In this document: one piece after another, positions 1-64,000 of the stretch
Layout of the letters: every line of letters starts with the position of its first letter
How positions within the stretch are numbered: position 1 is the stretch's first letter
Virus record (IMG/VR): IMGVR_UViG_3300045902_000324
Span: 33,463-97,462 of that record
Reading direction: 5' to 3' (one strand)
DNA: 64,000 nucleotides
Source: a virus
The notes under the pieces: generated by a model
Seen by the model: the letters and a program-made list of their open reading frames with translations, nothing else
What the model was told of the DNA's origin: nothing
Databases searched by the model: none
Position numbers and translations under genes: made by a program

Positions 1-3000
1 CACAAGCTAAGAAGTTTTCAGACCTGCTTGAGAAAAATCCGCAGTACGTCAAGGCACTATCGGCTCAGCTAAAGTCTGGGATTTCCACAGTGCTTGAAAA
101 CATTGCAAACCTGGCAGAGCAACTGCTGAATTACCTGATCGAGAATCCAGATGCAATCTCTGACATGATCGATCGGATCGGGGAACTCGGAAAAGCGCTC
201 GGCACTATCCTTAAGATGGCGGCAGACTTAACGATCGCGTTCGCCAACGCCGCCAACGCAGTGAGCGGAATAGGAGACAATGCAATCGCTAAGGCAGCGC
301 TGTCCATGACAGGGGTTGGACAGGGCGCCGGGATGATAGGCGCACTGACCAGCGGATACCAGACAGTGCGGGGCTGGTTCGGGGGTAACCAACAATCTGC
401 TGCAACACCCGTGGGAGCGATTGACCCGACTCAGACTGACGGCAGCGACAAAGAGGGGTTGAACAAAGCTCCTGTTCAAGCCAGAGCGGGCGCAACCAAA
501 GCGGCGGCGGCACAAGTCACCGCTGTGGACGAGGCATTGGCTGAAAAACTACGAGACATCTCCACCAACATATCTGAGTTCTACAACACGCTAAAACGTA
601 ATGCCGAAGAACTCGCGCTCACCATCAAGCAAACAGATCTGAATAACTCACTGCTGAAAGCTAAGACAGAGCTGACCAAAGCGCTGAGTGGATTTGGGGA
701 GTCATTCTTTGACGATTTCGTGGGTAGGCTGAGCGGGCTGATTGACAAGTTATTCGAGCCTCTTGAGAATTTTCTGACAGCGCAAGAGAAACTACTGTCT
801 GTCAACACACAGCTCCAAGACTCGCTAAACCGTGGCGCTGGACTTGCAGCAGGACTCAATGGCGCGATGCTACCGAGCGGTGCGCCGGGTGCGCCTGGTA
901 GCAGCGGCGGCTTTTACTCACCCCTGCAAGGGCGCTCCGTTCAAGACCTGGTGAACTACCAGGAATCCGCTGGGCAATCCTTCCGAGCAACCAGAAACCG
1001 TAGGTCTGGACGTGGACTACACAACGGGATTGACTTTGATAGCCGAGTTGGAGGCGGACGCGGCGCACAGGTTGTGGCCATGGAGGGCGGGACTGCATCG
1101 ATCCGGGCTATCGGCACCAACCAAGCTGGTGAACAGTCAATGCAGGTAAAAATCCAGTTCACCGACGAAAATGGCAGACCAATCGAGTACCAATACAACC
1201 ATCTCTCTGAGGCTGCGGTTCAACAAGCTCTCGGACAGACTTCAGGCACAACGCAGGTTAGAGCTGGGCAGCTTATCGGTACGGTCGGCGCGACCGACAA
1301 CCTATCGTCAGGCGCACACCTCGATGTCAAAATAAAAGTCGGAGACAACTACGTAGATCCACAGCAGTACATGGCGGCCCGGTCGGGCAGCGGGGGTTAC
1401 GCCGAAACAGCTGATCGCCGCAGAATCAACATTGGCGCGGCTTCCAGGGATGCTAGTCCCGCATCAGTCCCGACTGGTTCCAGTCCGGCACCCGCAGCTA
1501 GACCGACTGATACGCCTGCTCCTGCGGCATCCAGAGGTCGATATGTGCCACGAGGCGGAACGCTAAGTAGAGCGGAGCGTGTGCAGTCTGACCCGGATGG
1601 CGCTGCGGCAATAACGGCGACAGCCAACAGGCTAGGATTACCTGTGGATCAGTTCGCGGCGTTGATGTCGTGGGAGTCAGGCGGATCATTCAACCCAAAC
1701 GTGATGGGTGGCGACAACAACCAGTACCAAGGACTCATCCAGTTCAGCAGGGACAACCAAAACACCTATGGTATCCGGCAGGGGCAAACTATTTCTGAGC
1801 AGATGCCCGCGATCGAACGCTACCTGCAAGATAGAGGGTTCCAGCCGGGACAGCACGACATCCGCCACGCATATTCGGCGGTGCTGGCTGGCAACGCAGA
1901 CGAGCGGTACTGGAACAGACGAGATAGCAACGGCACGTCAGTTCGCAATGCTGCGCCAAAATTTCAGCAGGGCGATCACTACGAACGGGCGCAGCAGTTT
2001 CTACGAGATAGCGGTGTTCCAGTTGGTTCTGTGACGCAGGGCGGTGCTGCTCCAGTCATGACAGGTTCATCTGTCGATACCGGGGCCGCGCAGCTTCAGC
2101 TCAATTCTGCGATGGATCTAAGTACTCAAAACGCAGCACAGATGGCTGGGTCAGTTCGCTCAGAACTAGAGGCACAAAACCTCCTATCTTCTGCTGAGTT
2201 CGACGCGCTCATCTCAGATCAGCAGCGGGCACTTAATCGTGGCGTGGAGTCTGCCCAAGATTCAGCCAGGGGGATTGCGCGATCGCAGGAAGATATTCGG
2301 CTTGAGCTACTAGGGAACTCTCCATACGCCGAGTACGTTCGCCAAACCACACAGCAAAACAGGGCGTTCGAGGATGCCAATCGAGACACGCTCAAAGCTG
2401 TGGAGCGTGGTGAGAACAGCATTGGAGTTCTGACTCGTTCGAGGGAAGTCTTGCAAACGCAGATTCAGCGGGCGCGAGACATGGGAGTAGACTCTGGCAG
2501 TATTGCTCGACTGGAATCACTACTGCCTAACATTGATGAGGCGATCGCCGCCACACAGACAGAGCTGGATCGGATGCGTTCACAGCTTGACGAAGCAGAA
2601 GACTTATTCAAGCAGCGCAACGAAATGTTGGAGCGCGAATACAAAGCGGAAATGGATGCACGCCGCGCGGCCTCCCGGCAACGAACCGAAAATCTTCAAC
2701 TCACAATGCGGGCGGCTGAGCTATCGGATGCTGGCAATGATGTAGGTGCAGGATTCATCTCTCAGCAGATCAGAGAACGCGACCTGAATCAAAACTACGA
2801 AGAGTCCATGCGTCCTCTGCGCGAGGAACTGGAGGTCGTCAACGCTGAGATCGAAAAGATGCGCGAAGCTGGACTAGCTGTGGACAGCACGGCTGTGACG
2901 GTTGCCACAGAGCGGGCAGCGTACTTGGAAGAAATGCTCGACGGACTTGGCACACAGCGGTCGATCGAGATCGAGTTGAACTATCGAGAGATGGACAACA

Positions 3001-4106
3001 ATTTCAGATCGATGCAGGAGCGTCTATCTAGCGAACGAGACGAAGCTGCTGCTAACCTGCTCGAAAGTCAGGGTGACGTATTCGGCGCTGCGTCAATCCG
3101 CGAGCGTTCCGCCACAACTGCGGAAAATCAGCGATTCTCTGAACAGATTGCTCAGATCAACTCGTTCGCTGCGTCAGGACGTTATGCGCCAGAAGACATC
3201 ATGCGTATGCGGACTGAGGCAGAACAGCTTAATTCCATCAACCTCCAATCGATTGACGGGCAGTTCAAGGATCTTGGCGAGACAATCGGGGGTATCGCTC
3301 AGGGATCGCTAAACAATTTCTTCACATCCATCCTGAACGGCAGCAAGTCGGCGGGCGAGGCTTTCAAAGACCTCATCGGCAGTATGCTTTCCCAACTGGC
3401 CCAACTGGCAATCAACTCAGCGTTCGCAGACATTTTCGGCGGGGGGCTGGGCGGCGGCGCGGCTGGCGGTAGCAAAGGTAGCGGCATCTCTGGCATCCTT
3501 GGCGCAGTCATGGGCGGACTGGGCGGCGGTGGCGGCGGCAAAGACTTTGGCGGTACTGTCGCCAGTGTCGCGGCGGGTGGGGGCGGTGGAAAAGGCTGGG
3601 GCAGCTTGATCGGTACTGTCGCATCCGCTTTCCTTGGCGGCATGAAGGACGGCGGTTCTGTGGCAGACACCAGCAGCGCATTTTCCGAGGCACGTAAAAG
3701 CCGAGGCGCAATCGGTGACGCACTGCGGCGGGAAGGGCCGAACTCGATACTGTCAGCGCTCACCCCAGGCGAGGAAGTGCTGGACACAACAGAGGCCGGT
3801 ATCTATCGACGGATGTTCCCACGGGGTATCCAAGACACGCTGGCATCTGGTTTCAACGGTCGCGTAGCCAACTTCAAGCTTGGTGGCACGGTGGGCGGCG
3901 GTGGCAAGATGGCGTTAGCTCCATCGATCGCAGGCGGAGGCGGTGGGGTATCAATCAGCGCCCCAATCAACATGACGCTTGCAGACCGGGGTAAGGGGGA
4001 CGTTGACCCGGCTGAGTTTCAGCGGGCTGTGGACGCTCGCTTCCACCAGCTTGTGCAGCAAGAGTCTCGCCCAAATGGTTCACTCAATAAACTAGGACGC
4101 CGTTAA
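1..4106 (+). CDS. Tail tape measure protein (5'-truncated) with M23 peptidase and lytic transglycosylase-like domains
   Basis: Frame is open from base 3, so the gene starts upstream of the window. Long Ala/Gln-rich helical protein; M23 motifs HNGIDF and GAHLD; transglycosylase-like MSWESGG..GLIQF; TMP-type C-terminus (GMKDGG..EGP..LTPGEEV); directly followed by a gpM-like gene. Confidence 0.9.
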   Translation, partial: QAKKFSDLLEKNPQYVKALSAQLKSGISTVLENIANLAEQLLNYLIENPDAISDMIDRIGELGKALGTILKMAADLTIAFANAANAVSGIGDNAIAKAALSMTGVGQGAGMIGALTSGYQTVRGWFGGNQQSAATPVGAIDPTQTDGSDKEGLNKAPVQARAGATKAAAAQVTAVDEALAEKLRDISTNISEFYNTLKRNAEELALTIKQTDLNNSLLKAKTELTKALSGFGESFFDDFVGRLSGLIDKLFEPLENFLTAQEKLLSVNTQLQDSLNRGAGLAAGLNGAMLPSGAPGAPGSSGGFYSPLQGRSVQDLVNYQESAGQSFRATRNRRSGRGLHNGIDFDSRVGGGRGAQVVAMEGGTASIRAIGTNQAGEQSMQVKIQFTDENGRPIEYQYNHLSEAAVQQALGQTSGTTQVRAGQLIGTVGATDNLSSGAHLDVKIKVGDNYVDPQQYMAARSGSGGYAETADRRRINIGAASRDASPASVPTGSSPAPAARPTDTPAPAASRGRYVPRGGTLSRAERVQSDPDGAAAITATANRLGLPVDQFAALMSWESGGSFNPNVMGGDNNQYQGLIQFSRDNQNTYGIRQGQTISEQMPAIERYLQDRGFQPGQHDIRHAYSAVLAGNADERYWNRRDSNGTSVRNAAPKFQQGDHYERAQQFLRDSGVPVGSVTQGGAAPVMTGSSVDTGAAQLQLNSAMDLSTQNAAQMAGSVRSELEAQNLLSSAEFDALISDQQRALNRGVESAQDSARGIARSQEDIRLELLGNSPYAEYVRQTTQQNRAFEDANRDTLKAVERGENSIGVLTRSREVLQTQIQRARDMGVDSGSIARLESLLPNIDEAIAATQTELDRMRSQLDEAEDLFKQRNEMLEREYKAEMDARRAASRQRTENLQLTMRAAELSDAGNDVGAGFISQQIRERDLNQNYEESMRPLREELEVVNAEIEKMREAGLAVDSTAVTVATERAAYLEEMLDGLGTQRSIEIELNYREMDNNFRSMQERLSSERDEAAANLLESQGDVFGAASIRERSATTAENQRFSEQIAQINSFAASGRYAPEDIMRMRTEAEQLNSINLQSIDGQFKDLGETIGGIAQGSLNNFFTSILNGSKSAGEAFKDLIGSMLSQLAQLAINSAFADIFGGGLGGGAAGGSKGSGISGILGAVMGGLGGGGGGKDFGGTVASVAAGGGGGKGWGSLIGTVASAFLGGMKDGGSVADTSSAFSEARKSRGAIGDALRREGPNSILSALTPGEEVLDTTEAGIYRRMFPRGIQDTLASGFNGRVANFKLGGTVGGGGKMALAPSIAGGGGGVSISAPINMTLADRGKGDVDPAEFQRAVDARFHQLVQQESRPNGSLNKLGRR

Positions 4107-4108
4107 AA

Positions 4109-7100
4109 ATGCCAATCCCTATTTTGGAACTTGACCCGGATTGGGAGATTCAAGAAGTCTCCACAATCGACCAGTACAAGTCTGAGCTAAATGACGGGTA
4201 CAAGCAGACGGCAACCAAAAATCTACCGTCGAGCATTCTGTCATGGGAAGTCCGAAAGACGGGGCTGTCTCAGGCAAATCTAAATCTGCTACTTGGCCAG
4301 CTAGAGACATTCGCAGGTAGCACCCCGTTTTCGTGGCGTCCCACGGAAACCGTCTCCTATCGAGCCTACTTCTGCGACGAGTGGACGGTGATTTCATACG
4401 ACACGGATTGCTGGCAAATATCCGGCAAGTTCGTTCAAGACGTTGGCGGCGAGTGTGTAGAGCTGCTTGATCTGATCGACACCGTGGAGATCACAAACTG
4501 GCTGGCGGCAAGCGATGTCTGGCTAACCACATACACCCGAAACACCCTCCCACTTATCATGAACTCTGTGGCAGGGAAACCCTATCTGCTGGTCAACTCT
4601 TTTCACGATGTGCTGGGTCGCGGCGGATACTTTCCCGGCAGCGCCGGGACGACCGAAGGGCAGTTCCTCATGATCCGAGCCTGTATGGATGTGTTCAACC
4701 AGACAGGCATTGCATCATGGCGGCAGCGGGCGATCGACATGGCTGTCGCGCTAGAACCATCTCTGTACCGAGGGCAGACCGTACCTGCCGATCCAAACAC
4801 GCTTTGGCTCCCACACTGGGTGTTTAACGTCAAGGCTCCGTTCACATCAAAAGGACTAAACACAGCCCCCAACCCGCTCAACTATGGTTACTTCGATCTC
4901 CCTGTAACATTCACGGCAGGCGTAGGTCAGATCTCGGCTGGAGCACCTAACCAAGGCGACAAGCTATCTGATGTCTACAGCGTCTATGCGACCGGAGCAA
5001 AGCTGCTGTGGCAAAACGTATTCGCGCCAGTCGTGTTCGGCACCCAGTACCAAGTCGAATACTGGGTGGTCAACTTCATGCTGGGTGGACAAAACTTCAG
5101 GATCTACCCGTCCTCAGCTTCGAGCAACGGAGCACCACCACTCGCTACGACTGAGCCTGCGGGACGGATCAAGCTGACCACAGCGTTTACCGGGAGTCTC
5201 AAAGTTACCTACGCTGCTTACACTGGGAGCGTTATCGTTGCGAATCAGGTCTTTGACCCGTATCCGTTCTGGCGCACGTTGTTGCCAGGTGAAATCAACT
5301 CTGCGTTTGACGTTCACTGGTGGGCTTACGATGCGTACGTGAAGCTGGCGGCAACTACAGGTCTTCTCAAGTGGACGCAGGCGGCTGAGGCGACTCGTGT
5401 CAACACGATCAACACAGCAGTCGTCCAAAACCCAACAAACTGGTACAAAACAGAGGACAACCCAAATCCATTCGGCTACCCCGGCTCTCAGGCTATTCAG
5501 GTAGACAACCCAAACGGCTACACCGCCAGCAGGGAGACAGCGATCGCGGGGCTACTCAATACCCTAAAGCTGGTCGTTGCGGCGGCACCGGGCGGCACGT
5601 TTCCTAGCATCGAGGTTCAGAACTTCGCGGTTCAAGCGCAGATTAACGCGGCTGTAACGATCGAGGTGGCGATCGCGCAGACTACCACAGCGACGGTTCG
5701 CATTGCGCTGTCGCTATCGCCAAACGCATTTGACTTCAGCCAAACCTATTACGTTAACTGGCACGTCGAGGCGAACACAACGGCGCTTACATCAACATCG
5801 TTCATCCCAGAAAACTTCTTCCGCTGGGATAACAACCTGGTGTGGCATTTGTCGATTGCTGAAACGCCTATCTACGTGTTCTCTGGCGGCGGCGGCAGCG
5901 CAACAACAGGGACGTTCCAGGCTACGAACATCCCATACCTGGGGAAAACACTCAAGCAGGCTGTGGGCGAAATTCAGATGAACGCAGCAGCAGGCTTTGC
6001 TGGTGCAGGGTTAGTGCTCATCGGCAGACAAGTTAGACGCCCTCCACAACTCGCGTTCAGGACAGACAAGACCATCATCCTTCGGCTTACCGACGGCGAG
6101 GGGTACAAGTGGGACAAGGAGATCGCCAATACAGGCGGGTGGGTCTTTGTTCGGTATCCGTGGAGCGCCTTCGAGTTTTCACCTAATAACATCGGGGAGG
6201 AACCGCAGGCACCGGACACACAGAACGACATCCAAAATATCGAGTTCATTGCGGTCGCTGGAGAAGGGTTGACCACAGTGCGGATCTGGTGGGCATCCGA
6301 GGGAACCACCAACCCACCCGCCCAGCTTCCTATTCCGGCTCAAACATACAAAGCCGCCGTGGTGTCTAGAAACCGGAATGCTCATACTTTTTGGGTCGGA
6401 AACTTCCGCCCGGCAAACAGTCCGAGTGATCAACTAAAGTACAACCCCGGCGTCGTTCCTTTTACAGTAAACATCGTCAACGGGGTTGTGGATGCTTGGC
6501 GGGGACTGCCTTACATGGGCTATCAAGACCCAGAACTTTGGTTCAAATGGGGGCTTACGGATCGCTGCCAGCAAGTGCTTGACTGTCTCGATGCCGCTCA
6601 AGATGCATACGCGGCATCCACAGGGGTTGTAGGGGCGTTTGCTCCAGTTTTCAAATGGGGCTACTGGGACGGCGGCGACTACCTGGGCGGACTGAACACG
6701 TTTAGCTGGTCTGGGGCTGACCCGAATACAAGCTGGGGACAATACTTCTATCGTCCGTTAGAAGCGACTGCCAAATACTGGAGCCAGAACCCAGGCGATC
6801 GCAAAGCAGATCAAATCGTCATGCGAGGGCTTGCGATGCTGGACGCGCACTACCTAAAAAACAATACCAGCGTACCGTTTACTGATTTCCCACAGGGTGC
6901 TCCGCCATTCGCTGGCTACAACGATCCTGCTGCGTCAGCTCTGATTGGCCGAGCAGCCGTCTATGCAAATCTAGCTGGCGGCAGTCCGTCTATCACGCTG
7001 CGTGTCATCAACCGGACAATAAAACACCTCCAGAGCCAGTATGTCTCAACAGGTATCATGGCGGGCACCTGGAGCGCCGGGCAGCCAACCTTCGTCAGTG

Positions 7101-7219
7101 GAGGAACAATCTATCGTGAATTCTTTGGGTTTTGGCTGGCCGAGATCTATCTATACTTAGCACTCTTGCTCGAAAAGAAGAACGCCCTAGTGATGCCCCC
7201 TTGTGGCACACGAATCTAG
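4109..7219 (+). CDS. Minor tail protein M/Dit-like domain fused to a GH8-like glycoside hydrolase and possible carbohydrate-binding module
   Basis: First ~110 aa match the gpM pattern (DGYKQ..FSWRP..YFCDEW..ISGKFVQ); GTTEGQFLMIRA resembles the GH8 TSEGQ motif; WVFVRYPWSAFEF is CBM-like. Confidence 0.65.
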   Translation: MPIPILELDPDWEIQEVSTIDQYKSELNDGYKQTATKNLPSSILSWEVRKTGLSQANLNLLLGQLETFAGSTPFSWRPTETVSYRAYFCDEWTVISYDTDCWQISGKFVQDVGGECVELLDLIDTVEITNWLAASDVWLTTYTRNTLPLIMNSVAGKPYLLVNSFHDVLGRGGYFPGSAGTTEGQFLMIRACMDVFNQTGIASWRQRAIDMAVALEPSLYRGQTVPADPNTLWLPHWVFNVKAPFTSKGLNTAPNPLNYGYFDLPVTFTAGVGQISAGAPNQGDKLSDVYSVYATGAKLLWQNVFAPVVFGTQYQVEYWVVNFMLGGQNFRIYPSSASSNGAPPLATTEPAGRIKLTTAFTGSLKVTYAAYTGSVIVANQVFDPYPFWRTLLPGEINSAFDVHWWAYDAYVKLAATTGLLKWTQAAEATRVNTINTAVVQNPTNWYKTEDNPNPFGYPGSQAIQVDNPNGYTASRETAIAGLLNTLKLVVAAAPGGTFPSIEVQNFAVQAQINAAVTIEVAIAQTTTATVRIALSLSPNAFDFSQTYYVNWHVEANTTALTSTSFIPENFFRWDNNLVWHLSIAETPIYVFSGGGGSATTGTFQATNIPYLGKTLKQAVGEIQMNAAAGFAGAGLVLIGRQVRRPPQLAFRTDKTIILRLTDGEGYKWDKEIANTGGWVFVRYPWSAFEFSPNNIGEEPQAPDTQNDIQNIEFIAVAGEGLTTVRIWWASEGTTNPPAQLPIPAQTYKAAVVSRNRNAHTFWVGNFRPANSPSDQLKYNPGVVPFTVNIVNGVVDAWRGLPYMGYQDPELWFKWGLTDRCQQVLDCLDAAQDAYAASTGVVGAFAPVFKWGYWDGGDYLGGLNTFSWSGADPNTSWGQYFYRPLEATAKYWSQNPGDRKADQIVMRGLAMLDAHYLKNNTSVPFTDFPQGAPPFAGYNDPAASALIGRAAVYANLAGGSPSITLRVINRTIKHLQSQYVSTGIMAGTWSAGQPTFVSGGTIYREFFGFWLAEIYLYLALLLEKKNALVMPPCGTRI

Positions 7220-7671
7220 CGAATCGGGCCGTTTCTATCACACACATATCGCACAATAGGGATCACGACATCATCTCCTGCTGCGATAGAACTACCGGGC
7301 ACTGTGTCTCTATCTGCGTTCAATCCGAAGAACGTGAACTGTGCAACACAAACACCATTGCTGCCGTGGTGGTCATAGTCGAGATCTGCTCCAAACGGCA
7401 TGTCGAGTCTGTCCACCCACACCGCCTCAAGTCCGGCTGGCGGCACGTTGCGATCTCGGTCGAGTGGGGGCTGACCCGTATCGGACTGGATCTCCAACAC
7501 CAGCGGTACCATATTTCTTGCTATCGACTGCGCCTCGGCATACAGAGCTTTGTTGCGCTGGTTCAAGTACGAGGGCAGCGCGATCGCAGACAGCACGCCG
7601 ACAATCGCAATTGTCACTAACAGTTCGATTAGCGTGAATCCTGGTTGACCATAATCAGTTCGTTCGTCCAT
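7216..7671 (-). CDS. pilA: Type IV pilin (PilA-like)
   Basis: Class III signal G|FTLIELLVTIAIVGVLSAIALPSYLNQ with Glu5; C-terminal Cys pair; N-terminal helix closely resembles cyanobacterial PilA. Confidence 0.9.
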   Translation of the reverse strand: MDERTDYGQPGFTLIELLVTIAIVGVLSAIALPSYLNQRNKALYAEAQSIARNMVPLVLEIQSDTGQPPLDRDRNVPPAGLEAVWVDRLDMPFGADLDYDHHGSNGVCVAQFTFFGLNADRDTVPGSSIAAGDDVVIPIVRYVCDRNGPIR

Positions 7672-7719
7672 ATCAGAATAAATACTAGCGATCGGACTCC
7701 AAGAGGCGATCGCGGTTAA

Positions 7720-8382
7720 TTAGGTGAAGAACCGAATACCAGCGAGAGTAACTTGCTGAGGGTTCGCAGGAGAGCCAAGGGCGTTAAAGTTTATGGCTCC
7801 GTCCGTGCCGCATCCAAGAACGACGTTAGCATTTGTGCCAAAATTCTCGACCGGATATCGCATCGTACTGGATGGCCTGAACCCAACTGGCAGCGTGCAG
7901 ATTGCGCCAGCGGCAAAAGCTAGTGGTCTACTAGCATAGCCCCGCATCAGGACTTCTCCGCGAATTTTTGTATACTGACACGCCTGAAAGCCAGCAGCGT
8001 TAACCCAGCTATTCTGGAACGAAACCGCTGCCCAAACGGGTGCGCCATTGGTATCTGCAAGCTGCCAAAAGCCGCTGGCGTGAATAAACTCAGCCCACTG
8101 GGTTGATCCCAGTGCCAGAGTGCCGTTCAAACTGATGCCATTCGTGTCTTGGAACGCGATGACATTTGCGCCTGCATTGTGGACGCGAACTCGCTGTCCA
8201 TTGCTGCCACTGGCAATCTGAGGGTTAGAGGTCAGCGTGATGTTCGCTGTCGAGGTGACAGGACACACCTGAAACGCCACGCCTGACGTGATGGCGATCG
8301 TGGTTCCGGCGACCAGCGCTTGACTGGAGTTGAGGATCGGAGTGGCAGTGTCGCCGACAGCAGCTCTAATTGCTCCAAGCAT
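7720..8382 (-). CDS. Putative tail fibre / receptor-binding protein
   Basis: Beta-rich; C-terminal WVN..QYTKIRGEVLMRG..TLPVGFRP pattern typical of phage fibre tips; lies in tail operon. Confidence 0.65.
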   Translation of the reverse strand: MLGAIRAAVGDTATPILNSSQALVAGTTIAITSGVAFQVCPVTSTANITLTSNPQIASGSNGQRVRVHNAGANVIAFQDTNGISLNGTLALGSTQWAEFIHASGFWQLADTNGAPVWAAVSFQNSWVNAAGFQACQYTKIRGEVLMRGYASRPLAFAAGAICTLPVGFRPSSTMRYPVENFGTNANVVLGCGTDGAINFNALGSPANPQQVTLAGIRFFT

Positions 8383-8483
8383 TAATCCTTCCTTTTGCCA
8401 ATCGCAATAATTTCAGCAACGCGCTCGATGATTGGCGTTATTTTCTTGAGCGCTTTACCCAGCCGCTTAAACAGTTTCTTCAA
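8382..8483 (-). CDS. 33-aa cationic amphipathic peptide MKKLFKRLGKALKKITPIIERVAEIIAIGKRKD (not in ORF track)
   Basis: TTG start 2 nt after the upstream stop, GGAGG 9 nt upstream, TAA stop overlaps the next ATG (TAATG). Confidence 0.75.
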   Translation of the reverse strand: MKKLFKRLGKALKKITPIIERVAEIIAIGKRKD

Positions 8484-8485
8484 GG

Positions 8486-9091
8486 CTACAGCCCTCCCCA
8501 ATAGAATTGCAAGGTTGTATTGGACGCAGCAGACGCCCGAATCCTAATCGTCTGCACAAAGAAGTCCCTGAAGTCGAATGCCAGAATCACCTTACCCGTT
8601 GTCGCATTTAGGGTGGTCGGATCAACACTCGCGCCCAGCGTGTCACCAGACAGCCGCAAGATTGAGTCTGACGGGGGAGCAGTGAAATGAGCGCCAGTGT
8701 TCAGATGGATCTGCATATCTGCACTGGCATTGCAGCGAGTTGATATCTCAAAACCGTTCAGGTTGGCTGCACCAATGTTATTCACCTGAAGCCGAAAGCG
8801 GGTCAGGGTGGGGATTTCGATAAAAGTGCCAGTGGATGCAGTGAGGGCGGTGCCGCCGACGACAGCAAGGTTCGTCGGGTTGCCGAACGATGCGCCTACG
8901 GCTGCTCCTGTGTCCACCTTGAAACGATCGCCTACTAGAGCCGTGGGAAGTAATGCCTGAATAGCAGCGGCGATCGCCGTCAGCGCCGGATCTCTGCGAA
9001 TCAAGTCATCCCCAGCCCCTCCGTTATCTTCCACCCGCATGGTGCGCGGGGTGTTCGTCCCGTCAATGTAAGTGCGTCCTACAATTGTCAT
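8486..9091 (-). CDS. Hypothetical, probably virion structural protein
   Basis: 201-aa Ala/Thr/Gly-rich beta-type ORF coupled within the tail operon. Confidence 0.6.
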   Translation of the reverse strand: MTIVGRTYIDGTNTPRTMRVEDNGGAGDDLIRRDPALTAIAAAIQALLPTALVGDRFKVDTGAAVGASFGNPTNLAVVGGTALTASTGTFIEIPTLTRFRLQVNNIGAANLNGFEISTRCNASADMQIHLNTGAHFTAPPSDSILRLSGDTLGASVDPTTLNATTGKVILAFDFRDFFVQTIRIRASAASNTTLQFYWGGL

Positions 9092-9093
9092 AG

Positions 9094-9888
9094 CTATCCG
9101 TTAGGGTCTACTTGACAATGCCCAATGTGCTCAGACAGTGGCGCAGGCATACCCACAGCGAAGCCCTGCAACAAAAGGTCGCACTGTGGGTATGGACGCA
9201 CCATCTCGTTCAACTCAGATATCAACGAGTCTGATTCGACCCACTCGGCAATACACAACAATCTAAGATCGTGACAAATGCTGAACAACCCTCGGATAAC
9301 AGCCCGATGTTTTGAGCTGTCCAGAACTCTAATCACAAACCCGCCGTTTATCTTTAGTCCGTCAATCTCTAGATTCACGATTGAGTCTAGATTTGAGTAA
9401 CCTATCCCAATATCGTCAAGCAAAATGGGAGACAATAGCGCCATACGCATCACGCTATCCCCAATTACTCGATAGTCGAGAGGCTGAGACTCAAGTACTT
9501 CTAGAATCAAACACGGCTCGATTAAACCGGACAGTACATCACCAACCCGGTCAGGTAAATCTTTATCGTGCAGTGATGCCGCCGTTAGATTAACTGTAAT
9601 TCTAATGTGCAGGTATCCACACGCTCTGAGCATCCGTAAATCATCGACAACTTGCCGCAACACCCAGGCATCAAGTGCGATCGCCAGCGTGTCAATTTCA
9701 AGAACGTCTGGAACGAACTGAGCCGCTTCAATGACACTCCCATCAGACCGGGACATCCGAATCAGAGCCTCAAACATTTTTGCAGGCTGCCCCAGTTCTG
9801 ACGGACGTTTTACTGGCTGATAGTAGACTCGCAAATCGCCACCGCCAGCCCGCAGTGCGTCCCACACTTTTTGTTGTATCTGGTTCAT
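9094..9888 (-). CDS. Stand-alone EAL-domain c-di-GMP phosphodiesterase
   Basis: YYQP, FEALIR, ITVNL, LEVLE, LDDIGIGYS, LKIN, AEWVE and LQGF motifs; ATG at 9888 overlaps the tipJ stop (TGATG). Confidence 0.9.
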   Translation of the reverse strand: MNQIQQKVWDALRAGGGDLRVYYQPVKRPSELGQPAKMFEALIRMSRSDGSVIEAAQFVPDVLEIDTLAIALDAWVLRQVVDDLRMLRACGYLHIRITVNLTAASLHDKDLPDRVGDVLSGLIEPCLILEVLESQPLDYRVIGDSVMRMALLSPILLDDIGIGYSNLDSIVNLEIDGLKINGGFVIRVLDSSKHRAVIRGLFSICHDLRLLCIAEWVESDSLISELNEMVRPYPQCDLLLQGFAVGMPAPLSEHIGHCQVDPNG

Positions 9889-12587
9889 CAAACGAAAACT
9901 AGATTCTGGGATCTGGACATATCCAAACCACCTGTGATTGCTGCAATCACAGGCTGGCTGTTTACCCACAGCGAGGTGCGATTGTTAACATCAAGCACGG
10001 CGGCGCGACAGTAGTATGTTCCCCTGGTCAGATTCTCGAAACGACACTCATTGGTGCCTGCGGGCACTAGTCGAGTGTCCTGCCATACAATCCCATCGCG
10101 GGAATATTCAACATACACGCCGCGCAGGACGGACGCACTGGCTCCAACAACCCATCGGATGATCAACGTGTACTGCGGAGAAACAGACGGGTCAATCGCC
10201 TGTACAGCGATCGCCTGCCCCAAAACAGATTGAAGTGGTTCTACAACAGGTGGAATCGTAAACCGAGTTGGGGTCGGATCAATGGCTATATCATTCTCAA
10301 TGGCAAGCCATTTGTTCGCATCGTACTGGATGCAGTTGATGTCGATTTTTGTCGGGTCTTGCTGCGGGCGGACTGAGAGCACTCTAAACAGTTGAGCTTT
10401 CACCGAAGGCGACTGAATTACCCAATTCGATTCAGCCTGTGGGAGCTGCGAGAACGGCGGCCACACCTGTACCACATTTGACGTGACATTAACGCCGATC
10501 GTCCGGGTTTCGAGCAATCCGTTTGGCAACATGACAGAAAGCGTCATGCTCGTATTTACGGTGACTGTCGCGTCTAATCGAATCGTGTTAGAGTTAATAA
10601 CTTGTCCGATCAACCCGCCATAGCGAACGTTGGCAAAGTTTGAGTCTGCGACTTGAATCACTTCACCGGGTCGGCAGTATGCAGCGTAGCTTCGAGCGGT
10701 GAAACTTAGCGATCGCGTTTCATTCTTCGAGCTGTACAGAATCCATCTACTATTTCTAATCGCTAGAGATCTTGAGGTGCACCCAAAAAAAGCAACCTCA
10801 ACATCGCGGACACCATAGCGGTTGATCGCCTCAATATCCTCGACTACTTCCACAGCCCGTTGGTAATAGTCATTCGGGTCATTCCAGACACCTCTAACAA
10901 TCGTATGCCGAGTGCGGACAGCCGTTGAGGAATAAACGAAATCCCCTACCACATCAGCCTGTGTGAACTGATGATGACTCACCGGAGTTGGACGATCTTG
11001 CCAGAACTTTACGGTACCCTCCGCCCAGTATGCCCGCATGTGGCACGCCGAGCAAAAGGCGTTGATTACATCCCACGCTTTTTCAGCGGAGGCGATTTGA
11101 GTGTTGCAGGAATATCGGCGCTCAGATCCGCCGAATCCCGTAGGTACATACCCATTGTTATAAACAGACGCATCATACAGATCCCACTTGTCGATTAAAG
11201 AGTCATCCAAGTATCGACCCAGCCCATAGCGCCGATTTGTCAAAATGTCGAACAGTTGCCAAACCGGGTCACTGGTGGCTGTTGCAGGTGTATAGAAATT
11301 GCCGTCCCACACGCCTGAGAAGTTCAGCCCGCGATCGCCTGCGACAATAGCATTCGTGGGAATCCGAACACGCCGTCCACCAACTCGATACTGACGAGAC
11401 GGGATCGAGCTGAACTGGTCTGGGCTAAACTGAAGCCCGATATACGCTGTATACGGATAATTCAACTTATTGGTCGTGACCTCGGTATAGCTAATCCACC
11501 GAACCACCTGAATTGTGCGAGACGAGTTGGAATCACTTGAAATACGCCTCAGTCGGATCTGAAAATTGCCGACCGTACCAGACTGGTTGTTTACCTTGAA
11601 AGCGTGCTCAAACTCAGTCAGTCCACTAAACTTAGCTTTCAGATTTTTTCTGTAGCGAACTGTCCAGGGCGCGATGCCCTGCTTTATTTCGATCTGGTAC
11701 TCTACGTTCGTCCCCTTTACATCTCCATCCTCCTCATACTTCACGAGTTGGATGCCCAGGCGAACACGTATGACATCACACTCCGTGTTCACAAATGCGC
11801 GAGTCGCTGGGCCGGACGCATTCTTGATTTCAATATTTACAAAAGTCTCATTGCTGATCTCAACTCCTTCGTCTGAGATAATCTGCTGCGTTGCGTTCCC
11901 GCGCCGGAACTTATACCGGAAGCCCACAAAGTTGAGTGAGTTATTTGGGTTCTGGACAGGCGTCTCAGATAGATAAATCCCTTTACGAGCACCAATCAGC
12001 CCTTCAATCGGGCCCTCTGAAACAGCCTCCAAGACGTACGCTCTTGAGGTCGATCGCCCGTCGTCATCGGCCTCCTTTGGGCTGGACGCATTTTTTCCGC
12101 CGCCTCCGTTGTGAACACGCAGCCCATGTTCGCCAACCAGGAAGCTGTGGTAGTTCTCAACTCGCAGATTCCATACGGGTGCCACGCCACGCAGTCTAGA
12201 TCGCTCCAGAGGTCTAACCAGGTTTTCTCTATCAAATAGCGCAGCGTCTCGGCCAAGCTTGCCTATCTCCTGAAACGCCCCGCCATCGGTCAGAAACCAG
12301 TGGATCGGAGTTGCTGCTATGGTGCCGCCCCAGTAATCGTACTCCCACACCTCGTGGTTTCCGTGGAACTCTAGCGTTGCTTTGGCTACATGCAAATCGC
12401 CTTTTGAGTCAAACGCTGATACCCATGTACCCTCCGCCACATCCTGGATTTCTACAGTGCCATCTAGCGTGTGGATTAGCGTGCCGGACGGGAAACACCC
12501 CCCGCCTGATCCAAAAACAAGCCCGTCCACATGGCTTGACGGGATGGATGCAACAGCCTTAGTGCGGCGACGCCTAACCTTCGTCAT
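9888..12587 (-). CDS. tipJ: Central tail tip protein J with N-terminal Hint domain
   Basis: AVSEGPIEGL, YPYTAY, WDGNF, DPVWQLFDILTNRRYGLG, GCTSRSLA, RPGEVIQVAD motifs; Hint CFPSGT...VHN at 12497-12108. Start placed at MTKV (uncertain). Confidence 0.9.
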   Translation of the reverse strand: MTKVRRRRTKAVASIPSSHVDGLVFGSGGGCFPSGTLIHTLDGTVEIQDVAEGTWVSAFDSKGDLHVAKATLEFHGNHEVWEYDYWGGTIAATPIHWFLTDGGAFQEIGKLGRDAALFDRENLVRPLERSRLRGVAPVWNLRVENYHSFLVGEHGLRVHNGGGGKNASSPKEADDDGRSTSRAYVLEAVSEGPIEGLIGARKGIYLSETPVQNPNNSLNFVGFRYKFRRGNATQQIISDEGVEISNETFVNIEIKNASGPATRAFVNTECDVIRVRLGIQLVKYEEDGDVKGTNVEYQIEIKQGIAPWTVRYRKNLKAKFSGLTEFEHAFKVNNQSGTVGNFQIRLRRISSDSNSSRTIQVVRWISYTEVTTNKLNYPYTAYIGLQFSPDQFSSIPSRQYRVGGRRVRIPTNAIVAGDRGLNFSGVWDGNFYTPATATSDPVWQLFDILTNRRYGLGRYLDDSLIDKWDLYDASVYNNGYVPTGFGGSERRYSCNTQIASAEKAWDVINAFCSACHMRAYWAEGTVKFWQDRPTPVSHHQFTQADVVGDFVYSSTAVRTRHTIVRGVWNDPNDYYQRAVEVVEDIEAINRYGVRDVEVAFFGCTSRSLAIRNSRWILYSSKNETRSLSFTARSYAAYCRPGEVIQVADSNFANVRYGGLIGQVINSNTIRLDATVTVNTSMTLSVMLPNGLLETRTIGVNVTSNVVQVWPPFSQLPQAESNWVIQSPSVKAQLFRVLSVRPQQDPTKIDINCIQYDANKWLAIENDIAIDPTPTRFTIPPVVEPLQSVLGQAIAVQAIDPSVSPQYTLIIRWVVGASASVLRGVYVEYSRDGIVWQDTRLVPAGTNECRFENLTRGTYYCRAAVLDVNNRTSLWVNSQPVIAAITGGLDMSRSQNLVFV

Positions 12588-13167
12588 CGGAATCATCCTC
12601 AATCATGTACGACCGGATCGAGGCACTGAGCACCTGACTACCAACGAGCAGTTCTCCATACACGACTGGCAGACGACCCCCTTGAGTCGTCGTATTGACC
12701 CCGCCATTAAAAATTAACGATGGTTTGTTTTTTGCATCATTCGGGTCAGGTGCTTTGGGCTGGTTAAACAGTTCCATGATGCCGGACAGTGCCAGACTAC
12801 CCCCGATCAGTGCGACGGATGCCGCCGACAACCCCAGGAAGCCCACGCCAGTCGCACCCAAAACAACCAGACCGATTCCAAGCAAAATTTTGCCGAATGC
12901 CCCACCTCCACCCAATGGCGTTGGCGCTATCGTAATTGTCTGTTTTCCAGTCGGCATCGAGACGTGCTGTTGCTCAATAGCCCAATCCCCGACAGTAATC
13001 TGGAAACCTACCCCACGCTCATGCGCGACGACCATGTAGTTGCGAAATGTCGGGAACGCTGACTCAAGGGCCCTGATCGCTTCTTTCACCGATCCAACGT
13101 TTAATCGGATCTCAGAAATGAACCGATCTGCCAACTCATCTTTCAACACAACAGTCACCATCGGCAT
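12574..13167 (-). CDS. Tail assembly protein I (ubiquitin-like domain, Gly motif, hydrophobic segment)
   Basis: SVKEAIRAL, PLGGGGAFGKILLG, QGGRLPVVYGELLVGSQV; lambda L-K-I-J order. Confidence 0.9.
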   Translation of the reverse strand: MPMVTVVLKDELADRFISEIRLNVGSVKEAIRALESAFPTFRNYMVVAHERGVGFQITVGDWAIEQQHVSMPTGKQTITIAPTPLGGGGAFGKILLGIGLVVLGATGVGFLGLSAASVALIGGSLALSGIMELFNQPKAPDPNDAKNKPSLIFNGGVNTTTQGGRLPVVYGELLVGSQVLSASIRSYMIEDDSDDEG

Positions 13168-13994
13168 TACAAAAACGCCTCATGTCGAAAGGTAAACCGT
13201 GCAACCTCCTGCCAGTGCCCGCCGTACACTCTGGTTTCTGACAGGCGATCGCCGTTCAGCAAGTGCAGCAGCACCGGACGATCACCGACTTCCACAATCA
13301 CGCCGCAGTGGTGCGGAATCTCTGACTCGATAGCCATGATCGGTACGTCATACAGCCGCAACGGTTCAGTCGGATCGATTTCCACAAATCCGATCTGCGG
13401 CATATACTCTGTGAACGTGGCCCAGGCACCGCCACGTAGCTGGATAGCTGGCTCCGGTGCCCTATCAAAATCAGGCAGTTCAATATTTAAGAATCCACGG
13501 TAGAAATTCCGCAACAGCGTGTAGCAGTCCGCCCTCGCCCACACCCAGCGCCAGCCCAGGTAGAACTCTAAATCTGTTGGCTGCCCAATTCGGGGTTGCA
13601 GAGGAAACGGATTTAGCCCAGCAGGATCGTAAAAATCCCAAACCCTGTCCAACCTGTGGAACATGGCAATCGGATTCATCAACGCTCGTCCAGTGTTGAT
13701 GTCCATGTAAGACAATTCAGCAGGCTGCGTTTCAAGCACATGGCTGTGGTAAACCGATTGAACAGACATGCCGTTGTCAGACAATGCATCGTACGCCTTT
13801 CGGTCAAACGCAAAATAGTTGGCTGTGTCGCCAGCAACGTTTTGGAGCGGCGCGACCGTAAGCATTCCAGACGGGTCAACGCAGACAGCACCACAGATTT
13901 CCTCATCTGGGTTTTCGTCAGCGAGTGCTTCAATCTGCAATCGGATTTCGGATGAGTAGGGCAACATCTGTGATGGGCGAAACACCCTAGACAT
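13167..13994 (-). CDS. Tail assembly protein K (JAB/MPN + NlpC/P60)
   Basis: EEICG, YHSH..ELSYMD JAB motif; ADCYTL..HCGV NlpC motif. Confidence 0.9.
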   Translation of the reverse strand: MSRVFRPSQMLPYSSEIRLQIEALADENPDEEICGAVCVDPSGMLTVAPLQNVAGDTANYFAFDRKAYDALSDNGMSVQSVYHSHVLETQPAELSYMDINTGRALMNPIAMFHRLDRVWDFYDPAGLNPFPLQPRIGQPTDLEFYLGWRWVWARADCYTLLRNFYRGFLNIELPDFDRAPEPAIQLRGGAWATFTEYMPQIGFVEIDPTEPLRLYDVPIMAIESEIPHHCGVIVEVGDRPVLLHLLNGDRLSETRVYGGHWQEVARFTFRHEAFL

Positions 13995-14007
13995 TACCCA
14001 GCGGGCG

Positions 14008-14673
14008 CTAAAAACGTCTCAGTCCTGGGAAGCCGCCGAAAGGCAAAACTGAGTTTTTACCGAATCGTCTGGTGCAGGCTGTCACAGACTTTGAACAGTC
14101 ATCCAGCGACGGGTCTAAGGTTCGCTTATTGTCCAAAGTGAAATACGTGGTGCCGACATAACTGCACTCAGCGGAGCGATACACCCACGGGCACTTTGTA
14201 CCGCATGGTCGTCCCGGCACGGACTCGTCTACAAAGTCAATTGGTGCAGACAGCTCAAACTCCAGCATCTTTCCAGGGATCTCCTGAATACGCTGGCTGA
14301 TTACATACAGTCCGTCCAGCCTCAATGCTGCGGGATCTGCGGTTGTCTCTGAGTCGAGATATCGTTTCAGCGTCCGATAGACAGCTAGTCTGGCACCCTC
14401 AAGCCCGTCATAGTAATAGACCAGGTTGGAAATACCTTTCGTCGTGTCATCCACACGCAGCTTTGGTCTGGCTAACGACCCTTCAGATGACATCTCTTCA
14501 CCGGACAGTTCGCAATTTACTGGCGTGTATTGGACGCCGCCCATAACCACACCAACGCCAGCCGTAAAGTACGCCGTTTCTGCCAAGTTACGACGGTTGA
14601 AGTTTGTCATGCGAAACAGCGTCAGTACGGCATCATGTTCAAGCTGCTGAAGCGATGGGAAAAAAACTGTCAT
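14008..14673 (-). CDS. Minor tail protein L
   Basis: CPWVYRSAECSY..DDCSKSVTACTRRFG..LPFGGFPG Fe-S-type C-terminus. Confidence 0.92.
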   Translation of the reverse strand: MTVFFPSLQQLEHDAVLTLFRMTNFNRRNLAETAYFTAGVGVVMGGVQYTPVNCELSGEEMSSEGSLARPKLRVDDTTKGISNLVYYYDGLEGARLAVYRTLKRYLDSETTADPAALRLDGLYVISQRIQEIPGKMLEFELSAPIDFVDESVPGRPCGTKCPWVYRSAECSYVGTTYFTLDNKRTLDPSLDDCSKSVTACTRRFGKNSVLPFGGFPGLRRF

Positions 14674-14987
14674 GGTGCGGGGGACCTTTCAAATTCTGCG
14701 GAGAACCCCCACAGCCCGACGGTTCCGTACCACTGCCAGCGCCATTGCGTGCAGGTATATTGAGCGTTCTGAAAAACAAACCGTCTTCCGTCACGCTCGA
14801 TTAGGAACGCCTGCACTTCCGTATATCGCGTCGTGTTGATTTGCACGAACCAGGTACGATCCGTCCGGTTCACGTCATACAAAACCGGGCGCTGCTGGAT
14901 TCCCTGAACTCGCGCCGATGGCGATCGCACTTTGGTGCGATAGCTGGACTCTCGTGCTATCGATATTGGGAATGTCGGGGGTGGCAT
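14670..14987 (-). CDS. Second minor tail protein M-like gene
   Basis: ~105 aa with EVQAFL..GRRFVF..YTCTQW..FSAEFE pattern, directly upstream of gpL. Confidence 0.7.
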   Translation of the reverse strand: MPPPTFPISIARESSYRTKVRSPSARVQGIQQRPVLYDVNRTDRTWFVQINTTRYTEVQAFLIERDGRRFVFQNAQYTCTQWRWQWYGTVGLWGFSAEFERSPAP

Positions 14988-14993
14988 TGCGTC

Positions 14994-15018
14994 GGGTATG
15001 GTCTTTTGAACCATACCC
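14994..15018. promoter_or_regulatory. Perfect 9-bp inverted repeat GGGTATGGT-N7-ACCATACCC between divergent tail and lysis genes
   Basis: Seen directly; sits in the 39-bp gap between ATG 14987 (-) and ATG 15027 (+). Confidence 0.5.
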
Positions 15019-15026
15019 ACACACAC

Positions 15027-15758
15027 ATGGAACCCTTCAACCTTCAGTCGGCAAAGCCATTAGCGTTTCTCTCACCGGAACAAATCACATGGGTTCAGCA
15101 CCAACTAAAGCGAGGTGCATACCTGGAAAAAGTGGACGGCATCGTGGGGCCTGCCACACTGAACGCTCTAAAGTCGTTCAAATCTGATTTCTACCTTGAG
15201 CATCCAGAGTTGATCGGCAACACAACTCTCAAGGCTCTGTCTGAACTCGACCCACCGGATAAAGTCACTGAGCAAGCAACCGAGATTATTCTGACGGTGA
15301 ACGCAGCCGCCGGATCTAGAACAGGTCGATCCGCCACACTGCCGGGAGCTGGGCTGGTCTACGCAAACCAGTGGATCAGACCCGGCATCCCACTTACGTG
15401 GGGCGAAATGACTAAAGATATGACACGTCTCCCAACCGACAAAACAGTAGTCGCCAACATTGTCAACTTTGCCGCCGCATTTGGACAGATTCGAGCCAAG
15501 TTTGGTTCTCCTATTGCAATCACGTCTGGGTATCGCCCAAAGGCAGTAAACGATGCGATCGGCGGAGCATCCAAATCTCAGCACGTACCTGGCAAGGCTG
15601 CGGACATCCGCCCAGCTAACGGCGAATTCGACAAGCTCTTAGCAGTTCTCAAATCAATTGATGCGGTCGGAGGCATTGGGCTAGGCGAGAAAGCTGGCGG
15701 GTTTCTCCACGCAGATACCAGGGAGAAGCGAGTCATTTTTCCATACGGTAGCCGCTGA
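15027..15758 (+). CDS. Endolysin: peptidoglycan-binding domain + peptidase M15A
   Basis: VDGIVGPATLNALKSF PG-binding motif; ITSGYR..SQHVPGKAADI..HADTR. Confidence 0.88.
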   Translation: MEPFNLQSAKPLAFLSPEQITWVQHQLKRGAYLEKVDGIVGPATLNALKSFKSDFYLEHPELIGNTTLKALSELDPPDKVTEQATEIILTVNAAAGSRTGRSATLPGAGLVYANQWIRPGIPLTWGEMTKDMTRLPTDKTVVANIVNFAAAFGQIRAKFGSPIAITSGYRPKAVNDAIGGASKSQHVPGKAADIRPANGEFDKLLAVLKSIDAVGGIGLGEKAGGFLHADTREKRVIFPYGSR

Positions 15759-15973
15759 TGCACAAGACAATCACCGTCGAATGGATTTTTCACGGACTGG
15801 CGATCGCCATGCTGCTGCGCGGGTTCTTCTCTGGAGCCGACATGATGCAGGAGGCTACCACAGCAGGGGTCATCATCGCGCTAGGTCGAGGATTGCCAAC
15901 CGAAAAGGTTGACCATGTACTCGACAAGTACGACCGTCCAATCTTTCCTAGCGACCCACCGGATGACGCCTGA
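15758..15973 (+). CDS. Putative holin / small membrane protein
   Basis: 71 aa with hydrophobic segments, overlaps the endolysin stop (TGATG). Confidence 0.5.
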   Translation: MHKTITVEWIFHGLAIAMLLRGFFSGADMMQEATTAGVIIALGRGLPTEKVDHVLDKYDRPIFPSDPPDDA

Positions 15974-15975
15974 AT

Positions 15976-16701
15976 CCAATTGGGAGAAATCCATTTTTAA
16001 TTGGGAGAAATGCCAATAGCCAGGCATGACAGACCACACTGTCAGCACGAATGACACACCCAATGACAGCCTAAAACCCTTGCCCACCAAGGGTTGTTTT
16101 TTATCTGTCGAGAGTATCTGTCATGACCTGTCATGGTGCTGTCAGAGCGTGTCAGACAGGCTGGAAGTATTGATATATATAGCGTTTGGCGACCTGTCAT
16201 GACTGTCTCGCAGTTTCACAATAAAGAAACGTGTAAAAAACGGCTGAAACAGGAGGAAAAGGGTTCAAATGTACTATCGCTGAGAGGGTCTGAGGTGCTG
16301 GCGGAAGCATCGGGAAACATAGAGGTGTCCACAGTCAAAAGAAAAGTGGAATGGAAAAGCCTTTCATATATTTCTCTAATTCTCTAGACCCATTTTTGAG
16401 TAGTACATTTGTATTTTTTATCCCTCTTTTAGCCCTCTCAGACACTATTTTTTTATTGCAAATGGGCGAGACAGTCATGACATGTGTCTCAACCCCTTGT
16501 GTGGTAACGGTTGTAGCCTGTCTGACTAGCTCGGACACACCCATGACAGGTCATGACAGATACTTTTTTGGAATAAAAAAGAACCCTTGTATATCAAGGG
16601 TTCTAGCTGTCTCGCTCGTATGATGCGTGGTCTGACGGGTCTGCCTGTCACGCCTCTGTCAGGGCATTTCTCCCAATTAAAATCATATTTCTCCCAATTG
16701 G
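15976..16701. repeat. ~725-bp degenerate inverted repeat with iterated TGACA/TGTCA boxes; candidate replication origin
   Basis: Both arms start CCAATTGGGAGAAAT..TTAATTGGGAGAAATGCC and share the colinear blocks AACCCTTG-N5-CAAGGGTT, AGTATCTGTCATGACCTGTCATGG, GTCAGACAGGCT, TGTCATGACTGTCTCGC and AAATGTACTA. Confidence 0.9.
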
Positions 16702-16703
16702 TT

Positions 16704-17402
16704 TTACTTGTTCCACAGATCTGCCTTTTCCTGTCTGAAGCTGTAAAACGTGTTTGCGCCAACTACGATGTGATCGAGCACTGGCAGATGCATTACCTTT
16801 GCTGCATCTAACATACGTTTTGTCAGTTCCACATCCTGTGGAGACGGGTCAGGGTTGCCAGAAGGGTGATTGTGCGCGATAACGCAGGACGCGCCGTTAG
16901 CCGATATAACAGCCTTAAACACTTGCTGGGGCGTGACAATGCACTCATCAACCGATCCTTGGCTGACTGTTTTTATCGAGATCACGTCGTATTTTGTAGT
17001 CAATACGATAACCACGAGTTTTTCTGTGGTTGCGTGCGCCAGATCGTATTTGAGTAGCGCGTAAATCGATTCTGGGTTGTTGATCCTGATTTTTCCGGGG
17101 CTTGCAAGAAAAACCCGTTTTCCAAATTCTGTAGCAGCAAGTAGCCTAGTGGCCTGAGCGCCCGTTAAGCCCGCTGTGGTCAGCTCGTAGTGGGATGAGT
17201 TGCGGAAGCGTGCCCACGCCTGTTCCTGGTCGAATAACCCAACGTTCAAGCAGATATTTTCGACGACAGAGGTTGCCGTTTCCACAGTGCAGCCAACAAC
17301 GGCTGAAATTAGCTCTGCGATCGCCGTAGCCTGCGGTTCATGTTGGACACGCAAGGTCGTCCACTGGGACTGCGATGAATCTGCGACTCTCCAAAATGAC
17401 AT
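16704..17402 (-). CDS. radC: RadC-family JAB domain protein
   Basis: LAATEFGKR, AHNHPSGNPDPSPQD..LDHIVVG; AGGAG upstream of ATG 17402. Confidence 0.9.
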   Translation of the reverse strand: MSFWRVADSSQSQWTTLRVQHEPQATAIAELISAVVGCTVETATSVVENICLNVGLFDQEQAWARFRNSSHYELTTAGLTGAQATRLLAATEFGKRVFLASPGKIRINNPESIYALLKYDLAHATTEKLVVIVLTTKYDVISIKTVSQGSVDECIVTPQQVFKAVISANGASCVIAHNHPSGNPDPSPQDVELTKRMLDAAKVMHLPVLDHIVVGANTFYSFRQEKADLWNK

Positions 17403-17432
17403 GACTGAACTCCTGAGTGACGAAATGGCTAT

Positions 17433-17458
17433 CAAAAAGCCGCCCTTCGGAGGGCGGC
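17433..17458 (-). terminator. Rho-independent terminator
   Basis: Minus strand GCCGCCC-tccgaa-GGGCGGC followed by TTTTT. Confidence 0.6.
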
Positions 17459-17475
17459 GTGGTGAGCGGAGCGGA

Positions 17476-17697
17476 CTACGGCAGATAATCCTCGATAATC
17501 TCCAGCAACTCCTCATAAAGCCCTGGTTGCCGGATCAAATTGACCAACACGCAGAAGTGTCTAACGTCCAGTGGACCTCGTTCAAAAGCGTTTTGAATGC
17601 GTCCCTGCCACTGGTTGGGGTACTCAAACATGCAACGAGCCGCCGCCGTAAAGGTGTCAAGTGCAGACGGGTCGTTGACGAGAGATTGAATAGACAA
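17476..17697 (-). pseudogene. Probable C-terminal fragment of the RuvC gene, separated by IS insertion
   Basis: Its TTG start lies at the IS left-end junction; deleting the IS joins it in frame to RuvC. Confidence 0.55.
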
Positions 17698-17776
17698 CGA
17701 AGTCGCGTGTGTCCCTACCCTCAGCGAAGCGGGGTAGGGCTGTAAGCGAGGCTGTGTAGCGGAGCGGAGCAGCCAA

Positions 17777-18184
17777 TCAAGCTATAGGCGAGTCTTGAGC
17801 CTTAATGTATTCCTTAAGTTTCTCAATTGGCGCTCCACCTGTTGAAGCCACATAGTAAGAGCCTGACCAGAAAGACTGTTTTGTGTACCACTTTGAGAAC
17901 TCTTCAGAAAACTCTTTTTTGACCATGCGGCTAGTTGCCGCCTTGAGAGAACCTGCAACAGCGGCAATCGACTGTTTGGGATGAAAATCGACTAGCAGGT
18001 GAATATGATCCGCTTCTCCAGAACATTCCAACAATTCACAGTCCATCGTTCTACAGACTTGCCAGCACATTTCTCTAATCCGTTCCAGCATTGCAGCAGT
18101 AATTGCTTTGCGCCTGTAATGGGTAACGAATACGAAGTGTAACCGCACACTAAAAACACTGTGTGAACCCTTCCTAGCCTTCAT
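17777..18184 (-). CDS. tnpA: Y1 HUH transposase
   Basis: LHFVFVTHYRR, DHIHLL, FWSGSYYVASTG, YIKAQ. Confidence 0.95.
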   Translation of the reverse strand: MKARKGSHSVFSVRLHFVFVTHYRRKAITAAMLERIREMCWQVCRTMDCELLECSGEADHIHLLVDFHPKQSIAAVAGSLKAATSRMVKKEFSEEFSKWYTKQSFWSGSYYVASTGGAPIEKLKEYIKAQDSPIA

Positions 18185-18218
18185 TGCAAATACCCCACCT
18201 GCAAGATATAATGCTCTT

Positions 18219-19472
18219 ATGATGACACGCAGAGTTACCTTTAGGCTGTATCCATCTGAAGCGCAAACGGCAAAGCTGTTTGAGGCTCGGAGGCTTCACG
18301 CCTATCTCTATAACGCTTGCGTTGAGCATCGTAAAACGAGCTATCAGAAGTTTGGCAAGTCCATCAGCTATTTTGATCAGCAAGCCGCGCTTGTACCGTT
18401 TAAGGCTGATTGGCAGGAGTATAGAGCGCTCAATCATGGCTCATTGCAAGCCACAGTGAAGCGGGTTGATTTTGCCTTCCAGCGCTTTTTCAAAGGACTG
18501 GGTGGGTATCCCAAGTTTCAAGCGATTCGCCGTTACTCTGGCTGGACATACCCTGATGCCCGTCAAGGCTTTAAGGTGCATTCAGACGGCAAGAATGGAT
18601 ACTTGGAATTGCGGGATCTAGGGCTAAAGCTCCAGATGCGAGGGCAAGCGCGAACTTGGGGCGCTCCCACGACTTGCACAATTGTCTATCGTAACGGGCT
18701 ATGGTTTGCCAGCATCACGGTAAATTGCGAGGTTGCGCGCAAAACCGGCAATGGCGCGGTAGGAATCGATTTTGGCGTACTGACGGCTGCGGCATTGTCA
18801 AATGGAACCAAGATCGAAAACCCGCGCTTCATTGCCAAAACGCAAGCCAAGGTTCGCAAAGCAAGCAAGGCAAAGCGTCGCAAGCGCTCACCCAATCTCA
18901 AGCAAAAAGTTAAAGCGTCAAAACGATGGAGGAAAGCGTCTAAGCGGGTATCAAAGCTGCAACGCAAAGTTGCAAATCAGCGGCAGAACTGGGTACATCA
19001 AGTCTCTACACAGATAGTCAGCAGTAATAGCTTGGTAGCGACTGAAAAGTTAAACCTCAAAGGGATGACTCGCAAGGCGAGGAAAGGAAAACGCAAGGCG
19101 CAAAAGTCAGGGCTAAACCGCTCCATTCTGGATGTTGGGATGGGGATGTTGCGCGCTGCGATTGCGTATAAGTTGGCGGAAGCAGGGGGTTTCTTTGTGG
19201 AGGTGCCGACGCTCACGGTTAAGCCTTCTCAGACTTGCCCCAGTTGTGGTCATCAGGAGAAAAAACCACTTGAGCAGCGAGTGCATCATTGCCAGCAATG
19301 CGGTTATGTGGAGGATAGAGATGTGGCGGCTGCTCAAGTCATGCTCAATTGGGCACGGGGTAAGGAACTTGCCTCGTCAAACGTGGATGGGTCTGGCTCT
19401 ACTGACTGCGGAAGCATGAAGCAACTAGCCCAAACGAAGCGTCAGAAACTCCTAGCTCAGCGAAGCGGCTAG
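18219..19472 (+). CDS. tnpB: TnpB RNA-guided nuclease
   Basis: FRLYP, GIDFG, TEKLN, SQTCPSCG..CQQCG..DRDVAAA. Confidence 0.95.
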   Translation: MMTRRVTFRLYPSEAQTAKLFEARRLHAYLYNACVEHRKTSYQKFGKSISYFDQQAALVPFKADWQEYRALNHGSLQATVKRVDFAFQRFFKGLGGYPKFQAIRRYSGWTYPDARQGFKVHSDGKNGYLELRDLGLKLQMRGQARTWGAPTTCTIVYRNGLWFASITVNCEVARKTGNGAVGIDFGVLTAAALSNGTKIENPRFIAKTQAKVRKASKAKRRKRSPNLKQKVKASKRWRKASKRVSKLQRKVANQRQNWVHQVSTQIVSSNSLVATEKLNLKGMTRKARKGKRKAQKSGLNRSILDVGMGMLRAAIAYKLAEAGGFFVEVPTLTVKPSQTCPSCGHQEKKPLEQRVHHCQQCGYVEDRDVAAAQVMLNWARGKELASSNVDGSGSTDCGSMKQLAQTKRQKLLAQRSG

Positions 19473-19966
19473 GAGTAGTTCATGCCTGTCTTTATTTTAT
19501 CACTATCACCAATCGTAACTGCGATCGCCAATCCATCCCAAGCGTCGTCTGTAGGATGCATGGTAGCCAAGTCAAACCGAGCCTTCATCACGTCGCGCAT
19601 TGCTGGCTTGGGCGTGTTGCCTTTTCCAGTAATTATCTTTTTTACCTCGCCAGGAGTCACCCACAGAGGGATTGCGCCAAATTCATACAGGGCGAGTGAT
19701 ACGGCTCCGAATGCCGAAACAACCTCAAACCCGCAGCGTGTGGTGCGGAGGTCTGGTTTTTCAATGGCGATCTGGTCTGGTTTCCATGCTTCTACCAGGT
19801 TCGTCACTTCATTTCCGAGCTGTTTCAGTCGCTCGACGTAGTGATCTTTTGGAGACGTGGTGATGATGCCGTGGGCCAGGTGCTCACATGACCCGTCTTT
19901 ATTTCTTTTTACAACGCCCCAGCCGAGCGTTGCATATCCAATATCGATTCCAACGTGAATAGCCAT
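19469..19966 (-). CDS. ruvC: Holliday junction resolvase
   Basis: GIDIG..LGWGVV, IAIEK, VKKIITGKG, DDAWDGLAIA; stop codon lies inside the IS right end. Confidence 0.9.
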   Translation of the reverse strand: MAIHVGIDIGYATLGWGVVKRNKDGSCEHLAHGIITTSPKDHYVERLKQLGNEVTNLVEAWKPDQIAIEKPDLRTTRCGFEVVSAFGAVSLALYEFGAIPLWVTPGEVKKIITGKGNTPKPAMRDVMKARFDLATMHPTDDAWDGLAIAVTIGDSDKIKTGMNYS

Positions 19967-21978
19967 TATTTCTCATCCCAGGATTTGCAACAGGTTGACA
20001 CCGGATCGATGTCCATCTCATCCGGTTGAATCGAGCTAACGAACAGTGACATCGCCGCCCGCATCTGCGTCTGGACGAACGTAGCGACCTCTTTCTTAAA
20101 CTCTTCCTTACACACCACGTCAAGCTCGTCGTGTGCCATGTTTGCCATGTACGCACCCCACTCAGGGTGTGCCAGGAACCCCAGGTATAGCCCAGCCATC
20201 GACAGTTTCACCACATCCGCCTCTGTGGATGTCCAGACGAACGAAACTGCGTCTGTCGCCTTTACTGAGGGCGGATCATTGGGGCGGTAGTCCGAAATCA
20301 TTTTCTGCATCCACAACCGCCGACCGCTCAACCCTCTGTTCTCACCGTAGACAACGCCGCCGAACTCGATTTCGATCTCATTGATGTCGTCAACGATAGC
20401 GTCCTGCTCCTCACTAAGATCCGCGTATGTTTCATGCCACGCCTTGGCTGCGTCTTTTGCAGCATCATCCGCAAGCTCAAAGCCTGCGTCAGTTAGAACG
20501 GTCGCCTGTAGCGTTTTCCAGCCCTGCTTATTCAGCGACCCGTAGTAGACGGGTTTAGCAGCGTTCCGCAGCTTTCCAGCCATTCGGAAGTTCTCATGGC
20601 TCTTGTCTTTACGCCACTTGGCGATATCGTCTACCGTCCAGTGTAGTCCCTGCGACTGGGCCAGCCGTGCTGCGATAATACAGTGGTTGTCATATCCGTC
20701 CAGATATGATTTCAGAATCACCTTGTCGGCACTGACCTGCGCCGCAATTCTGCTGTGGGCCTGGCTTAGGTCAGCAATGATGAGCACATACCCATCAGGT
20801 ACTCGAAAGATCGATCGAACCTGCGACAGTCCTAGCGCCCGTATCTCTGCGGGCATTTTCATTGGATTCGGCGGGTTCTGTAGGTTCACGTTCGGGAAAT
20901 TCTGCCGCTTGGGGTCTTTATCCCCACACAGCGATCGCCCAAATCCCTTTGGTCCAAGCTGACGAAACGCACCGCGCACGGCCCCGTCAAAGTATGCCTG
21001 CTTACATCCGCGCAAATAGTCGATGTATGTGGTCATCGACCGCCACAGCGAGAGCGCTTTTAGAGCGGGAATACCCCAGTGGGGAGCCAGCCCGTCCTGG
21101 TCGCTGCTGGTCAGGTGTAGACTGTACTTCTGATTAATAGCCGAGATCAGTTGCTTCGGACTGTCTGGGTTCACATGAGGAAAATCAGATTTGAACGGCG
21201 CGATAATGCCTTCGCATTCTGCCTGGTAGCGAACTATCAAATCGTCCAGCCTCGCCTCATCGACCGGAAACCCTCGGTATTCCATCTGCACGAATGCAGG
21301 CAGAGCAAGACACTCAGCATTAGCTGGGCCTGTTAGCAGATCACGCTCCAACATTTCGGTCAAACGGCTTTCAATCGTCAGCACGTCAAGGCAATCGGCG
21401 GCTGCGTAGTTCAACTGAGAGATCCGCAAATCCCAGCCCCAATCTGACTTTTGCGCCTGCTTGTCCATTTCAATCCCGCATCGGGCGGCGATCGCTTCTA
21501 GCCCGTGTCTAACCTGAACCAGCCCAGCCCACATCACCTGGGACAGAAGCATCACGTCGCGTACGTTCTGCGCTTGAATGCCGTACTTTACGAGCAGATA
21601 GAGGAGGTCGAATTTTAGGTTTTGCCCAACTTTTTGCACCTGTGGACTTTCCACAAGCTTTTTCAGGATCGAAAAGAACCCTGCGGTTTCTAGTGTCTTT
21701 GCGATCGCCTTTTTATCATCGTTGTGTCCGCCGAGATCTGCGATTATGCACCGTCCTTCCGGCAGTCCGATTTGGATGAGTCGAATGTGCCCCTTCCAGG
21801 GATTCAGCGCATCCTGAGCATTGTCGGAGGTACTGAACGTCTCAATGTCCAGACCGAAGCGATCGGACTGCTCCCAAGCTGTCAGTGCGGCATTCCAGCC
21901 TGCGTCACCGAATCGGACGATGCGGGGGTCTATTTCTACGTCTTCGGCAAAGAACAAAGATTGCTGGTTACTGAGCAT
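19966..21978 (-). CDS. polA: Family A DNA polymerase with 3'-5' exonuclease
   Basis: Exo motifs LDIET, QNLKFD, YAAAD; NLQN, motif A ADLSQAHSR, motif B RNAAKPVYYG, motif C AHDEL. Confidence 0.93.
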   Translation of the reverse strand: MLSNQQSLFFAEDVEIDPRIVRFGDAGWNAALTAWEQSDRFGLDIETFSTSDNAQDALNPWKGHIRLIQIGLPEGRCIIADLGGHNDDKKAIAKTLETAGFFSILKKLVESPQVQKVGQNLKFDLLYLLVKYGIQAQNVRDVMLLSQVMWAGLVQVRHGLEAIAARCGIEMDKQAQKSDWGWDLRISQLNYAAADCLDVLTIESRLTEMLERDLLTGPANAECLALPAFVQMEYRGFPVDEARLDDLIVRYQAECEGIIAPFKSDFPHVNPDSPKQLISAINQKYSLHLTSSDQDGLAPHWGIPALKALSLWRSMTTYIDYLRGCKQAYFDGAVRGAFRQLGPKGFGRSLCGDKDPKRQNFPNVNLQNPPNPMKMPAEIRALGLSQVRSIFRVPDGYVLIIADLSQAHSRIAAQVSADKVILKSYLDGYDNHCIIAARLAQSQGLHWTVDDIAKWRKDKSHENFRMAGKLRNAAKPVYYGSLNKQGWKTLQATVLTDAGFELADDAAKDAAKAWHETYADLSEEQDAIVDDINEIEIEFGGVVYGENRGLSGRRLWMQKMISDYRPNDPPSVKATDAVSFVWTSTEADVVKLSMAGLYLGFLAHPEWGAYMANMAHDELDVVCKEEFKKEVATFVQTQMRAAMSLFVSSIQPDEMDIDPVSTCCKSWDEK

Positions 21979-22906
21979 CAATCTTCTCCGTAGTTGCCAG
22001 CGCCAGTGTGGACGGGTCAGTAATCCACGGCATCCAGCCGAAGATTCTCACCCAACCCAAACGGTTGATGCTTATGATATATGGGCGTTTCGAGTTCACC
22101 GCTTGAGCTGACGGGCTGGCGTGCGTCCAGATCACGGGATCTCCTAATCTCAGCAACACGCCATCTTTCCCGACGACCGAATTTGTCCACATCGGGGTCA
22201 ACTTGCGCTGATCCTCTGTGGGTACAAACGGAGCCTTGCGCCGCCTGGGTTTGCGCCGCGTAGATTTTTTGAACCCTGCGCCATGTACTGCTAGTTCGGC
22301 ACCGCTCGGTAGCGTGCCTACCTGTACGCCTGCAACACAGTTTTTCTCTACGGTGCCGTAGTAGTAATCAACACCTGAGTCACTCAGGACTACTCGGTTT
22401 TCAGGCGTGTAGGCGTCCCTGCCTACCAGAATCCACACCGGGGTGTTTCCATCTTTTCTAGCTTTAGTGGTGCGCTCTATCACATGGGTTGTGTCGATTG
22501 GCGAGTCCTGGATGATAAACAATGTTCTCGACCCGTTAGCCAGCTCCAGTAGCACGTTGTTTTTTCTATCCCTGGAGTCAAGTCCTACATTCAGTGATTT
22601 CAGTCCTACGAGGTCAGAAAACATCTCCTGTAGACACTGCTTGAAAAGCAACACAGTGTCATCTGTATCTACACAAAATCGATTGTCGCCTGCGTGCTCA
22701 AAATGCGGAATAGCGCATCCATCGCCTGTCTTCCGGTAATTCACATTCACCCATGCGTTCGCCTGAGACAGACAGTGTGGGCAGAATAGGGCATTGCTGC
22801 GGGCGAGTGACCGCATCTGGGCCCCAACCTTCAGGCTAGGCACACCTATCGCTACCTTCTTTGAGGGTGTGAACAGGATATGCTCACGAGTTACTGCTAC
22901 CAGCAT
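21968..22906 (-). CDS. CoiA-like Zn-finger/nuclease-domain protein
   Basis: LFCPHC..PHFEH..C and PVWILV pattern; catalytic PD-(D/E)xK residues not evident. Confidence 0.5.
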   Translation of the reverse strand: MLVAVTREHILFTPSKKVAIGVPSLKVGAQMRSLARSNALFCPHCLSQANAWVNVNYRKTGDGCAIPHFEHAGDNRFCVDTDDTVLLFKQCLQEMFSDLVGLKSLNVGLDSRDRKNNVLLELANGSRTLFIIQDSPIDTTHVIERTTKARKDGNTPVWILVGRDAYTPENRVVLSDSGVDYYYGTVEKNCVAGVQVGTLPSGAELAVHGAGFKKSTRRKPRRRKAPFVPTEDQRKLTPMWTNSVVGKDGVLLRLGDPVIWTHASPSAQAVNSKRPYIISINRLGWVRIFGWMPWITDPSTLALATTEKIDAQ

Positions 22907-25900
22907 ATTTTTTGAGGATCAGAGGTTCGAGTTCTAGGACTGGAGCACCCACAATGTCCGGCTGAAAGAGAATCGCGTTGAGTCCATCCTGGAACCCTAC
23001 GATTACACCTGTCATGCCGACAGATGCGGAGAAACCCGTTTCAGCAATCTCATCCAGTATTTCTTTGGCTTCGTCTAGGTGCAACGCAGAGATATCAATC
23101 GCAGCGCGATCGCCAACGGTGAAACCATAGCCGGACTCGGATGTTTGGGTGCCCGTTCCTATATCGTCTTCTGTTTGATTCTGTATGTCAATGGTTTCAT
23201 CGCACAAAGGCGATTCTTCTACGGGCGAAACGTCCTCCACAGGTTCGGGCGGTGGTGCATCGGGTGGAGCGGGAACGTCTGTAGCGTTCTGGGCAAAATA
23301 GGTCACGATGCCGCGATCATTCTCTTCAATACGCCCGCGTCCAGACTCCTGAAGCTGTTTCAAGATGCTTAACGTCAAATCACCAACGGATACACCACTC
23401 TCCTTGGCCATGCGCTGGAGCGTGGATATCTTGCGGTAAATTTCCCGCATCGTTACGCCGCCAGCAAAACTCTCTGCGTACTCCTGGATTCGGAACGCCA
23501 GCGATGTCGGTTCACCGCTCTCGTCAGCCCGTGCCTGCATTAGCAGGTTTTGGCGCAGGTAATACTTGCACAGCAAAATCGATCGCTCTAGCGTGGGAAG
23601 CTGGAGCAGCAGGTTGTCCTTAGACGGGTCAGCCGCGCACTCCATGCAGTGCAGAACCAAAGCTAAGCGGCAGACGTATGCCTTCAACTTTGCGATGAAA
23701 TTTCTGATAGCTTGCCTCTTCTCACGGAACCTGAGTTCGGCAAGGACGTTGTGGAACTGCACCAGCCTTCTATCGCTCTCATCCGTCAGCCGTACATCCT
23801 GCTGTGGAAAGGATTCCAGACCGTTGAAAATTCTATTCAATACCTCGTGTAGTGCATCCTTCTTGTCCTGCCGATTCTCTTTGTAGTCACGGTATGCGAC
23901 CTCTGATTTTGGCGCAGCAATCAAAAATCGGGCCCGCTTACCATTGTCATCGTCGGGATCTTCAAATACCTTTTTGGCTACACCGGGCTGAAGCCCACCT
24001 GCCATCGACAGACGCGGGTTATGGATGGCGAACGTGCGATCTTCGTCCATCCGGTTGACGCTGATCTGATTCGCGTCCCACAGCCCCAGCATGACCTCTA
24101 CGTCATCCCCGCCGCGAGACTTGTACTGGCCAAGACCTCGGATAATTCCGGCGAACTCGTCCTTTGCCCACAAGGTGCCCGCGTTCTTTGGTTGCTGGGA
24201 TAGCCCTTTTAGGACGGATTCAATTTGAGCGATGTCAAACTTGTAATTCCTGCGCCTCGGCGCTGTGGGCACATCCCCGTCACCGTCCCCGTCTTCACCT
24301 TTCTTACGTTTGCGAGACGTTGCCTGGGCATACTCTTCACGCGCTCTTTCATATCTCTCGTCAGCGAGTTTCTGTCTATCCTTAATCGGCTGAAGCATCG
24401 CGGATTCTGCGCGGGACTTACCGCCGCCAGACTCCTCAATGATCAAAGCCCAGATTACGGCTGGCTCTTTCCAGTGGTTGTTGTCCGTTGCACCTTCCTG
24501 CACAATCAGGTTCGTTCTGCCACCGATCATGGATGCCGCCGATGGCAATAAATACTGAAGCAGCATTACTGGGCTTATGCCCATGCGCTTTGCACGGAAA
24601 TCCATCGACTCCGCCAAGTCGCTAGGAAGCACGTCCTTTAACTCAACGTGCTGGTCTGCATACTGATACAGCTTGGCGATCTCCGAGCTGTCCACGAACA
24701 TATCGCGGTCAACCTCTCGGAGGTCGCATCGCACCCGGTACATTTGCAAAAGCGTCTGCGGGTTTCTCGCAGAGCGTTCTGCGATATCCAGGACTTCCTT
24801 AATCGCCTGTCCCTCATTCAGGTGCCGTTTTACCAGCGCGTCAATGCACTGGCTAACTTCTTCGAGCGTGTGGATGCGGCGATCGCCCCCGCCATTCCCG
24901 TTACCGCCATTTCCGTTATCCCCGCCTCCGCTGCCGTTGCTCCCACCGCTACCGTTCCCATTGCCGTTTCCTCCGGCTACTGGAGTACCGTTGCGGCTGG
25001 GCGGATCATACGGCACTGTGGACGGCGCACTTAGCGACGTTCTTATGTCCGCCGGGCACTTTTCCTGAAATAATTCTGGAACGAGGTGTTTCACTTTTTT
25101 CCACGCGGCTTCTTCGCCGCCCCCAAAGGTACAGGCAGGGCTGGCGGAGTTCCACCTAGCCGATTTAGCAATTCTCGTGGCGCGACCTGCGTCCACACCC
25201 ATCCGCTCTCCAGCCGTCACCGTCAGTACAATCGGGTCGCCCGTTGTGGGTATCCCGTTCGCGCTACACCAGTTCATCCAAGAAATCCACTCGTTGGCGG
25301 CAGCCGTTAGCGTGGCGCTGCGGTCTGACTCTGTATCGACCCCATTCAAAATGTCCTTAGACTTCTGACTACCTAGCCGTTCCAGAGCGATCGCATTTGG
25401 TGCATCGGACTGTGTGACCACTCCGTCAAACACGGCTGCTGATTTATTTTCAGAACGCCTAGCGTATAGCCCAATACTATCAAGCGTCGGTACTTCAATC
25501 AGAACCCCGAAGTTCTGAACAGTTTCGTACGCTCGTCCGCTGGGTCCCATAGTCGGGGACATGGCGCAGAAGCGTCCAACGGGCATCGCTTCGCCAATAT
25601 GCTTGCCACCTGGCTCAAACGCAAAATTTGTGAACGCGGGCTTTTCTACCACAGCGACATAGACATGCCATCCGCCGCCCTGCGTCCGCTCTAACCACGC
25701 GCTTTTCAGGACGGGATACTTCTCAAGCCACTCACCGAAAACGCGATCGCTTTCTTCCTGACTATCAAAATTCTTTGCGTCCCAGTCAATCGGGACAAAG
25801 TGCCTGCCATCCGGCAGAACAAAACCCAGCGTGCCTACACCATTCTTCGAGTTAGCAAACCAGCGCTGGACTTCTCCTGCGGTAGGCACTTTGTTCTGGT

Positions 25901-26129
25901 ACTTCGTGTGATAAAGCGGCTGCGGCACGCCCTTTGAGTCCAGCCAGCTTGGATTCTTGCCTGTGTAGCGAGGTAGCGCCTTTCCGTCCAATCCGACGAC
26001 TACCTTACCATCCTTTTTCAGCGGGTACTTCGTAGCGCTCTGTACGGGTGCAATTGGGAGAGCAGGTAGTCCAGCCGCCTGTAGCCACCTAACGGTTTCT
26101 TTTAACGCGGGTTGTTTTGTCAGAAGCAT
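22884..26129 (-). CDS. Primase-polymerase (Prim-Pol) fused to a DUF3987-type helicase
   Basis: GKNP, IDWD, RTQGGGWHVY; EESGGGKS Walker A, KDEFAG, GGLQPG, ARFL; Gly/Asn linker at ~24880-24980. Confidence 0.88.
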   Translation of the reverse strand: MLLTKQPALKETVRWLQAAGLPALPIAPVQSATKYPLKKDGKVVVGLDGKALPRYTGKNPSWLDSKGVPQPLYHTKYQNKVPTAGEVQRWFANSKNGVGTLGFVLPDGRHFVPIDWDAKNFDSQEESDRVFGEWLEKYPVLKSAWLERTQGGGWHVYVAVVEKPAFTNFAFEPGGKHIGEAMPVGRFCAMSPTMGPSGRAYETVQNFGVLIEVPTLDSIGLYARRSENKSAAVFDGVVTQSDAPNAIALERLGSQKSKDILNGVDTESDRSATLTAAANEWISWMNWCSANGIPTTGDPIVLTVTAGERMGVDAGRATRIAKSARWNSASPACTFGGGEEAAWKKVKHLVPELFQEKCPADIRTSLSAPSTVPYDPPSRNGTPVAGGNGNGNGSGGSNGSGGGDNGNGGNGNGGGDRRIHTLEEVSQCIDALVKRHLNEGQAIKEVLDIAERSARNPQTLLQMYRVRCDLREVDRDMFVDSSEIAKLYQYADQHVELKDVLPSDLAESMDFRAKRMGISPVMLLQYLLPSAASMIGGRTNLIVQEGATDNNHWKEPAVIWALIIEESGGGKSRAESAMLQPIKDRQKLADERYERAREEYAQATSRKRKKGEDGDGDGDVPTAPRRRNYKFDIAQIESVLKGLSQQPKNAGTLWAKDEFAGIIRGLGQYKSRGGDDVEVMLGLWDANQISVNRMDEDRTFAIHNPRLSMAGGLQPGVAKKVFEDPDDDNGKRARFLIAAPKSEVAYRDYKENRQDKKDALHEVLNRIFNGLESFPQQDVRLTDESDRRLVQFHNVLAELRFREKRQAIRNFIAKLKAYVCRLALVLHCMECAADPSKDNLLLQLPTLERSILLCKYYLRQNLLMQARADESGEPTSLAFRIQEYAESFAGGVTMREIYRKISTLQRMAKESGVSVGDLTLSILKQLQESGRGRIEENDRGIVTYFAQNATDVPAPPDAPPPEPVEDVSPVEESPLCDETIDIQNQTEDDIGTGTQTSESGYGFTVGDRAAIDISALHLDEAKEILDEIAETGFSASVGMTGVIVGFQDGLNAILFQPDIVGAPVLELEPLILKKYAGSSNS

Positions 26130-26214
26130 GGTATAATTTAATTATTGATTATTGTTTTTTGAGTCCCGCCCAACCAGGCGGGATTTTTTTGTCCCCCTGG
26201 CGGGACACTTTCTA

Positions 26215-26778
26215 CTAGGGTACACTCAACGGAACCTTCCGGTATGTCTTCACAGGATCACCACACTTCTTTTCCTTCCGCTGTGGAGGAAGCCTGCGGA
26301 TCACCTCAAAATCTTCTACAACAAAGCGATCGCCTTCCAACGCGCATGTGAACTGGGTGATTGTTCCAGCGATACTTTGAGGGATCTGTTCGCCTGTCAA
26401 TGTCAAGCTGAAATACTTCACACCTCCTTTCCGCTGATACAGAATCTTAACGGTGGCGCTAGATCTGCCAACGCGAGTCACCATTCCCTGCACCGTAAAC
26501 AAGTCTCTCTCGACTGGGGTGTGCCGATCTGGAGTACGAAGCGTGATCAACATCAGGGATAGCCCGTCTCGCCCCTGCCGTGGATAAGCCTTGAACTGCT
26601 GAGACTGTGTGGGAATACCGTCTCTTTCCAGCACTCGCACCAGCAGCTTGCCTAATCGGACGGGTCGCTTGTCTAGCAGCCACCCACAGCGTTCGTGTCT
26701 GGACAACACCCCGGTTACAAGTCCTGCGGCGCAGAAAAGCGAATCTCTGTCTTTTTTTGGAATTTCAAAAATCTGCAT
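26215..26778 (-). CDS. Hypothetical protein
   Basis: 187-aa ORF with its own promoter at 26809-26837. Confidence 0.65.
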   Translation of the reverse strand: MQIFEIPKKDRDSLFCAAGLVTGVLSRHERCGWLLDKRPVRLGKLLVRVLERDGIPTQSQQFKAYPRQGRDGLSLMLITLRTPDRHTPVERDLFTVQGMVTRVGRSSATVKILYQRKGGVKYFSLTLTGEQIPQSIAGTITQFTCALEGDRFVVEDFEVIRRLPPQRKEKKCGDPVKTYRKVPLSVP

Positions 26779-26808
26779 ACGGATCCGAGATCTGACTGCC
26801 TGTTCTGT

Positions 26809-26837
26809 ATCGTAACAAATGACTCAAATATAGTCAA
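26809..26837 (-). promoter_or_regulatory. sigma70-type promoter TTGACT-N17-TACGAT
   Basis: Member of the 14-copy promoter family. Confidence 0.75.
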
Positions 26838-26842
26838 TTGAA

Positions 26843-29764
26843 TCATTTCAAATTTTTTGAAACCAAGTCGGTGAGGGACATTCCGACAATCTTGTTTAGA
26901 CCCTTGTTCCCCTGTGGGCAGGTTGGGTCAATTAGGCAGGATGGGCACCCGAAATTACAGGCGCAGCTATGTGACAAGTCCAGCGATCGCTCACAGAACG
27001 TGACCATCTCCTCAAAGATGGATTGAACAGCACCGCTGCCGCCGGAACTGGTGTCATACAGCCGCACCTTGAAGGCGCTCCATCCGTTCGAGTCATAAAG
27101 CGGTGTCTCCGGTTCATCTACTCTTGCTTTTTTGGGTTGCTCAACCATAGCGTTTAGGTCATAACGGCTGAACAACGTCACCAGTGGCGTCGCAAACTTC
27201 ATGCCGTGGGCGAACGAATGCAACCCTAAAAACACTGGGTCAGCGTCCCACAGAGGGTCTGCCCCATCCGCCAAGGCAACGTTGAGATCACCATTGAATA
27301 TGTCAAGCGCTTTCGCTTTGGCAACCTCAACCTGCCGAATGATTTCCGAGCACATGTCCATGTCAAACTCGACCGACAAAACGGGTGCATCGAACCCGCT
27401 ATGATAGGGCGCTTCAAACGTTTCCATGTTCACTACAGTCTTTTTCTTGTGAGCTTTCATTTTCATCCGGCATGACGCACACGTATCTCGTTCCGTGCTT
27501 TGGTCTTTGTTGTGCAATCCGCAGTTGGAGCGCCCACAGCGATGCGTCGTGACTTCCTCGACTTCGTTATAGCCGAACGTGGTTCTCACCACTCGCCCCC
27601 AGTCAAGGCTGATCCGGATTCTCCCGGTCACATCCTCCAAAATCTTAGGCTCCATTAAACCTTTCAACGGAGTGACGTTGAGCGAACCCAAAGCTTGAGT
27701 TGAGTATTCAGGCTGATCGATTTTCTTCAGCCTGGCCACGCGCTTTTTCATATCCAACTCTTCGCTGACGAACCAATCGAGTCCATCATCTGAACCGAGC
27801 GAACTGGCTTTGTAAATTGCGCCTGGATACACCTCGCTGATAGCCAGGGCATCATCCATCTGCTCGATTTCATCACCTGTGGCGGCATCTTTTACCGATA
27901 CAGTGAACCCCCCCGTGCCGCGCATGTTCACCTCACCGTGAGGGTTAGTCTCCTTGCTGCTGACCATCCCTTGATCCACCGCCAGCGCTCCGCGAGTCAC
28001 CATTTTTTCTAGAACAGCACTGCCGATCCAGCCGAACGTTTCGGACACATGGCTTGCGGGCAGATACCCCTCTCTACCAGCGCAGGACAAGTGGCGTCCC
28101 ACTGTGATCGGGTAGTCAGGGTTCGACTCGGCAAACTCCGCAGCGCCGTGCAGCAGCAATTCAGGCTGTTTTGAGTAGTACGAGTCTAGGTAGTCGTTCG
28201 CTGAGGGGACGAAGATCACCAACCCCGGTGCCGTTCGCCCACATCGCCCCATGCGTTGCCGTGTGGACATGATCGAGCCACCATAGCCAGCCAGGATTAC
28301 AAACCGCAGATCGGGTAGATCGATCCCTGCTTCCAGCGCAGACGTGCTAATCACACAGCTTTTGTCCTTGGTAGACAGCGCCCTAATGATTTCGGCCCGG
28401 TCTTCAGTTTTGAGACTGCCGTAATAACCCATTACCTGCTGTCCGATATCTCGCCGCCCTTGCTTTGCAGACATTTCCTTGATCTGCGACACAAGAGATT
28501 TTGTACGATCTCGGCTGTTCGTGAACACGATGCCGCTCAGGTTCGCAGCGATCGCAGAAATTGCAGCACTGACAACCGTGGCATTTAGACTTTTCTGGGG
28601 CTTAAGTGCGAGGAACACTCGCCCTTTACTGCCTGCGGTAGACTTCTCCACAGAATGCAACCGACCTGGGCACTTATCCCAGCCCGCCAGCTTACAAGCA
28701 AGTTTTTGTGGGTTCCCGACTGTGGCAGACGCCACAATCCATTGAACTTTGCGCTCTGCGACCATTGTGGTCGGCAACGCAGATAGATACTCCCGCTCGT
28801 CAGCAGGCAACGGTGGCAATGCGTCTTCTAGTGCAAGAACGTCAACATTTCCTCGCATCATGCTCACCGTGTTCACAGCGCCACGGATGCGCCGACACAG
28901 GTTAATCATGTTTCCGCCGAACACGCCTCGGTACGTATGCCCTTCATCAATTACGATAAATTTCAAGTTCAAGAAGAATCGTCGCAATCCCTCCCACGCC
29001 TCTCCCTTAGTGACGTTGTTGAGCATCCAGTGGAGCACGTCTGGACTCATACAGAGGATGCGGCACGTATCAAGCAGCGCGGGCCGCCTGGCGCTAGGTA
29101 TATCGCCTGTGATGAGCGCGATGGGAACAGGTGTAGGTAACCTATTGTTAATCTCCGCCATTTTCGCGGATTGATCATTGGCAAGTGCCTTGATTGGATA
29201 GACGAACAGCGCTGTCTTGGTCGGGTCACGCAACAGCGCATCGAATATACCTGGAAGAAAACAACCTGTCTTTCCCGATGCGGTCGGTGTGAACAATCCC
29301 AATCCTTTTCCACAGCGGAGCGCCTCAAAGCTCTCAGCCTGGTGACGATAAAGCCGTGGAAAGGGCAATGCTCCTGCGACATCTGGATGAAGGTCTTCTG
29401 GAATCGGCACGTACTCTGCTGGCTGGGGCTGCTCTACTTCGACGTAATTAAGATCGCCTGACTCGACAAGTGCCCACGCAATATTCCGAAACGTCACCTC
29501 TTGAATTTTCTGAACGATTTCTTGGATACTCCGTTCTGTTGCGTCGAACCGAGGCTGGGAAATCACACCGTCAGCGATCGCATTTTCCCAATCCAGGACA
29601 ATACCGTTCTCGAAATACGCAAATCTTCCAACGATTGCTTGGCAGGTCTGGTTTCTGCCAACAGCGCCAATGAAAGCTGGTTTTTCGGGCGTCAGCCAGT
29701 CTGGGGGGTCACCTATCTCAGGTTCAGCCGTTGCTACGTTGATTAATTCGAGATCTAGATCCAT
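26843..29764 (-). CDS. DEAH-box helicase with C-terminal DUF1998 (YprA/MrfA/Hrq1-like)
   Basis: LYRHQ, TPTASGKT, YPIKALANDQ, DEGHTYRGVFG, SAT, QRMGRCGR, YDTSSGGSG, CACNFGCPSC. Confidence 0.92.
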   Translation of the reverse strand: MDLDLELINVATAEPEIGDPPDWLTPEKPAFIGAVGRNQTCQAIVGRFAYFENGIVLDWENAIADGVISQPRFDATERSIQEIVQKIQEVTFRNIAWALVESGDLNYVEVEQPQPAEYVPIPEDLHPDVAGALPFPRLYRHQAESFEALRCGKGLGLFTPTASGKTGCFLPGIFDALLRDPTKTALFVYPIKALANDQSAKMAEINNRLPTPVPIALITGDIPSARRPALLDTCRILCMSPDVLHWMLNNVTKGEAWEGLRRFFLNLKFIVIDEGHTYRGVFGGNMINLCRRIRGAVNTVSMMRGNVDVLALEDALPPLPADEREYLSALPTTMVAERKVQWIVASATVGNPQKLACKLAGWDKCPGRLHSVEKSTAGSKGRVFLALKPQKSLNATVVSAAISAIAANLSGIVFTNSRDRTKSLVSQIKEMSAKQGRRDIGQQVMGYYGSLKTEDRAEIIRALSTKDKSCVISTSALEAGIDLPDLRFVILAGYGGSIMSTRQRMGRCGRTAPGLVIFVPSANDYLDSYYSKQPELLLHGAAEFAESNPDYPITVGRHLSCAGREGYLPASHVSETFGWIGSAVLEKMVTRGALAVDQGMVSSKETNPHGEVNMRGTGGFTVSVKDAATGDEIEQMDDALAISEVYPGAIYKASSLGSDDGLDWFVSEELDMKKRVARLKKIDQPEYSTQALGSLNVTPLKGLMEPKILEDVTGRIRISLDWGRVVRTTFGYNEVEEVTTHRCGRSNCGLHNKDQSTERDTCASCRMKMKAHKKKTVVNMETFEAPYHSGFDAPVLSVEFDMDMCSEIIRQVEVAKAKALDIFNGDLNVALADGADPLWDADPVFLGLHSFAHGMKFATPLVTLFSRYDLNAMVEQPKKARVDEPETPLYDSNGWSAFKVRLYDTSSGGSGAVQSIFEEMVTFCERSLDLSHSCACNFGCPSCLIDPTCPQGNKGLNKIVGMSLTDLVSKNLK

Positions 29765-29790
29765 AGCCAGTTCCGATTGGGTTCTCTAAT

Positions 29791-29819
29791 ATCGTAACAA
29801 CTTGCAGTTTTTGTGTCAA
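29791..29819 (-). promoter_or_regulatory. Promoter TTGACA-N17-TACGAT
   Basis: Upstream of the helicase, divergent from the HTH gene. Confidence 0.8.
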
Positions 29820-29898
29820 TATGTTTTAATTTATTGAGCGGAATCCGCCATTTTATTGATCTTTGTGGTTTATATAAGATATATAACTAGTGTAGTAT

Positions 29899-30534
29899 GT
29901 GCTTCTAGGAGTTCCCTTGTTAGAAAACCTTATTAAAAAGCTGTCCGATCATGTGGGCGGAGAGAGAGCTTTATCAAGATTGTCTGGAATATCGAAGTCC
30001 AGTTTGTCCAAGATAGCAACCGGGGAGTCCGATAAGCTCTCCCCGGAAAACCTGATAAGACTTGCTGAGACTACTCAACACTTGCTGGCAGACGGAAACC
30101 CTTTGCGAGATGAGATGGGACGAGATGTAGTCTACAGCGAGATCGAATTGATAGGGTTGGCATTTGGACTAGCGACGCCTCCCACACCAGTGGACTTATC
30201 CCCTGTAGCCGCATTCATTCGTGGAATACTTGCAGCACACGGGTACAATCCCTTTCAAAAATCTACTCTCGGTGCCGGAATTGACTGGTTCTTGGGACAT
30301 TGTGCATTGTCAAAACTAACACCGGAAGTTAAAGAACAAAGAACGCAAACAATCCGGCTGTTGATTCGAGGCGATATCCGTATCGAACCGACCGACCCGA
30401 TCTTGACTACTATCTCCAGAGCGATTAGCAAAATCGACGGAGTGCCGTCAATTACCCCACTCATGCTACGGTCGATGCTGACGGACTCGCCCACAGAGGT
30501 CGAGCATGTGGACGAGCCTTGCCTAACACATTAA
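29899..30534 (+). CDS. XRE-type HTH regulator (candidate repressor)
   Basis: RALSRLSGISKSSLSKIATG..LSPENLIRLA; divergent orientation. Confidence 0.75.
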   Translation: MLLGVPLLENLIKKLSDHVGGERALSRLSGISKSSLSKIATGESDKLSPENLIRLAETTQHLLADGNPLRDEMGRDVVYSEIELIGLAFGLATPPTPVDLSPVAAFIRGILAAHGYNPFQKSTLGAGIDWFLGHCALSKLTPEVKEQRTQTIRLLIRGDIRIEPTDPILTTISRAISKIDGVPSITPLMLRSMLTDSPTEVEHVDEPCLTH

Positions 30535-31232
30535 GCGCTTGCGCGTGCCCGCCAAAACTCATCCTGCCAACATGCCTGCTCTGCTCTGGATCGAGTAATT
30601 GTCACCACTTCTCGCTCTCCCCATAGGGATGCAGTTATGACTTTGCCCCAGTCACGACCTTGCCATTCGTGCGTGTACGTCATGCTGTGTGTCTTTACGT
30701 CTGGGTTTACTGAGTTAATTTCCAGCAAATCCAGTATCACTTTGAGGCGGCTGTATTCGACTACGTGAGCCATCGGATCAATCGCCTCACCTAAGATCTG
30801 ATCAATTGGCTTATAAAGAACCCGGTGATTCCCCAACCGTGGAGCGACATCTAGACACCGATAGCCGTCACTCCGTGAGTGTACATAGTACGTAGCGGAT
30901 TCGGTTAGGACTGATAGCAGGCTGGAATGTGACCGCATAAATTCAGATTCCATAGCACGCGCCTTGATAAAACTTCCGGGGCGGATATGGTCATAAACTT
31001 CACCGCCTACTATCAGTTCTATCCCGAAATGCGTACCGTTTAGTGTAGGGTACACATCACTGAGGAGATCTGCCGCTTCCTCAGAGGGCAACGTTAGCCG
31101 CAGTGTGTCGTTTTCTACATTTAGTCTCAAATCACTCAGTTTTATTTTGTAGTCGATCCTGAGTGCGTTTAGGGTTGAAATGAACGGATACAACATCAGC
31201 AAATATAGAAATAAAGCGGAGATCTCTAGCAT
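30531..31232 (-). CDS. Hypothetical protein with PAS-like C-terminal domain
   Basis: DGYRCLDV..LYKPIDQILG..TY..EVVTITR resembles cyanobacterial PAS domains; start uncertain. Confidence 0.5.
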   Translation of the reverse strand: MLEISALFLYLLMLYPFISTLNALRIDYKIKLSDLRLNVENDTLRLTLPSEEAADLLSDVYPTLNGTHFGIELIVGGEVYDHIRPGSFIKARAMESEFMRSHSSLLSVLTESATYYVHSRSDGYRCLDVAPRLGNHRVLYKPIDQILGEAIDPMAHVVEYSRLKVILDLLEINSVNPDVKTHSMTYTHEWQGRDWGKVITASLWGEREVVTITRSRAEQACWQDEFWRARASA

Positions 31233-31258
31233 CTCCGCCTGGGCTTGGCATACGCGGT

Positions 31259-32452
31259 CTAGTCTGAGACGTGGGGAGCATCGATGGTATCGTAAACGGG
31301 ATCGGCGTCTAGTCCGGTATCTTGACCAAACATTTCCACAAGTGGGACAAGTAGACTGTCGATTTTTTCTTCCGCGTCACGAATATATACGACCTCGATC
31401 TTGTGGGTTTCAATCCAGCCAATCAACCGATCAAACTTTTCAGGTGTGTCGGTTCGTTCTGCCAGATCATTCAAAGTTCTCCAGAACGACGTTTCCTCTA
31501 TTACCTGGGGAACGACGACCTGGGCAGCGCGGACATCAATCGGGCGATCGCGTTCAGGCTGCAACTGTGGAACCGCCATTGGCGCAGACCCCGTAAGCGC
31601 TGCCGCCTGCTGAACCCGCTGAGCCAACCCAAGGCGCTGTTGGCTCTGAATAATCATGGAAACGCTGGCGTAGTAGTCCGGGTCAAACTCAACAAAGATG
31701 TTGTGGTCTATTCTCGTGCTCCGTTCGCCCGTAATTACCATGCCGCCGCCATCACCCTTGATTCGCTTCCGCTGAGAGTTCGCTTGCTCTCGCCGCGAGA
31801 CGACAATCGGAATCCCCTGGAGAGACACAAAGAAATCTGGACATAGCTGGTTGACGCGCCGTATCGTCTCTCCGATCTGCATGAACGATCTGCCAATAGT
31901 CTGCACGTCGAACCACGCCCCGCTGTGTATCTTATAGATCAGCGGTTGATTCATCTCCGGGATTTCAACGTAGAACTCGACTTGAAGCCGAGCGCCACAT
32001 TCAGGCTTTTCAGCAGGGTGCTTCCCTTCCATGCAGCACTTGATCGGGCACCCTGTGGCATCTGTTGGATTGAACACCATGAACTGACCAGCGTGTTCTC
32101 GTGTCTGGAGCACATGTCTACCGTCGCACAATCGATTCAGCGACCCCTTGCCACCCTTTTTATCTGTTCCGTATAGCTTGAACGATGTTTCAAAGATTCT
32201 GTCAGCTTCATCGAAGGGCAGAATCGCCCTAAACGACTTCGGCTCCGGGCCAAACGCATCTGTCCACAGATCTGCCAGATGCTCGTATCCGTCTGCTGGA
32301 TGCAGTCGAAAGTAGTCACGGTCTTTGGGCATTTTGCGGCCGGCCGCTTCGGCTTCTTCTTTACTCTCACCTTTTTTAATCGTCGCGCCAATCGGAGGGC
32401 GCGGCGGGCCCTGCCGCTCTAGAAATTCTGTAACTTGTGCTAAATGGGGCAT
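31259..32452 (-). CDS. Gp3-like / recombination-directionality-factor-like protein
   Basis: GATIKKG..PKDRDYFRL N-terminus, CDG and Cys cluster, LQGIPIVVSR. Confidence 0.6.
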   Translation of the reverse strand: MPHLAQVTEFLERQGPPRPPIGATIKKGESKEEAEAAGRKMPKDRDYFRLHPADGYEHLADLWTDAFGPEPKSFRAILPFDEADRIFETSFKLYGTDKKGGKGSLNRLCDGRHVLQTREHAGQFMVFNPTDATGCPIKCCMEGKHPAEKPECGARLQVEFYVEIPEMNQPLIYKIHSGAWFDVQTIGRSFMQIGETIRRVNQLCPDFFVSLQGIPIVVSRREQANSQRKRIKGDGGGMVITGERSTRIDHNIFVEFDPDYYASVSMIIQSQQRLGLAQRVQQAAALTGSAPMAVPQLQPERDRPIDVRAAQVVVPQVIEETSFWRTLNDLAERTDTPEKFDRLIGWIETHKIEVVYIRDAEEKIDSLLVPLVEMFGQDTGLDADPVYDTIDAPHVSD

Positions 32453-32459
32453 GATTCAC

Positions 32460-32951
32460 CTACGCTAGTTTTCTCGACCATCGACCACCAGCAACCAAGA
32501 AATCCTGAACTGAAACGTAAACGCCGACAATCAGTGTCTCCCATGCCTGGGGTACTGCTTGATCTAGCGGCAGACTTAGATCCACAGCAATACTTGTGGA
32601 CGGGCTGACTGAGCTACGGTAAGGGCGCTCGATCTGCCAAGTCTGCGAAAACCCTAGTCTGACGTTCACGATTTCCATTCCGACAGCGATATCTAATGGG
32701 GAAATCAGGGTCGCAATTGTGGGCGGTTCATCGGGTTCTGGGGCACCATTCTTGTGGGTCGCCTTGGGGGACGCCCCACTGAGAATTGGCTTTGCCCCAA
32801 CCTCCAAAATTTTCCTAGCTAGACGCATCCCTTCCGAGTATACGTCGGCCCACGACTGCTCGGATTCAACTTCGATGAATACATCGAATTTTATTGGCTC
32901 AAACATCGACTGAGGACAAAACGTTCTCGCTAGAGTGACGGACGTTTTCAT
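32460..32951 (-). CDS. Hypothetical protein
   Basis: 163-aa ORF behind promoter 32980-33008. Confidence 0.65.
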   Translation of the reverse strand: MKTSVTLARTFCPQSMFEPIKFDVFIEVESEQSWADVYSEGMRLARKILEVGAKPILSGASPKATHKNGAPEPDEPPTIATLISPLDIAVGMEIVNVRLGFSQTWQIERPYRSSVSPSTSIAVDLSLPLDQAVPQAWETLIVGVYVSVQDFLVAGGRWSRKLA

Positions 32952-33001
32952 GGGTGTGGTGAAAAAGTGGTTACATTTAATCGTAATCTTTTGGGCTATT
33001 T

Positions 33002-33391
33002 ATGTCAATCGGATTTGAACTCATATTGCTCCATCTGACTGCTGATTTCGTACTTCAGACTACATGGATGGCTACCAAGAAGCATACCTCTTTGTGGGCG
33101 GCAATCGTCCACGGTGCCGTATATACGGCTCCATTTCTGCTTGTGTCAATTGACCCGTTCGTGTTGTTCACATTGTTCTGGACGCACACCATTATCGATC
33201 ATTACCGGATTGCGTCTGTCGTTCCGCGATTCACAAACTGGTCTTGGACAGACTGGACGTGGCACGGCTGGCTAGACTATCGCAGTTACAACCCAAACGC
33301 GCAGCCAAGCTACTTCAGCGGCAGCCTTATGTGGCTGAACATTGCGATCGACCAAATTCTCCACCTGTGGATCATCTACTGGGTGTTTTGA
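33002..33391 (+). CDS. DUF3307-family membrane protein
   Basis: HLTADFVLQTTWMATKK, HGAVY, HTIID, DQILH. Confidence 0.85.
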   Translation: MSIGFELILLHLTADFVLQTTWMATKKHTSLWAAIVHGAVYTAPFLLVSIDPFVLFTLFWTHTIIDHYRIASVVPRFTNWSWTDWTWHGWLDYRSYNPNAQPSYFSGSLMWLNIAIDQILHLWIIYWVF

Positions 33392-34080
33392 CTGATCTGG
33401 ATGCAATGATCCGGTGAGATGCCGCTGGCACCCCTCCGAGCGTAGTAATCCATCCACACCAGCCAGGGCACGTTCCCGACCAGATCTAGCCAGGAATTGT
33501 GCGGAGTACTCCCCATCCGCAGGCATCGAAACGCCAATACCCTCATAATCCGGGTGGCGTAGAAGTTCTGCCCTACAAACAGTTCTTGCGCCTGCCGCGT
33601 GGACTGGAGATTCACTGCAAAGCAGTGTTGCAGATCTATTGAGCAGTAGTTGACCAGCTTTCCTTGCACAAATCTACTCTTGACAGGCTTGCGGGATCGC
33701 CATGCCACAAATACTAGGTGCGACGAGTGGCGCAGGGTGCCGCGCTGTTTTGCGATTTCCTGCCTCGCCTTCACCTCGAACGCCCTGCGCCATGGATGGG
33801 AATCGCCAGTAGTCCCGGCTGTCGCTCGAAACTGGGCCAGGTTGACGCACAGCAGAAGCAAGTCTCGATCAGCAGTTTGCTCCACACATTCCCACAAGCA
33901 GACTAGCCCTGGAAACACATCGGGCTGATCGAACAATAGCCGTAACCCGCACCCGCTGTGGCTGTAACTTTCTACTGGCTTTTCAAGGGGTTGCCCGTCC
34001 TGCCGGAGTCCAACAACTCCGCGCAGCCAGTCCACCAGTCTCGATATCACATCTTGCATCGGAGATAGTGCCCCGAACAA
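33376..34080 (-). CDS. Hypothetical protein (true start probably near 33990)
   Basis: Long ORF continuing the operon; the 5' part overlaps the upstream gene. Confidence 0.45.
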   Translation of the reverse strand: MFGALSPMQDVISRLVDWLRGVVGLRQDGQPLEKPVESYSHSGCGLRLLFDQPDVFPGLVCLWECVEQTADRDLLLLCVNLAQFRATAGTTGDSHPWRRAFEVKARQEIAKQRGTLRHSSHLVFVAWRSRKPVKSRFVQGKLVNYCSIDLQHCFAVNLQSTRQAQELFVGQNFYATRIMRVLAFRCLRMGSTPHNSWLDLVGNVPWLVWMDYYARRGASGISPDHCIQISQNTQ

Positions 34081-34453
34081 TCAGACCGAAAACAGCCAAA
34101 GCACCCGCAATCAATAGCCCGTGTGTGACTGCATCTTGAATGCTGAGCAGCACGCTCGGCGTCTCTTTTCTATAGTTCAACGGAGGAGAATACCGATCAA
34201 TGGCGATCGCCTCTTCGTGCTTTCGTCGCCGCTCGTTCAGATAGACTTTGTACCGGATATGCGTGACGCCATTTCTCTTCAGTTCGTCTGTCTTGTGGTG
34301 CGGGCCGTAGCCACTGTTGTCTGTCCAGCGCCGCCGCAAGTTGGAGGATTCGCCCACATATAGTAGGCGGAAACGACTGTAGCAGTAATAGACTCCGGGC
34401 TGAGCGGGTAACGTGTGACGATGTTTCCATGCAACCTGTTTAGTGGACATCAA
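33983..34453 (-). CDS. GIY-YIG nuclease domain with C-terminal hydrophobic segment
   Basis: LPAQPGVY..LLYVGESSNLRRRW..E..PPLN followed by LLIAGALAVFGLIV. Confidence 0.85.
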   Translation of the reverse strand: MMSTKQVAWKHRHTLPAQPGVYYCYSRFRLLYVGESSNLRRRWTDNSGYGPHHKTDELKRNGVTHIRYKVYLNERRRKHEEAIAIDRYSPPLNYRKETPSVLLSIQDAVTHGLLIAGALAVFGLIVRGTISDARCDIETGGLAARSCWTPAGRATP

Positions 34454-35718
34454 ATTTTTTTATCCTGACACTGAGCTGATTTCTCTGGGTCGATTGTTCC
34501 GAACGTCTGGTCGCCCGATATCCCCGGAATAGCCGTTATGGGGTCTATAACTAATCCAGAGGTATCTGTTATCTCGAAATGTGAGTGCGGGCCAGACGAG
34601 TTGCCAGTGCTTCCCATCCGAGCGATCGCATCACCCTGGTCTACGGTGTCACCGACCTTCACCAGGTTCTCGGAGTTGTGTCCGTACAGTGACTTGGTGC
34701 CGTCAGCGTGCTTAAGAATCACCTTATTCCCAAGTCCATCGCCCACATCGCCCGAACTGATCACTGTGCCGGACTTCGCTGCCAGGATAGGCATACCGAC
34801 CGGGCCAGCCATGTCTATGCCGTAATGACACATTCTAAACTTGGGATCTTGATGGTCACGCCAACCAAACCCGCTAGTGAATATGGCACCTGGGACTGGG
34901 TTGATCCACCCGCCTCCGCCACTGCTCTTACCTGATGTTGTCGGCTTCTTCAGCGCCAACACCTTGTCGATCGCATCCATGCGCCGCTGCTGGTCTTGCT
35001 CAATCGTGATGCCGTTTTTGGTGATGCCTGGTGCATCGCCCTGGTAGCTTTCGACGCGGGCGCAAAGGATATCCCCCTTGCACTGCTTCAGGTACTTAGC
35101 GAAATCTGCTCCCGCCGCTGGCGATTGATTCAGTAAGTCTGCGGCATTCAGCCACACTTTAGGATCGTTAGGCAGCTCAGGAGCTATCGAATCAAGCTGA
35201 CCGCGCAGCCGCGTCAGTTGCTTTTGGTCTGCCGCCTCCGGAGAGGCAGCACCATGCTGATAAGAGAACGTCCCCATATTGGTAACGCCGTTGCCGGGGT
35301 CGGCATGGCTGCCATAGGCGCTGGTCTTGCCGCCGTCTGGGGTGCGAGTCCCCTCAGCATTGCCGACAGCGATCGCCACAAGCGAATCAGCCCCACCTTC
35401 AAACATCTGATCGATGCTGGTGGGCGCTGCTCCGGTATCAAGCTCCTGATCAGCCAGCTCTGCATCCGCCAGAGCACTAGCCGCCAGCGCATCAGGAACA
35501 GACAGCTTCGGTACTCCTGGCACTGCGTTATACGTCTGGATCATCCTGATCGCAACCAGCGACACCTTGTGTGGGGCTGTCAGGATCAGGATGAACGCGA
35601 TTGTCAGCGCCCCCATCTGGGCATACCAACCAAGCGGCGGGCGTTGCATCTCCTTCAGATCTTCAGGAGTGACCCGCCCTGTTACGTTGTAGGTCATGAC
35701 TTTTCTCGGCTTTGACAT
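34450..35718 (-). CDS. Membrane-anchored M23 peptidase with central lysozyme-like domain
   Basis: N-terminal TM; AEGTRT..DPGNG..GTFSYQH; HYGIDM, YGHN, STGNSSGPHSHFE. Confidence 0.88.
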   Translation of the reverse strand: MSKPRKVMTYNVTGRVTPEDLKEMQRPPLGWYAQMGALTIAFILILTAPHKVSLVAIRMIQTYNAVPGVPKLSVPDALAASALADAELADQELDTGAAPTSIDQMFEGGADSLVAIAVGNAEGTRTPDGGKTSAYGSHADPGNGVTNMGTFSYQHGAASPEAADQKQLTRLRGQLDSIAPELPNDPKVWLNAADLLNQSPAAGADFAKYLKQCKGDILCARVESYQGDAPGITKNGITIEQDQQRRMDAIDKVLALKKPTTSGKSSGGGGWINPVPGAIFTSGFGWRDHQDPKFRMCHYGIDMAGPVGMPILAAKSGTVISSGDVGDGLGNKVILKHADGTKSLYGHNSENLVKVGDTVDQGDAIARMGSTGNSSGPHSHFEITDTSGLVIDPITAIPGISGDQTFGTIDPEKSAQCQDKKI

Positions 35719-35851
35719 TGACTGTGGATGATGACTATCTACGGGCGCTGTCGCACGATCGCAGCGTTCATAAATACAGCTATGTATTCTTCAATCGTTT
35801 TCTGTTGGCGTTTCTGTGCCCAGCGCCGGGGGCGTACTTCTTTCATAATGT

Positions 35852-37075
35852 CTAAGGGGTTTCTGGTTCTGTCGTTGATTGCGGTTCAGGAGTTTGCTCC
35901 GGCTCCGGCGGTGCCTCATTTTCTGTGGGCACTCGTGCATCACCGGGTAACGGTTTTGCCACAGCGCCCGGTGTCTTGATTTTCAGGAATCTTTCGATCA
36001 GGTTGATTGTTGGCGGCGTGTACTCTCGATCGCCTTGCCAGTCCTGCCCGTCAATCTTGGCAACTTCGACATGAGCGTGCGGGCCAGTAGACGTACCTGC
36101 CTCCGGCGTTCCGTTGTCTGCGCCAGTGGTGCCTAGCAAAGTGCCGGGTTTCACCTCGCCATCTGGCACGTCAATCGTCTTCATGTGGCACACCTGCACC
36201 ATGTGCCCGCCTTCTTTCGGGAGCAGCAGCAAGACTTGTCCACATCCTCCTGTCTCAGCCGGGGTGCGAGTCTTTGCAGTGCCCGCAAATGGCATGAAAA
36301 TTTGAAAGCTTCCGCCGATGTCCACACCGTTGTGCATTGACGGCTGACCCGTCACAGGGTGCGTTCCCCGAAATCGCATGGTGTCCGTCACCTTCAACAC
36401 ACCTTGAGGCGAGTTGAAATCGATCAGCGACTCAACGCGAGTACCTTTGAAAGGATCGCCCGTGAATCCATCCGCAATGACATCGACTATGGCGTTCGAC
36501 GTATCGACTGGCACTGTGGCAATCCCCTGCACCAGCGGATACAGTACGCGCAGCCACAACGTCAGAATGACGATCGCCATCAGCATGTGCCGCATCAGCA
36601 CAAACTTTGACATGTAGCGCTTTTTGTTGACGAGCGCTTCAACCAACGTCTCCACCCAGGCGACAGACTCTTGCAACGGAGCCTGCACTTGAGCTAGATG
36701 TGCCGCCATGCGCGACTCTATATCGTTAGCGACTCCTTCAAGGTAGTCACCTCGCCCAGCCAAACGCTTTTTCTCAAAGTGCTGACGAATAGATTGTTGT
36801 CGCGCTTTACGACGAGCCTCTTTAGCCGCAGCAGCACTTGTCTCTTCAGCAAACGTTTCCATGTCTATCCAGTCGAAGCCCACAGACTCCGCCTGGTAGT
36901 CGTCAGTGTACCAGTTGGCAGGATACTCCTCTGCTACAACTTCAGCGTCACGAACGTCTTCTGGCGCATCATCGATCTCGCGGAAATCGGTGACACGTCT
37001 TGACGTATCTTTTGGTGCGGGCGTTACTGGCTCGAACGTTACGTCCTGAATGTCTGGGGGCTTAACTTTTGGCAT
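35852..37075 (-). CDS. Membrane-anchored M23 peptidase
   Basis: Acidic N-terminus, TM, HPVTG..HNGVDI, STGPHAHVE. Confidence 0.85.
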   Translation of the reverse strand: MPKVKPPDIQDVTFEPVTPAPKDTSRRVTDFREIDDAPEDVRDAEVVAEEYPANWYTDDYQAESVGFDWIDMETFAEETSAAAAKEARRKARQQSIRQHFEKKRLAGRGDYLEGVANDIESRMAAHLAQVQAPLQESVAWVETLVEALVNKKRYMSKFVLMRHMLMAIVILTLWLRVLYPLVQGIATVPVDTSNAIVDVIADGFTGDPFKGTRVESLIDFNSPQGVLKVTDTMRFRGTHPVTGQPSMHNGVDIGGSFQIFMPFAGTAKTRTPAETGGCGQVLLLLPKEGGHMVQVCHMKTIDVPDGEVKPGTLLGTTGADNGTPEAGTSTGPHAHVEVAKIDGQDWQGDREYTPPTINLIERFLKIKTPGAVAKPLPGDARVPTENEAPPEPEQTPEPQSTTEPETP

Positions 37076-37156
37076 GATTATACGCGGGGCTGCTTTACAT
37101 ATCGTCTATCATCTACCTTAACTTTGTCAAGCGTAATCCGTTGAAAATATGTTGGT

Positions 37157-37762
37157 TTAGTTGAAAAACTCGAAGGACAATGACCCGTTTTCTGCCTTAA
37201 CGTCTACAATCCCAAAGCCGTCGTCCACCAGAAAACGCCACCAGTTCGCCCCAAAAATACAGTTCGGCTCACCAAGCGCCGACTGCGCTTCGATCAAGTC
37301 AGCCATCCTAAGCTGCCCGCTCTCCCACAGGTCTTTAAGCTTGGATACTTTTGCTAGAGATACTCTGGACTCGGCATTCTGAACAGAACTCTGTGGGCAG
37401 GCCAGCAGCCTGTTATCTACAGCGGGGGACATCTGCTCTGCGGTTGTCGTTTGCTCTGGTGGCACCGGGGCTGGCACATCCTCGCCCTGATAGCGGGCAA
37501 TCGCACCACTCGCCTCTCCTGCCACTTTGCCACCAAACTCACCTAGCGCTTCATGGGCGGGTTTTGAGTTTTCATAATCGAAATCCTTCCCGTCAGCCGC
37601 CTGCACACCACTCTTTCCAATGGCAAGCAAAAACTTAAACGTTGGGGCGAGGTTGAACTTGCCGGGTGCCTGCGTCAACTCTCCTCCTACCCACCCTGCT
37701 ACGCCGATCAGAATGGCGATCGTCATGGCACCCACAAACCAATCATGTACTCGTCCTAACAT
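37157..37762 (-). CDS. Hypothetical membrane-anchored protein
   Basis: N-terminal TM; GAGAG RBS upstream. Confidence 0.7.
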   Translation of the reverse strand: MLGRVHDWFVGAMTIAILIGVAGWVGGELTQAPGKFNLAPTFKFLLAIGKSGVQAADGKDFDYENSKPAHEALGEFGGKVAGEASGAIARYQGEDVPAPVPPEQTTTAEQMSPAVDNRLLACPQSSVQNAESRVSLAKVSKLKDLWESGQLRMADLIEAQSALGEPNCIFGANWWRFLVDDGFGIVDVKAENGSLSFEFFN

Positions 37763-37816
37763 CTCTCACCTCTGTGGAAATCGAGTGGGCTGAAGACAGC
37801 CCATTTACTGTACGGC

Positions 37817-38182
37817 TTACGGCAGCGGAGCGGGATCGACTGGTGCTGGGAATAGCATGGGAGGCGCAACAATTGTGGCACCTGGCGGCTGAGCCTCCGG
37901 CAGCGGTGTTCCATCAGCGTTGGCAGCACCATCAAAGTTCGACGGGAGCAGGTTCAGCATCCGATGCACGAAGCATCCGATACTGCGGGCGTAGGAATCC
38001 TCGTTCAGGAAGTTGTGAGCGACCTGGCAGTTCCTACCCTGAACGCCCATCGCGGTATAGGTGATGATGCCACCGCCGGCCAACACCAGCAACGCGCAGA
38101 AGACACCTGCTGGTGTAAATCCGACGTTATCCCATAGGAAGTTGAAAACGTCACTGAATCCTACATTCTTGTTGTCGCGCAT
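37817..38182 (-). CDS. Hypothetical membrane protein
   Basis: One TM, Cys pair, Pro-rich tail; AAGGAG upstream. Confidence 0.7.
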   Translation of the reverse strand: MRDNKNVGFSDVFNFLWDNVGFTPAGVFCALLVLAGGGIITYTAMGVQGRNCQVAHNFLNEDSYARSIGCFVHRMLNLLPSNFDGAANADGTPLPEAQPPGATIVAPPMLFPAPVDPAPLP

Positions 38183-38215
38183 CGATCTCTCTCCTTAGAT
38201 TTACAACTTTGAAAC

Positions 38216-39793
38216 TTACGCAGCCCAGGCTTGCTGAGTGTGCGTACGAGCGGTCATGTATGCTGCATCGCCGGGGGCAACGTCGAAGATCACCCGGATT
38301 GCCTTGTCTTGATGTAGCCCGTTGGACTGACACCAGGACAAGCGATCGCGCAGCACACCAAGGTCAAACGGTCGGTCAGGCGATAGCACAGACCATGTGG
38401 ACACTTCAGCCAGTTGCTCAGGGGTCAGCCCACGCAGCTTGGCTGCACGCTCCGGTGATAGCGTTACCGCTGGTGCTGCGACTGGAGCAGTGGCAACGGG
38501 ATCCGTCATCAACCCGGCTTTCTTTGCCAGCGTCAACGCCCTCTCGTTCTCGGAGCCAAACACTCCGATTTCTGGGTGAGCGTTTTTCAACGCCCACATC
38601 TTGCCGAACACGGCACCCATCTGCTTCGGCGTGATGTCTAGCGCTGTTGGAATCAGACCAACTGTGTCTGGTTGCAAGAAGAAGACACCCTCTGGGCGAC
38701 GGCTGTCTTCCAGCAAGTCTTCCAACAGTTCAGCAGTCTCTTCTGTGGCCGCCATCCACCCATTGCCGCGCAGCGTGTCTAGTGCGGTCTTGCCTTGAAC
38801 CCAGAACGTGAGAGCGGAACGGGCAGGGGCATCCTTGACGTAGAGCGCTTCCACAGTTGGGCTGGTCGCCCCGATCACTGAACCGACTTTTAGGCTGTGC
38901 CCAGACACGGCGATCGCGTTGAGAACCGTATCCATAGCAGCGGCTTCCTGCTTGTTCAACACGCTGCTTAGCTTGACAGCGGAATAGTCTTCGATGACTA
39001 ACCATAGTTCTGGCTGCTCACCCAGTTCCGCCACGCTCATCTGGTGTCGAGCCTTTAACACATCACCCACCAGCTTTACAGCAGACGCGACTGACGCATG
39101 TGGACGGACTACGCCGGGGACGCGCTGCAACAGTGATTCTCGCTGGCTGATGAGGATTGGGATAGCGCGGTCTGCGATCGCCGTTGTGAGGGCAGAAATG
39201 ACGCCGTTGCGGACATCGCGCTCACCGAGCACAACCACACCGCTAGGTTTTTCCGTCGCTTCCTCGAATGCGCCATAGATCGTTGCTACATCATCGATAC
39301 CGGAGTTCTCTACTACGTCATCCATCGGACTGGCGACATAGCTTGAGTACGATGCTTCAAAATTCGAGATCGGCGGCTGCGTGTACGTGACTGGCTGAGG
39401 ATCTGTGTCAAGTGACGCAAGCGCAGCATCCTGAGAAACTACCGGGGCCTGTTGTCTGACCACGATTGGGGCAGGCGTCTGCACTGGGACTACAGTGTCT
39501 TCTTCTTCCTCATCGAATACCTGACTCGTAGAAAAGTCAAGCGCTATACGCACAGTAGCACCAACTGCCATCAGCGAAACCAACGTCATCAACCACCACA
39601 GAGGGGTTCGCTTTGCGTAGACCTCGAAGCCCTGCACGGGCTGCCCCGCTTCGTTGGTGCGCGTGGACTGGCGAATCTGAGCATCGGAGTACAGGGTGGC
39701 TCCGTAGAGCAGGAGCAGGGATGATGCGCTCAGTGCTGCGGCCTGTAACATCTCGTCTAGCGACCAAGTTTTCTTGACGTTTAATTCGATCAT
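38216..39793 (-). CDS. Two-TM protein with degenerate FtsK/HerA/coupling-protein-like P-loop domain
   Basis: Two N-terminal TMs; Walker-B-like LWLVIEDY followed by IAVSGHSLKVGSVIG (GR..GV-like motif); no intact Walker A. Confidence 0.5.
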   Translation of the reverse strand: MIELNVKKTWSLDEMLQAAALSASSLLLLYGATLYSDAQIRQSTRTNEAGQPVQGFEVYAKRTPLWWLMTLVSLMAVGATVRIALDFSTSQVFDEEEEDTVVPVQTPAPIVVRQQAPVVSQDAALASLDTDPQPVTYTQPPISNFEASYSSYVASPMDDVVENSGIDDVATIYGAFEEATEKPSGVVVLGERDVRNGVISALTTAIADRAIPILISQRESLLQRVPGVVRPHASVASAVKLVGDVLKARHQMSVAELGEQPELWLVIEDYSAVKLSSVLNKQEAAAMDTVLNAIAVSGHSLKVGSVIGATSPTVEALYVKDAPARSALTFWVQGKTALDTLRGNGWMAATEETAELLEDLLEDSRRPEGVFFLQPDTVGLIPTALDITPKQMGAVFGKMWALKNAHPEIGVFGSENERALTLAKKAGLMTDPVATAPVAAPAVTLSPERAAKLRGLTPEQLAEVSTWSVLSPDRPFDLGVLRDRLSWCQSNGLHQDKAIRVIFDVAPGDAAYMTARTHTQQAWAA

Positions 39794-40566
39794 TGGGCAC
39801 CCCCTGGCGCTCGGTTTACCAATTTCTGTGCAGCCTGCACTGTTGCTGCGAGACTAGCATTATATGCGTCGCTTTGGACTTGCCCGGTGCGGGCTTTCGG
39901 CGTACGTGTGGACGATGCGTTCGACCAATCCTGCAAAGCAGCCAGTACATCCAAGAAATTTCCTTCCGCAGCCCGAAACCGACTTGCGGTGTCTGCGTCA
40001 ACCCGAATCGCTTCTACCGTGGGCAGAGAAATCTGAACTTCGACTGGAGCACCCTGGTTAGCGGCCTCTACCTTATTCTGATACTCCGCCATCGTTGTCG
40101 CGTTCGGCTGCATCTGATACTTGGTGCTTGACTGGATAGCGACAGACCATGCGGTCAACTGCTCCATCAGGTAATGCCCCTCGGTTGGGTACAGATTTGA
40201 GTTCATGCGTGATTCTTCGCGGGCACGATCCAGCCACAGCTCGACCCGTCCTGTACGTACGTGCTGACCGATCAGTGCGGACTGAGTGCGGAAGTATCCG
40301 GCTGCACCAACAAACGTGGTGAACGCCTCCTGGTCTGCTGAGGCTTCAAGCGCGGCTGGCGTTTCACTTGCCGTTTTGTCAGTCGCCGCAGGCTGCAATA
40401 ACTGAGCCGCCTGAACAAACTCGCGCTTCTCGTGAACGAATAGGAATCCGGTGACTCCGCGCACCAGCAGCATAAACGTAACCAACCCACCGCCCAGGGC
40501 AGCCACAAACAGCAACCTCTGTAGGTGCTTTGCTCTGGGCTTTTCTTCAACGTTCGCATTAATCAT
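39790..40566 (-). CDS. Hypothetical membrane-anchored protein
   Basis: N-terminal TM; overlaps both neighbours. Confidence 0.7.
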   Translation of the reverse strand: MINANVEEKPRAKHLQRLLFVAALGGGLVTFMLLVRGVTGFLFVHEKREFVQAAQLLQPAATDKTASETPAALEASADQEAFTTFVGAAGYFRTQSALIGQHVRTGRVELWLDRAREESRMNSNLYPTEGHYLMEQLTAWSVAIQSSTKYQMQPNATTMAEYQNKVEAANQGAPVEVQISLPTVEAIRVDADTASRFRAAEGNFLDVLAALQDWSNASSTRTPKARTGQVQSDAYNASLAATVQAAQKLVNRAPGGAQ

Positions 40567-40864
40567 CGACCTTCTCCCTCAACTGATAAAGGGCTACTAA
40601 TCCTGCTTGATCTTGTGACTTGGAGTATTCCGCCTCCAACAGTCTGAACTTATCCTCAAAGACTCTGTGGGCGGCGGACGCTTGCTCCTTTCGTGCGATC
40701 GCCGTGGTTGCTGCGCCTGCTGCCGCCCCTGCCGCTGCCCCAGTGCCGACCAGTACGAACCGTAGCGTGCTCTGAAACTGTGACTGCAATCCTAACTGGA
40801 GGCAGGCTACGAAGCTTAGGAACCCAACCACACCGCCCGCCGCCATTCCCACAATCGTCTTCAT
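40559..40864 (-). CDS. Small two-TM protein
   Basis: Gly/Ala-rich hydrophobic helices; ATGA coupling. Confidence 0.7.
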   Translation of the reverse strand: MKTIVGMAAGGVVGFLSFVACLQLGLQSQFQSTLRFVLVGTGAAAGAAAGAATTAIARKEQASAAHRVFEDKFRLLEAEYSKSQDQAGLVALYQLREKVDD

Positions 40865-41052
40865 CTCGCATTTCCTCTCTGCGTCATCAATCCAACAGCG
40901 CCGCCAGCAATCAACCCGAACATGAATGCAGCAGACCGAGCACTATCAATCTGACTCTCTTTGACCTGATTGCTTTTGTTGGTGGACACAGACACTATCA
41001 ATGCGGAAATGACTATTAAAAAACCCAGTGCAGTGCCTACTAAAAATTTCAT
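40861..41052 (-). CDS. Small two-TM protein
   Basis: Two hydrophobic helices; ATGA coupling. Confidence 0.7.
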   Translation of the reverse strand: MKFLVGTALGFLIVISALIVSVSTNKSNQVKESQIDSARSAAFMFGLIAGGAVGLMTQRGNAR

Positions 41053-41366
41053 TCCCAGTCCTCCAGGGCAACGCCTTTAAGCACGCTATCCACAGATACA
41101 ATCGGGGCTGTGAAAACTTCCTCAACGATATCACCCGGTTCTTCTGTCTGGGGGGCAACCCTATTAGCCGCCTGCACTCTGCTCTTTGCTGCTGCGATCG
41201 CTGCGGGCAACGTAGCGTTCAGATGTCCCATCAGAGCGTGGTTGTGGGGCACTTGAAACCCGCGCTCTCTAGATAGGATTTTTACGTACTCGTCTAGCAA
41301 TCGCTTTACATCGGGGCTGGTAATACGATACCGAGCCAGAATTGTTTCGTTACTACCAGCCATCAC
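41049..41366 (-). CDS. Putative ParR-like partition adaptor
   Basis: Small ORF directly downstream of the ParM-like gene; acidic C-terminal tail. Confidence 0.45.
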   Translation of the reverse strand: MMAGSNETILARYRITSPDVKRLLDEYVKILSRERGFQVPHNHALMGHLNATLPAAIAAAKSRVQAANRVAPQTEEPGDIVEEVFTAPIVSVDSVLKGVALEDWE

Positions 41367-42530
41367 CTATACCAACGCAAAGTACGGAACTTGACGCGCT
41401 CTCCCGGAAAGTTCGACCTCTTTCACGGGTAGTCCTACCTGGACTAAAAACGCTTCGTCCATCAGCCGAGCAGCCCCCTTAACGTTTGCTGTCTCCGGTT
41501 CATCCAGTGACACAAAGTTGAACCCTGTCTGGTTGAGCGCGGCGATCGCAGGGGCGAAATAATGGGAGCCACCGCCTAGCGTGAGCGTCCTGGCTCTCTC
41601 GCTACCCCAGTCAGCAGCAACTTCTGAATAAAGCGATGCGACCTGCATTGCCCAGTTACGCCGTGCTTTGGCTACAAACTCATCGAAGTGGATCGGGACA
41701 TCAGCGTTCGCTGAGCCATAAACGTATCGAGTACCCTTGGTAGCTTTTGTGGACTTCATGCCGTTTAGCAACCCGTCCAAAATCAGACCCGTGTCGAATG
41801 TTCCGCCTGGGAACATGCCAGCAGCTTTCATTTGCTGTCCGATTGCTTTGCCCAGGCTGTGAACGCCACCACGGGGTGAGTTGATTCGGGCACCTGGCAG
41901 CGGGCCACGGGAACCGACCACAGCGGTGATTGCGCTCAGACCGCCGATGTCCAAGTACGCATTCTTTTCTTTGGGGTTCATCACGCCCAAGCCGACTGCT
42001 TCGTAGTAGCCTGCCAGTCCTTCTGGCATCAGCACCAGCGAGTCCGGGCGAATCAGCACGTCCAGGCTGATCCCGTTGCGAACAACGTAGTGATGTCCAG
42101 TTAGCGCGGACTGGTAAGCCTTCAAAACTTCAGCGCTTGGGTCTGGGTGGAGAACCACCATCTCAACTACTTCGTAAGAAGTCGTCGAATCCATGTCAAG
42201 CATTCCAAGCGTGAAGAACAAGGCGCTACTGATTTTTCCAGCGCCGTTGCTGGTGTCGAGTTTGAACACTGGCAAGCGGGAATCAAAATCGTATGCACCC
42301 TCGCCAACCACAACGGTCTGCCCACCCCATAGCGTCTCTGATGGGCCGCCAGTGATATCCAAGTATGCCGAGGCTGGGGCGATCGCCACATGTGGAACCT
42401 CATAGCCAGGAAAGGCTACGAGCGAGTGAAACACGCGCTCAAGCACTTCACCAGTAGACATGTTATCAACGCGAACCAGAGTGCTTCTATTCCCAAAATC
42501 ACAGATGACTTTAATTTTTTCAGGCACCAC
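41367..42530 (-). CDS. parM: Actin-like plasmid segregation ATPase (ParM/StbA family)
   Basis: ICDFGNRST, MPEG, YLDIGG, LGGGS, ANVKG actin-fold motifs; AAGGAG 9 nt before GTG 42530. Confidence 0.85.
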   Translation of the reverse strand: MVPEKIKVICDFGNRSTLVRVDNMSTGEVLERVFHSLVAFPGYEVPHVAIAPASAYLDITGGPSETLWGGQTVVVGEGAYDFDSRLPVFKLDTSNGAGKISSALFFTLGMLDMDSTTSYEVVEMVVLHPDPSAEVLKAYQSALTGHHYVVRNGISLDVLIRPDSLVLMPEGLAGYYEAVGLGVMNPKEKNAYLDIGGLSAITAVVGSRGPLPGARINSPRGGVHSLGKAIGQQMKAAGMFPGGTFDTGLILDGLLNGMKSTKATKGTRYVYGSANADVPIHFDEFVAKARRNWAMQVASLYSEVAADWGSERARTLTLGGGSHYFAPAIAALNQTGFNFVSLDEPETANVKGAARLMDEAFLVQVGLPVKEVELSGRARQVPYFALV

Positions 42531-42552
42531 TGTGCTTTTCTCCTTAAAATTT

Positions 42553-42593
42553 TTGTCTGGTTCCAGGTGTGTCTTGTCCGGTTCCAGGTGTCT
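42553..42593. repeat. Tandem direct repeat TTGTCYGGTTCCAGGTGT (21-bp period); parC/operator candidate
   Basis: Two copies between the promoter (42600-42628, TTGACA-N17-TACGAC) and the parM RBS. Confidence 0.6.
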
Positions 42594-42672
42594 TACATAG
42601 TCGTAACGCTTTATCGTTAGTTTGTCAAGCGTTTCTCTATAAATAGTGAAAATCTGTGGGCTTTTCTGCTTT

Positions 42673-43224
42673 TCAGCCTGTGAAGAGATACCATCCGTTT
42701 TGTGCGGCGTCTTCTGCAACACGCTTGAGCTGTGCGATAACTTCTGCATTAACGCGCCCGGTTCGTTCCACATACCAGCCGTCTGGCAAGTGTATCGACA
42801 ACACAATTGATCTGCCGCCCGATGGCACCGAGGCTTTTACGAGAAATGTCAGCTCTGGGTGCTGGATTGCACCAAGCCCCCCTACTAGGTTTATCCGAAC
42901 GCCGTGGGGCGAGTGCTTGGCGGGAGTATCCAGTTGAATACGTAGCTTGTACTCATCCGAACAGAAAAACACGGGGTTGCCGTTGGCAATCTTGACAATT
43001 TCTCCAAGCGGCTCAAACGCCTCTTGTAGAGCCTCGGTCAACCACGACAAGAACATCAACATCCCTTTTGGCGGTTTGGCGTATGCGGAATTTCGACCAG
43101 GGATTATCCGGGTCGGGTTTTTCTTGCTATCAATCTGAATCACATCCTTCACCAAAGACAAAAAGACACCATCGAAAAACGATAGTGCCTCAATTCTATG
43201 GCGAAACTTGTACAACTTGCACAA
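42673..43224 (-). CDS. Hypothetical protein (start uncertain)
   Basis: ORF track only. Confidence 0.45.
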   Translation of the reverse strand: MCKLYKFRHRIEALSFFDGVFLSLVKDVIQIDSKKNPTRIIPGRNSAYAKPPKGMLMFLSWLTEALQEAFEPLGEIVKIANGNPVFFCSDEYKLRIQLDTPAKHSPHGVRINLVGGLGAIQHPELTFLVKASVPSGGRSIVLSIHLPDGWYVERTGRVNAEVIAQLKRVAEDAAQNGWYLFTG

Positions 43225-45033
43225 TTAGACAGCTAGTTGCTTTGCCCCCCAGGTGGACACCTTTTGCGTTACCACCATTCTCAATTGTTGGTCAATATCT
43301 GGGTACTTGTTCAGAACGTCTTTCCCGAACTCAAGCTTTAGTTGAACCAATGCCCATTCTCCACAGTCCGTAGCCGTTTTCCAGCCACGCTTTACGAACC
43401 ACTCCTCTCTGGTATCCACAAGCTTTACCAGGTAGCCGCAGTACGCCTCGACATCAGAGCGATTGCAGTTTCCATCGAATACAGCACCCATTCTCCACTC
43501 TGGCAGCGGGCGATACTTCTCCCAATCCTTAGACGCAGGTTTCTGAGATCCCGACATTTTCATCACGGTCTTATAATTCGCCCATTCTGGCAGGTAGCCA
43601 TCGGCAAACGCTTTCTTTAGGAAGCGGACGTATGTACGGTGGTGCTTCTTGTCTTCGCCCTTCAGCAGAGCCACCATCTCACCCACTCGCTCAACCAGCT
43701 CTCGCTGTGGGAACTCATACCCACACTTGGGGCACGTCATCTGGAAGGCGTACATCAGGTTCCCGCAGCCGCCACCCAGTCCAGGAGGACACATTTTCAT
43801 AGGCGGGTCGCCCTCTCCCGGCGGACGTGGCTCGTCCAACTCGATCGGCACGTAGTCCTCTACAAAACCGTTCACGCCGTGTCTCACGACGTTACCTGCC
43901 TGGTCGAGGATCATGCAGTCAACTTTTCCGATATTTGGTGATGTCCGGCTACCTCTGCCGTACTTCTGCAAATGCAACGTCAACGACTTCGTTGGCGCAC
44001 AATCAAGAACGGCTTCGACTTCGGCAACATCAAAACCCGTGGTCAGCAATGCGACCGAAGATAGCACTCGAATCCGGCCAGACCGCAACAGCTCGAATTT
44101 TTCCTGCCTCTCGTCAAAATCCGCATCGCCGTCAATATGCATGGCGATCGGGCCGTTCCACACGGTTGCGAACTCTCGATTGAACTGATCGACTGTGTGC
44201 AAACTGTGATCGATGCCAGTGCAGAAAGCGATCGTCCGGCGAGGGTCGCCGGGGCGTTCTGCCCAAACCTTGTCTTTCCACGCCTCTACGCTGTTGCTCA
44301 CAGCGCCAGGGGTGTCGCACTTGGCTTGCAACTCGCCTTGGTTGTAGTCGCCCCCCGTGGTGCGAACATCAGAGACATCGATCGCTCGGTCTTTAGCAAA
44401 CCCATAGTACTGGAAGGGCACCAGCCCCTCTGCGAATCCAGTCTGCCGACCGATGTCGATCAGATCTCCCCAAGTCGGGCCAACAATTAGCTTGCTATAC
44501 CGCTGCTTTAACCCTTCCGTTTTCTTAGTGCGGAGCGGCGAGGCTGTAAGCCCTACTATCCATGCTTCAGGATACGCCTCGAAAACTTTTCTATATCCAG
44601 CAGATAGCGATGTGTGGCACTCGTCCACCAAGATGAGTCGAGCCTCTGGGGGGAATATGCCGCGACTCGCCATCGTCTGGATGCCGCCAACCATAATCAT
44701 GTGTTCTTTATCTACAAGGTGTTTCCACTGTGGCCCAGCCTTAATCACACGCGGCTCCTTCACGCCATATCGCTCTAGCGTGCGGACGGTCTGAGTTACC
44801 AAATTGTCCTGGTTCATCAAGAACATGGACGGGACACCCTGCTTTGCTGCGTTAATCATCAACGCAGCGGAAATCACTGTTTTTCCCGCGCCACACGGGG
44901 CGTAAACCACAGCGTTTCTGTTAATTCCAGGCACATCTCCGTCTTCCAACGGCTTGTCCTTTTCCTCAGCAATCCAGCTTTTTATCTGGTTCACCAGAGG
45001 GGTCTGATACCCTCTAAGCGACGGCGGTTGCAT
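43225..45033 (-). CDS. SF2 DExH helicase with Zn ribbon (YejH/RadD-like)
   Basis: LRGYQ, APCGAGKT, DECH, GLTASP, GFD, QKYGRGSR, CPKCG; promoter 45044-45072 supports start at 45033. Confidence 0.92.
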   Translation of the reverse strand: MQPPSLRGYQTPLVNQIKSWIAEEKDKPLEDGDVPGINRNAVVYAPCGAGKTVISAALMINAAKQGVPSMFLMNQDNLVTQTVRTLERYGVKEPRVIKAGPQWKHLVDKEHMIMVGGIQTMASRGIFPPEARLILVDECHTSLSAGYRKVFEAYPEAWIVGLTASPLRTKKTEGLKQRYSKLIVGPTWGDLIDIGRQTGFAEGLVPFQYYGFAKDRAIDVSDVRTTGGDYNQGELQAKCDTPGAVSNSVEAWKDKVWAERPGDPRRTIAFCTGIDHSLHTVDQFNREFATVWNGPIAMHIDGDADFDERQEKFELLRSGRIRVLSSVALLTTGFDVAEVEAVLDCAPTKSLTLHLQKYGRGSRTSPNIGKVDCMILDQAGNVVRHGVNGFVEDYVPIELDEPRPPGEGDPPMKMCPPGLGGGCGNLMYAFQMTCPKCGYEFPQRELVERVGEMVALLKGEDKKHHRTYVRFLKKAFADGYLPEWANYKTVMKMSGSQKPASKDWEKYRPLPEWRMGAVFDGNCNRSDVEAYCGYLVKLVDTREEWFVKRGWKTATDCGEWALVQLKLEFGKDVLNKYPDIDQQLRMVVTQKVSTWGAKQLAV

Positions 45034-45113
45034 GGTTTCAATTATCGTCATAGTGTCACTCCAATTGGTCAAGTATTTTATATAACTAGTATTATTTGTC
45101 TATAATCTAGGCT

Positions 45114-45404
45114 ATGGAATCACTCTCGATATCTGAGTTTCGGACAACTCACCGGAACAAGGCAAAACAACACATTCTCAAAGGGTTCGCCGTCGAACTC
45201 ACCTACTACAACCAACCTATAGCAGTGGCTCAGTCATACGCAACCACGGATACATCATCTGTGTGGAACGCTACAACACTGTCCCTGCAAGAGGCCGCCA
45301 CAGAAGGGGGGTTGCTCACGGAATCGTTGCTATCTGGAAAGCCCGTGGTAATAACCAGCGGACAATCCAAACGCCCGATAATCGCAATCACGCCTTTTGC
45401 CTGA
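45114..45404 (+). CDS. Tandem Phd/YefM-like DNA-binding domain protein
   Basis: Two repeats: LSISEFR..GFAVELTYYNQPIAV and LSLQEAA..GKPVVITSGQSKRPIIAI. Confidence 0.6.
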   Translation: MESLSISEFRTTHRNKAKQHILKGFAVELTYYNQPIAVAQSYATTDTSSVWNATTLSLQEAATEGGLLTESLLSGKPVVITSGQSKRPIIAITPFA

Positions 45405-46083
45405 CCTGAAACGGCAGCGCTTCTAATTGCGAAACGCGAGACTGTGGGACGGACAGTTCCCAGCTCTTGTCTTTGGCATTCCAATGGAAGCCTGCCTCTT
45501 TCGCCTGATCTTTGTGCGCGAAATCGACCAGCGCGACAACCGTCACCTTTGGCTCCAGTGCCAGAGCGAGGCGATCGCCCATCTCCGGCGTTCGTTTCAT
45601 GACTTCAACCAACAGTTCACAATCTGCCAGTGCTCGATGCTGCTGGTCTGGGATTACCGCAACACCTTCGAGCAGTGCCAGCATTTGGAGTGCGACAGGC
45701 TTTCCAAGTACTTTGGTATTCTGCCACTCAATTTCTGTAGCCGAGCAGACCCACGGTGCGGTGAGCGTTTCTGCTCCGACAAACTGTTCCACAAACCCAC
45801 GGTCGAACATCTTGTTGTGCGCGATCACACAGTCAGCTTGCAAGAGCATCCACTTCAGCAATTCGATCGCTGCATTTGACAGTGCGCTCATGCGCTGCGT
45901 TGCGGCTGCGGGTATGTGGTTGACGTGCTCCATCGGATTCTCATCGACGGGAATGACTGTGGCAATCGACATTAACGGTGTTCTGGACTCGATCGAATAG
46001 AGCACTGCGGCAACTTCTACACATTCATGTATCGTCGGGTCATCACCTGTGGTTTCTGTGTCTAGGATTAGGGCTGTACGCAT
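45388..46083 (-). CDS. DEDDh 3'-5' exonuclease (DnaQ-like) with DUF5710-like C-terminus
   Basis: LDTETTG, AHNKMFD, HRALAD; KDQAKEAGFHWNAKDKSW. Confidence 0.9.
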   Translation of the reverse strand: MRTALILDTETTGDDPTIHECVEVAAVLYSIESRTPLMSIATVIPVDENPMEHVNHIPAAATQRMSALSNAAIELLKWMLLQADCVIAHNKMFDRGFVEQFVGAETLTAPWVCSATEIEWQNTKVLGKPVALQMLALLEGVAVIPDQQHRALADCELLVEVMKRTPEMGDRLALALEPKVTVVALVDFAHKDQAKEAGFHWNAKDKSWELSVPQSRVSQLEALPFQVRQKA

Positions 46084-46197
46084 TTCCGTCTCTTTGGTAC
46101 TCACTATATCGTAGTCGAAAGACCTCATTAGGTCAATGCATAGATCGATAGAGTTGACTTCTCCCCTCCTTGAAAGAGAGGGGATTCCCAAAGGATG

Positions 46198-47487
46198 CTA
46201 CGCAACGGGCTGAAGCCGCGTTGCTCCGCTTTTCCCTTGAGCTGTCACCCACAACTTAATGCGGGTGGGGGCAGTCAATGACCCCCTACCAACTCCGCTC
46301 AGACTAAATCCAAGCATCGTCGCTACTTTACGCAGGATGTTGGCAGCGCCATTACAATCCGCGTTGATGTACCAGTTCTGGGCAGTCCTGAACAAGCCTC
46401 GCTTCGTCCGCTTCCCCGATGACTTCCAGCTATCAGGTTTTTCACCGAATGTCGGCAAAAAGTCACCATCCACAAACGATGCTTGAGAGGTATAAGACTC
46501 CTCAGTTTCAACAAACTCTATCCCGTACTGCTCCGCCAGTTGAGCAATCCGCTCTTTTAGCCTTGCAGTTGGGATCTGCACAAACTTCTGATTGGTCTTC
46601 TTGCCCAGGTTGGAGCCGTCCTTTTGCCGCTGGTTCCAGCCAAATACAATCCGACCAATCCGGTTATCAATGCAATGGTCAATCACAATCCTAGCCGCTT
46701 TGTTCACTGCATCACGTATCTGCCGATTGCGCTTCTCAGTGAGTTGTGCAAGCCGCTTTGACCAAAAGCCTTGAGCCTTACCTTCTCTCAGTTTGGCAAT
46801 TTGCTTGTTGTACCAGCGGTTCAACGATTTGAGGTGGAGTCCATCCACAATGAAGCTGGTTCCCACGGTACTGACGCAGGTGAGCCAGTTATTTAATCCC
46901 GAATCGATGCCCAGCACCCGCATCGGGTCTACATCAGTCTGGATGGGGTTCAGTCGATAGACAAACTCAGTGTAGAAACACCCATTGCGCGGCAGAATCC
47001 GCAGTTCCTTGATGTCCTCAAATTTGAGATTGGAGGGCATGGGGACAGTGAACGAATCAATCTGAAACCATACTTTCACTAACTGCCCCAGCGGAACCCG
47101 GATCATCCCATCAATCAGCTTCAGCGCTTGTTTGGGATAGCTGACTACTGCCAACCCTCCCTTCTTGCGGTAATTTGGCATCCTGGGTTTCTCCGCCAGT
47201 TCTCCACCTCGCCACAGTTTCAACAATGCTCGGTAGGACTTAAACGACTCGTAGACCGAAATCAAGGTTTGCTGTGCAGCCTGGGAGTAAAGAGCTTGGA
47301 AGTGCTTACTGGTCTTGTATTCGTAACTCAGGCTGTGTTTGCCAATCCACTGCCCAGTCTTAAAGTGCAGTTGGCGAGCATAGTAGATGCCCTGATTGGT
47401 TAGCTTGTTTGCCTCAGAGCAGACAAAATCCATCACCCCCTTAAGTTCGTTATTGGGGTTGAGCAAAACTTGCTGACATCCAAACAT
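46198..47487 (-). CDS. tnpB: TnpB (IVFGWN/EESYTS subtype)
   Basis: GIDSGLNN, IVFGWN, EESYTS, NADCNGAANI. Confidence 0.93.
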   Translation of the reverse strand: MFGCQQVLLNPNNELKGVMDFVCSEANKLTNQGIYYARQLHFKTGQWIGKHSLSYEYKTSKHFQALYSQAAQQTLISVYESFKSYRALLKLWRGGELAEKPRMPNYRKKGGLAVVSYPKQALKLIDGMIRVPLGQLVKVWFQIDSFTVPMPSNLKFEDIKELRILPRNGCFYTEFVYRLNPIQTDVDPMRVLGIDSGLNNWLTCVSTVGTSFIVDGLHLKSLNRWYNKQIAKLREGKAQGFWSKRLAQLTEKRNRQIRDAVNKAARIVIDHCIDNRIGRIVFGWNQRQKDGSNLGKKTNQKFVQIPTARLKERIAQLAEQYGIEFVETEESYTSQASFVDGDFLPTFGEKPDSWKSSGKRTKRGLFRTAQNWYINADCNGAANILRKVATMLGFSLSGVGRGSLTAPTRIKLWVTAQGKSGATRLQPVA

Positions 47488-47544
47488 GGTGAGTTTATGC
47501 AACAATTGTCTACAGCATAGCCCAGATAGACAAACAGGTGAACT

Positions 47545-47940
47545 ATGGACTGCCAGAAAAGCCGCAGTGCAACGCATTTGCTGAACTATCACTTTGTCTG
47601 GATTCCTCGGCGACGCAGACCTGTTTTACGAGGAGAAATAGCAAATCGGTGCAGGCAGTTGATATGGGAAGCAGCAGAGGAGATTGATTGTCAAGTTGTG
47701 TCGTTGGCAATTGAGCCGGATCATGTCCACCTCTTTGTTAACTGCCCTCCAACAATTGCGCCCTATCAAATCATCCATCGAATTAAGGGGCGAACTGCAC
47801 GGTTCCTCAGACAGGAATTTCCTAATCCATTAATGAAACTGCCATCCATGTGGACATCCAGTTACTTTGTCTCAACGGCTGGCAATGTTAGCAGTGAAAC
47901 AATTCAGCGCTACATTGAAGCTCAGGGCAAGAGTAATTGA
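47545..47940 (+). CDS. tnpA: Y1 HUH transposase
   Basis: YHFVWIPRRR, PDHVHLF, WTSSYFVSTAG, YIEAQ. Confidence 0.95.
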   Translation: MDCQKSRSATHLLNYHFVWIPRRRRPVLRGEIANRCRQLIWEAAEEIDCQVVSLAIEPDHVHLFVNCPPTIAPYQIIHRIKGRTARFLRQEFPNPLMKLPSMWTSSYFVSTAGNVSSETIQRYIEAQGKSN

Positions 47941-48309
47941 CCTTAGTAGGGGCTAAAGCCCCCTGAGTTGGCTGTATCCCCTCGCTGAAGCGGAGGGGTT
48001 TTAGCCTGCCCACATCACTCCTATAACTGTATCGTAGTCCTTTACACTTCTATGTGTCAATTAATTAGATGCTGCGATAGACAAGGCTTTGAGCCATTTG
48101 TGGGAGAAGTGTCAGTCAGTAAGTGTCACATATTGAACAGCGGTATAGACGAGAATACGCCTACTTTTCAGCAGGCGTATCCATTGCGTACAGCCATCAA
48201 CCGAGTTCGTCCGCCACCGCCTGATTCCACGCGAACGGGATTTCCAGCCAGATGCCGCCTTCTACCTTGTTAGTAAATGAGGACACAGAAAACACATGCT
48301 TATATTGAT

Positions 48310-48627
48310 TCAGGATACCCGCTGACTTTTTCGTCCTTGGCACGTACATGTCTGAATCAGTTCCTTGCGTGGCGCATGGCACCCAGCCTCTCGCATCTGC
48401 CTGTGGATAGTCGATGTGTCATACCACCATTCTTTGTCATCCAAAAGCCGAACCGAGTTGACCGACACCGTGACGTTTTTGTTCCACACTGCAAGCGTCA
48501 CTTTTACTGATCCTGTGTTTGAAATCTGCGTGACAATCCCTACAGAAATCCCACACTCCGCCTCCAGGGATGCTCGTTTTCTGCCAATGATCTGAACTCG
48601 ACTACTAACTGTTATTTCACCTAGCAT
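48310..48627 (-). CDS. Hypothetical protein
   Basis: GAGGAG RBS; promoter-like TTGACA upstream. Confidence 0.6.
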   Translation of the reverse strand: MLGEITVSSRVQIIGRKRASLEAECGISVGIVTQISNTGSVKVTLAVWNKNVTVSVNSVRLLDDKEWWYDTSTIHRQMREAGCHAPRKELIQTCTCQGRKSQRVS

Positions 48628-48701
48628 ATTGCTCCTCGTATCGGTTTGTGTGTGAGTGGATTTGTCAAGATACTGCGAGAAAAATTAAAGTCTACCTGGG
48701 G

Positions 48702-49010
48702 TCATATTTGCCCAACTTCCTCTTGTGCCGTGGATTCTGTTTTCCACTTAGATACGATCGCCAGAACTTCGTCCAGCACGGACTGGTTGCGGATATTGGA
48801 TAGCTCCAGCAGCGCCATCAGTGCTGTGCGTTTTATAGCGGCTACCTCAGCCTCGCTAGGTTGCGATACGCGCTCTACCTCTGAGTAGGTCAAGTCGGCA
48901 GCTCTGAGCCGGGCTGCTTCTGCTGCGTCTCGCTCTGTCGGAAACACAGCGTACCCCTCGTGATGGATTCCGGCGCTTGCAACGCCCCACGTTAGTTTGA
49001 ACTTCGGCAT
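48702..49010 (-). CDS. Hypothetical protein
   Basis: In operon downstream of dnaN. Confidence 0.6.
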   Translation of the reverse strand: MPKFKLTWGVASAGIHHEGYAVFPTERDAAEAARLRAADLTYSEVERVSQPSEAEVAAIKRTALMALLELSNIRNQSVLDEVLAIVSKWKTESTAQEEVGQI

Positions 49011-49014
49011 GGGT

Positions 49015-49212
49015 TTAACCTCGCATAAACACTTTGATGACTTCGTAAGCTATCGCAACGCAGGATTGTTCTTGCGGGTGCTGTGACTGATGCATGTACA
49101 TTTCAGGAGCATCGTCCGGTACGACATAGCCCGAAGCCATGTAAATCAGCCGCGCTACTTTTTCCGCCACGCGACGCTTTTCAAAAATTCCAGTGAATTT
49201 GCCTCTTTGCAT
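49015..49212 (-). CDS. Hypothetical protein
   Basis: In operon downstream of dnaN. Confidence 0.6.
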   Translation of the reverse strand: MQRGKFTGIFEKRRVAEKVARLIYMASGYVVPDDAPEMYMHQSQHPQEQSCVAIAYEVIKVFMRG

Positions 49213-49215
49213 TGA

Positions 49216-50352
49216 TCACTTCCTAATCTGCACAGGCATCACGATCGCAACGTTTTTCGTGTTCTCACCCCGAATGACGAACGGGGCTGTTCTCGTGTTT
49301 CCACAAATGTAAACTGTGTTGTCAGAGGAGAACGATTTAACAGCCTCCATCATGTAAACCAGATTCATTGCGAACTCCAGGTCGCTACTAGCGCAATCGG
49401 CTGCTACAACCTCCTGTCCGCTTCCCACATCAGCTACGTCCGCCGTGGCAATTACTGACTGGCTGGCGCTATCAACCTTCAAAGTAACAATGTTGTTATT
49501 TTTCTCGACTACCACAGCAATTCGGGACAAGGCATTAACCAGTTCCTTTCTGCCAACGGTAATCTTGTGGTCGAACTTGACTGGGATCAACTGACGGTAG
49601 TTCGGGTATTGCCCTTCAAGCAGTCGCGTATACACATCGAAGGTATTCATCGAAATCCAGAGTCCTGATTCAGTCAACTGAATCTTGCAATCGTCAGTGC
49701 CCGTGCCTTCCAGCGCAATACATTTCAACAACAACCTGACGGAACCGGCCGGGATCGTGAACTCGACGTTATCTCTAGCAATGTTGTTATCGAACTCCAC
49801 CGCCCACACGGTTAGTCGGTGCCCATCGGTGGCAACAAATTCGATGTCGCCAAGACCGGACTCATCTGTGGGCTTTATCGTAACGTGAATGCCAGTGAGC
49901 ACCTGCTTGGTGTTATCTCTCGATGTGCAGTAGACCGTTTTCTCAAAGCCGCTCCGCAGCAGATCAGCGGGGATATGGGCTGTCAGTGCGGCATCCTCAC
50001 TGACAGCGGGAATCTCCGGGAACTCTTCTGCTGGCATACCTTGAATCGAGTAGCTACTGCTGCCAGATGCGATCGTCGCCGCCAACTTGTTAGTGGTCAA
50101 ACCAATAGAACTGAGTCTGTTAGAAATGTCCCCCAGCAACTTAGCGGGTAGCGTGAGTGAGCCAGCTTCTTCTACCGAGGCAGGAACTTTGGCTCGGATA
50201 CCCTTAGACAAGTCGAATGCTGTGACGTAGATGGACTGGTCGGCGGTTGCCTCAATCAGTACGTTTCCCAAAATCGAGTGATTTGTATTGTTTGGAATAC
50301 AACCTGAAACCGTGGACAAGACATCAGATAAAGAGTCAATCGAAATTTTCAT
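49216..50352 (-). CDS. dnaN: DNA polymerase III beta sliding clamp
   Basis: ILGNVLIEA, LPAKLLGDI, EEFPEIP, VATDGHRL, RLLEGQYPNYRQLIP, VMPVQIR. Confidence 0.95.
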   Translation of the reverse strand: MKISIDSLSDVLSTVSGCIPNNTNHSILGNVLIEATADQSIYVTAFDLSKGIRAKVPASVEEAGSLTLPAKLLGDISNRLSSIGLTTNKLAATIASGSSSYSIQGMPAEEFPEIPAVSEDAALTAHIPADLLRSGFEKTVYCTSRDNTKQVLTGIHVTIKPTDESGLGDIEFVATDGHRLTVWAVEFDNNIARDNVEFTIPAGSVRLLLKCIALEGTGTDDCKIQLTESGLWISMNTFDVYTRLLEGQYPNYRQLIPVKFDHKITVGRKELVNALSRIAVVVEKNNNIVTLKVDSASQSVIATADVADVGSGQEVVAADCASSDLEFAMNLVYMMEAVKSFSSDNTVYICGNTRTAPFVIRGENTKNVAIVMPVQIRK

Positions 50353-50414
50353 GTGGAAAAGTAGTTTGGTGTTCTCTTATATCGTAACTCTTGCCATCTC
50401 TGCCAGTCAAGTTA

Positions 50415-51404
50415 TTAGAGTTCATCGTCAGCCAGGAAGCTCACATAGTCTGCAAACAACAATCGAAGCGCCTTCTCTTCGATCTGCCGGACTCTCTCTC
50501 GACTCATTCCCCAATCAGCCGCGATGTCGGCTTGCGTTTGCTCTAGAAAGAACCTGCGTTTCAGTACCTCACGCGCGTCTTTCTGCTCAAGCGTGTCGAT
50601 ACGCTGTTCCACATCTTCTGGGTCTTCGTGAATCTGGGCATCCAGGATAAATCTCATTTTCTGGACGACCCGGTTTCCTGGGCCTGCGTTTCGTCCGGCT
50701 AGTCCCAGCACTTTCCATGTCGGGAGCTTCGCCTTACTGAGTATGTCGTCTACTTCCAGTCCTTCGACTTGTAATCGACGGACAATAATATGGGGCGGCA
50801 CGCCGATTTCTGACGCCCACTCTGCGATCGTCTTCGTCACGCCATCTTTGGTCAAGGCGACGCCATACTTGCTGTGGGCAGCATCGAGCGATTGCTGGTG
50901 CTCGATCTCCACCTGCTGGAGCAGCCGAGCGACTTGGGCGGCAGACATGTCTGACGTAACTCTGTTGAGCGCTTTGCGGCGTACAGTTCTGCTGCGCGAG
51001 TAGGCAAGTCGCTTCTGACGACGGACTTCTAGCTCATCTTCACTGAGTTCTTTTTTACTTCTCTTCCTGTGTCCTTCATAGCGCAAGTCTGCGTCCTTCC
51101 GCGCATCGGCTTGAACGAAGTACAGGTAGCATGTGCCACACATGCTACTCGTTGTCACTTTGCGATCGCACGATTGCGGGAAACCCTCAAGTGCCCGGTC
51201 AAACATCCGCTCTCGATCCTCTTCCTTAAACCGCCGAATAAACGGCTGCTCCAGCACGTCCTTTCTGACGACCGGATCGTTCTTATCAAGACCTCCCTCT
51301 ACCAGGGTTTCAATCCGCTCTACCATCAATCGAATACGTGGGCAATCTGGAACCAGATCACCCGGACGAGCCTTAGTTACATCAATGTTGTGCGCTCTCG
51401 GCAT
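50415..51404 (-). CDS. DNA-binding protein with C-terminal sigma70 region-4 HTH
   Basis: TQADIAADWGMSRERVRQIEEKALRLL; GVTKTIAEWASEIG motif; no region 2 visible. Confidence 0.7.
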   Translation of the reverse strand: MPRAHNIDVTKARPGDLVPDCPRIRLMVERIETLVEGGLDKNDPVVRKDVLEQPFIRRFKEEDRERMFDRALEGFPQSCDRKVTTSSMCGTCYLYFVQADARKDADLRYEGHRKRSKKELSEDELEVRRQKRLAYSRSRTVRRKALNRVTSDMSAAQVARLLQQVEIEHQQSLDAAHSKYGVALTKDGVTKTIAEWASEIGVPPHIIVRRLQVEGLEVDDILSKAKLPTWKVLGLAGRNAGPGNRVVQKMRFILDAQIHEDPEDVEQRIDTLEQKDAREVLKRRFFLEQTQADIAADWGMSRERVRQIEEKALRLLFADYVSFLADDEL

Positions 51405-51470
51405 AGATATCCAAAAAATAAATGGGCAACGCTTTGTAGCTATTGCACAATCGTATTGCACTATAGTGAG

Positions 51471-51836
51471 CTAGTCAACTACGGGAACATCAGTCGGCTC
51501 CATCTCATAGCCCAAAGCCAGTGCCACATGTCGGGAACGCTCATCAGCCACACCTAGCGCTAGATCTAGATCAAACGGCGTATTCAAGCTGCGCTGAGCG
51601 ATCGCCTCCTCTGCCATACCCGATAGAAATGATAGCTTTATTGAGATGTCATCCAGATCTTGCATCATGACTCTAATTTCTTCTACAGATGCCGTCTGCG
51701 CCAGATCTATGAATGGGCGTAGCGCACCACTCTCACTAATCAACTCGTCCCGCGACTTTGTATCTAGATCTTCTAGATATCGCTGAATCATATTCTCCGT
51801 ATCAAAATGCTGCATACATGTCCCGATATTGTTCAA
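51471..51836 (-). CDS. Hypothetical protein
   Basis: Part of a run of small ORFs behind promoter 53139. Confidence 0.55.
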   Translation of the reverse strand: MNNIGTCMQHFDTENMIQRYLEDLDTKSRDELISESGALRPFIDLAQTASVEEIRVMMQDLDDISIKLSFLSGMAEEAIAQRSLNTPFDLDLALGVADERSRHVALALGYEMEPTDVPVVD

Positions 51837-51987
51837 CGATCTGATTTGCTTCGTGTTCGTCTCTGACGTGGTGCTGCGTCTTCCATGTCGGTTCGGCGGC
51901 TGGGCCTTCCCACAATGCGACTCGCCAGAACCCAGCCCATTTTCCGACGTTTACCATCTCTACCTTCACATTTACTTTTACAATCAT
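51802..51987 (-). CDS. Hypothetical protein
   Basis: Small ORF with GAGG RBS. Confidence 0.5.
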   Translation of the reverse strand: MIVKVNVKVEMVNVGKWAGFWRVALWEGPAAEPTWKTQHHVRDEHEANQIVEQYRDMYAAF

Positions 51988-52003
51988 GGTACACGCCTCA
52001 CAT

Positions 52004-52213
52004 TTAGAATCGGGTCTGACTATTGGTTTTTACAGCGCCCTGAGTCTTTGGCTTTAGAACCGTGTCGAATTGCTGTTGGCTACCGAAAAATTGAATATGC
52101 ACCATCTCTCCCTTTGTGATCATATGCGTAGCAGCGACTTCGCTTAGACGCTCAAACAATGTCTCTATGGAAGCTAGATTTTCTGGTCTGGCAAAGTTTA
52201 GTTGGATCATCAT
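52004..52213 (-). CDS. Hypothetical protein
   Basis: ATGA coupling with upstream ORF. Confidence 0.5.
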   Translation of the reverse strand: MMIQLNFARPENLASIETLFERLSEVAATHMITKGEMVHIQFFGSQQQFDTVLKPKTQGAVKTNSQTRF

Positions 52214-52440
52214 GCTAGATGGTATGTGGACGGTTCGCTACCTGCCCCTTTTTCGGGGGCGTCCTTGATAGCCGTGAACTCAACAGACAGCAGTTCTGTT
52301 CTGTAATTGGCGTACGCAGTTTTAATGCTCTTGGTGGCGCGGACAATTGCCTGCTCTCGATTGGATGTATCCAGACATAGAACCCGGTCTATGAATGAAA
52401 CGCCTGGGCCACGAACGTAGAAACGGATAATGTAGTTCAT
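52210..52440 (-). CDS. Hypothetical protein
   Basis: ATGA coupling with downstream ORF. Confidence 0.5.
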   Translation of the reverse strand: MNYIIRFYVRGPGVSFIDRVLCLDTSNREQAIVRATKSIKTAYANYRTELLSVEFTAIKDAPEKGAGSEPSTYHLA

Positions 52441-52497
52441 GCGAATTACCGTACTGTGAGTGTGTCAACAGGAAGGGCGATCGCACCGCCCACAAAC

Positions 52498-53109
52498 CTA
52501 AGCAAGCACCGTGAACCGAGACAACAATTCTTCTACTTGCTGCTGCTTAGCGGGTGCCAGTAGTTCTCGAACTTTGTGGAAAACATACTCACCGGGTCTA
52601 TCCGACCAACATGTGTCTCGATAAGCTGCGTACTCTACCCGCAACCAGTAGGAATCGCCGGACGTTTCCAGACGGAGGCGGCTAAACCTGCAAGCCCGCT
52701 TCAGGATGGCAAGTTCTACCTCACAAAGCTCTACTCCAATAACGCAGCGCATCGTGTCGTCTGATTCCCACTGTCCGTACCATCCGCTCCACAGTGATCC
52801 TGATTGCAGAGTCATGGTTGGCAACCAATCCAATACTGCCAATCCTCGGCTTGCGTCGTCGTAGAATGCATCGATCTGCTTAATCACTTCCGCACTCTCT
52901 GTCATTCTGTGCTGGTGGTCTGCCAGATGCGCGTCATACCGAGCCTGGATTGCTTCGAGGTCTAGCAAAAGGTCGGTATCGTCAGGGTTTAACTGAAATC
53001 GAGCCGATAGTTCCTTTGCGTCTCGCTTGTCGTTCTCGATAGATTTGTCAGCAGCAGCTAATGCTTGCTTGCAGTTGAAATACCGGGTTCTGAGTTCTGA
53101 GAGTTGCAT
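52498..53109 (-). CDS. Hypothetical protein (coiled-coil N-terminus)
   Basis: Directly behind promoter 53139-53167. Confidence 0.65.
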   Translation of the reverse strand: MQLSELRTRYFNCKQALAAADKSIENDKRDAKELSARFQLNPDDTDLLLDLEAIQARYDAHLADHQHRMTESAEVIKQIDAFYDDASRGLAVLDWLPTMTLQSGSLWSGWYGQWESDDTMRCVIGVELCEVELAILKRACRFSRLRLETSGDSYWLRVEYAAYRDTCWSDRPGEYVFHKVRELLAPAKQQQVEELLSRFTVLA

Positions 53110-53200
53110 AGTGGTAAGTAGGTGGTTCGATACCCAATATCGTAACTCTGTACATATTTTATGTCAATTGATTGGATCTGGGCACTATCCTCTTTTACCG

Positions 53201-53872
53201 ATGATCCAAGTCTTACCTGCCCAGCAAATATCCCCGTACCGTTTACAGCGGTATAGCGGCAACTCAAAAATCCACACGCCTAAGCAGATTGACCATATCT
53301 GTGGACTCATTACGGAGTTTGGGTTTACTGAACCGATTCATGTAAACGAGAATTACGAAATACTGGCCGGGCACGGTCGGCACATGGCAGCGCTTCAGCT
53401 CAAAATGGCGCTCGTCCCAATCATTCAGATCACGGGGCTAACCGAAAGCCAGCAGCAGACGTACCGTATCGCCCACAATCAGAGTCAACTCAGTACTGGC
53501 TTTGATTCGGACATACTAAAGTCCGAGGTACAAAGTCTGTGCTTCAAAGATTACGGCGTGGGGCTGCTTGGTCTGAGCGATCGCCAGCTCAAAGACTTAA
53601 AAATAACGGTGCCGGAACTACCGGATCTAGACAACCTGTCACTTGAGCCACTGCCCAAGGCACCAGTTGGAGGCAGAGTGTCGTCATCCAGGGTGTCGGC
53701 CCCATCCGCTTCGACCGCTCAGCCTGTTGTGGAGAGAACAGAGAGAATTATCCCCACTGCGGCGGCTATTGTGCCAGAAGCGAGGGAGTACATAGTCATG
53801 CGACTCAAATCCCACGACTGGGATAACGAAACGACAGCAGTCCTTCAGCAAATTGTCTCGCTTCTAGGCTAG
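53201..53872 (+). CDS. ParB N-terminal (ParB/Srx) domain protein
   Basis: NSKIH..QI..FGFTEPI..ILAGHGR..YRIAHN. Confidence 0.85.
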   Translation: MIQVLPAQQISPYRLQRYSGNSKIHTPKQIDHICGLITEFGFTEPIHVNENYEILAGHGRHMAALQLKMALVPIIQITGLTESQQQTYRIAHNQSQLSTGFDSDILKSEVQSLCFKDYGVGLLGLSDRQLKDLKITVPELPDLDNLSLEPLPKAPVGGRVSSSRVSAPSASTAQPVVERTERIIPTAAAIVPEAREYIVMRLKSHDWDNETTAVLQQIVSLLG

Positions 53873-54454
53873 ACATCCGTCAAGCGACTGCCGCAAATTC
53901 GCATGTATATCTTTCAATCGACGCGATACTGTGACCGGGCTACATCCCATATGGGTAGCAACCTGTTTGTATGTCCACCCCTGAAAATAAATCAGTTCTA
54001 CAATCTGCCGATCCCGTTCAGGCAACTCACCTACCGCTATTTCTACCGATCGGTGTGAATCCTGTATTTCCCTGTCTGGGAAGTCGATTGATCCGGACAG
54101 GGTATCGGTCGAATAGACAACTGTCCTCGCACCTTCACGGGGCGATCGCATTACGTCCATTCCGTCTCTGATAAAGTGGCGGATCTCCCCAGACAAGTGT
54201 TTATATACATAACTGGCAAACGGACACCCGTTATCGGGATCGAACACATCAATCAGGTCAAGCAACTTTAGAGATGCAATCTGATAGAAGTCGCCGTATC
54301 CGTACAAATTAGTCCGCTGTCCAACGCAGCACTGGGATGCAATTCTCTTAACCAGAGGGCTGTTTACCCAGGCAATCTCATTTCGGATATTCAGGTCTGA
54401 CCTTGTTGGCAAATAGGCACGAAACAATTCACGGTTCTTACGGGCGTAGTCCAT
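53864..54454 (-). CDS. Alternative sigma factor, SigF/SigB-like
   Basis: RNEIAWVNSPLVKRIA, DFYQIA..FDPDNGCPFASY..GEIRHFIRD; region 4 LPERDRQIV..VSRRL. Confidence 0.88.
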   Translation of the reverse strand: MDYARKNRELFRAYLPTRSDLNIRNEIAWVNSPLVKRIASQCCVGQRTNLYGYGDFYQIASLKLLDLIDVFDPDNGCPFASYVYKHLSGEIRHFIRDGMDVMRSPREGARTVVYSTDTLSGSIDFPDREIQDSHRSVEIAVGELPERDRQIVELIYFQGWTYKQVATHMGCSPVTVSRRLKDIHANLRQSLDGCLA

Positions 54455-54464
54455 TGGATGACCC

Positions 54465-54496
54465 AAAAAAGGAGTGTCCCGGACGCGGGACACTCC
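54465..54496 (-). terminator. Rho-independent terminator directly upstream of the sigma gene
   Basis: 10-bp stem GGAGTGTCCC/GGGACACTCC followed by T6 on the minus strand. Confidence 0.75.
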
Positions 54497-54518
54497 CATT
54501 TTGTCATAAGCGTAAACC

Positions 54519-54707
54519 TTAGTAGACCTGACCTTGACGAGTCATATCCCACTTCCCAATCACGCTCTCTAGCGTAACTCGAAGCATTTCAGCATCTCCT
54601 GTCTCTGCGCCTAACGCAGCAGCAACATCATTCACTAGGTTCTTCACTGAATCTTTAACTACGGCAGCCTGGGCCGCGTTTCGCCCTCCGCCTCTATTGC
54701 GTGCCAT
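54519..54707 (-). CDS. Small hypothetical protein, Arg/Gly-rich N-terminus
   Basis: GGAGG RBS, own promoter 54742-54770, own terminator. Confidence 0.75.
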   Translation of the reverse strand: MARNRGGGRNAAQAAVVKDSVKNLVNDVAAALGAETGDAEMLRVTLESVIGKWDMTRQGQVY

Positions 54708-54785
54708 TTATCCTCCAGATTGTGTTAGCCTTAAGTCTAACATCGTAAACCTGTTGCTTTGAAACGTCAACCTGCCAAAGTGATC

Positions 54786-55433
54786 ATGATCACTCAGCCC
54801 ACATATCTGCCGTGGCTGGGGTACTACAGCCGGGTGGCGCGGGCTGACCACCTAATCTACTTAGACGATGTGCAGTGGCGACCACGTTACTTCCAGCATC
54901 GAAACAAGATCAAAACGAAAGACGGAGAGCGCTGGCTGACCCTGCCTGTCGAGAAGCATCAGAGCAGGGCAATGCTCTGCGACGTGCAATTGGCTGATGC
55001 AGACTGGCAATCCGAACATCTGCGGCTCATCCATGATGCGTATCGGAGCAGTCCGTACTTGGATGAACTACCAACGCTTCCACAGCAGAGAAACTTGTGC
55101 GATCTGAACATAGAACTCGACACCTATCTGCTATGTCTATTCGGACTTGACATTCCACGCACGCTGTCTAGCAAAATGAGCACGCATGATGCAAACCCGT
55201 CGGCAAGGCTGGCGGCGCTCACTAAATGCGTAGGCGGCACCCACTACATCGCTGGCGTGGGCAGCAGAGATTACCTGGACGAGTTCGAGTTCACTCGCCG
55301 CGACATAACAGTGATCTGGGACGACTGGAAGCATCCGGTCTATCCACAGATGCATGGTGACTTTATCTCCGGGCTATCCGCAATCGACCTACTTCTTAAT
55401 TGCAATGAATCAGAACGAGCATCATACATTTAA
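54786..55433 (+). CDS. WbqC-like protein
   Basis: QPTYLPWLGYY..DDVQ..RNKI..LTLPV..YPQ..GLSAIDLLLN. Confidence 0.9.
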   Translation: MITQPTYLPWLGYYSRVARADHLIYLDDVQWRPRYFQHRNKIKTKDGERWLTLPVEKHQSRAMLCDVQLADADWQSEHLRLIHDAYRSSPYLDELPTLPQQRNLCDLNIELDTYLLCLFGLDIPRTLSSKMSTHDANPSARLAALTKCVGGTHYIAGVGSRDYLDEFEFTRRDITVIWDDWKHPVYPQMHGDFISGLSAIDLLLNCNESERASYI

Positions 55434-56049
55434 GCGAGTGCTGGCGGTGGTCGCCCACGGGGATGACGAGGTGATCGGCTGCGGCGGCACCCTGGCCACG
55501 CTGAGCGATCGCGGGTCTTCTGTAATCGCAGTGATCTGCACGGGGCGTGGTCTGGACGAGGAGACGGATGCAGCAGCCACCCGTCTTGGTATTGAGAGCA
55601 TGATTCTGCCAATCACAGTAGACATGAACCTGTACGGCTATGGTGTAGCACGACTGGCGGACACCATTCTGGAGCACATCAGAAGGATTCGCCCATCCTT
55701 GATCATCACGCATTCAAGACATGACGTTAACCAAGACCACCGGGCTGTACATGACGCGGTGCTGGTGGCTGCGCGACCGCCTACTACAGATGCCCAACTG
55801 TGGGCATTCCGTGGCGAGGGATCTGACTGGGGCTGCGGGTCGTTTGGCACGTTCACTCCAACTATCTTTTTCGACATATCCAACGTGCTATACCGCAAAA
55901 CACATGCTCTGTCCGCCTATGAGAGCCAGCTCAAGTCAGCCCCACACCCACGAGCGATCGATAACGTTCGGACGCAGGCTAGATACTGGGGGTCGATAGC
56001 GGGCGTTTCTGCCGCAGAACCATTCGAGCTATTGAGAGCAATCCATTGA
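55405..56049 (+). CDS. PIG-L/LmbE-family deacetylase
   Basis: VAHGDDEVIGCGGTL, TH..DVNQDH, AYESQ..HPR..AEPF. Confidence 0.9.
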   Translation: MNQNEHHTFKRVLAVVAHGDDEVIGCGGTLATLSDRGSSVIAVICTGRGLDEETDAAATRLGIESMILPITVDMNLYGYGVARLADTILEHIRRIRPSLIITHSRHDVNQDHRAVHDAVLVAARPPTTDAQLWAFRGEGSDWGCGSFGTFTPTIFFDISNVLYRKTHALSAYESQLKSAPHPRAIDNVRTQARYWGSIAGVSAAEPFELLRAIH

Positions 56050-56765
56050 AACTCGCCATCATGCAACCCTGCTACCTGCCGTGGCTGGGGTACTTTGACA
56101 AGATGAATCAAGCCGATATCGTAATCCATTACGACATATCTGCGTGGAGCAAGGGATCTATCTACAACCGAAACCGGATCAGAACTCGCACTGATCAAGG
56201 CTGGTCTTGGCTGACAGTGCCGACCCGTGCCAAGCTAGACACCATTCTCCACGCTGTGGAAATAGACCCCACCAAAACAAACTGGGCGATCAAGCACATC
56301 CGCCACATCGAGATGGAATATGCCAGGGCACCACATAAGACACTCCTCCAGCCCATCGCGTCAGCCCTACTATCTCGACAGTGGACATCTCTTTGCGATA
56401 TGAACATCGCCGCCATTGAAGCGATAGCAGGGCTGCTCATAGACAATCAGGCACCGATGCTCCGAGCCTCTGAGCTTGACATTCATTGGTCAAACGATCG
56501 CACCGAAAAACTGGTGCAAGTCTGCCAGCACATGGGCGCAGACACCTACGTTACTAGCGTGGGAGCTAGTGCTTTATATAATCTAGACGCATTCTCAACG
56601 GCAGGCATCAAGCTTGAGACACGTCAGCTTGGGCTGACTCATGCTCATCCGACATATCCACAGGTGCAGGGTGACTTCATGGAAAACATGTCGGCGCTGG
56701 ACATGCTGCTTCAGGTCGGTGCGGATAAGTCCTGCGAGTTGCTGGCGTCCATACCAGAAATTTGA
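56046..56765 (+). CDS. WbqC-like protein (second copy)
   Basis: AIMQPCYLPWLGYF..NRNRI..WLTVP..YPQ..MSALDML. Confidence 0.9.
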   Translation: MKLAIMQPCYLPWLGYFDKMNQADIVIHYDISAWSKGSIYNRNRIRTRTDQGWSWLTVPTRAKLDTILHAVEIDPTKTNWAIKHIRHIEMEYARAPHKTLLQPIASALLSRQWTSLCDMNIAAIEAIAGLLIDNQAPMLRASELDIHWSNDRTEKLVQVCQHMGADTYVTSVGASALYNLDAFSTAGIKLETRQLGLTHAHPTYPQVQGDFMENMSALDMLLQVGADKSCELLASIPEI

Positions 56766-57109
56766 ACCCGCTTGTCTGGGCACGCTTCTTCTCCCTTCCA
56801 GCCGTAGGGGTGGATGCCGCACACTAGGCGATCGCCACCATGTGGGTTGTTCGACCCTACATAGTCCTTGCAGCCAGCGCACGCCCACATTGGAGCTTGT
56901 TCAGGGCGTACTCGAACAACGACATGCCCAAGAATCTGAGGGAACCCACTATCATACGGACGCACAGGTAAACCAAGGGCATCCCAGAGCTGTTCAACAA
57001 AGCATTCGTCACAAGCTGTCTCGCATCCCTGGGAGCAGAAAGCCAAACAGTTATTCCTAACTTTGACAGACCGCGCAGCGATCGCTCTTAGTCGTTCCGA
57101 AATATCCAT
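56711..57109 (-). CDS. Cys-rich hypothetical protein
   Basis: CAGCKDY..LVCGIHPYGW..CPD; TAATG coupling with upstream gene. Confidence 0.6.
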   Translation of the reverse strand: MDISERLRAIAARSVKVRNNCLAFCSQGCETACDECFVEQLWDALGLPVRPYDSGFPQILGHVVVRVRPEQAPMWACAGCKDYVGSNNPHGGDRLVCGIHPYGWKGEEACPDKRVQISGMDASNSQDLSAPT

Positions 57110-58137
57110 TAAAACAACGTCTCCTGAATCGGCGGTCTATCCGCCATTTCTTTGCCAACCCAGTAGCCAGTCCAGATCTGGTGATACAGGTTTTGAGTGC
57201 TGTCCACAGCGCGATTTTCGATGCGGGATGCCTCCTCAATAAAGTGGATGACACTCCGCCCTTTAGCCCGGCCACGCGAGGTGTGCTGGTCTAGCGCATA
57301 GTCCGGGACTTCTAGTCTCGGCAATTCATCCGACGCCCGGAAAAAGCGATGCGCCCACTCCACAACATGCGTAGTTTGCTTGGATCGGCAGACCATCATC
57401 ACCGCCTGCGCCAGCGGCAGAAAGCAGTCCCCCTTTGTCTTGTCCTTGGCAACGAGCTGGGCGTTCGTCTCCTGGAGCGATCGCATCACGCTGTGGACAG
57501 TCGGATAATTCCCTAGATACGCAGACGCAAACAGGCGCAGTTCAAAGAACAGTAGCGACCACTCGCCCGCAACAGACCGTTTCCGAGCATCTGCTAACGC
57601 CTGCCACTCACATGTCGCCAGGTAATGCTGGAACGGCGTTAGTGGCATGTGCCCTTCCGCCATACCAACAAGCGGAGACGGAGGAGCCAGCGCTGATTCC
57701 GTTTCCCACGGATCGATAGACAGGGACAGCACATCGGCATCGCGAACCATAGAATCGATCTCAGTCGCGTTCTTCAAGGGAACTTCAGCAAACGTACAGC
57801 ACGCATCGCATACCTCACGGGACTTTTTGCTGCGACACAGCATCGACACTAAGTTCGTGTATGGATACATCAAAAATGTCAAGTCTTTGTTGCACTCCAC
57901 ACATAAAGTGTACAGCGCTTGAACTTCGTTTTGCACCCAAATGCTGGACAGTCCAATGTCCTCAACGGCGATAATTCGCATTCGCTTAAGCGCATACTCG
58001 CTGTAACCGGAAATTGCCATCTCGCGTGCCCAGTACAAAGCGTTGTACTCATTGCCGCGCCTGATTTCTTTTTGCAATGCAGATACAACCTCAGTGAGGA
58101 GATATCCGTTAGTCGTGCTAATGGGTCGATAGGGCAT
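57109..58137 (-). CDS. MgsA/RarA C-terminal-like helical protein lacking the AAA+ domain
   Basis: SALQKEIRRG..ALYWA..RIIAVEDIG; PDYALDQHT; ends QETLF. Confidence 0.7.
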   Translation of the reverse strand: MPYRPISTTNGYLLTEVVSALQKEIRRGNEYNALYWAREMAISGYSEYALKRMRIIAVEDIGLSSIWVQNEVQALYTLCVECNKDLTFLMYPYTNLVSMLCRSKKSREVCDACCTFAEVPLKNATEIDSMVRDADVLSLSIDPWETESALAPPSPLVGMAEGHMPLTPFQHYLATCEWQALADARKRSVAGEWSLLFFELRLFASAYLGNYPTVHSVMRSLQETNAQLVAKDKTKGDCFLPLAQAVMMVCRSKQTTHVVEWAHRFFRASDELPRLEVPDYALDQHTSRGRAKGRSVIHFIEEASRIENRAVDSTQNLYHQIWTGYWVGKEMADRPPIQETLF

Positions 58138-58233
58138 GTGGAATCAGTGATAAGTGATTCGTATATCGTAACTTTTAAGCATTCTTGCAGTCAAGCGTAT
58201 TAGACTAGGATACGAGAAATTCATTGGAAACCT

Positions 58234-59139
58234 ATGCGCGTATTGATTACAGGCGGCTCCGGCTTCATCGGGTCAAATCTAAATCGGTTCTTTACAGACA
58301 GAGGGCACCAAGTCTATTCGATGGATGTGTTACGGGAGGACGATAACTTCACCACGCTCATTGGGGACGTTCGGAATTACTGCCGTGTCACAGAACTGGT
58401 GGCAGACGCGGATCTCGTACTGCACTGCGCGTCCCCCGTAGGGGTGGTGAACGTCACCTACAACCCGATGCGAACTGCGGATGTCATCGTCACGGGTACA
58501 GTGAACGTGACCAAGGCGTGCGTGATTCACGGGGTACGCCTGATCAACTTTTCCACATCCGAGGTCTACGGCGATCTTGGGCGGGCTGCTTGCGAAACGG
58601 ACAACTGTATTCTCCGCACCGACTCCCCTCGCTGGGTTTACGCCAGCGCCAAACTAACGGCTGAACACGTCGCTCAGTCTTGGGATCGTTCGACCACAGT
58701 TCGCCTGTTTAACGCAGCGGGGCCTGGTCAGGCGCAGGACATGGTTATCCCGCGCTTTATAACGGCGGCAAGGGCAGGCGATCCTCTACAGCTTTACGGC
58801 GGAGGCGGGCAAACTCGATGCTTTACCCACATACAGGACGTGTGCGAGGCGATCTATCGTCTCGCTGATACCGACGCCTCGTGTGGTCATGTGGTCAACG
58901 TGGGCAACCCTATGAACTCTACGACAATGATGAAGCTGGCAAAGCTCATTATTCAAAAGACGGGTGCCAGCTTGGATCAGCTTTACTACGCGCTCGGTAG
59001 AGAAGAGGGTGATATAGCGTTTCGAGAACCGAATATCGGAAAACTAAGGCGGCTGACCGGATGGCAGCCGCCTACGTCATTAGACCAGATTCTCACTGAC
59101 GCTGTGGACAGTGCGCGATCGCTCAGTCGGGCAAGCTAG
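58234..59139 (+). CDS. NAD-dependent sugar epimerase/dehydratase
   Basis: GGSGFIG, STSEVYG, YASAK, RLFNAAGP. Confidence 0.92.
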   Translation: MRVLITGGSGFIGSNLNRFFTDRGHQVYSMDVLREDDNFTTLIGDVRNYCRVTELVADADLVLHCASPVGVVNVTYNPMRTADVIVTGTVNVTKACVIHGVRLINFSTSEVYGDLGRAACETDNCILRTDSPRWVYASAKLTAEHVAQSWDRSTTVRLFNAAGPGQAQDMVIPRFITAARAGDPLQLYGGGGQTRCFTHIQDVCEAIYRLADTDASCGHVVNVGNPMNSTTMMKLAKLIIQKTGASLDQLYYALGREEGDIAFREPNIGKLRRLTGWQPPTSLDQILTDAVDSARSLSRAS

Positions 59140-59287
59140 TGAACGTGCAGCCTGGGGGCGGCGTCTGCGGATAGGGCGGGCACTGCTCTGAGGCTACACC
59201 GGGCTGGACAAGAGCGCTCAATACGGTCAAGAAGAACACAAAACTCCTCGTCAGGGCGATTGCGGTAGCCACTAAATTGTTTACCAT
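59123..59287 (-). CDS. Putative secreted 54-aa peptide (not in ORF track)
   Basis: MVNNLVATAIALTRSFVFFLTVLSALVQPGVASEQCPPYPQTPPPGCTFTSLPD; AGAGG upstream. Confidence 0.4.
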   Translation of the reverse strand: MVNNLVATAIALTRSFVFFLTVLSALVQPGVASEQCPPYPQTPPPGCTFTSLPD

Positions 59288-59372
59288 GAACAAACCTCTC
59301 TATGGGGTATCGCCTGGGTTTCTGTCAAAAATCGCCCAGGCGGTTTACTCGGACTACAAAACTAGTCGATAA

Positions 59373-59519
59373 TCAACAGAACAATCGACGGAACACCTCA
59401 CCTGCGATCGCCAACATTTCTACTGCAACCCATCCCCAGCCGCCAATTCTGCGCTCGTGGTCAGCTATTCTTTCGTTCGCAACCTGTAGAGCGATCGCCC
59501 GTATCTCGTCTGGGGTCAT
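59373..59519 (-). CDS. Small hypothetical protein
   Basis: GGAGG RBS; ATGA overlap with the nblA stop. Confidence 0.5.
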   Translation of the reverse strand: MTPDEIRAIALQVANERIADHERRIGGWGWVAVEMLAIAGEVFRRLFC

Positions 59520-59698
59520 GTGCCTCCTCCAAGCTTCTGACGCAACAACGCCTTGCACGTGGCATCCTTAATCATCATCTGTTCGTACAGTTTCACTAAG
59601 AAGTGTTGAGCCTGCTCACGGCTCATGCCCTGGACAGTGGATTCAAACGACCGCAAACTGAATTGTTGCTCTAACGTAAGTTCTATTTTTCCGCTCAT
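59516..59698 (-). CDS. nblA: Phycobilisome degradation protein NblA
   Basis: LTLEQQFSLRSFESTVQGMSREQAQHFLVKLYEQMM signature. Confidence 0.93.
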   Translation of the reverse strand: MSGKIELTLEQQFSLRSFESTVQGMSREQAQHFLVKLYEQMMIKDATCKALLRQKLGGGT

Positions 59699-59979
59699 CA
59701 AAAATCCTCCGAATCACATCCAACACCGGAGCCAATCAACAATCGAAAGTACCCAGCCGCGATACTTTCATCGAAATCACCAAACTCAGGCGGCACTGCT
59801 CCATACTTAGCGGGCGATCGCATTAGTCCACAGCTCCAGCGATCGCCATCGTCTTCGAGGCACGGACACTGTGGATGCTTACCAAACAATTCGAGGCTTA
59901 CGGAACACTGCTCGGCTAGGCAACAGAGTCCACAACCGTTGCAAGGCAATCCGTGTTCTGGTTTAGAGGGTTTCTGCAA
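59698..59979 (-). CDS. Cys-rich Fe-S/Zn-binding small protein
   Basis: PCNGCGLCC..C..CPCL..CGL..GCD. Confidence 0.65.
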   Translation of the reverse strand: MQKPSKPEHGLPCNGCGLCCLAEQCSVSLELFGKHPQCPCLEDDGDRWSCGLMRSPAKYGAVPPEFGDFDESIAAGYFRLLIGSGVGCDSEDF

Positions 59980-60217
59980 TTTTCTTCAGTGCCATAGTAA
60001 GCACCATGATTGTCTGGTCTTCAAGTTTTCTGAACCAAAGGATCGATTCTCGGCTCAAAGCCGTGTTGAAATTTGTACACAGATCGTCTGGTGCCATTCG
60101 AAGATCGACTGGTGTCTGAATCCAATCGACAAGAACGCCAATCATTAGGACTTTTTGATACGACGTGTCTCCTAGGGCATTAGGTTCTACTGCTGTGGAC
60201 GCGGTTGAAACAGTCAT
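59963..60217 (-). CDS. Hypothetical protein
   Basis: First gene behind promoter 60244-60272. Confidence 0.55.
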   Translation of the reverse strand: MTVSTASTAVEPNALGDTSYQKVLMIGVLVDWIQTPVDLRMAPDDLCTNFNTALSRESILWFRKLEDQTIMVLTMALKKIAETL

Positions 60218-60285
60218 GGGTAATTAAGTGATTCGTTTCGTATATCGTAACTTTGATGCTCTATTAGGTCAAGTATCCCAGCAAT

Positions 60286-60321
60286 AAAAAAGGACTGACC
60301 AGAAAACCCCCCGTCAGTCCC
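60286..60321 (-). terminator. Rho-independent terminator
   Basis: GGACTGAC..GTCAGTCC stem followed by T6 on the minus strand, downstream of the dehydrogenase. Confidence 0.55.
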
Positions 60322-60371
60322 TTCACTTTTCACCTGAGTTCATCGTTACACGCTGGTTTAGCTATGTCAAC

Positions 60372-61622
60372 CTACAAACTCCAATATTGCAATCGATCTG
60401 GTGCAATATCTTGGAAGTGCCCTTCCACATCTGCGAATAGCGTGCCATCTGGTACATGCTCCAGGATGGTCGGAAGCTGCGACCGGAAAACAGAGTGGGC
60501 ACACAGGACGACTACTGCGGTCAGTCCGTGCGCGATGTTTAGTATGGAAGCTAGGTCTAATGGATAGAAACCGTTTTCCTGCAATGCATCTGGGCACACC
60601 ACTGGGTCATACAAATAACATTTCTCAATCGACGATGCGATCGCCAGCGCCATGCTGTTGCGCGTATCCCGCACGTTCGGCTTGAACGCGGCACCTAAAC
60701 ACAAAACATTGCCTCCGACGGCTGATACTTCGTCCCTCACCCTCTCGACAATGTAGTCAGCCATCCCATCGTTGCGGCTGCGTGCAGCTTCTACAACGAG
60801 TGGCTGGTCGGGCATGACCTTACGCGCCCAGTCCACAAAGAAAAGCGGGTCTACCGCGATGCAATGCCCCCCAACTAGCCCAGGGTAGAACGAGGCAAAA
60901 TTCCATTTTGTACCGCAAGCATCAAGAACATTCTGCATGTCCACGTCACTGCCGCAAGCGATAGAAAACTCGTTCATTAAAGCAATATTTACGTCTCTCT
61001 GAGCGTTCTCCAGCAGCTTGCACGCCTCCGCCTCCTTAATCGAGCACATGTGGACAGTCGGAGCCACAGATCTGTACAGATCACCAGCCCGTTTCTGGGC
61101 AGACGGGGTGTTCGCGCCGACAACCTTCGTCACCGTGGCAAGTGTGTGCATCATATCGCCTGGATTTACTCGCTCAGGCGAGTATGCCACATCGAAATCA
61201 TTGTGCCTAGCCGTAGAAATTACAGCGAAAACGCAAACGTCCTCTGTCACTCCGGGGTATACGGTGCTTTCCCAGATCACTAACCCACCCCGTGGAACGT
61301 GGCGACCCACAAGTGCTGACGCAGCAACCAACATGCTCAGATCAGGGTTCCGGTCATGATCGACTGGCGTTGGCACACAAACGATGAACACATTGCATCC
61401 ACCCAGGTCTGCTTCATCTGAAGTGATCACCATATCAATCTGTTGCGCTGATTGGAGAGCAGCCCCAGACACCTCCCCGTTTTTGTCATATCCAGACTTC
61501 AGCGCCAATACCCTATCGACGTTGGTATCATACCCAACAACAGTATTGCCCCCATCAAACAGGGCGATCGCCAGAGGCAACCCCACGTAACCCAACCCGA
61601 TAACTGCGATTTTTTCAGCCAT
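60372..61622 (-). CDS. UDP-N-acetylhexosamine 6-dehydrogenase (WbpO/TviB/WecC family)
   Basis: GLGYVG, CVPTP, ESTVYPG, SPERVNPG, KLLENAQRDVNIA, GGHCIAVDP, FKPN..DTRNS. Confidence 0.93.
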   Translation of the reverse strand: MAEKIAVIGLGYVGLPLAIALFDGGNTVVGYDTNVDRVLALKSGYDKNGEVSGAALQSAQQIDMVITSDEADLGGCNVFIVCVPTPVDHDRNPDLSMLVAASALVGRHVPRGGLVIWESTVYPGVTEDVCVFAVISTARHNDFDVAYSPERVNPGDMMHTLATVTKVVGANTPSAQKRAGDLYRSVAPTVHMCSIKEAEACKLLENAQRDVNIALMNEFSIACGSDVDMQNVLDACGTKWNFASFYPGLVGGHCIAVDPLFFVDWARKVMPDQPLVVEAARSRNDGMADYIVERVRDEVSAVGGNVLCLGAAFKPNVRDTRNSMALAIASSIEKCYLYDPVVCPDALQENGFYPLDLASILNIAHGLTAVVVLCAHSVFRSQLPTILEHVPDGTLFADVEGHFQDIAPDRLQYWSL

Positions 61623-61675
61623 GCCTGCTAATATCGAAATGTCCTTTATTCATTTTGTCATCTAAAAGTACAACT

Positions 61676-62320
61676 ATGGAACTATCCGATATCGAATCGT
61701 ATTACTCCAATCTATTCAATGAGCACGGCCCGAGTCATCTCGCCATTTCTTGGAAAGAAGATCGATCTAGTACAACCATGTACCAAGTCATGGCTGAAGA
61801 AGGAGGCAGCGACGCTATACAGGACAAGAAAATCTTGGACTTTGGTTGCGGATATGGTGGCTTTCTTGGGTTTCTGCTGGAACACTTGATTATTCCACGC
61901 CAGTACACCGGGGTCGAAATCGTACCAGAGTTCATCGAATACGCCAGCAACAAATACGCCATCAACAAATATCCGTTTGAGTTCATGCGACAGCATGAAG
62001 TTTCCAATGACAGAACATTCGATCATGTGTTCATTAACGGAGTGTTCCCGCTGCGACGCGGCTCCGATGAGGAGAGCAGGCTTACGTGGCAGAACACAGT
62101 GCGGTGGTGCCTAGAGCGATCGCCCGCAGTGTCGTTCGATTTCTTCTCCGTTGCGTCGGACTTCAGAAACCCAGATCGCTACTACGAACACCCTGGCATA
62201 GTGTGGGACTTCCTCAAGTCAATCGATGCACATGGACTCGTCAACATCAGGAACAACTATTTGATGTCTGACGCTCACAAGTGCCCATTCAGTTTTACTG
62301 TGACGTTCAAATCCTCATAG
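61676..62320 (+). CDS. Class I SAM-dependent methyltransferase
   Basis: ILDFGCGYG, YTGVEI, FDHVFINGVF. Confidence 0.88.
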   Translation: MELSDIESYYSNLFNEHGPSHLAISWKEDRSSTTMYQVMAEEGGSDAIQDKKILDFGCGYGGFLGFLLEHLIIPRQYTGVEIVPEFIEYASNKYAINKYPFEFMRQHEVSNDRTFDHVFINGVFPLRRGSDEESRLTWQNTVRWCLERSPAVSFDFFSVASDFRNPDRYYEHPGIVWDFLKSIDAHGLVNIRNNYLMSDAHKCPFSFTVTFKSS

Positions 62321-63085
62321 CGGAATCGAAATCTGTATCTGGTAGTCGTGCTTCGCTTTAGCCCGCATAGCACCAACCTTCTGCGAGACGATGCGGGGGC
62401 CAAACAGATCCCGCATTAACTCAAATTCAAACTTAAGCTGACTCAGGTTCCGGTAATTGGCGTTACCCTCAGTGCCAGTAGCGGTTTCATTCGCCTCGAT
62501 TGCAAACCTATCATCCATAAAGGCTGTCCGGTGATGGTAGGCGTTGAGACAGCTTATCCAGAAATCCAGGTAGCACTTGATCTTTGGGTTGAACTTCAAC
62601 TTAGACCCGGACAAGATTCCCATGCCACAGAAATACATCCGTCCGGTTAGCCGAAACGGTCGCTGACCCCCATAACTCAGCGGGTTGCTGGTCGATGCAC
62701 CAGCCCCATACAAGAACGCGCCCATGTCGTGGCACATGTCCGCCCAGTGCTGTACCAGAGGTTCTGCGAGTTCTGGATCACATTCGCGTGCAGCCTTTTT
62801 TGTCTCAAAGCACCGAGTTATGCCTGTCACATCATCATCCAGAAAAAACACATCTCCACCGAGCAGATCTAGCACCCATTGTGCTTTTCTGCTTAGTCCG
62901 CCATCTACTCCGGTTTCAACCTCGTCCGGGTGTGCCAGGATCTCCACGCCAGGATTGTAGTGTCGGTATACGTCTGCCTGTGATTCTGCCACGCATAGCA
63001 CAGCATTCTTGAATGTACGCAATGTAGTGACGCGATCGGCACGCCCTCGACTCAAAATAACGGTTGTCTGCTTAGCTGCACCCAT
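62315..63085 (-). CDS. GREB1/TET-associated (TAGT)-like glycosyltransferase
   Basis: ILSRGRA..T..VAESQ..Y, FFLDDD, late D and GN motifs; coupled (TGATG) to a ParB-N gene. Confidence 0.72.
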   Translation of the reverse strand: MGAAKQTTVILSRGRADRVTTLRTFKNAVLCVAESQADVYRHYNPGVEILAHPDEVETGVDGGLSRKAQWVLDLLGGDVFFLDDDVTGITRCFETKKAARECDPELAEPLVQHWADMCHDMGAFLYGAGASTSNPLSYGGQRPFRLTGRMYFCGMGILSGSKLKFNPKIKCYLDFWISCLNAYHHRTAFMDDRFAIEANETATGTEGNANYRNLSQLKFEFELMRDLFGPRIVSQKVGAMRAKAKHDYQIQISIPL

Positions 63086-63717
63086 CAGAAACTAATCTCT
63101 CCGATTTCCTGTTCCGCCATTTCGCTGCGGCTGTTCCACATATCTGTGAAACGGGCAACGGTCAAAACCCTTCCGGTGCCGACCATCTTGTTCGCTTGAA
63201 ACCCACGCTCACGTCTAAGCTGTAGCACCGTGGTCAGAAACGCCCAGTCTGTCTCGTTGTCCGAGATGATCAGCACATAATCGTGCTTCTCTCCGAACCT
63301 GGGCACAATCGGAAAACTCGGCTCATCTGAAACTTCCTTGGATAACTTGTTCTCCAGCGCGACGATTGCTGTGGGCGCAAAGCCGGGCGGAATATCCGAA
63401 CACTTTTTCAGCCCAGCCAACAGCCGATCATCATCCCACACAGCATTTCTGCCGATCTGATTGTCTGATAGCGCCCGCTCCACAGCCGTCGTATCGTCGT
63501 CTTCTACGAACGTTACGTCGATAGTATCCCAGCCCAGCTTGCGTGCAGCCATCACCATGTGGTTGCCAATTAACACCTTCATGCTGCTGCGTTGTACGAC
63601 AGCGGGGCGGTGCTGCCCAAATTTCTGAAGCGACTGCACGATCTCCGCTACTTTACCTTTGTTTGCATTGTCTGGGTCTAGTACCAGGGTATCGAGGGCG
63701 ATCGACTCTACTTCCAC
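63085..63717 (-). CDS. ParB N-terminal domain protein
   Basis: DPDNAN..SLQKFGQHRP..IGNH..ALSDN..WD; acidic HDYVLII..DW C-terminal domain. Confidence 0.85.
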   Translation of the reverse strand: MEVESIALDTLVLDPDNANKGKVAEIVQSLQKFGQHRPAVVQRSSMKVLIGNHMVMAARKLGWDTIDVTFVEDDDTTAVERALSDNQIGRNAVWDDDRLLAGLKKCSDIPPGFAPTAIVALENKLSKEVSDEPSFPIVPRFGEKHDYVLIISDNETDWAFLTTVLQLRRERGFQANKMVGTGRVLTVARFTDMWNSRSEMAEQEIGEISF

Positions 63718-63735
63718 AGCCGTACCTAAATGACT

Positions 63736-64000
63736 TCAGCGAACAGTACCCAGCCCAGTCCGTGTTGTCCACAGCGGCCGCAGCAAATTCCATTCCCACC
63801 AAAGATCTATAGATTTGCTGCACACCCCGTCATCACGCAAGATGCGTATCGACGAGCCATTGTCGAACCGGACAATATCTCTACTGAGGCTCGATATCTT
63901 TAACCTAGAATTTTGTCGAATTGTCCATGTTGCCAAATCGTAGCGTCTGTCTATCCACAGCCCTTGAGTATCGGGCACCCGTAGCACCGAATCGAGCTGT
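63736..64000 (-). CDS. Partial hypothetical protein (runs off the window)
   Basis: Frame is open to the window edge. Confidence 0.4.
   Translation of the reverse strand, partial: QLDSVLRVPDTQGLWIDRRYDLATWTIRQNSRLKISSLSRDIVRFDNGSSIRILRDDGVCSKSIDLWWEWNLLRPLWTTRTGLGTVR

Follow-up and report, generated by a model that had tools for sequence, protein, structure and literature searches.

A stand-alone EAL protein gene linked to a type IV prepilin gene in cyanophage genomes

Why does the tail-tip operon of a cyanophage run on into genes for a putative c-di-GMP phosphodiesterase and a type IV prepilin, and do these two genes belong together? The question arises in a window of 64,000 nucleotides (the whole stretch of DNA analysed here, whose positions are used throughout), which derives from a 97-kb IMG/VR cyanophage contig with 57 HIP1 sites against 1.8 expected. 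The hosts of the phage are hot-spring mat cyanobacteria. An earlier, sequence-only reading of this DNA had described the EAL protein, the pilin and a distant sigma factor as one cassette in the tail operon that reprograms the host surface.

A tail-tip operon that continues into EAL and pilin genes

The minus strand of the region carries gpL, gpK, gpI and gpJ and after them EAL, followed by genes for proteins of 201 and 220 aa with a 33-aa ORF between them; a 48-nt spacer then leads to the prepilin gene. Early in the operon lies the minor tail protein gpL (14008–14673; TIGR01600 phage_tail_L, 5.7e-35; Pfam Phage_tail_L, 1.1e-36), and further downstream the tail assembly protein gpI (12574–13167; Pfam Lambda_tail_I, 3.2e-6; phrog_32, 1.1e-39) and the central tail fibre or tip attachment protein gpJ (9888–12602; phrog_31, 6.4e-186; Pfam FNIII-A_GpJ, 1.2e-23, and Phage-tail_3, 2.4e-16), which features an N-terminal Hint-like domain with weak Hint and PT-HINT matches at residues 33–165. 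These L, I and J homologues are ordered, tightly packed and on one strand, as in the lambda-type M-L-K-I-J arrangement. The 275-aa gpK-like tail protein (13167–13994) owes its name to where its gene stands, between L and I, its sole family signal being a weak Prok-JAB match (E 0.008). Upstream of L is a 114-aa ORF that lacks a Pfam match and ends in FSAEFE, an ending that presumably resembles the terminus of lambda gpM.

Junctions in this operon overlap or are 2 nt apart, with the exception of the 48 nt ahead of the pilin; from gpJ to the 220-aa gene they read TGATG, 2 nt, 2 nt and TAATG. The EAL gene, a minus-strand ORF from 9888 to 9094, begins with an ATG that has its A in common with the gpJ stop codon TGA, which bears out the earlier description of a stand-alone EAL gene coupled to tipJ (here gpJ) by TGATG.

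The 201-aa protein (8486–9091, minus strand) has no match in Pfam, PHROG or NCBIfam. In the ESM Atlas it lies closest to viral or unnamed clusters, and the structures most like it are galactose-binding-like domains; it is probably a virion-associated, carbohydrate-binding-like beta-sandwich, an assignment to be taken as a lead only. A cationic, putative 33-aa small ORF, read from the sequence (8382–8483, minus strand), separates it from a 220-aa protein of the tail fibre or receptor-binding type (7720–8382, minus strand; phrog_3285 minor tail protein, 8.7e-7), whose Atlas neighbours are all viral and which is closest in structure to baseplate and receptor-binding proteins. EAL and pilin are consequently 1.4 kb apart, with two virion-type genes and the small ORF between them, which break up the proposed cassette in this phage.

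The last gene on the strand encodes a 151-aa type IV prepilin (7216–7671; phrog_3433 'pilin', 5.3e-11). It exceeds the cut-offs of both N_methyl (2.6e-8; 33.5 bits against 21.2) and TIGR02532 (3e-9; 36.3 bits against 16.3), and no Pfam pilin head domain matches its globular part. The N-terminus MDERTDYGQPG/FTLIE (the slash marks the expected cleavage site) continues into a hydrophobic alpha1-N helix (QPG/FTLIELLVTIAIVGVLSAIALP), with glycine at -1, phenylalanine at +1 and glutamate at +5. All three residues are retained in its two full-length relatives, P0015 (57% identity) and P0016 (47%). All three homologues also keep Cys108 and Cys144, candidates for the C-terminal disulfide seen in type IVa major pilins. 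The AlphaFold2 model, a long helix (residues 14–65) and three strands, reaches a pLDDT of just 48.7. Judged by its sequence, the protein is a bona fide prepilin, and the intact cleavage site reported earlier is confirmed. The phage record has a single N_methyl match and contains no prepilin peptidase or assembly genes, so the pilin would rely on those of the host.

The spacer ahead of the pilin (7672–7719, minus strand) carries two HIP1-type palindromes that could form a hairpin, which makes co-transcription of the pilin uncertain. Shuffled sequences, however, fold as well as the spacer does (z -0.74), and a promoter and terminator scan at this site gave no signal above chance. On the other side, the pilin stop codon overlaps that of a convergent tail gene encoding a glycosidase-like protein of 1036 aa. 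Given the glycan-directed look of this protein and of the carbohydrate-binding-like 201-aa protein, the receptor of the phage need not be pili.

Features of the EAL protein

The 264-aa putative c-di-GMP phosphodiesterase (9094–9888, minus strand; Pfam EAL, 1.4e-36) scores 126.5 bits against a cut-off of 31.3 with PF00563 and covers model positions 10–223 of 236. We compared it with MorA (4RNI), taking the list of PDE-A catalytic, metal-binding and substrate-binding residues from PMC12943098. In this alignment YQP, EALxR, N, ExxE, DD, K, E and Q are all present, in line with the earlier statement that the catalytic residues are kept and that KID is replaced by KIN; EGVE is likewise changed, to EWVE. 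In addition, loop 6 reads DDIGIGYSNL in place of DDFGTGYSSL. This loop, DFG(T/A)GYSS, matters for catalysis and dimerisation in RocR-type enzymes (PMC12943098).

The protein belongs to a small and divergent clade of 11 stand-alone members, which share 26–45% identity and have at most 31% identity to ordinary bacterial EALs. Throughout this clade the catalytic, metal-binding and substrate-binding set is invariant (Q24, P25, E40, L42, R44, D73, N100, E130, E133, D158, D159, K179, E215 and Q241). Of loop 6, D, G and mostly S/N alone are retained, and the KID motif is degenerate too.

AlphaFold2 predicts the modified TIM-barrel fold of EAL domains (pLDDT 92.3, pTM 0.89), and a Foldseek search with the model retrieved the phosphodiesterase MucR (5m1t) with a TM of 0.83 and a probability of 1.00. 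The best structural matches, MucR, MorA, BifA and TBD1265, are active phosphodiesterases. Compared with MucR, MorA (4rnh/4rni), BifA (8arv) and RocR (3sy8) of P. aeruginosa and TBD1265 of T. denitrificans (2r6o/3n3t), the modelled fold is the same (TM 0.80–0.83, 22–28% identity), and YQP, ExLxR, N, ExxE, DD, K, E and Q are common to all. Unlike these enzymes, the protein studied here is encoded by a phage, has no sensor, GGDEF or receiver domain, and carries DIGIGYSN, KIN and EWVE where they have DFG(T/A)GYSS, KID and EGVE. Its sequence contains neither a sensor domain nor a signal peptide, and such a sensor-less enzyme might be constitutively active. Taken together, residues and modelled fold point to what is apparently a working enzyme for the destruction of c-di-GMP, the signal by which bacteria switch between sticking and moving.

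The EAL domains of FimX, which acts in type IV pilus assembly via PilZ and PilB, are also among the sequence and structure matches. Together with the degenerate loop 6 and KID motif of the clade, they speak for a non-catalytic, c-di-GMP-binding adaptor of the FimX/LapD kind, which would attach to the pilus motor or to some other target in the host. We consider such an adaptor very unlikely, as the metal ligands, the catalytic lysine and the general-base glutamate are all invariant in the clade and active enzymes provide the best matches.

Recurrence of the pair in other cyanophages

EAL proteins are very rare in phages. A second cyanophage contig (G001; 74.8 kb, 213 HIP1 sites) encodes one of the two full-length pilin relatives (47% identity), which is followed with zero gap by an EAL homologue (36% identity, E 3e-48). 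The pair adjoins lysis genes, and the contig, which is without gpJ, has about seven genes in common with the phage described here. A third contig (G002) holds a pilin, a DUF3307 gene and a frame-broken EAL inside 4 kb, with 3 kb between EAL and pilin, in a region that is frame-broken and rearranged. Both contigs have the endolysin gene beside the pair, upstream of it and on the same strand. Both clusters also include a DUF3307 homologue; in the present phage this membrane protein is encoded elsewhere in the genome (33002–33391, plus strand; Pfam DUF3307, 1.3e-5; 36% and 28% identity to the G001 and G002 copies).

Recurrence is hence counted over three contigs, and wherever one of these cyanophage contigs has an EAL gene, a pilin gene lies less than 4 kb away. 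Of 80 pilin-bearing IMG/VR loci, only two have an EAL gene within 10 kb of the pilin, both on HIP1-rich cyanophage contigs, which is taken to exceed a chance association. The linkage of EAL and pilin is real, and its location in a tail operon is not conserved. What survives of the proposed tail-operon cassette is therefore the linkage, found again in G001 and G002, and not the tail position, which is replaced there by one beside the endolysin. Of the tipJ-EAL-pilin synteny proposed as a check, EAL and pilin recur together in both contigs, and gpJ is lacking in G001. Since the pair recurs in an otherwise unrelated cyanophage, EAL and pilin probably act together in taking over pili and surface behaviour of the host.

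The same loci can be explained by two accessory genes that help the phage independently, accumulated where late structural and lysis modules end and have no joint mechanism. All three clusters fall in late or lysis regions rich in accessory genes, places where unrelated extras tend to gather, and those of G001 and G002 occupy variable endolysin-side regions among unknown ORFs. EAL and pilin are not adjacent in the present phage, 77 of the 80 pilin-bearing loci lack an EAL, and one further HIP1-rich contig (G003) has a pilin and no EAL across 43.8 kb. The EAL gene also has a lower GC3 (0.49) than its neighbours (0.55–0.59), consistent with a separate insertion. Many phages, moreover, have a pilin gene by itself, and one is carried by the marine Synechococcus myophages S-CAM7 and ACG-2014f (PHROG 3433). 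Their products have the same N-terminal motif and 49–56% identity over residues 3–53; the likeness is confined to the N-terminal helix, the globular domain being related just to P0015 and P0016, and here the gene lies in a siphovirus-type tail operon and in linkage with an EAL. Against independence, a gene type so rare in phages is found less than 4 kb from a pilin in all three EAL-bearing cyanophage contigs, the two genes abut in G001, and this phage and G001 have both of them in common and almost nothing else. We therefore regard two independent accessory genes as rather unlikely.

We do not count the sigma factor with the recurring pair. A 211-aa sigma-70 family factor is indeed encoded near the place given in the sequence-only reading (53864–54454), by the minus-strand ORF 54499–53864, with Sigma70_r2, r4 and r4_2 domains and a TIGR02937 match above its cut-off. 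Its assignment to SigF did not hold: PRK07408 (cyanobacterial SigF), the best NCBIfam match, gives 99 bits against a cut-off of 261, and TIGR02980 (SigBFG) gives 85 against 234, so that 'SigF-like' is a best-hit label. Nothing links the sigma gene to EAL and pilin: it lies 44 kb from them, no homologue was found in G001, what G002 offers is weakly sigma-like and at a distance of 57 kb from the EAL gene, and a SigF-type promoter motif has zero matches in the window.

Possible roles in the infected cell

Weighing this evidence, we give about an even chance to the reading that EAL and pilin form a functionally linked accessory pair, mobile among cyanophages, that acts on host c-di-GMP and type IV pili. 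The pair would lie on one transcript with the late tail-tip genes (L-K-I-J-EAL-201-220-pilin), made presumably late in infection. In the cytoplasm, the EAL protein would convert c-di-GMP to pGpG, such that the c-di-GMP pool of the host may collapse at this stage. Host PilD would cleave the pilin between G11 and F12, and the cleaved subunit could then enter the inner-membrane pilin pool and from there the pilus machine. One preprint places type IV pilus functions of cyanobacteria under c-di-GMP control (bioRxiv 10.64898/2026.03.27.713163), and pili of Synechococcus are docking sites for cyanophages (bioRxiv 10.1101/2025.09.20.677514). The joint outcome would be altered motility, aggregation and exopolysaccharide, competence, and display of pili on which phages can dock, whereby pili may be blocked or sustained. 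The likeliest benefits would be fewer progeny lost, less superinfection of the infected or lysing cell, and escape from the mat matrix. Counting against this explanation, the same phage encodes a membrane GGDEF protein (motif GGDAF) with an intact RxxD site, which puts the net effect on c-di-GMP signalling in doubt. The altered loop 6 of the EAL, the separation of the two genes in this phage and the count of three contigs also weigh against it.

The position behind gpJ raises a different possibility. Lambdoid phages carry conversion genes downstream of gpJ, and the pair could likewise be active in a lysogenic or carrier state, from a prophage or plasmid form residing in the cell, and not during lytic growth. 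A host that survives would then live differently, being motile and non-aggregating, with altered pili that exclude pilus-binding phages. The temperate Citrobacter phage Chris1 has a GGDEF-EAL gene between tail fibres and integrase, and the pilin is preceded by its own 48-nt spacer. However, the overlap of the EAL start with the gpJ stop leaves no space for a promoter of its own, the promoter scan yielded sites at chance level, there is no integrase among the ORFs scanned, and the endolysin gene precedes the pair, with the same orientation, in G001 and G002. Conversion is thus improbable in our view.

The sequence-only reading had further considered that the EAL might destroy c-di-GMP used by STING-type CBASS. 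In a wider form, the EAL would destroy c-di-GMP or another cyclic dinucleotide with which a host defence system signals, and the pilin would be unrelated. A stand-alone, sensor-less enzyme is what one would expect of a signal sponge or nuclease. Nevertheless, a late operon is the wrong place for early action, the conserved partner is a pilin and not an anti-defence gene, and the substrate-binding residues are those of c-di-GMP-specific enzymes. With nothing gained from either operon position or pilin partner, counter-defence retains only a slight probability.

Phage-borne c-di-GMP elements have been termed 'few' (Römling review, PMC10333796); they include the GGDEF-only protein of YuA and the c-di-GMP riboswitch of PhiCD119 (PMC10333796), and YfiN-binding phage peptides are also known (PMC8085984). 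Like these and Chris1 (ON041214.1), whose GGDEF-EAL gene also lies just past tail fibre genes, the present phage would interfere with host c-di-GMP signalling. None of them, in contrast, is a stand-alone EAL, is paired with a pilin or comes from a cyanophage.

More broadly, HIP1-type cyanophages of freshwater, mats and soil might carry a dedicated, mobile kit for taking over c-di-GMP and type IV pili, composed of EAL and pilin, often DUF3307, and here also the GGDEF protein as a possible c-di-GMP receptor, which reprograms the pili of infected mat cells. We put this forward tentatively, as possible though doubtful. If so, pili could be shut off, retaining progeny and excluding rivals, or kept running, moving the infected cell before the burst, and a second messenger would serve to control host behaviour.

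Superinfection exclusion by switching off type IV pili has reportedly been achieved by Tip of D3112, Aqs1 of DMS3 and PfsE of Pf4. The proposed outcome is the same, namely a pilus function of the infected or lysogenic cell that is altered to the benefit of the phage. These three are small PilB or PilC binders without homology to the proteins described here, whereas the cyanophage pair combines a putative signal-degrading enzyme with a pilin subunit.

Recurrence of the EAL-pilin pair in HIP1-rich phages

The parent record is a linear IMG/VR virus of 97,462 bp, which CheckV estimates to be 84% complete; the window corresponds to its bases 33463-97462. Because the cyanobacterial palindrome HIP1 (GCGATCGC) is strongly enriched, with 57 copies versus 1.8 expected from shuffles, sequence composition assigns the phage to a cyanobacterial host. 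All sequencing runs containing the window stretch are labelled as hot-spring or microbial-mat metagenomes and may be the source of the phage DNA, and read mapping in the probable source runs shows the stretch to be contiguous; the runs listed as containing it include no RNA data set. Megablast against GenBank phages returned no DNA-level relative, and an IMG/VR scan yielded two unrelated low-GC phages (L001 and L002) that have only gpJ in common with this one. Two transposase-like genes are present within the phage genome, at window positions 18219-19472 (plus strand) and 46198-47592 (minus strand), and match phrog_506 with E-values of 1.4e-93 and 1e-40, respectively.

The sequence-only reading had counted a lack of conserved co-occurrence of EAL and pilin genes among the findings that would speak against it, and such co-occurrence is borne out by two other HIP1-rich cyanophage contigs, G001 and G002. 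Scanning IMG/VR with the pilin alignment led to a locus (L004) within G001 (74.8 kb, 213 HIP1 sites), where a pilin homologue (58694-59200) is followed, with zero gap, by the gene for a 241-aa stand-alone EAL protein (59201-59926; Pfam 3e-35) that is 36% identical to the window EAL (E 3e-48). The order of genes there is endolysin, DUF3307, a 180-aa gene, pilin and EAL. Only about seven genes are common to G001 and the window phage: the M15 endolysin, DUF3307, pilin, EAL, a tape-measure piece, part of a 1081-aa protein and one weak short match. In G002 (94.7 kb, 94% complete), a split endolysin, a Pilin_GH-family pilin, DUF3307 and an EAL with a +1 frameshift lie within ~5 kb. The DUF3307 membrane protein is thus encoded inside the pilin-EAL cluster in both contigs (L004:9144-9479 and, in the G002 locus, L071:10627-11031; 36% and 28% identity) and elsewhere in the window genome (33002-33391, plus strand). 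The G002 region (L071:8836-14105) looks damaged or mis-assembled; its endolysin occupies two ORFs, the frameshift splits its EAL, the EAL N-terminus recurs in a 302-aa ORF, and pieces of both this ORF and DUF3307 recur in another of 148 aa.

The pilin-bearing IMG/VR set comprises 80 loci (1.26 Mb), only three of which are HIP1-rich, and an EAL lies within 10 kb of the pilin in just two of the 80, those of G001 and G002. With the window counted in, four HIP1-rich phage contigs bear a pilin, and in three of them an EAL lies no more than 4 kb from it. Set beside these counts, the alternative that EAL and pilin are independent accessory genes appears rather unlikely.

Two further elements of the earlier proposal gained no support. 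The position in a tail operon is not the conserved feature, as G001 was found to have no gpJ and the pair lies near the endolysin in both G001 and G002. Likewise, nothing links a SigF-like sigma factor to the EAL-pilin cassette: the sigma ORF (54499-53864) belongs to the sigma-70 family, with SigF as its best match far under the cut-off, and is located 44 kb from the pilin gene. Searches of G001 gave no sigma homologue, no sigma-70 region 2 match and no GGDEF, and the sole sigma-like match in G002 is weak and lies 57 kb from its EAL. The SigF-type promoter pattern TAGGC-N10-18-GGTAA had no match in the window.

Gene neighbourhood in the window

In the window, the pair is embedded in a minus-strand series that begins with the lambda-type tail-tip genes gpL (14673-14008), a gpK-like gene (13994-13167), gpI (13167-12574) and gpJ, whose product has an N-terminal Hint-like domain (12602-9888). 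These are followed by the EAL gene (9888-9094), a 201-aa gene (9091-8486), a 33-aa ORF (8483-8382), a 220-aa gene (8382-7720) and, after a 48-nt spacer, the prepilin gene (7671-7216). Since the successive junctions from gpJ to the 220-aa gene are TGATG, 2 nt, 2 nt and TAATG, this block reads as one operon. A scan for promoters and terminators found no more sites than in shuffled sequence, and the hairpin of the 48-nt spacer is no better than those of shuffled sequence.

The pilin stop codon overlaps that of a convergent 1036-aa tail gene (4109-7219, plus strand), which comes after the tape-measure gene. The encoded protein joins a gpM-like N-terminus (under the Pfam cut-off) to a large glycosidase-like body (phrog_2871, 3e-136) that also matches phage proteins with glycosidase or glycosyl hydrolase annotations, and it may be a virion depolymerase. 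The tail-tip genes are thus divided between two convergent strands. As leads only, the 220-aa protein resembles phage receptor-binding or baseplate proteins, and the 201-aa protein a carbohydrate-binding beta-sandwich. Virion genes lie on both sides of the EAL gene, and its lower GC3 (0.49 versus 0.55-0.59 in the neighbouring genes) is consistent with an inserted gene. We consider a lysogenic-conversion timing of the pair improbable.

The 33-aa ORF (LKKLFKRLGKALKKITPIIERVAEIIAIGKRKD; 8382-8483, minus strand) would encode a strongly cationic product and has tight junctions to the 201-aa and 220-aa genes. The first ~165 residues of gpJ (12108-12602, minus strand) constitute a Hint or bacterial intein-like domain, which starts with GGGCFPSG, finishes with VHNGGGG and has Gly at +1; its matches to Pfam Hint and PT-HINT are weak. 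Just upstream of gpL, and overlapping it by ATGA, is a 114-aa ORF (14673-15029, minus strand) with no Pfam match and a C-terminal FSAEFE, an ending that it shares, by our reading, with lambda gpM. The start of this ORF and the probable start codon of the divergent M15 endolysin (ATG at 15027) are no more than ~12 bp apart, which leaves hardly any room for promoters between the two late operons.

A divergent clade of stand-alone EAL proteins

The window EAL protein (264 aa) matches the Pfam EAL family with 126.5 bits (E 1.4e-36). Alignment to MorA (4RNI) revealed that YQP, EALxR, N100, E130xxE133, D158 D159, K179, E215 and Q241 are all present, making the catalytic, metal-binding and substrate-binding positions complete; the departures from the MorA motifs are KIN for KID, EWVE for EGVE, and a loop 6 that reads DDIGIGYSNL. 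Its sequence shows neither a sensor domain nor a signal peptide. In a word-indexed search of 5.8 billion proteins, nothing exceeded 31% identity, and a profile search of 1.84 billion representatives recovered a small clade of stand-alone EALs (239-311 aa), whose other members include P0107-P0124. P0107, P0108 and P0109 scored 220-264 bits and all later matches at most 147 bits; the source listed for P0109 is a 3.3-kb contig of a Microcoleus MAG.

Across 11 aligned clade members (26-45% identity among them), the invariant columns amount in essence to the catalytic set, and there is free variation in the remainder of loop 6 and at the 'D' of KID. Purifying selection on a functional enzyme would be expected to leave such clade-wide conservation. 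AlphaFold2 gave a confident model (pLDDT 92.3), whose best structural matches are active phosphodiesterases, namely MucR (TM 0.83), followed by MorA, BifA and TBD1265. Against this background, we regard a role as a non-catalytic adaptor like FimX as highly improbable.

Searching genome contigs with the EAL alignment profile returned only GGDEF-EAL proteins of Methylobacter, other gammaproteobacteria and acidobacteria (~30% identity), and IMG/VR scans with EAL, gpJ, the 1036-aa protein and alignments A2, A4 and A5 gave no clade relative except G001. Most of 40 EAL matches in 'phage' databases are bacterial contamination, and by these comparisons EALs are otherwise very rare on phages.

The phage also encodes a 284-aa GGDEF protein, on the minus strand ~9.7 kb before the window start (G000:C1:22939-23793 in the whole record, L173:3943-4794 in the corresponding locus). 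It features a hydrophobic N-terminal region with a weak DUF4118 match and a Pfam GGDEF domain (1.3e-33) whose signature reads GGDAF, with Ala for Glu at the fourth residue; the RxxD inhibitory site (RRTD), five residues upstream, is intact. This substitution should abolish cyclase activity, and the protein may act as a receptor for c-di-GMP instead of synthesizing it. With this protein also encoded, the dealings of the phage with c-di-GMP are therefore broader than the 'lowering' originally envisaged.

The phage pilin and host surface behaviour

The pilin N-terminus, MDERTDYGQPG before the cleavage point and FTLIELLVTIAIVGVLSAIALP after it, satisfies prepilin models. The only full-length relatives in the 5.8-billion-protein set are P0015 (57% identity) and P0016 (47%), both of which keep G-1, F+1, E+5 and the two cysteines; another relative, P0268, is found on a 15.5-kb contig. 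The remaining matches cover the N-terminal helix only, among them the genes annotated as 'pilin' in two Synechococcus myophages, S-CAM7 and ACG-2014f, and a metagenome scan with the pilin alignment gave generic pilins only, among the matches listed. AlphaFold2 predicts, at low confidence (pLDDT 48.7), strands and the long helix that was to be expected. A lysis-accessory reading of the pilin, which has a spanin-like topology and adjoins the endolysin in G001 and G002, was tentatively set aside because the PilD site is conserved.

A joint takeover of surface behaviour by EAL and pilin is the best-supported reading, which we hold with moderate confidence. The EAL protein, as a constitutive cytoplasmic phosphodiesterase, would collapse the host c-di-GMP pool during late gene expression, host PilD would process the phage pilin into the pilin pool or pilus, and together they would alter pilus-dependent and c-di-GMP-dependent surface behaviour, with pili either jammed or sustained. 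The pilin head is predicted to be periplasmic and the EAL cytoplasmic, and we do not claim that they bind each other. Next to such a takeover, counter-defence seems a very doubtful explanation of the pair.

Cyanobacterial phototaxis, aggregation, buoyancy and DNA uptake are controlled by c-di-GMP and type IV pili. A preprint describes cyanobacterial type IV pilus functions as regulated by c-di-GMP (bioRxiv 10.64898/2026.03.27.713163), and Synechococcus pili collect cyanophages, S-CAM7 most strongly (bioRxiv 10.1101/2025.09.20.677514). S-CAM7 itself carries a pilin gene. The 2023 Römling review (PMC10333796) calls c-di-GMP elements of phages 'few' and names only the YuA GGDEF protein and the PhiCD119 riboswitch. 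Citrobacter phage Chris1 has a GGDEF-EAL gene of its own, which sits after the tail fibres. Our literature search found no paper linking cyanophages and EAL enzymes. Both EAL enzymes and phage pilin genes have been described before; given how few phage c-di-GMP elements are described and that no such cyanophage paper was found, we see in the conserved pairing of EAL with pilin, and in the divergent clade of stand-alone EALs, a novel form of phage host-takeover genes. Phage manipulation of c-di-GMP is barely documented, and a small sensor-less EAL with a phage pilin offers a testable two-gene handle on viral steering of mat- and bloom-forming cyanobacteria. To lower c-di-GMP in cyanobacteria, the compact, predicted constitutive phosphodiesterase could find use as a tool.

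The hot-spring and mat runs also contain a 3-kb contig, covered at 300-560x (versus 28-33x for the phage), that matches the window only at 7545-7593, which are 49 nt of the region coding for the pilin N-terminal helix, with 8 differences. The match probably reflects a pilin gene from an abundant member of the mat, perhaps the host.

Follow-up and report, generated by a model that had tools for sequence, protein, structure and literature searches.

A 33-codon open reading frame (ORF) was found in the distal tail operon of a phage, where an insertion of about 105 bp separates two tail genes that adjoin each other in related loci. The ORF is probably a real, translated gene. The reading that we favour, at a little less than an even chance, is that it encodes an accessory peptide that would bind to membrane surfaces and would be made late, together with the tail proteins. 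The anatomy of the ORF makes translation likely, and a peptide with such properties would rarely arise by chance. The window, i.e., the whole stretch of DNA that was analysed, is 64,000 nucleotides long and corresponds to positions 33463-97462 of a viral record of 97,462 bp that is estimated to be about 84% complete. The coordinates of the relevant features are collected in Table 1.

Table 1. Features of the ORF, its flanking genes and the lysis genes (window positions).
Feature	Position	Strand	Remarks
33-codon ORF	8382..8483	-	TTG start 8483-8481, stop TAA 8384-8382 (included in the interval); +8 peptide, predicted single alpha-helix
GGAGG Shine-Dalgarno sequence	8493..8497	-	9 nt 5' of the TTG of the ORF
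Alternative in-frame TTG	8499..8501	-	39-aa form; without a Shine-Dalgarno sequence; overlaps the upstream gene
AGGAAGGA, second Shine-Dalgarno-like element	8386..8393	-	lies in the final codons of the ORF; used by the 220-aa gene that follows
Lineage-specific insertion, about 105 bp	8387..8492	-	absent from L002, L003 and L004
201-aa conserved gene, function unknown	8486..9091	-	directly after J in relatives
220-aa gene	7720..8382	-	minor-tail- or fibre-like in its C-terminal half; the TAATG overlap couples it to the ORF
Endolysin	15027..15758	+	peptidoglycan-binding domain and Peptidase_M15_3
Candidate holin, 71-aa hydrophobic ORF	15758..15973	+	coupled to the endolysin

Reading of the minus strand confirmed the frame of 33 residues that an earlier note on this DNA had proposed. 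Its start codon is TTG rather than ATG and would be read as formyl-methionine. The TTG follows the TAG stop (8488-8486) of the 201-aa gene after 2 nt, and the last A of the TAA stop is shared with the ATG of the 220-aa gene, so that both the close start and the TAATG overlap described earlier are borne out. Such stop/start coupling at both ends counts for a gene. The GGAGG that had been proposed as the ribosome-binding site is present as well, within the conserved Trp-Gly-Gly codons that end the 201-aa gene. Its correct spacing from the TTG also counts for a gene, in a phage in which a strong Shine-Dalgarno (SD) sequence precedes just nine of 72 first starts (background: 2.6%). Since strong SDs are this uncommon, their presence at both junctions of the ORF is notable, even though the first one was inherited. 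The longer, 39-aa form has already been called in a public protein collection (P0002), and the gene is therefore not as entirely hidden as the earlier note had supposed.

The ORF occupies the only sizeable gap of a tightly packed operon, of which the other junctions either overlap or leave gaps of at most 48 nt. The GC content at the third codon position (GC3) is 0.53, like that of the neighbouring genes, and at the second position (GC2) it is 0.29. This contrast is the pattern expected of a coding frame, unlike that of uniformly AT-rich filler. The three sequencing runs found to contain this DNA are DNA runs, probably from the source sample, and revealed no variants; no RNA run is listed.

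Several other explanations of the open stretch were tried and rejected. The ORF lies in the -1 frame of the 201-aa gene and this frame is open upstream, but a -1 frameshift that fuses the peptide to the 201-aa protein is contradicted by the lack of an X XXY YYZ slippery site before the stop, and by the homologues in relatives, which terminate at the same Trp-Gly-Gly. A structured RNA was dismissed on the basis of an unremarkable fold (z-score of +1.1) and the lack of a match in Rfam. Finally, neither a promoter nor a terminator of its own was found on the strand of the ORF.

The minus-strand operon runs in the order 118-aa gene, L, K, I, J, EAL protein, 201-aa gene, ORF, 220-aa gene and prepilin-like gene. 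It forms one of the two convergent arms of the tail module (window 3-7219 on the plus strand versus 7216-15026 on the minus strand), an arrangement that is the same in L002 (see below). The plus arm encodes the tape measure protein, which contains Peptidase_M23 as a domain, and a protein of 1036 aa whose N-terminus is gpM-like; the minus arm encodes L, K, I and J. The N-terminus of J contains a Hint-like domain (window 12100-12500, minus strand), which is kept in the J proteins of L003 and L004 and is followed there by the same Gly-rich stretch.

Three related loci were compared with this operon: L002, a 78.5-kb viral contig, and L003 and L004, both metagenome contigs. The 201-aa protein has homologues with 44-56% identity. 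In all three loci, J is directly followed by such a homologue, which in turn is directly followed by a homologue of the 220-aa protein. The two genes meet in a TAATG overlap in L002 and across a 2-nt gap in L003 and L004. The small ORF is absent from all three loci. A frame that is not conserved in relatives is among the findings that the earlier note had named as refuting its proposal, and it applies here in the sense that the relatives have no such ORF at all. Because the flanking tail genes abut in these loci, the ORF lies within a lineage-specific insertion of about 105 bp. The GC content of the insertion is 0.43, versus 0.55 in the flanking genes, and its boundaries are ambiguous within a GGAGG/GGAAGG microhomology. 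In the relatives, the 220-aa gene uses as its ribosome-binding site the GGAGG within the terminal Trp-Gly-Gly codons. In the present phage, this ancestral GGAGG faces the TTG of the ORF, and it is AGGAAGGA that faces the ATG of the 220-aa gene.

In L002 (IMGVR_UViG_3300041964_000068), the homologues of J, the 201-aa protein, the 220-aa protein and the endolysin are each frameshifted (L002 3392-7298; L105 1314-2058), which may reflect either assembly errors or a decaying element. Two further genes of the operon are lineage-specific, i.e., the EAL-domain gene after J (window 9094-9969), which is absent from all three loci, and the prepilin-like gene that closes the operon (window 7216-7671), of which L002 has no counterpart ahead of the convergent gene. 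The corresponding sites in the relatives are at 5985-6001 and 7298-7497 in L002, 2529-2542 in L003 and 5056-5069 in L004. Together with the ORF, the operon has taken up three private insertions.

An insertion of this kind may be nothing but a scar: a short segment, either foreign or slipped in, landed between the two genes, and an open frame in it, with the old SD ahead of it and a new one at its end, is merely tolerated. A variant of this explanation holds that the frame is kept solely to preserve the flow of ribosomes to the 220-aa gene, while the peptide itself has no role. The explanation is unlikely in our judgement, yet plausible. The ORF starts with TTG, the SD ahead of it is ancestral and did not evolve for it, microhomology is found at the ends of the insertion and the antisense frames across the insert are open too. 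Moreover, a 33-codon frame would be open by accident in about 20% of cases, which also speaks against the reading that we favour. On the other hand, the contrast between GC3 and GC2 looks coding, and the 220-aa gene has an SD of its own, which means that the frame would not have to stay open on account of coupling alone. The remaining arguments on this explanation come from the peptide.

The peptide contains eight Lys, three Arg, two Glu and one Asp, in agreement with the net charge of +8 that had been given for it. For residues 1-21, the hydrophobic moment (muH) is 0.79 at 100 degrees, and only one of 10,000 shuffles was as high (p ~1e-4). The last third of the peptide has a muH of 0.26-0.33 and is hydrophobic, not amphipathic. 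A single-sequence AlphaFold2 model predicts one continuous helix from residue 2 to 32 (pLDDT 88), and a helix predicted with such confidence counts for a gene. In its N-terminal two thirds, the predicted helix has a Lys face and a Leu/Phe/Ile face; the C-terminal part consists of an Ile/Ala-rich stretch followed by Lys-Arg-Lys-Asp. The proline of the proposed central hinge is present (Thr16-Pro17), but in the model the helix runs unbroken through this site with a pLDDT of 93. No signal peptide, lipobox or segment of transmembrane length was found in the peptide. A hydrophobic leader is lacking in the 33-aa and the 39-aa form alike, and the ORF opens directly with the Lys-rich helix.

When all ORFs of 30-60 aa in the 97-kb genome (682) are ranked by their best 18-residue moment, this one comes second. 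Both in this genome and across 23 related loci, the spurious ORFs with a high moment are alternative frames rich in Arg, Cys and Ser, unlike the peptide, which is rich in Lys, Leu, Ile and Ala. A moment far above that of the shuffles and a composition unlike that of spurious ORFs both count for a gene. Two cautions apply to this argument. High-moment ORFs arise by chance, and 40 of 108,013 18-residue windows in six frames reach a muH of 0.75, which is also in keeping with a scar. In addition, the ORF was first picked for its striking appearance, and this look-elsewhere effect weighs against the favoured reading. Nevertheless, the joint chance of a frame that is open and fills the gap, a moment within the top 0.3% and a clean Lys/Leu/Ile/Ala composition is small, which counts against a scar.

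Searches for homologues gave no further guidance. Using phmmer against 1.84 billion representatives, the ORF matched itself alone, as it did in a word-index protein search with a 40-aa query. No match was obtained by tblastn in 50,697 phage records (E ≤ 10) or with a back-translated DNA pattern in viral contigs, and the ESM Atlas gave no usable match for the peptide. Pfam and PHROGs returned noise at E ≤ 10; the only Pfam family was RPW8, with an E of 0.02-0.06, far below its cut-off. Paralogues were found neither in the genome nor in the related loci that were retrieved. By these searches the peptide is a complete orphan, private to one genome as a scar would be, and in the absence of homologues, evolution offers no sign that the peptide is under selection.

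The earlier note called the peptide cecropin-like. It shares with cecropins (PF00272) and LL-37 a length of about 33-37 aa, a charge between +6 and +8, and the order of a basic amphipathic N-terminal helix, then a Pro or Gly, then a more hydrophobic C-terminal part. It differs from them in other respects: no match to the Pfam cecropin family was found even at E ≤ 10, the model has no hinge, and the peptide is encoded by a phage rather than by an animal. It also has no signal peptide or propeptide, so that it would be made in the cytoplasm.

A closer comparison is with gp28 of Escherichia phage phiKT, a disruptin of which the function was proven by genetic and biochemical means (bioRxiv 10.1101/515445). 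gp28 (NC_019520, 37102-37272) has 56 aa, a charge of +7 and a best 18-residue moment (muH18) of 0.68; by the same measure the ORF peptide has 33 aa, +8 and 0.78, and each contains eight Lys and three Arg. Both are small, cationic peptides without a signal, predicted to form an amphipathic helix. Both phages are without recognisable spanins, and both peptides are sequence orphans, as gp28 has no family beyond one near-identical phage. However, BLASTP found no alignment between the two at E ≤ 100. The gp28 gene lies inside a lysis cassette, between endolysin gp27 and holin gp29, and overlaps the endolysin gene (NC_019520), whereas the ORF lies in a distal tail operon. Furthermore, gp28 has a proven function, whereas any function of the ORF is a prediction.

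The lysis genes of the present phage appear to be an endolysin and a 71-aa hydrophobic ORF, which had no match in Pfam or PHROGs at E ≤ 10 and may be a holin of an undescribed type. The pair diverges from the start of the operon and is likely the lysis cassette. An endolysin homologue is also present in the virus behind L002. A crude lipobox scan, run on all six frames of the 97,462-bp record, returned three weak hits, all of them unconvincing and none close to the lysis genes. The only half-credible one is a 101-aa ORF (window 40559-40864, minus strand) with a hydrophobic N-terminus that ends in Val-Ala-Cys; it belongs to an operon for membrane proteins, at a great distance from the lysis genes. 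With no credible lipoprotein in the scan, neither an o-spanin nor a u-spanin is recognisable. The earlier statement that the window is without visible spanins thus stands, and extends to the whole record at its completeness of about 84%.

The host has to be considered here. An IS200/IS605-type pair (window 17777-19472) consists of a TnpA-like gene on the minus strand and a 417-aa TnpB on the plus strand. The best matches of TnpB are cyanobacterial, with up to 73-74% identity, and copies with 60-74% identity occur in many cyanobacterial genomes. These matches are a useful host clue and point to a cyanobacterium, with a Gram-negative-type envelope, as the probable host. The DNA of the window occurs in hot-spring and microbial-mat metagenomes. 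The phage is accordingly described as a lambda-like siphovirus of a cyanobacterium from a hot-spring or microbial-mat habitat.

The original proposal of a disruptin-type lysis factor can now be weighed. In this reading, the cationic helix weakens the outer membrane and so replaces spanins: once holin and endolysin have done their work it would arrive at the outer membrane, or it would cross membranes alone, and it would displace divalent cations from the lipopolysaccharide. What holds of it is the gp28/LL-37-like chemistry, with size, charge and moment that match or exceed those of gp28, and the lack of a recognisable spanin gene in a record without a credible lipobox ORF. A Gram-negative-type host and a lysis cassette that appears to hold only the endolysin and the candidate holin are also in its favour, and co-expression with the late tail genes would fit the timing of lysis. 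Its context and its relatives do not support it. The ORF is located outside the cassette among tail-fibre genes, with 6.5 kb between it and the pair of M15 endolysin and candidate holin, which are encoded on the other strand; it has no homologue or similarity to gp28, and the related loci do without it. The lack of recognisable spanins is weak evidence in a cyanobacterial phage, and the record is about 84% complete, so that the missing 16% or so may encode a spanin. We consider a disruptin-type factor improbable. In its more specific form, a spanin substitute for a cyanobacterial phage that is encoded away from the cassette and supplied by the late tail operon, the proposal is slightly less probable still.

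The position of the ORF between two distal-tail genes, with translational coupling to both, raises the question whether the peptide belongs to the tail, either as a small virion component or assembly helper bound to the 201-aa or the 220-aa protein, or as a peptide that is set free at the cell surface and aids penetration. A heptad-like hydrophobic stripe runs along the whole length of the predicted helix, and the only similarities in the PDB are to designed coiled coils, both of which are compatible with such a role. Yet the relatives build the same tail proteins without the ORF, which suggests that the peptide is dispensable for the tail, and no family match to any virion protein was found. 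A complex prediction of the peptide with its two neighbours scored 0.00 and gave no verdict; the model of the 201-aa neighbour itself has a pLDDT of 58. A role in the tail is very improbable, and nothing computed here supports the membrane-penetrating virion peptide that the earlier note offered as its second option.

Taken together, these comparisons lead back to the accessory peptide. Two conserved distal-tail genes are separated by the insertion of about 105 bp, which carries the 33-codon ORF. The ORF has appropriated the ancestral GGAGG, which in the relatives serves the 220-aa gene, and it ends in the TAATG overlap, with a fresh AGGAAGGA ahead of the 220-aa ATG. This much is established, as is the lack of a promoter or terminator of its own. 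Ribosomes leaving the 201-aa gene would translate the ORF and then the 220-aa gene, so that the peptide would be made late, together with the tail proteins. Its composition suggests that it binds membranes. As it has no signal peptide and no segment of transmembrane length, the first surface within its reach would be the cytoplasmic face of anionic membranes (plasma or thylakoid membrane), on which it may lie flat and which it may perturb or mark. A similar design is seen in the SpoVM-type peptides of Bacillus, which are cytoplasmic amphipathic helices of about 26-33 aa that contain an internal Pro and have a basic C-terminus. SpoVM acts in the sporulation of Firmicutes and is not a phage protein, and no homology to the ORF is expected; by this likeness the peptide would presumably attach to the membrane surface from the cytoplasmic side.

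The likeness of the ORF to the other insertions in the operon is the reason to read it as a moron-like late accessory. As with the EAL and pilin genes, the peptide would be a dispensable addition and not a core component of lysis or of the virion. The J-distal morons of lambdoid phages (e.g., lom) resemble the ORF in being lineage-specific insertions downstream of J that are absent from syntenic relatives, and the ORF has a lower GC content than its flanking genes. The ORF differs from classical morons in two ways: these have their own promoter and terminator, whereas the ORF lacks both and its coupling to the late operon is complete, and it is far smaller than the known morons.

If the improbable role in lysis were true, cyanobacteria would have their first example of a lysis peptide that acts by disrupting the outer membrane, and disruptins would not need to be linked to a lysis cassette. 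If the peptide is made and is membrane-active, a cyanophage example would be added to the very small set of phage-encoded peptides that resemble antimicrobial peptides, and a short natural peptide from hot springs would become available for testing. The locus also indicates how a minigene can be inserted where two tail genes are coupled, with re-use of the ribosome-binding site already present there.

What the first reader, a model, noticed from the sequence alone, without database searches (positions are those of the whole stretch)
20530..20772. Family A polymerase with steric-gate Glu->His and paired motif-B Tyr->Asn
Seen: motif A reads DLSQAHSR (canonical DYSQIELR) and motif B reads KPVYYGSLN (canonical KAINFGLIY). 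The E710 equivalent is His, the Y766 equivalent is Asn, and position 762 is Tyr. Catalytic Asp residues and exonuclease motifs are intact. Established: in Pol I, E710 is the rNTP steric gate and contacts Y766; both are nearly invariant. Inference: a compensatory double change giving altered sugar/base selectivity, possibly tied to modified DNA.
Basis: partly seen in the sequence, partly recalled or inferred. Interest (0 to 1): 0.72.

Follow-up and report, generated by a model that had tools for sequence, protein, structure and literature searches.

The report
Phage DNA polymerase with rebuilt sugar pocket
The DNA polymerase of this probable cyanobacterial virus belongs to a large, undescribed branch of the Pol I family that has replaced the "invariant" residues which hold the incoming nucleotide's sugar (Glu, Tyr, Gln) with a different conserved set (His, Asn, Trp, Glu); this makes it a natural test case for how polymerases tell DNA from RNA building blocks.

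Summary
The gene at 19966-21978 (minus strand) encodes a 670-aa family A polymerase with intact exonuclease and catalytic motifs. It has His409 at the Klenow E710 position and Asn484 at the Y766 position.

This is not a one-off. Every one of about 180 relatives that cover both positions reads His plus Asn (one reads Cys), including cultured Nodularia phage vB_NpeS-2AV2. All canonical outgroups read Glu plus Tyr/Phe. The His-bearing sequences form one clade, so this was a single ancient switch, not repeated covariation.

The change is wider than two residues. In motif 6, Q849 and N845 are also lost, and a new near-invariant Trp583 and invariant Glu587 appear. Positions 706, 709, 711 and 761 change too.

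The closest solved structures are the apicoplast and Aquifex PolAs. The 2023 PolA reclassification implies Tyr at the Y766 position in all 19 subfamilies but DpoZ. No paper I found describes this clade.

The link to modified DNA is not supported at family level. A TAGT-like glycosyltransferase cluster occurs only in this phage (0 of 7 other records), and PurZ, TGT and TET are absent.

Most likely this is an active replicative polymerase with an alternative steric gate. Its sugar selectivity is untested. Many members also carry an N-terminal beta-clamp-binding-like motif.

The parts
19966..21978 (-). polA gene: 3'-5' exonuclease plus family A polymerase, 670 aa from the ATG (671 from the TTG one codon upstream)
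   Evidence: ORF. Pfam PF01612 (4.7e-19) and PF00476 (9.8e-18). AF2 model pLDDT 94.1, pTM 0.92. Best folds are apPOL and Aquifex Pol I, TM 0.75-0.81. It is the only DNA polymerase found in the 97-kb record.
20749..20772 (-). Motif A, DLSQAHSR (D404-R411). H409 (20755-20757) sits at the Klenow E710 steric-gate position, A408 at I709, S410 at L711 and L405 at Y706.
   Evidence: In the clade: H 185/185, A at position 709 in 141/185, L at position 706 in 141/185.
20521..20568 (-). Motif B (O-helix), RNAAKPVYYGSLNKQG (R472-G487). R472 = R754, K476 = K758, Y479 = N761, Y480 = F762, N484 (20530-20532) = Y766.
   Evidence: In the clade: N 182/183, Y at position 762 in 167/180. The AF2 model has a helix at 465-483.
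20215..20244 (-). Motif 6, SFVWTSTEAD (S580-D589). S580 is at N845, W583 at the residue before Q849, T584 at Q849, and E587 three residues after Q849.
   Evidence: HMMER alignments to 8jrb and apPOL. Column counts: W 174/181 and E 180/180 in the clade; Q 12/12 and N 10/10 in canonical outgroups.
20125..20133 (-). Motif C, HDE (H617, D618, E619): the catalytic carboxylates
20935..20943 (-). TGR-type motif, reading FGR here (R349 invariant)
21394..21849 (-). Span covering the exonuclease motifs: Exo I DIE (21841-21849), Exo II NLKFD (21607-21621), Exo III YAAAD (21394-21408)
   Evidence: D45, E47, Y192 and D196 are invariant in 56 sequences.
21949..21966 (-). N-terminal QQSLFF, a beta-clamp-binding-like motif (QxSLF)
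   Evidence: Q-x-[ST]-[LFIM]-[LFWY] occurs in the first 30 aa of 43/143 full-length clade members, against 15/3198 internal windows. One search shows it in loci from cyanobacteria and phages. The segment is disordered in the model.
21968..26129 (-). Upstream genes of the same operon: a DUF3987 helicase with a primase-like N-terminus (22884-26129) and a 312-aa protein of unknown function (21968-22906). Their ends overlap each other and polA.
19469..19966 (-). RuvC-like Holliday junction resolvase. Its start overlaps the polA stop.
49216..50352 (-). Phage-encoded DnaN beta sliding clamp, a candidate processivity partner of the PolA
   Evidence: three DNA_pol3_beta domains. No Pol III alpha in the record.

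Best explanation
This gene encodes the replicative, proofreading DNA polymerase of an uncultured siphovirus of about 97 kb or more, most likely a cyanophage. It belongs to a large, deep, mostly viral branch of family A polymerases whose nearest characterised relatives are the Aquificae-like and apicoplast PolAs.

In that branch, the hydrogen-bonded network that cradles the incoming nucleotide's sugar and reads the minor groove has been replaced as a block. The canonical network is Glu710, Tyr766 and Gln849, plus Asn845. The replacement is His (motif A), Asn (end of the O-helix), a hydrophobic residue at the Gln849 position, and a new conserved Trp and Glu in motif 6. Smaller residues flank the His (Ile709 to Ala, Leu711 to Ala/Ser), and positions 761-762 carry an aromatic pair.

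Shown here: the residues, their invariance, the single origin, intact catalytic, triphosphate-binding and exonuclease residues, and a confident Pol I fold.

Inferred: the imidazole of His409 lies under C2' of the incoming dNTP and acts as the steric gate. It would be held by Asn484 and/or Glu587 in place of the Glu-Tyr-Gln bonds. On this reading the enzyme still selects dNTPs and copies ordinary DNA. Tyr at position 762 would make it T7-like, that is, tolerant of ddNTPs.
For: Residue assignment.

Clade-wide fixation: 182 H+N, 1 H+C, and no H+Y or E+N among 207 aligned sequences. The same holds in 16 loci from viral and bacterial contigs and in cultured Nodularia phage 2AV2. All other cultured-phage hits read E+Y.

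Single origin: the 180 His-bearing tips form one clade against 12 E/Y outgroups, with SH-like support 0.83 and stem length 0.80.

Motif 6 rebuild.

Catalytic and binding residues are kept: D404, R472, K476, H617, D618, E619 and the exonuclease D/E/Y/D.

Fold: pLDDT 94, TM 0.75-0.81 to apPOL and Aquifex Pol I.

Replicative role: it is the only polymerase in the record. It sits in an operon with a helicase/primase-like gene and RuvC. Relatives are fused to DUF3854 (a domain of unknown function) plus an SF2 helicase. AAA_25 ATPases or DnaB helicases are the commonest neighbours. RNR is present in 4 of 8 such viral records.

Background: the Glu of motif A hydrogen-bonds the motif B Tyr, the motif 6 Gln and the TGR Arg, and lies against C2' (PMC6158600).
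Against: No biochemistry exists for any member. I could not read model coordinates, so the His-Asn-Glu contacts are inferred from positions in known Pol I structures, not measured. A polar His/Asn pair next to C2' could just as well accept a 2'-OH. Loss of Gln849 and Asn845 suggests that minor-groove checking also works differently, which may change fidelity or substrate range. The clade support of 0.83 comes from a tree built on a family-derived HMM alignment with only 12 outgroups.
Confidence: 0.6

Rival explanations
1. The rebuilt pocket relaxes or changes sugar selectivity. The polymerase would then incorporate ribonucleotides or other 2'-substituted nucleotides at useful rates, for example when dNTP pools are low in slow-growing hosts.
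For: E710/E615 is the residue whose loss opens Pol I enzymes to rNTPs (PMC6158600; Astatke 1998 as cited in PMC10201439). His and Asn are hydrogen-bond donors and acceptors that could accommodate a 2'-OH. Ile709, another determinant of sugar selectivity in Taq, is Ala here.
Against: His is bulky and invariant, which fits a retained gate. The proofreading exonuclease is invariant. RNR occurs in 4 of 8 related viral records, so dNTP supply is maintained. No RNase HII is encoded in any of the 8 records. The genomes are DNA.
Confidence: 0.17
2. The substitutions adapt the polymerase to hypermodified phage DNA, either by incorporating modified dNTPs or by copying glycosylated templates.
For: This phage carries a TAGT-like glycosyltransferase (62315-63085), ParB-N genes, two WbqC genes, PIG-L, an epimerase, a UDP-sugar dehydrogenase and a methyltransferase.
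Against: TAGT is present in 0 of 7 other His/Asn-PolA viral records, including two that are at least 94% complete. PurZ, TGT and Tet_JBP score 0 of 8, though the Tet_JBP control search found nothing anywhere and is uninformative; a ThyA-like gene scores 1 of 8. A census of 142 neighbouring ORFs shows no recurrent nucleotide-modification gene. Established knowledge: TET/TAGT-type modification is post-replicative and lies in the major groove, away from positions 710, 766 and 849.
Confidence: 0.06
3. The His acts as a regulatory sensor of pH, redox state or metal, tuning replication to the host's light/dark physiology.
For: The named hosts are mostly cyanobacteria. The pKa of His is near cytoplasmic pH.
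Against: The clade also occurs on contigs binned to Flavobacteriaceae and Saccharibacteria. There is no supporting data.
Confidence: 0.04
4. The protein is a degenerate or non-catalytic polymerase homologue, or the motif assignment is an alignment artefact.
For: It lacks three residues usually called invariant.
Against: All metal-binding and triphosphate-binding residues are conserved. The replacement residues are themselves invariant over about 180 clusters, down to 26% identity. The model is confident. Two independent HMMER alignments agree on the register. It is the only polymerase in the phage record.
Confidence: 0.02

Closest known systems
Aquificae-like / apicoplast PolA ('Hot Spring 1', cd08639; P. 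falciparum apPOL 5DKU/9QSC, Aquifex pyrophilus Pol I 8JRB)
   Same: Best sequence and structure matches. Same exo+pol architecture without a 5' nuclease. Like the apicoplast PREX polyprotein (primase-helicase-exo-pol), some relatives carry an N-terminal DUF3854 plus SF2 helicase fusion.
   Different: Those enzymes keep Glu (motif A), Phe762, Tyr766 and Gln849 (alignments; PMC10201439). Identity is only about 20%.
E. coli Pol I Klenow fragment, Taq and Bst Pol I
   Same: Same fold and the same catalytic Asp/Asp/Glu, Arg754/Lys758 and His881 equivalents.
   Different: E710, Y766, Q849, N845 and I709 are replaced by H, N, T(L/M), S(A) and A. A new Trp and Glu appear in motif 6. There is no 5'-3' exonuclease domain.
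T7 DNA polymerase (T7-like phage PolA)
   Same: A replicative phage PolA with proofreading and Tyr at the F762-equivalent position.
   Different: T7 keeps E480 and Y530. T7 gains processivity from thioredoxin, whereas this clade has an N-terminal clamp-binding-like motif and often a phage DnaN.
DpoZ (phiVC8-like and Wayne-like)
   Same: A phage PolA clade with a natural substitution at the Tyr766 (B4) position; it is the only such case reported in PMC10201439.
   Different: DpoZ has Phe at B4 and keeps the Glu gate. It co-occurs with PurZ, which is absent here (0 of 8).
APEX / PolA2 of Actinobacteria
   Same: Carries a QxxLF beta-clamp-binding motif. PMC12926913 calls it the first A-family polymerase with such a motif.
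   Different: In PolA2 the motif lies in a loop of a dead exonuclease domain of a repair enzyme. Here it is at the extreme N-terminus of a proofreading phage replicase, and binding has not been shown.
DPANN family B polymerases with a His steric gate
   Same: Another polymerase family in which the sugar gate has become His as a clade-wide trait together with partner residues.
   Different: A different family (PolB; Tyr to His) in cellular archaea. Known to me only from AI notes.

Membership tests
Family A DNA polymerase (Pfam PF00476 + PF01612) | Profile match above the curated cut-off for the polymerase and 3'-5' exonuclease domains | tested here: met
   64.7 bits (cut-off 34.3) and 69.3 bits (cut-off 23.6).
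Family A DNA polymerase (Pfam PF00476 + PF01612) | Right-hand Pol I fold | tested here: met
   AF2 pLDDT 94.1. Foldseek TM 0.75-0.81 to apPOL, Aquifex Pol I and Klenow.
Family A DNA polymerase (Pfam PF00476 + PF01612) | Catalytic carboxylates of motifs A and C, and Arg/Lys of motif B | tested here: met
   D404, D618, E619, R472 and K476 are invariant or nearly so.
Family A DNA polymerase (Pfam PF00476 + PF01612) | Conserved hallmark residues (not required for homology): Glu steric gate, Tyr766, Gln849 | tested here: not met
   H409, N484 and T584. This is the finding itself. It defines a variant within the family and does not exclude membership.
Aquificae-like / apicoplast subfamily (cd08639, cluster 8 of PMC10201439) | Canonical motif logos, with Phe at B3 and Glu at A2 | tested here: not met
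   Tyr at B3 in 167/180 and His at A2 in 185/185. It is the nearest relative, but this gene is not a member.
DpoZ | Phe at B4 and co-occurrence with PurZ | tested here: not met
   Asn at B4. PF00709 found in 0 of 8 records.
Clamp-dependent polymerase (QL[SD]LF-type beta-binding motif) | Consensus motif in a disordered terminus | tested here: met
   QQSLF at residues 6-10 (P0001 numbering). Enriched at the N-termini of the clade, 43/143 against 0.5% background. pLDDT is below 50 for residues 1-6.
Clamp-dependent polymerase (QL[SD]LF-type beta-binding motif) | Physical binding to the beta clamp | not testable with these tools
   Needs a pull-down, ITC or a co-structure.

The most novel reading that the evidence does not exclude
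The His/Asn/Trp/Glu pocket is a naturally evolved alternative sugar-recognition site that gives this whole phage PolA clade a different substrate range. For example, it might make efficient use of ribonucleotides or 2'-modified nucleotides, or check the minor groove in a different way. These enzymes would also be clamp-tethered A-family replicases. That would overturn the view that the Glu gate is universal in family A and would supply a new scaffold for engineering polymerases that accept unnatural nucleotides.
Probability: 0.18. Interest if true: 0.85.

Novelty: new variant of a known kind. Interest (0 to 1): 0.66.

Why it matters
Glu710, Tyr766 and Gln849 are textbook residues of Pol I-type enzymes, and decades of mutagenesis treat them as near-immutable determinants of sugar choice and fidelity. 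In the most complete classification of the family (PMC10201439), the only noted exception at the Tyr766 position among 19 subfamilies is Phe in DpoZ.

This clade has at least about 150 clusters at 50% identity and is present in cultured Nodularia phages and in cyanobacterial genomes. It has kept a different, equally invariant solution. That makes a concrete question testable: can a His-based gate exclude ribonucleotides, and what replaces minor-groove sensing by Gln849? It also offers new natural scaffolds for polymerase engineering. In addition, it hints at a phage replisome that couples a family A polymerase to a beta clamp.

Tried and rejected
1. Complex prediction of PolA residues 1-40 with the phage DnaN gave no verdict: score 0.15 against a mark of 0.32. 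It counts neither for nor against binding.

I replaced it with a census of 142 ORFs around polA in 10 loci.

3. Synteny by tblastn of window proteins against 9 related loci found almost nothing shared besides polA and TnpB. The polymerase travels between unrelated genomes.

4. A family-level link to DNA modification was rejected: TAGT, Tet_JBP, TGT, PurZ and the ThyA-like gene. The Tet_JBP control search found nothing anywhere, so that one search is uninformative.

5. DUF3987 is not a constant partner: 0 of 7 whole records and 1 hit among the 142 neighbour ORFs. A phage DnaN is present in only 3 of 7 other records.

6. The idea that the cyanophage 'Pol gamma-like' polymerases (Mic1, A-HIS1; PMC7156551) are the same clade was rejected. 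They were not retrieved by P0001 in the phage collection.

7. Literature searches for a His steric gate in family A found no description.

8. Model coordinates are not exposed, so His-Asn-Glu distances could not be measured.

9. Pfam found no intein domain in the motif-B inserts of relatives.
Full report
**What is there.** The window is the last 64 kb of a 97,462-bp IMG/VR virus record that CheckV rates as 84% complete. It encodes lambda-type tail genes: L, a JAB/K-like gene, I and J. It also encodes sigma factors, M23 peptidases, helicases, a DnaN beta clamp and IS200/IS605 elements.

The gene in question is the ORF at 19966-21981 on the minus strand. The probable start is the ATG at 21976-21978, preceded by GGAG. 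The database holds the same 670-aa protein (P0002).

Pfam finds a 3'-5' exonuclease domain and a family A polymerase domain, both above their cut-offs. The gene lies in a tightly packed minus-strand operon. Upstream are a DUF3987 helicase with a primase-like N-terminus and a 312-aa protein of unknown function. Downstream is a RuvC gene whose start overlaps the polA stop. No family B or C polymerase is present in the record, so this is the presumptive replicase.

**Checking the observation.** Motif A reads DLSQAHSR and motif B reads RNAAKPVYYGSLNKQG.

Independent HMMER alignments to Aquifex pyrophilus Pol I (8jrb) and to the Plasmodium apicoplast polymerase put ADLSQAHSRIAA on ADFSQIELRIAA. Motif B is anchored by Arg472/Lys476 (Klenow R754/K758) without indels. 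This makes Tyr480 the F762 equivalent and Asn484 the Y766 equivalent. The exonuclease motifs and motif C (HDE) are intact.

**It is a clade, not a mutation.** A word-indexed search and an exhaustive HMMER search of 1.84 billion cluster representatives recovered a large family. There are 168 clusters at 50% identity with E below 1e-30.

I built an HMM of the polymerase core and read the motif columns in all 207 sequences it matched. Every family member that covers both positions reads His plus Asn: 182 sequences, plus one with Cys. Two apparent 'His+Pro' cases come from inserts inside motif B. The more distant hits (P0060-P0077) read Glu plus Tyr/Phe. No His+Tyr or Glu+Asn intermediate was seen.

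The same holds for 16 loci fetched from viral and bacterial contigs. It also holds for the cultured Nodularia phage vB_NpeS-2AV2, which reads DLPAAHLA and RASCKNVVYSGLN. All other cultured phages hit by this protein keep Glu and Tyr: Rhodobacter, Brevundimonas, Yersinia, Rhizobium, Pseudomonas, Vibrio and Sulfitobacter phages. So among 50,697 phage records, only the nine Nodularia phage records carry this type.

In a maximum-likelihood tree of the polymerase core, the 180 His-bearing tips form one clade against 12 canonical outgroups, with SH-like support 0.83 and a stem of 0.80 substitutions per site. The His/Asn state therefore looks like one ancient event followed by strict conservation. 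That is strong evidence of function, but it is not repeated covariation.

Within motif A, Tyr706, Ile709 and Leu711 are mostly Leu, Ala and Ala/Ser in the clade. Asn761 is mostly Phe/Tyr, and Phe762 is Tyr in 167 of 180.

Motif 6 is rebuilt as well (the register is confirmed by both alignments). Asn845 is Ser/Ala. Gln849 is Leu/Met/Thr (Thr584 here). The preceding residue is Trp in 174 of 181 (Trp583). The residue three positions after Gln849 is Glu in 180 of 180 (Glu587). Canonical outgroups read Asn, Gln, Val/Ile and Ala/Ser/Gly at these positions.

According to PMC6158600, the motif A Glu lies against C2' of the incoming nucleotide. It hydrogen-bonds the motif B Tyr (Taq E615-Y671; T7 E480) and, in pol theta, also the motif 6 Gln and the TGR Arg. 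The clade has thus replaced this whole network while keeping the Arg (R349, invariant), the catalytic carboxylates and the triphosphate ligands.

**Structure and relatives.** An AlphaFold2 model built on the 56-sequence alignment is confident: pLDDT 94.1 and pTM 0.92. The O-helix spans 465-483 and the first six residues are disordered. The best PDB matches are the apicoplast polymerase and Aquifex Pol I (TM 0.75-0.81), followed by Klenow, Bst, Taq and pol theta.

The nearest described subfamily is therefore 'Hot Spring 1 / Aquificae-like' of Czernecki et al. 2023 (PMC10201439). That subfamily keeps the canonical residues. The paper presents motif logos for 19 subfamilies. It labels the steric gate as position A2 among the highly conserved positions, and it calls Phe at B4 in DpoZ a 'unique substitution'. 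So this clade is not among the described subfamilies.

Searches for a His gate in family A, in the virioplankton PolA papers and in a 2026 survey of bacterial polymerases found nothing. An unchecked first-reader note of this scan reports the same motifs on another genome.

**Who carries it.** The named sources are mostly filamentous cyanobacteria: Stenomitos, Chlorogloeopsis fritschii PCC 6912 (on the chromosome), Nodosilinea, Symploca and Tildeniella. There are also contigs binned to Flavobacteriaceae and Saccharibacteria. The nearest Atlas clusters are 72-93% viral.

Neighbouring genes differ between loci. A census of 142 flanking ORFs shows AAA_25 ATPases (5), C5 methylases (2), DnaB, DUF3987, a TrwC/TrwB pair and a photosystem reaction-centre gene. 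No nucleotide-modification gene recurs. Long relatives of 1,600-1,800 aa fuse DUF3854 (a domain of unknown function) and an SF2 helicase to the exo-pol core. This fits a replicative role and recalls the apicoplast PREX polyprotein, which fuses primase and helicase to the polymerase.

**The modified-DNA idea.** This phage does carry a candidate DNA-glycosylation cluster at 53-63.7 kb: a TAGT-like glycosyltransferase, ParB-N genes, two WbqC genes, PIG-L, an epimerase, a UDP-sugar dehydrogenase and a methyltransferase.

The link does not hold across the family. TAGT is absent from the seven other viral records that carry a His/Asn PolA, two of which are at least 94% complete. PurZ, TGT and Tet_JBP were found in none of eight records, and a ThyA-like gene in one. 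The Tet_JBP control found nothing anywhere, so that search is uninformative. In this record no TET or C5 methylase was found, although the contig ends right at the cluster.

From established knowledge, TET/TAGT-type modification is post-replicative and sits in the major groove, away from the residues at issue. I therefore rate this reading as unlikely as an explanation of a clade-wide trait.

**Most likely mechanism.** The enzyme is an active, proofreading replicase. Its sugar pocket uses His409 as the steric gate, with room made by Ala408 and Ser410. Asn484 and/or Glu587 would hold the His in place of the Glu-Tyr-Gln bonds. The Tyr479/Tyr480 pair would line the sugar as Tyr526 does in T7.

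The residues, their conservation and the fold are shown. The contacts and the retained dNTP selectivity are inferred. RNR is present in four of eight related viral records and the exonuclease is invariant, which favours ordinary DNA synthesis. No phage RNase HII was found.

The main rival is that a polar His/Asn pocket tolerates a 2'-OH or other 2' groups. It cannot be excluded without kinetics.

**A second feature.** The protein starts MLSNQQSLFF. A Q-x-[ST]-[LFIM]-[LFWY] motif occurs in the first 30 residues of 43 of 143 full-length clade members, against 0.5% of internal windows. It is seen in the cyanobacterial and phage loci, including QLDMF in the Nodularia phage. This matches the beta-clamp-binding consensus.

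The window encodes a DnaN with no Pol III alpha. The Nodularia phage encodes DnaN and a DnaX-like clamp-loader subunit near polA. Three of seven other records encode DnaN, but the two most complete do not, so a host clamp may be used. PMC12926913 states that actinobacterial PolA2 is the first A-family polymerase with an identified clamp-binding motif. If binding holds here, this would be a second, independent case, in a phage replicase. Binding has not been shown.

**Verdict.** The feature is real, ancient, conserved and, as far as I could find, undescribed. It is a new variant of a known enzyme family, and its functional consequence is open and readily testable.

Noticed in passing
window 21949-21966 (-), with DnaN at 49216-50352 (-): The N-terminal QQSLFF of the PolA matches the beta-clamp-binding consensus. 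The motif is about 60-fold enriched at the N-termini of the clade. The phage encodes its own DnaN but no Pol III alpha. PMC12926913 reports only one earlier A-family polymerase group (APEX/PolA2) with such a motif.
   Followed up: partly
relatives P0048, P0088, P0107, P0116, P0141 (motif B): Five clade members carry a 202-260-aa insert at the same point inside motif B, after Y-[GS]. It begins CVP[LM] and ends I[TS]ITGN, followed by Ser or Cys. These are intein-like boundaries, but no Pfam intein domain was found at E <= 1e-3.
   Followed up: partly
window 53027-63717: Candidate DNA-glycosylation cluster: two ParB-N genes, WbqC-PIG-L-WbqC, an NAD epimerase, a UDP-sugar dehydrogenase, a methyltransferase and a TAGT-like glycosyltransferase (which also hits the PHROG annotated as beta-glucosyl-HMC alpha-glucosyltransferase). 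The contig ends just beyond it. No TET or C5 methylase was found in the record.
   Followed up: partly
window 17777-19472 and 46198-47592: An IS200/IS605 pair (TnpA on the minus strand, TnpB on the plus strand) sits directly downstream of RuvC. A second TnpB is 62.6% identical over 417 aa to a TnpB-like gene that lies next to polA in Nodularia phage 2AV2.
   Followed up: no
relatives P0137, P0167, P0197, P0210 (1,667-1,806 aa): Polyprotein forms that fuse DUF3854 and an SF2 (Herpes_ori_bp/ResIII-like) helicase to the His/Asn exo-pol core. This resembles the apicoplast PREX polyprotein (primase-helicase-exo-pol).
   Followed up: partly
L012 and L016 (Stenomitos rutilans scaffold JAHHIE010000002.1, about 102 kb apart): Two loci on one scaffold have identical ORF layouts around identical polA copies. 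This is either a large duplication or an assembly repeat.
   Followed up: no
window 7216-7671 and 9094-9969 (-): A stand-alone EAL-domain gene directly follows tail gene J, and a gene with a prepilin N-methylation motif ends the same block. Earlier notes on this window also flagged both.
   Followed up: no
window 57109-58137 (-): A 342-aa protein matches the MgsA_C domain and a PHROG annotated as ATPase. It is a possible clamp-loader-like or RarA-like factor. No DNA_pol3_delta2-type clamp loader was found in the record.
   Followed up: no
G003:C1:99326-100420 (viral record behind L006): A thymidylate-synthase-like gene is matched in two pieces with two in-frame TAA codons between or inside them. 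It may be an interrupted or intron-containing gene.
   Followed up: no

Follow-up and report, generated by a model that had tools for sequence, protein, structure and literature searches.

A partition-linked membrane operon of a tailed cyanophage looks like borrowed cell-to-cell DNA-transfer machinery

Why would a tailed phage carry plasmid-type partition genes that run directly into a series of membrane proteins and wall hydrolases? The question is raised by a 64,000-nucleotide stretch (the window; positions 33,463 to 97,462) of the 97-kb IMG/VR record IMGVR_UViG_3300045902_000324, a virus whose host is probably a filamentous cyanobacterium. The initial annotation proposed that these genes form either the spreading module of a phage-plasmid or a reduced conjugation system.

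An eleven-gene operon headed by a ParM-like protein

Eleven densely packed genes form one block on the minus strand (33983–42530; Table 1), and this block is a single operon. The ParR/tm63, tm63/tm101 and tm258/cp525 junctions overlap by ATGA, the tm101/tm258 overlap is ATGATTAA, the M23_422/GIY overlap is TTGA, and the remaining intergenic gaps are 0–133 nt long. All eleven frames are intact and translational coupling is kept. The genes listed in the initial annotation (ParM-like, ParR-like, membrane proteins, two M23 peptidases and a GIY-YIG-like protein) are all present on this strand, and the direct coupling of parM-parR to small membrane genes is borne out by the first two ATGA overlaps. 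The proposed end of the operon at 42628 had to be moved, as this position is out of frame and coincides with the initial T of a TTGACA box. Nine successive products contain a hydrophobic segment, whereas elsewhere in the record only 13 of 119 ORFs do, with runs of at most two. The 258-aa membrane protein has no match in Pfam, PHROG or NCBIfam, and the small membrane proteins are all without detectable relatives, plasmid modules included.

Table 1. Features of the operon and its upstream region (positions in the window)
Feature	Position	Strand	Basis
Two direct repeats, candidate ParR operator/centromere	42553..42591	-	between TTGACA box and ParM RBS
ParM-like actin-fold ATPase, ~387 aa, GTG start	41367..42530	-	PHROG 691, profile, motifs
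ParR-like adaptor candidate, 105 aa, acidic C-terminus	41049..41366	-	position and size
63-aa protein, single membrane segment	40861..41052	-	ATGA overlap at both ends
101-aa protein, N-terminal membrane segment	40559..40864	-	hydrophobic segment, overlaps
258-aa bitopic membrane protein, no family match	39790..40566	-	hydrophobic segment
525-aa membrane-anchored FtsK/TcpA-type P-loop protein	38216..39793	-	family HMM, fold, alignment
121-aa bitopic membrane protein	37817..38182	-	hydrophobic segment
201-aa protein, N-terminal membrane anchor	37157..37762	-	hydrophobic segment
407-aa M23 endopeptidase	35852..37075	-	motifs HNGVD and HAH, profiles
422-aa hydrolase with M23 domain	34450..35718	-	Pfam M23, motifs HYGID and HSH
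156-aa GIY-YIG-like protein, tail membrane segment 108–126	33983..34453	-	weak family call

The ParM-like protein likely starts at the GTG at 42530, 9 nt downstream of AAGGAG. It carries the actin-fold motifs DFGNRS, DIGGLS and GGG, matches the PHROG 691 partition protein (E = 6.5e-5) and is 30% identical to ParM of the Kovacikia minuta plasmid pA; it has no match in Pfam or NCBIfam. A profile built from this protein and three cyanobacterial relatives (A4) finds R1 ParM (6e-5) and CorM (2.7e-3) among solved structures. The motifs and the similarity to solved ParM place the protein, at the level of sequence, in the ParM/StbA family. The gene abutting ParM encodes the 105-aa ParR-like partner, for which no family match was found. 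Complex prediction lends weak support to a ParM–ParR pair (0.45 versus 0.00 for the best control), with at least 38% shared contacts between runs and a partner pLDDT of at least 61. With the mark applied, 51 of 78 solved complexes pass, against 2 of 108 mismatches, and passes at 0.60 or below include only 5 of those 78 and all 4 passing mismatches; the pass may come from structures already known to the predictor, because ParM–ParR complexes have been solved.

The TTGACA box (42623–42628) lies upstream of two direct copies of an 18-nt repeat, ACACCTGGAACCRGACAA, with a 21-nt period, and of the ParM ribosome-binding site; no convincing −10 box accompanies it. The two copies are the only matches to the repeat in the window (0.08 expected by chance) and represent a candidate ParR operator or centromere. 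The cassette resembles R1 ParMRC and Anabaena CorMR in its actin-fold motifs, its small candidate partner downstream and its direct repeats upstream. Unlike these systems, the phage cassette is translationally coupled to membrane genes and its partner has no ParR family match; R1 parC contains ten repeats, the phage only two.

In Anabaena, a chromosomal ParMR became a membrane-bound cytoskeleton controlling cell shape (bioRxiv 10.1101/2025.06.27.661541). Given this precedent and the match of the ParM profile to CorM, a CorMR-like ParMR could position the hydrolases and alter cell shape or septa during infection. We consider this highly unlikely: solved plasmid ParM proteins outscore CorM, the 105-aa partner has no obvious N-terminal amphipathic helix (sequence read by eye), and the upstream direct repeats fit a DNA-binding ParR.

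The record also contains tail, terminase and head genes, and no integrase or other tyrosine or serine recombinase was found in it. By gene content (virion genes and ParMR, no recombinase), the virus would count as a phage-plasmid, and a plasmid origin, with ParMR present and no integrase found, fits this idea.

A degenerate FtsK/TcpA-type protein with relatives on plasmids

The 525-aa protein had been described as FtsK/coupling-like and devoid of an intact Walker A, and both parts of the description hold. A family HMM made of plasmid proteins, with the phage protein left out, matches it with E = 6e-17, and in a search of 1.8 billion representatives it is linked to the plasmid family with E = 3e-5; it has no close relatives. 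In the alignment (A3), G-E-R and a six-residue gap replace the family motif PPGTGK[TS], and a regular-expression search for GxxxxGK[ST] finds nothing in the protein. A Walker-B-like LVIEDY is retained. The hydrophobic segment at residues 65–85 and a weaker one near 17–38 follow a layout common to the relatives. The C-terminal domain is small and helical, and its last 60 residues resemble the HTH domains of KorB and Spo0J with a Z-score of only 4.3–4.8. The Pfam FtsK_SpoIIIE model (PF01580) matches neither the protein nor any of the six frames of the record at E ≤ 1, and the plasmid relatives match generic AAA models only.

The fold of an intact relative, P0008, is nearest to TcpA (Z = 13.2, 215 residues aligned, rmsd 3.5), with EccC and FtsK at 12.3 each and VirB4, HerA and TrwB below them; Foldseek concurs, which sustains the FtsK/coupling-like assignment. 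The model of the phage protein itself is poor (pLDDT 42), and the same proteins rank at its top (Z = 5.9); its Atlas features point in the same fold direction (0.94). The 525-aa protein is, according to these models, a degenerate FtsK/TcpA-type protein of the FtsK/SpoIIIE–TcpA–EccC clade of the FtsK-HerA superfamily. Because the Walker A lysine is absent, the usual ATP hydrolysis is impossible and the phage protein is not a motor as it stands. From the loss of Walker A it follows that this copy is probably a scaffold or receptor, or a partner of an intact paralogue from a resident plasmid.

Since the top fold matches of P0008 include EccC and EssC domains (Z = 12.0–12.3), the operon could be imagined as a type VII-style exporter of proteins, in which an EccC/EssC-like ATPase works with small membrane partners and DNA is not handled. 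This is extremely unlikely, as TcpA and FtsK score equally well or higher, the ATPase has one P-loop domain and not three, no WXG-type substrates are recognised, and the family is part of plasmid backbones, with replication and partition genes as neighbours.

Members of this nameless ATPase family occur on 26 plasmid records, all 26 from filamentous cyanobacteria (Nostoc, Leptolyngbya, Oscillatoria, Tolypothrix and Microchaete), among them Nostoc punctiforme plasmids. In a control search of the same collection, unicellular genera supplied about a third of comparable cyanobacterial plasmids; the plasmid homologues are thus not mainly those of unicellular hosts. On a Leptolyngbya boryana plasmid, the order is ATPase, membrane protein, M23 and middle-domain protein, the last two matching the phage 407-aa (E = 3e-15) and 422-aa (E = 7e-31) proteins; Leptolyngbya plasmids carry both hydrolase types downstream of the ATPase. 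A second viral contig (IMG/VR L018) encodes membrane proteins, a 445-aa ATPase with intact motifs (GEPGDGKT, VIDEF), a hydrolase (42% identity) and ParA. In the cultured Nodularia phage kac65v161, gp140 matches the family (E = 1e-32) and is preceded by a run of small ORFs. Walker A is kept in the plasmid relatives, L018 and gp140. P0008 and the 525-aa protein have no tblastn match in the phage collection. Homology shows that a plasmid-type module was captured by, or is common to, a tailed cyanophage, and that, as read from the genes, filamentous-cyanobacterial plasmids and other cyanophages carry members of the ATPase family and the hydrolase types in matching order. The module is therefore not an orphan, which is the new point here; no published description of a cyanobacterial version was found.

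With its central ATPase lacking Walker A and its 525-aa protein lacking close relatives, the phage operon might be a decaying, no longer functional remnant of a captured plasmid module. This is highly improbable in view of the eleven intact, coupled frames, the M23 catalytic residues and actin motifs that are kept, and the survival of relatives in at least two further phage lineages.

Does the ParMR cassette belong to the module? It may be an ordinary ParMRC of a plasmid-prophage beside unrelated membrane genes, serving for instance entry or superinfection exclusion, with no joint machine. The closest ParM relative, that of Kovacikia pA, stands alone with a 110-aa partner and no membrane genes; the module lacks ParM on plasmids of Leptolyngbya and Oscillatoria and on some of Nostoc; and the lack of an integrase fits plasmid maintenance. 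Only about half of the plasmids examined have ParM at the head of the operon, so that the partition link may be mere backbone synteny. Against this, the phage ParR is coupled translationally to the membrane genes, and the layout recurs: in eight Nostoc plasmids ParM lies 3.6–4.3 kb upstream of the ATPase on the same strand, and pTCL26-01_C has ParM upstream of the ATPase together with a separate ParAB, which brings the arrangement to at least nine Nostoc plasmids. Two systems side by side are thus regarded as distinctly unlikely.

Wall hydrolases and a separate lysis pair

Both M23 peptidases are membrane-anchored, as had been claimed, and both keep HxxxD and HxH. The 407-aa protein consists of an acidic N-terminal domain of about 150 residues, a membrane segment (155–182) and an M23 domain that scores slightly below the Pfam cut-off (25.2 bits), with both motifs present. 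Among 72,556 plasmids its sole match is the M23 beside the ATPase on the L. boryana plasmid, present as two near-identical records. The 422-aa protein has an N-terminal anchor, a middle domain without known family and an M23 domain with a Pfam match (E = 1.6e-28, 99.2 bits against a cut-off of 28.7). Its middle domain is found only on plasmids of filamentous cyanobacteria and on the second viral contig. Judged by their motifs, both M23 domains are catalytically intact. In the TM-tailed GIY-YIG nuclease of the initial annotation, the C-terminal membrane segment stands and the family call is weak: GVYY...LYVG...R...E is visible, matches to UvrC N-domain models are sub-threshold (E = 4e-4 to 1e-3), and Pfam gives none.

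These enzymes may alternatively form an auxiliary lysis or wall-remodelling kit, in which M23 and holin-like partners act late in infection, with the ATPase-like protein as a regulator or a relic. In the Planktothrix phage PaV-LD, ORF123 (an M23 endopeptidase with a membrane segment) and the adjacent holin ORF124 are bacteriolytic and require their membrane segments (PMC9096620). That phage, too, infects a filamentous cyanobacterium and has its M23 gene next to small membrane proteins; the intact catalytic domains and matches to PHROG endolysin families agree with such a role. Unlike PaV-LD, however, the present phage encodes a standard pair at 14841–15973, an M15 endolysin (Peptidase_M15_3 and PG-binding domain, E = 3e-22) and an adjacent holin-like 71-aa membrane protein, so the operon is not the main lysis kit. 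The ATPase-plus-hydrolase order is also found on plasmids, which are non-lysing elements, and the operon is located amid replication genes, not late genes. Lysis as its function is therefore unlikely.

A putative envelope complex for DNA movement

The module looks like borrowed cell-to-cell DNA-transfer machinery with a putative function as follows. The products would gather at the cytoplasmic membrane into one complex, open the peptidoglycan locally and hold or pass the element's DNA at the envelope, possibly at the septum between sister cells of a filament with a continuous outer membrane. ParM filaments, through ParR bound to the repeat site, would bring the DNA up to this complex, in a mode akin to Streptomyces TraB/Spd spreading or Gram-positive TcpA-type transfer. 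We give this tentative explanation a probability of about 0.4. The relative-less small membrane proteins and the missing FtsK_SpoIIIE match count against such a machine, and the dead ATPase argues against this copy being itself a motor.

The absence of a relaxase and VirB4 from the window extends to the whole 97-kb record, where no profile match to VirB4 (PF03135), Relaxase (PF03432) or Mob_Pre (PF01076) was found and all ORFs of VirB4 size are otherwise accounted for. A canonical T4SS with relaxase is thus not found elsewhere in the 97 kb, nor is a transfer origin, with the proviso that genes may be missing because the record is 84% complete. The lack of transfer origin, relaxase and VirB4 also counts against the transfer reading. 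The initial proposal of phage-plasmid spreading or reduced conjugation survives in part: the operon, its degenerate FtsK/TcpA-type core, the lack of T4SS and relaxase in 97 kb and the filamentous-host relatives speak for it, but the phage ATPase as motor does not stand.

TcpA of Clostridium perfringens pCW3 and Orf21 of Tn916 are FtsK-like coupling proteins; they serve Gram-positive conjugation of class MPF_FA together with membrane-anchored wall hydrolases. As in TcpA, the best fold match of P0008, and Orf21, N-terminal membrane segments precede one FtsK-type P-loop domain, and membrane-anchored peptidoglycan hydrolases share the operon, a trait of monoderm systems (PMC4027160). In contrast to them, the phage operon lacks a recognisable VirB4/TcpF, VirB6-like or VirB8-like protein and a relaxase, Pfam FtsK_SpoIIIE finds no match, the inferred cyanobacterial host is diderm, and the phage copy has no Walker A. 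The TraB and Spd spreading system of Streptomyces (pSVH1; PMC4447253) likewise combines an FtsK-like membrane protein with several small membrane proteins and wall-binding partners in a filamentous host (probable for our phage), without T4SS or relaxase, and spreads an element between compartments, as the phage module might. However, TraB needs its ATPase, whose motif the phage protein has lost; the Streptomyces system has no wall hydrolases and no ParM head; no sequence relation to Spd proteins was found; and no clt-type repeat array was identified, only the ParM repeats having been examined.

Bacillus phage 0305phi8-36 and relatives carry a 'DNA translocation operon', which proved dispensable under laboratory conditions and for which a role in the wild, possibly the movement of DNA between cells, has been proposed (PMC3357382). 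Its gene content (translocase, membrane anchors and an actin-like protein in a lytic-type tailed phage) is similar to that described here, but it belongs to Bacillus phages and starts with a relaxase-like gene. The cyanobacterial T4SS class MPF_C (pCC7120alpha) is defined around VirB4 (PMC4027160); it is mobile-element machinery of the same host phylum, but the phage record has no VirB4, and pCC7120alpha gives no match to the profile of the ATPase family.

One survey classed about 88% of cyanobacterial plasmids as immobile under the current conjugation model (PMC8600333). The conserved ATPase-plus-hydrolase module, present on many of these plasmids, shared with cyanophages and so far encountered in filamentous hosts only, is a concrete candidate for a route by which DNA moves in multicellular bacteria and which has gone unrecognised; it also has a bearing on the possible passage of phage genomes along filaments. 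A broader reading, which we hold doubtful, is that filamentous cyanobacteria host phages and plasmids with a common dsDNA septum-crossing machine, free of relaxase and VirB4, by which a phage genome could spread along a filament without virions. Such a shared machine would comprise the FtsK/TcpA-type protein, bitopic proteins and anchored hydrolases, fed in some lineages by a ParM filament. Two further twists come with the phage copy: its membrane genes are coupled to a ParMR head, and its ATPase has lost the nucleotide loop. Since cultured Nodularia phages and Nostoc punctiforme plasmids carry members of the family, the idea is open to genetics.

Operon architecture and the ParM-like and ParR-like genes

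The initial annotation had described a membrane operon running on from parM-parR, and this is borne out: eleven genes follow one another on the minus strand, encoding a ParM-like protein, a ParR-like protein of 105 aa, membrane proteins of 63, 101 and 258 aa (tm63, tm101, tm258), a 525-aa FtsK/TcpA-type protein (cp525), products of 121 and 201 aa, two M23 peptidases of 407 and 422 aa with intact peptidase sites, and a GIY-YIG-like protein of 156 aa. ATGA overlaps join the genes at the ParR/tm63, tm63/tm101 and tm258/cp525 junctions, the tm101/tm258 overlap is ATGATTAA, that between the 422-aa peptidase and GIY-YIG genes is TTGA, and the other intergenic gaps measure 0 to 133 nt. Nine consecutive products carry a hydrophobic segment of transmembrane strength. 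Elsewhere in the record such a segment is found in only 13 of 119 ORFs, with a longest run of two, so the membrane-protein block is not explained by chance. The upper limit first assigned to the operon (42628) needs correction, as it falls out of frame on a TTGACA box; the GTG at 42530, which lies nine bases downstream of AAGGAG, is a better start.

The first gene is ParM-like. Its product has actin motifs, matches a PHROG partition protein (E = 6.5e-5) and is 30% identical to ParM of the Kovacikia minuta megaplasmid, and a four-sequence ParM profile matches the solved R1 ParM (6e-5). A CorMR-like cytoskeletal role (bioRxiv 10.1101/2025.06.27.661541) is one of the main rival explanations. The 105-aa protein has no family match, and its predicted complex with ParM (0.45, best control 0.00) lends the pair weak support. 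Two 18-nt direct repeats spaced by 21 nt lie between the TTGACA box and the ParM ribosome-binding site; they have no further copies elsewhere in the window and are a plausible candidate ParR site.

Coordinates of the operon, of related modules and of other features (window positions unless another record is named)
Record	Positions	Strand	Feature
Window	33983–42530	−	Eleven-gene membrane operon
Window	38216–38440	−	C-terminal helical domain of the 525-aa protein
Window	14841–15973	+	Canonical lysis pair
Window	31259–32452	−	397-aa protein with Gp3-like "recombination directionality factor" domain
Window	17777–19472		IS200/IS605-type element
Window	17777–18184	−	Y1 transposase of this element
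Window	18219–19472	+	TnpB-like gene of this element
Window	46198–47592		Second TnpB/OrfB_IS605 gene
Own virus record, upstream of window	2939–3793		GGDEF diguanylate cyclase
IMGVR_UViG_3300044956_001016	6277–11262		Core module with 445-aa ATPase
IMGVR_UViG_3300044956_001016	16106–16705		ParA-type partition gene
Nodularia phage vB_NspS-kac65v161	1332–9464		gp124–gp140
Microcoleus phage My-WqHQDG	5506–11147		Five wall-enzyme genes adjoining baseplate genes
Nostoc sp. TCL26-01 plasmid pTCL26-01_C	14195–16460		Eleven tandem ORF copies downstream of ParAB

The central 525-aa protein

Word-indexed protein searches return nothing beyond the query itself, either for the 525-aa protein or for an alignment of it and its relatives. 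One single match was obtained among 1.8 billion representatives (P0002, E = 3e-5), a member of a small family (P0002–P0008) whose proteins combine membrane segments at the N-terminus with an acidic linker and a P-loop domain in which PPGTGKT is intact. A family HMM trained on the plasmid and P0002–P0008 sequences, but not on the phage protein, recovers the latter at E = 6e-17. Where all other sequences in the joint alignment have the GK[TS] loop, the phage protein has G-E-R and a six-residue gap; a Walker-B-like LVIEDY and the later motifs are retained. A relic, another main rival, would fit the lost Walker A, and has to be weighed against the intact peptidase sites.

AlphaFold models are poor overall (pLDDT of 42 for the phage protein and 43 for its intact relative P0008), and only the P-loop domain of P0008 is usable. 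Its best structural match is TcpA, the coupling protein of pCW3 (Z = 13.2 over 215 aligned residues, rmsd 3.5), followed by EccC and FtsK (Z = 12.3 each), with Rho, DndH, VirB4, HerA and TrwB ranking lower. The phage protein's own model, although weak, places the same proteins at the top (Z = 5.9), and language-model features are concordant. The EccC match would also suit a type VII-like exporter, likewise a main rival, and equals that of FtsK below TcpA. The earlier description of the protein as FtsK/coupling-like with no intact Walker A is thus correct as regards fold and family, and the Foldseek comparison proposed at that time agrees with the structural ranking. Judged by the Pfam profile, the protein falls outside the group; neither Pfam nor NCBIfam has a model that names the family.

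Because the usual nucleotide binding is not possible, the phage ATPase probably serves as a scaffold or receptor, or works together with an intact paralogue encoded by a resident plasmid. Confident modelling of the 525-aa protein is confined to its C-terminal 60–75 aa, a small helical domain faintly similar to the DNA-binding domains of KorB and Spo0J (Z = 4.3–4.8). This domain is a possible DNA-recognition module.

Related modules on plasmids and in other phages

A tblastn search with P0008 matched 26 plasmids, every one of them from cyanobacteria (Nostoc 19, Leptolyngbya 2, Oscillatoria 2, Tolypothrix 2, Microchaete 1), and some of these genes are labelled "type IV coupling-type proteins" at NCBI. 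The host distribution, which the initial annotation had proposed as a check, is in its favor: all 26 matches are in filamentous genera. When a replication protein common on cyanobacterial plasmids served as the control query, the ten commonest genera included the unicellular Acaryochloris (21), Synechococcus (18), Picosynechococcus (9) and Synechocystis (7). Because the control returned so many of these, the confinement of the family to filamentous hosts among plasmid matches, which are phylogenetically clumped, is suggestive.

On Leptolyngbya boryana plasmid1, the genes after that for the ATPase encode, in order, a membrane protein, an M23 protein with a membrane anchor (E = 3e-15 against the 407-aa phage protein) and a further membrane-anchored product similar to the middle domain of the 422-aa hydrolase (E = 7e-31). 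This M23 gene is the sole match of the 407-aa protein among 72,556 plasmids. Plasmid matches to the middle domain occur only in Leptolyngbya, Kovacikia and Calothrix, and sequence comparison links the domain to no solved structure. The operon on Nostoc punctiforme pNPUN04 and on Nostoc pTCL26-01_C has a ParM/StbA gene first, then small, partly membrane-bound proteins, then the ATPase; in eight Nostoc plasmids, cross-read coordinates put ParM 3.6–4.3 kb upstream of the ATPase on the same strand. That the partition cassette is merely syntenic with exclusion-type membrane genes is a main rival too, to be judged against this recurrent order. The accessory membrane proteins of the phage have no match among those of the plasmid modules, which themselves barely match one another. 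An Atlas search with the 258-aa protein gave nothing above chance. Plasmid pTCL26-01_C additionally has ParAB elsewhere, and the ORF copies downstream of it (156 bp, 51 aa each, two protein variants) repeat with a 211-bp period.

Scans of viral, genome and metagenome contigs for the ATPase or ParM confirmed no locus. A 40.6-kb IMG/VR contig with head, SSB and RusA-type phage genes (IMGVR_UViG_3300044956_001016) has a core module of two membrane proteins and a family ATPase in which GEPGDGKT and VIDEF are intact. After these come a 63-aa membrane protein, a hydrolase that shares 42% identity with the 422-aa phage protein, and a protein of 122 aa whose membrane segment is C-terminal. The partition gene of this contig lies 5 kb away and is ParA-type, not ParM-type. 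Among viral proteins, P0008 is structurally closest to an uncharacterised protein of Nodularia phage vB_NspS-kac65v161. The gp140 of that phage, 712 aa long with a membrane segment and a Walker A that is intact, matches the family HMM at 1e-32. Fifteen small ORFs, several encoding membrane proteins, precede gp140, all annotated as hypothetical; this cultured phage with an intact family member is a ready experimental system. The Microcoleus phage wall-enzyme genes encode a beta-lactamase-family protein, an amidase, a match to the 422-aa middle domain, an LD-endopeptidase and an M23 peptidase, in a record without an ATPase of this family.

Possible function and genome setting

VirB4, Relaxase and Mob_Pre profiles have no match in the 97-kb record, so the earlier statement that relaxase and VirB4 are lacking extends to all of it, and within these 97 kb the genes are not accounted for by a canonical T4SS. 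Nor does pCC7120alpha, which represents the T4SS class of cyanobacteria as its reference, carry a member of the ATPase family; MPF_C membership is ruled out on both grounds. The operon is likewise ruled out as the main lysis cassette. The canonical lysis pair consists of an endolysin (peptidoglycan-binding domain and Peptidase_M15_3, E = 3e-22) directly followed by a holin-like membrane protein of 71 aa; lysis enzymes other than the two M23 proteins are therefore present. An auxiliary wall-remodelling or lysis kit, by analogy with PaV-LD ORF123/124 (PMC9096620), is a main rival.

The reading of the operon as DNA-handling, to which we give a probability of about 0.4, is that ParM/ParR would bring the element's DNA to a membrane complex, which would open the peptidoglycan locally and handle the DNA at the envelope. 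Cells of filamentous cyanobacteria share a continuous outer membrane, and therefore the septal wall and two cytoplasmic membranes would be the only barriers on the way to a sister cell. In Streptomyces such crossing is done by TraB and Spd proteins (PMC4447253). Our literature search found no account of this cyanobacterial module; the closest idea in print concerns Bacillus phage 0305phi8-36, whose "DNA translocation operon" can be dispensed with in the laboratory (PMC3357382).

The IMG/VR virus record, of which the window covers bases 33463–97462, is 97,462 bp long, linear and rated 84% complete; G+C content is 50–56%. The phage is siphovirus-type, with a large terminase gene and tail genes of lambda type (equivalents of J, I, K, L and M, plus a tape measure that contains an M23 domain). 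Its replication genes form a long minus-strand block (DNA polymerase A, DUF3987 primase-helicase, helicases, sliding clamp, sigma factors); the polymerase is closest to those of Nodularia siphophages, at only 26% identity, and the DUF3987 protein shows no similarity to plasmid DUF5906, DUF3854 or CyRepA1 proteins at E ≤ 0.1. Neither a tyrosine nor a serine recombinase was found in the record, which together with ParMR fits a plasmid-prophage or strictly lytic life style and not integration. The protein with the recombination directionality factor domain is encoded in a genome in which no integrase was found. The second TnpB gene is located within the replication block, and the phage-encoded diguanylate cyclase has an N-terminus resembling a membrane sensor.
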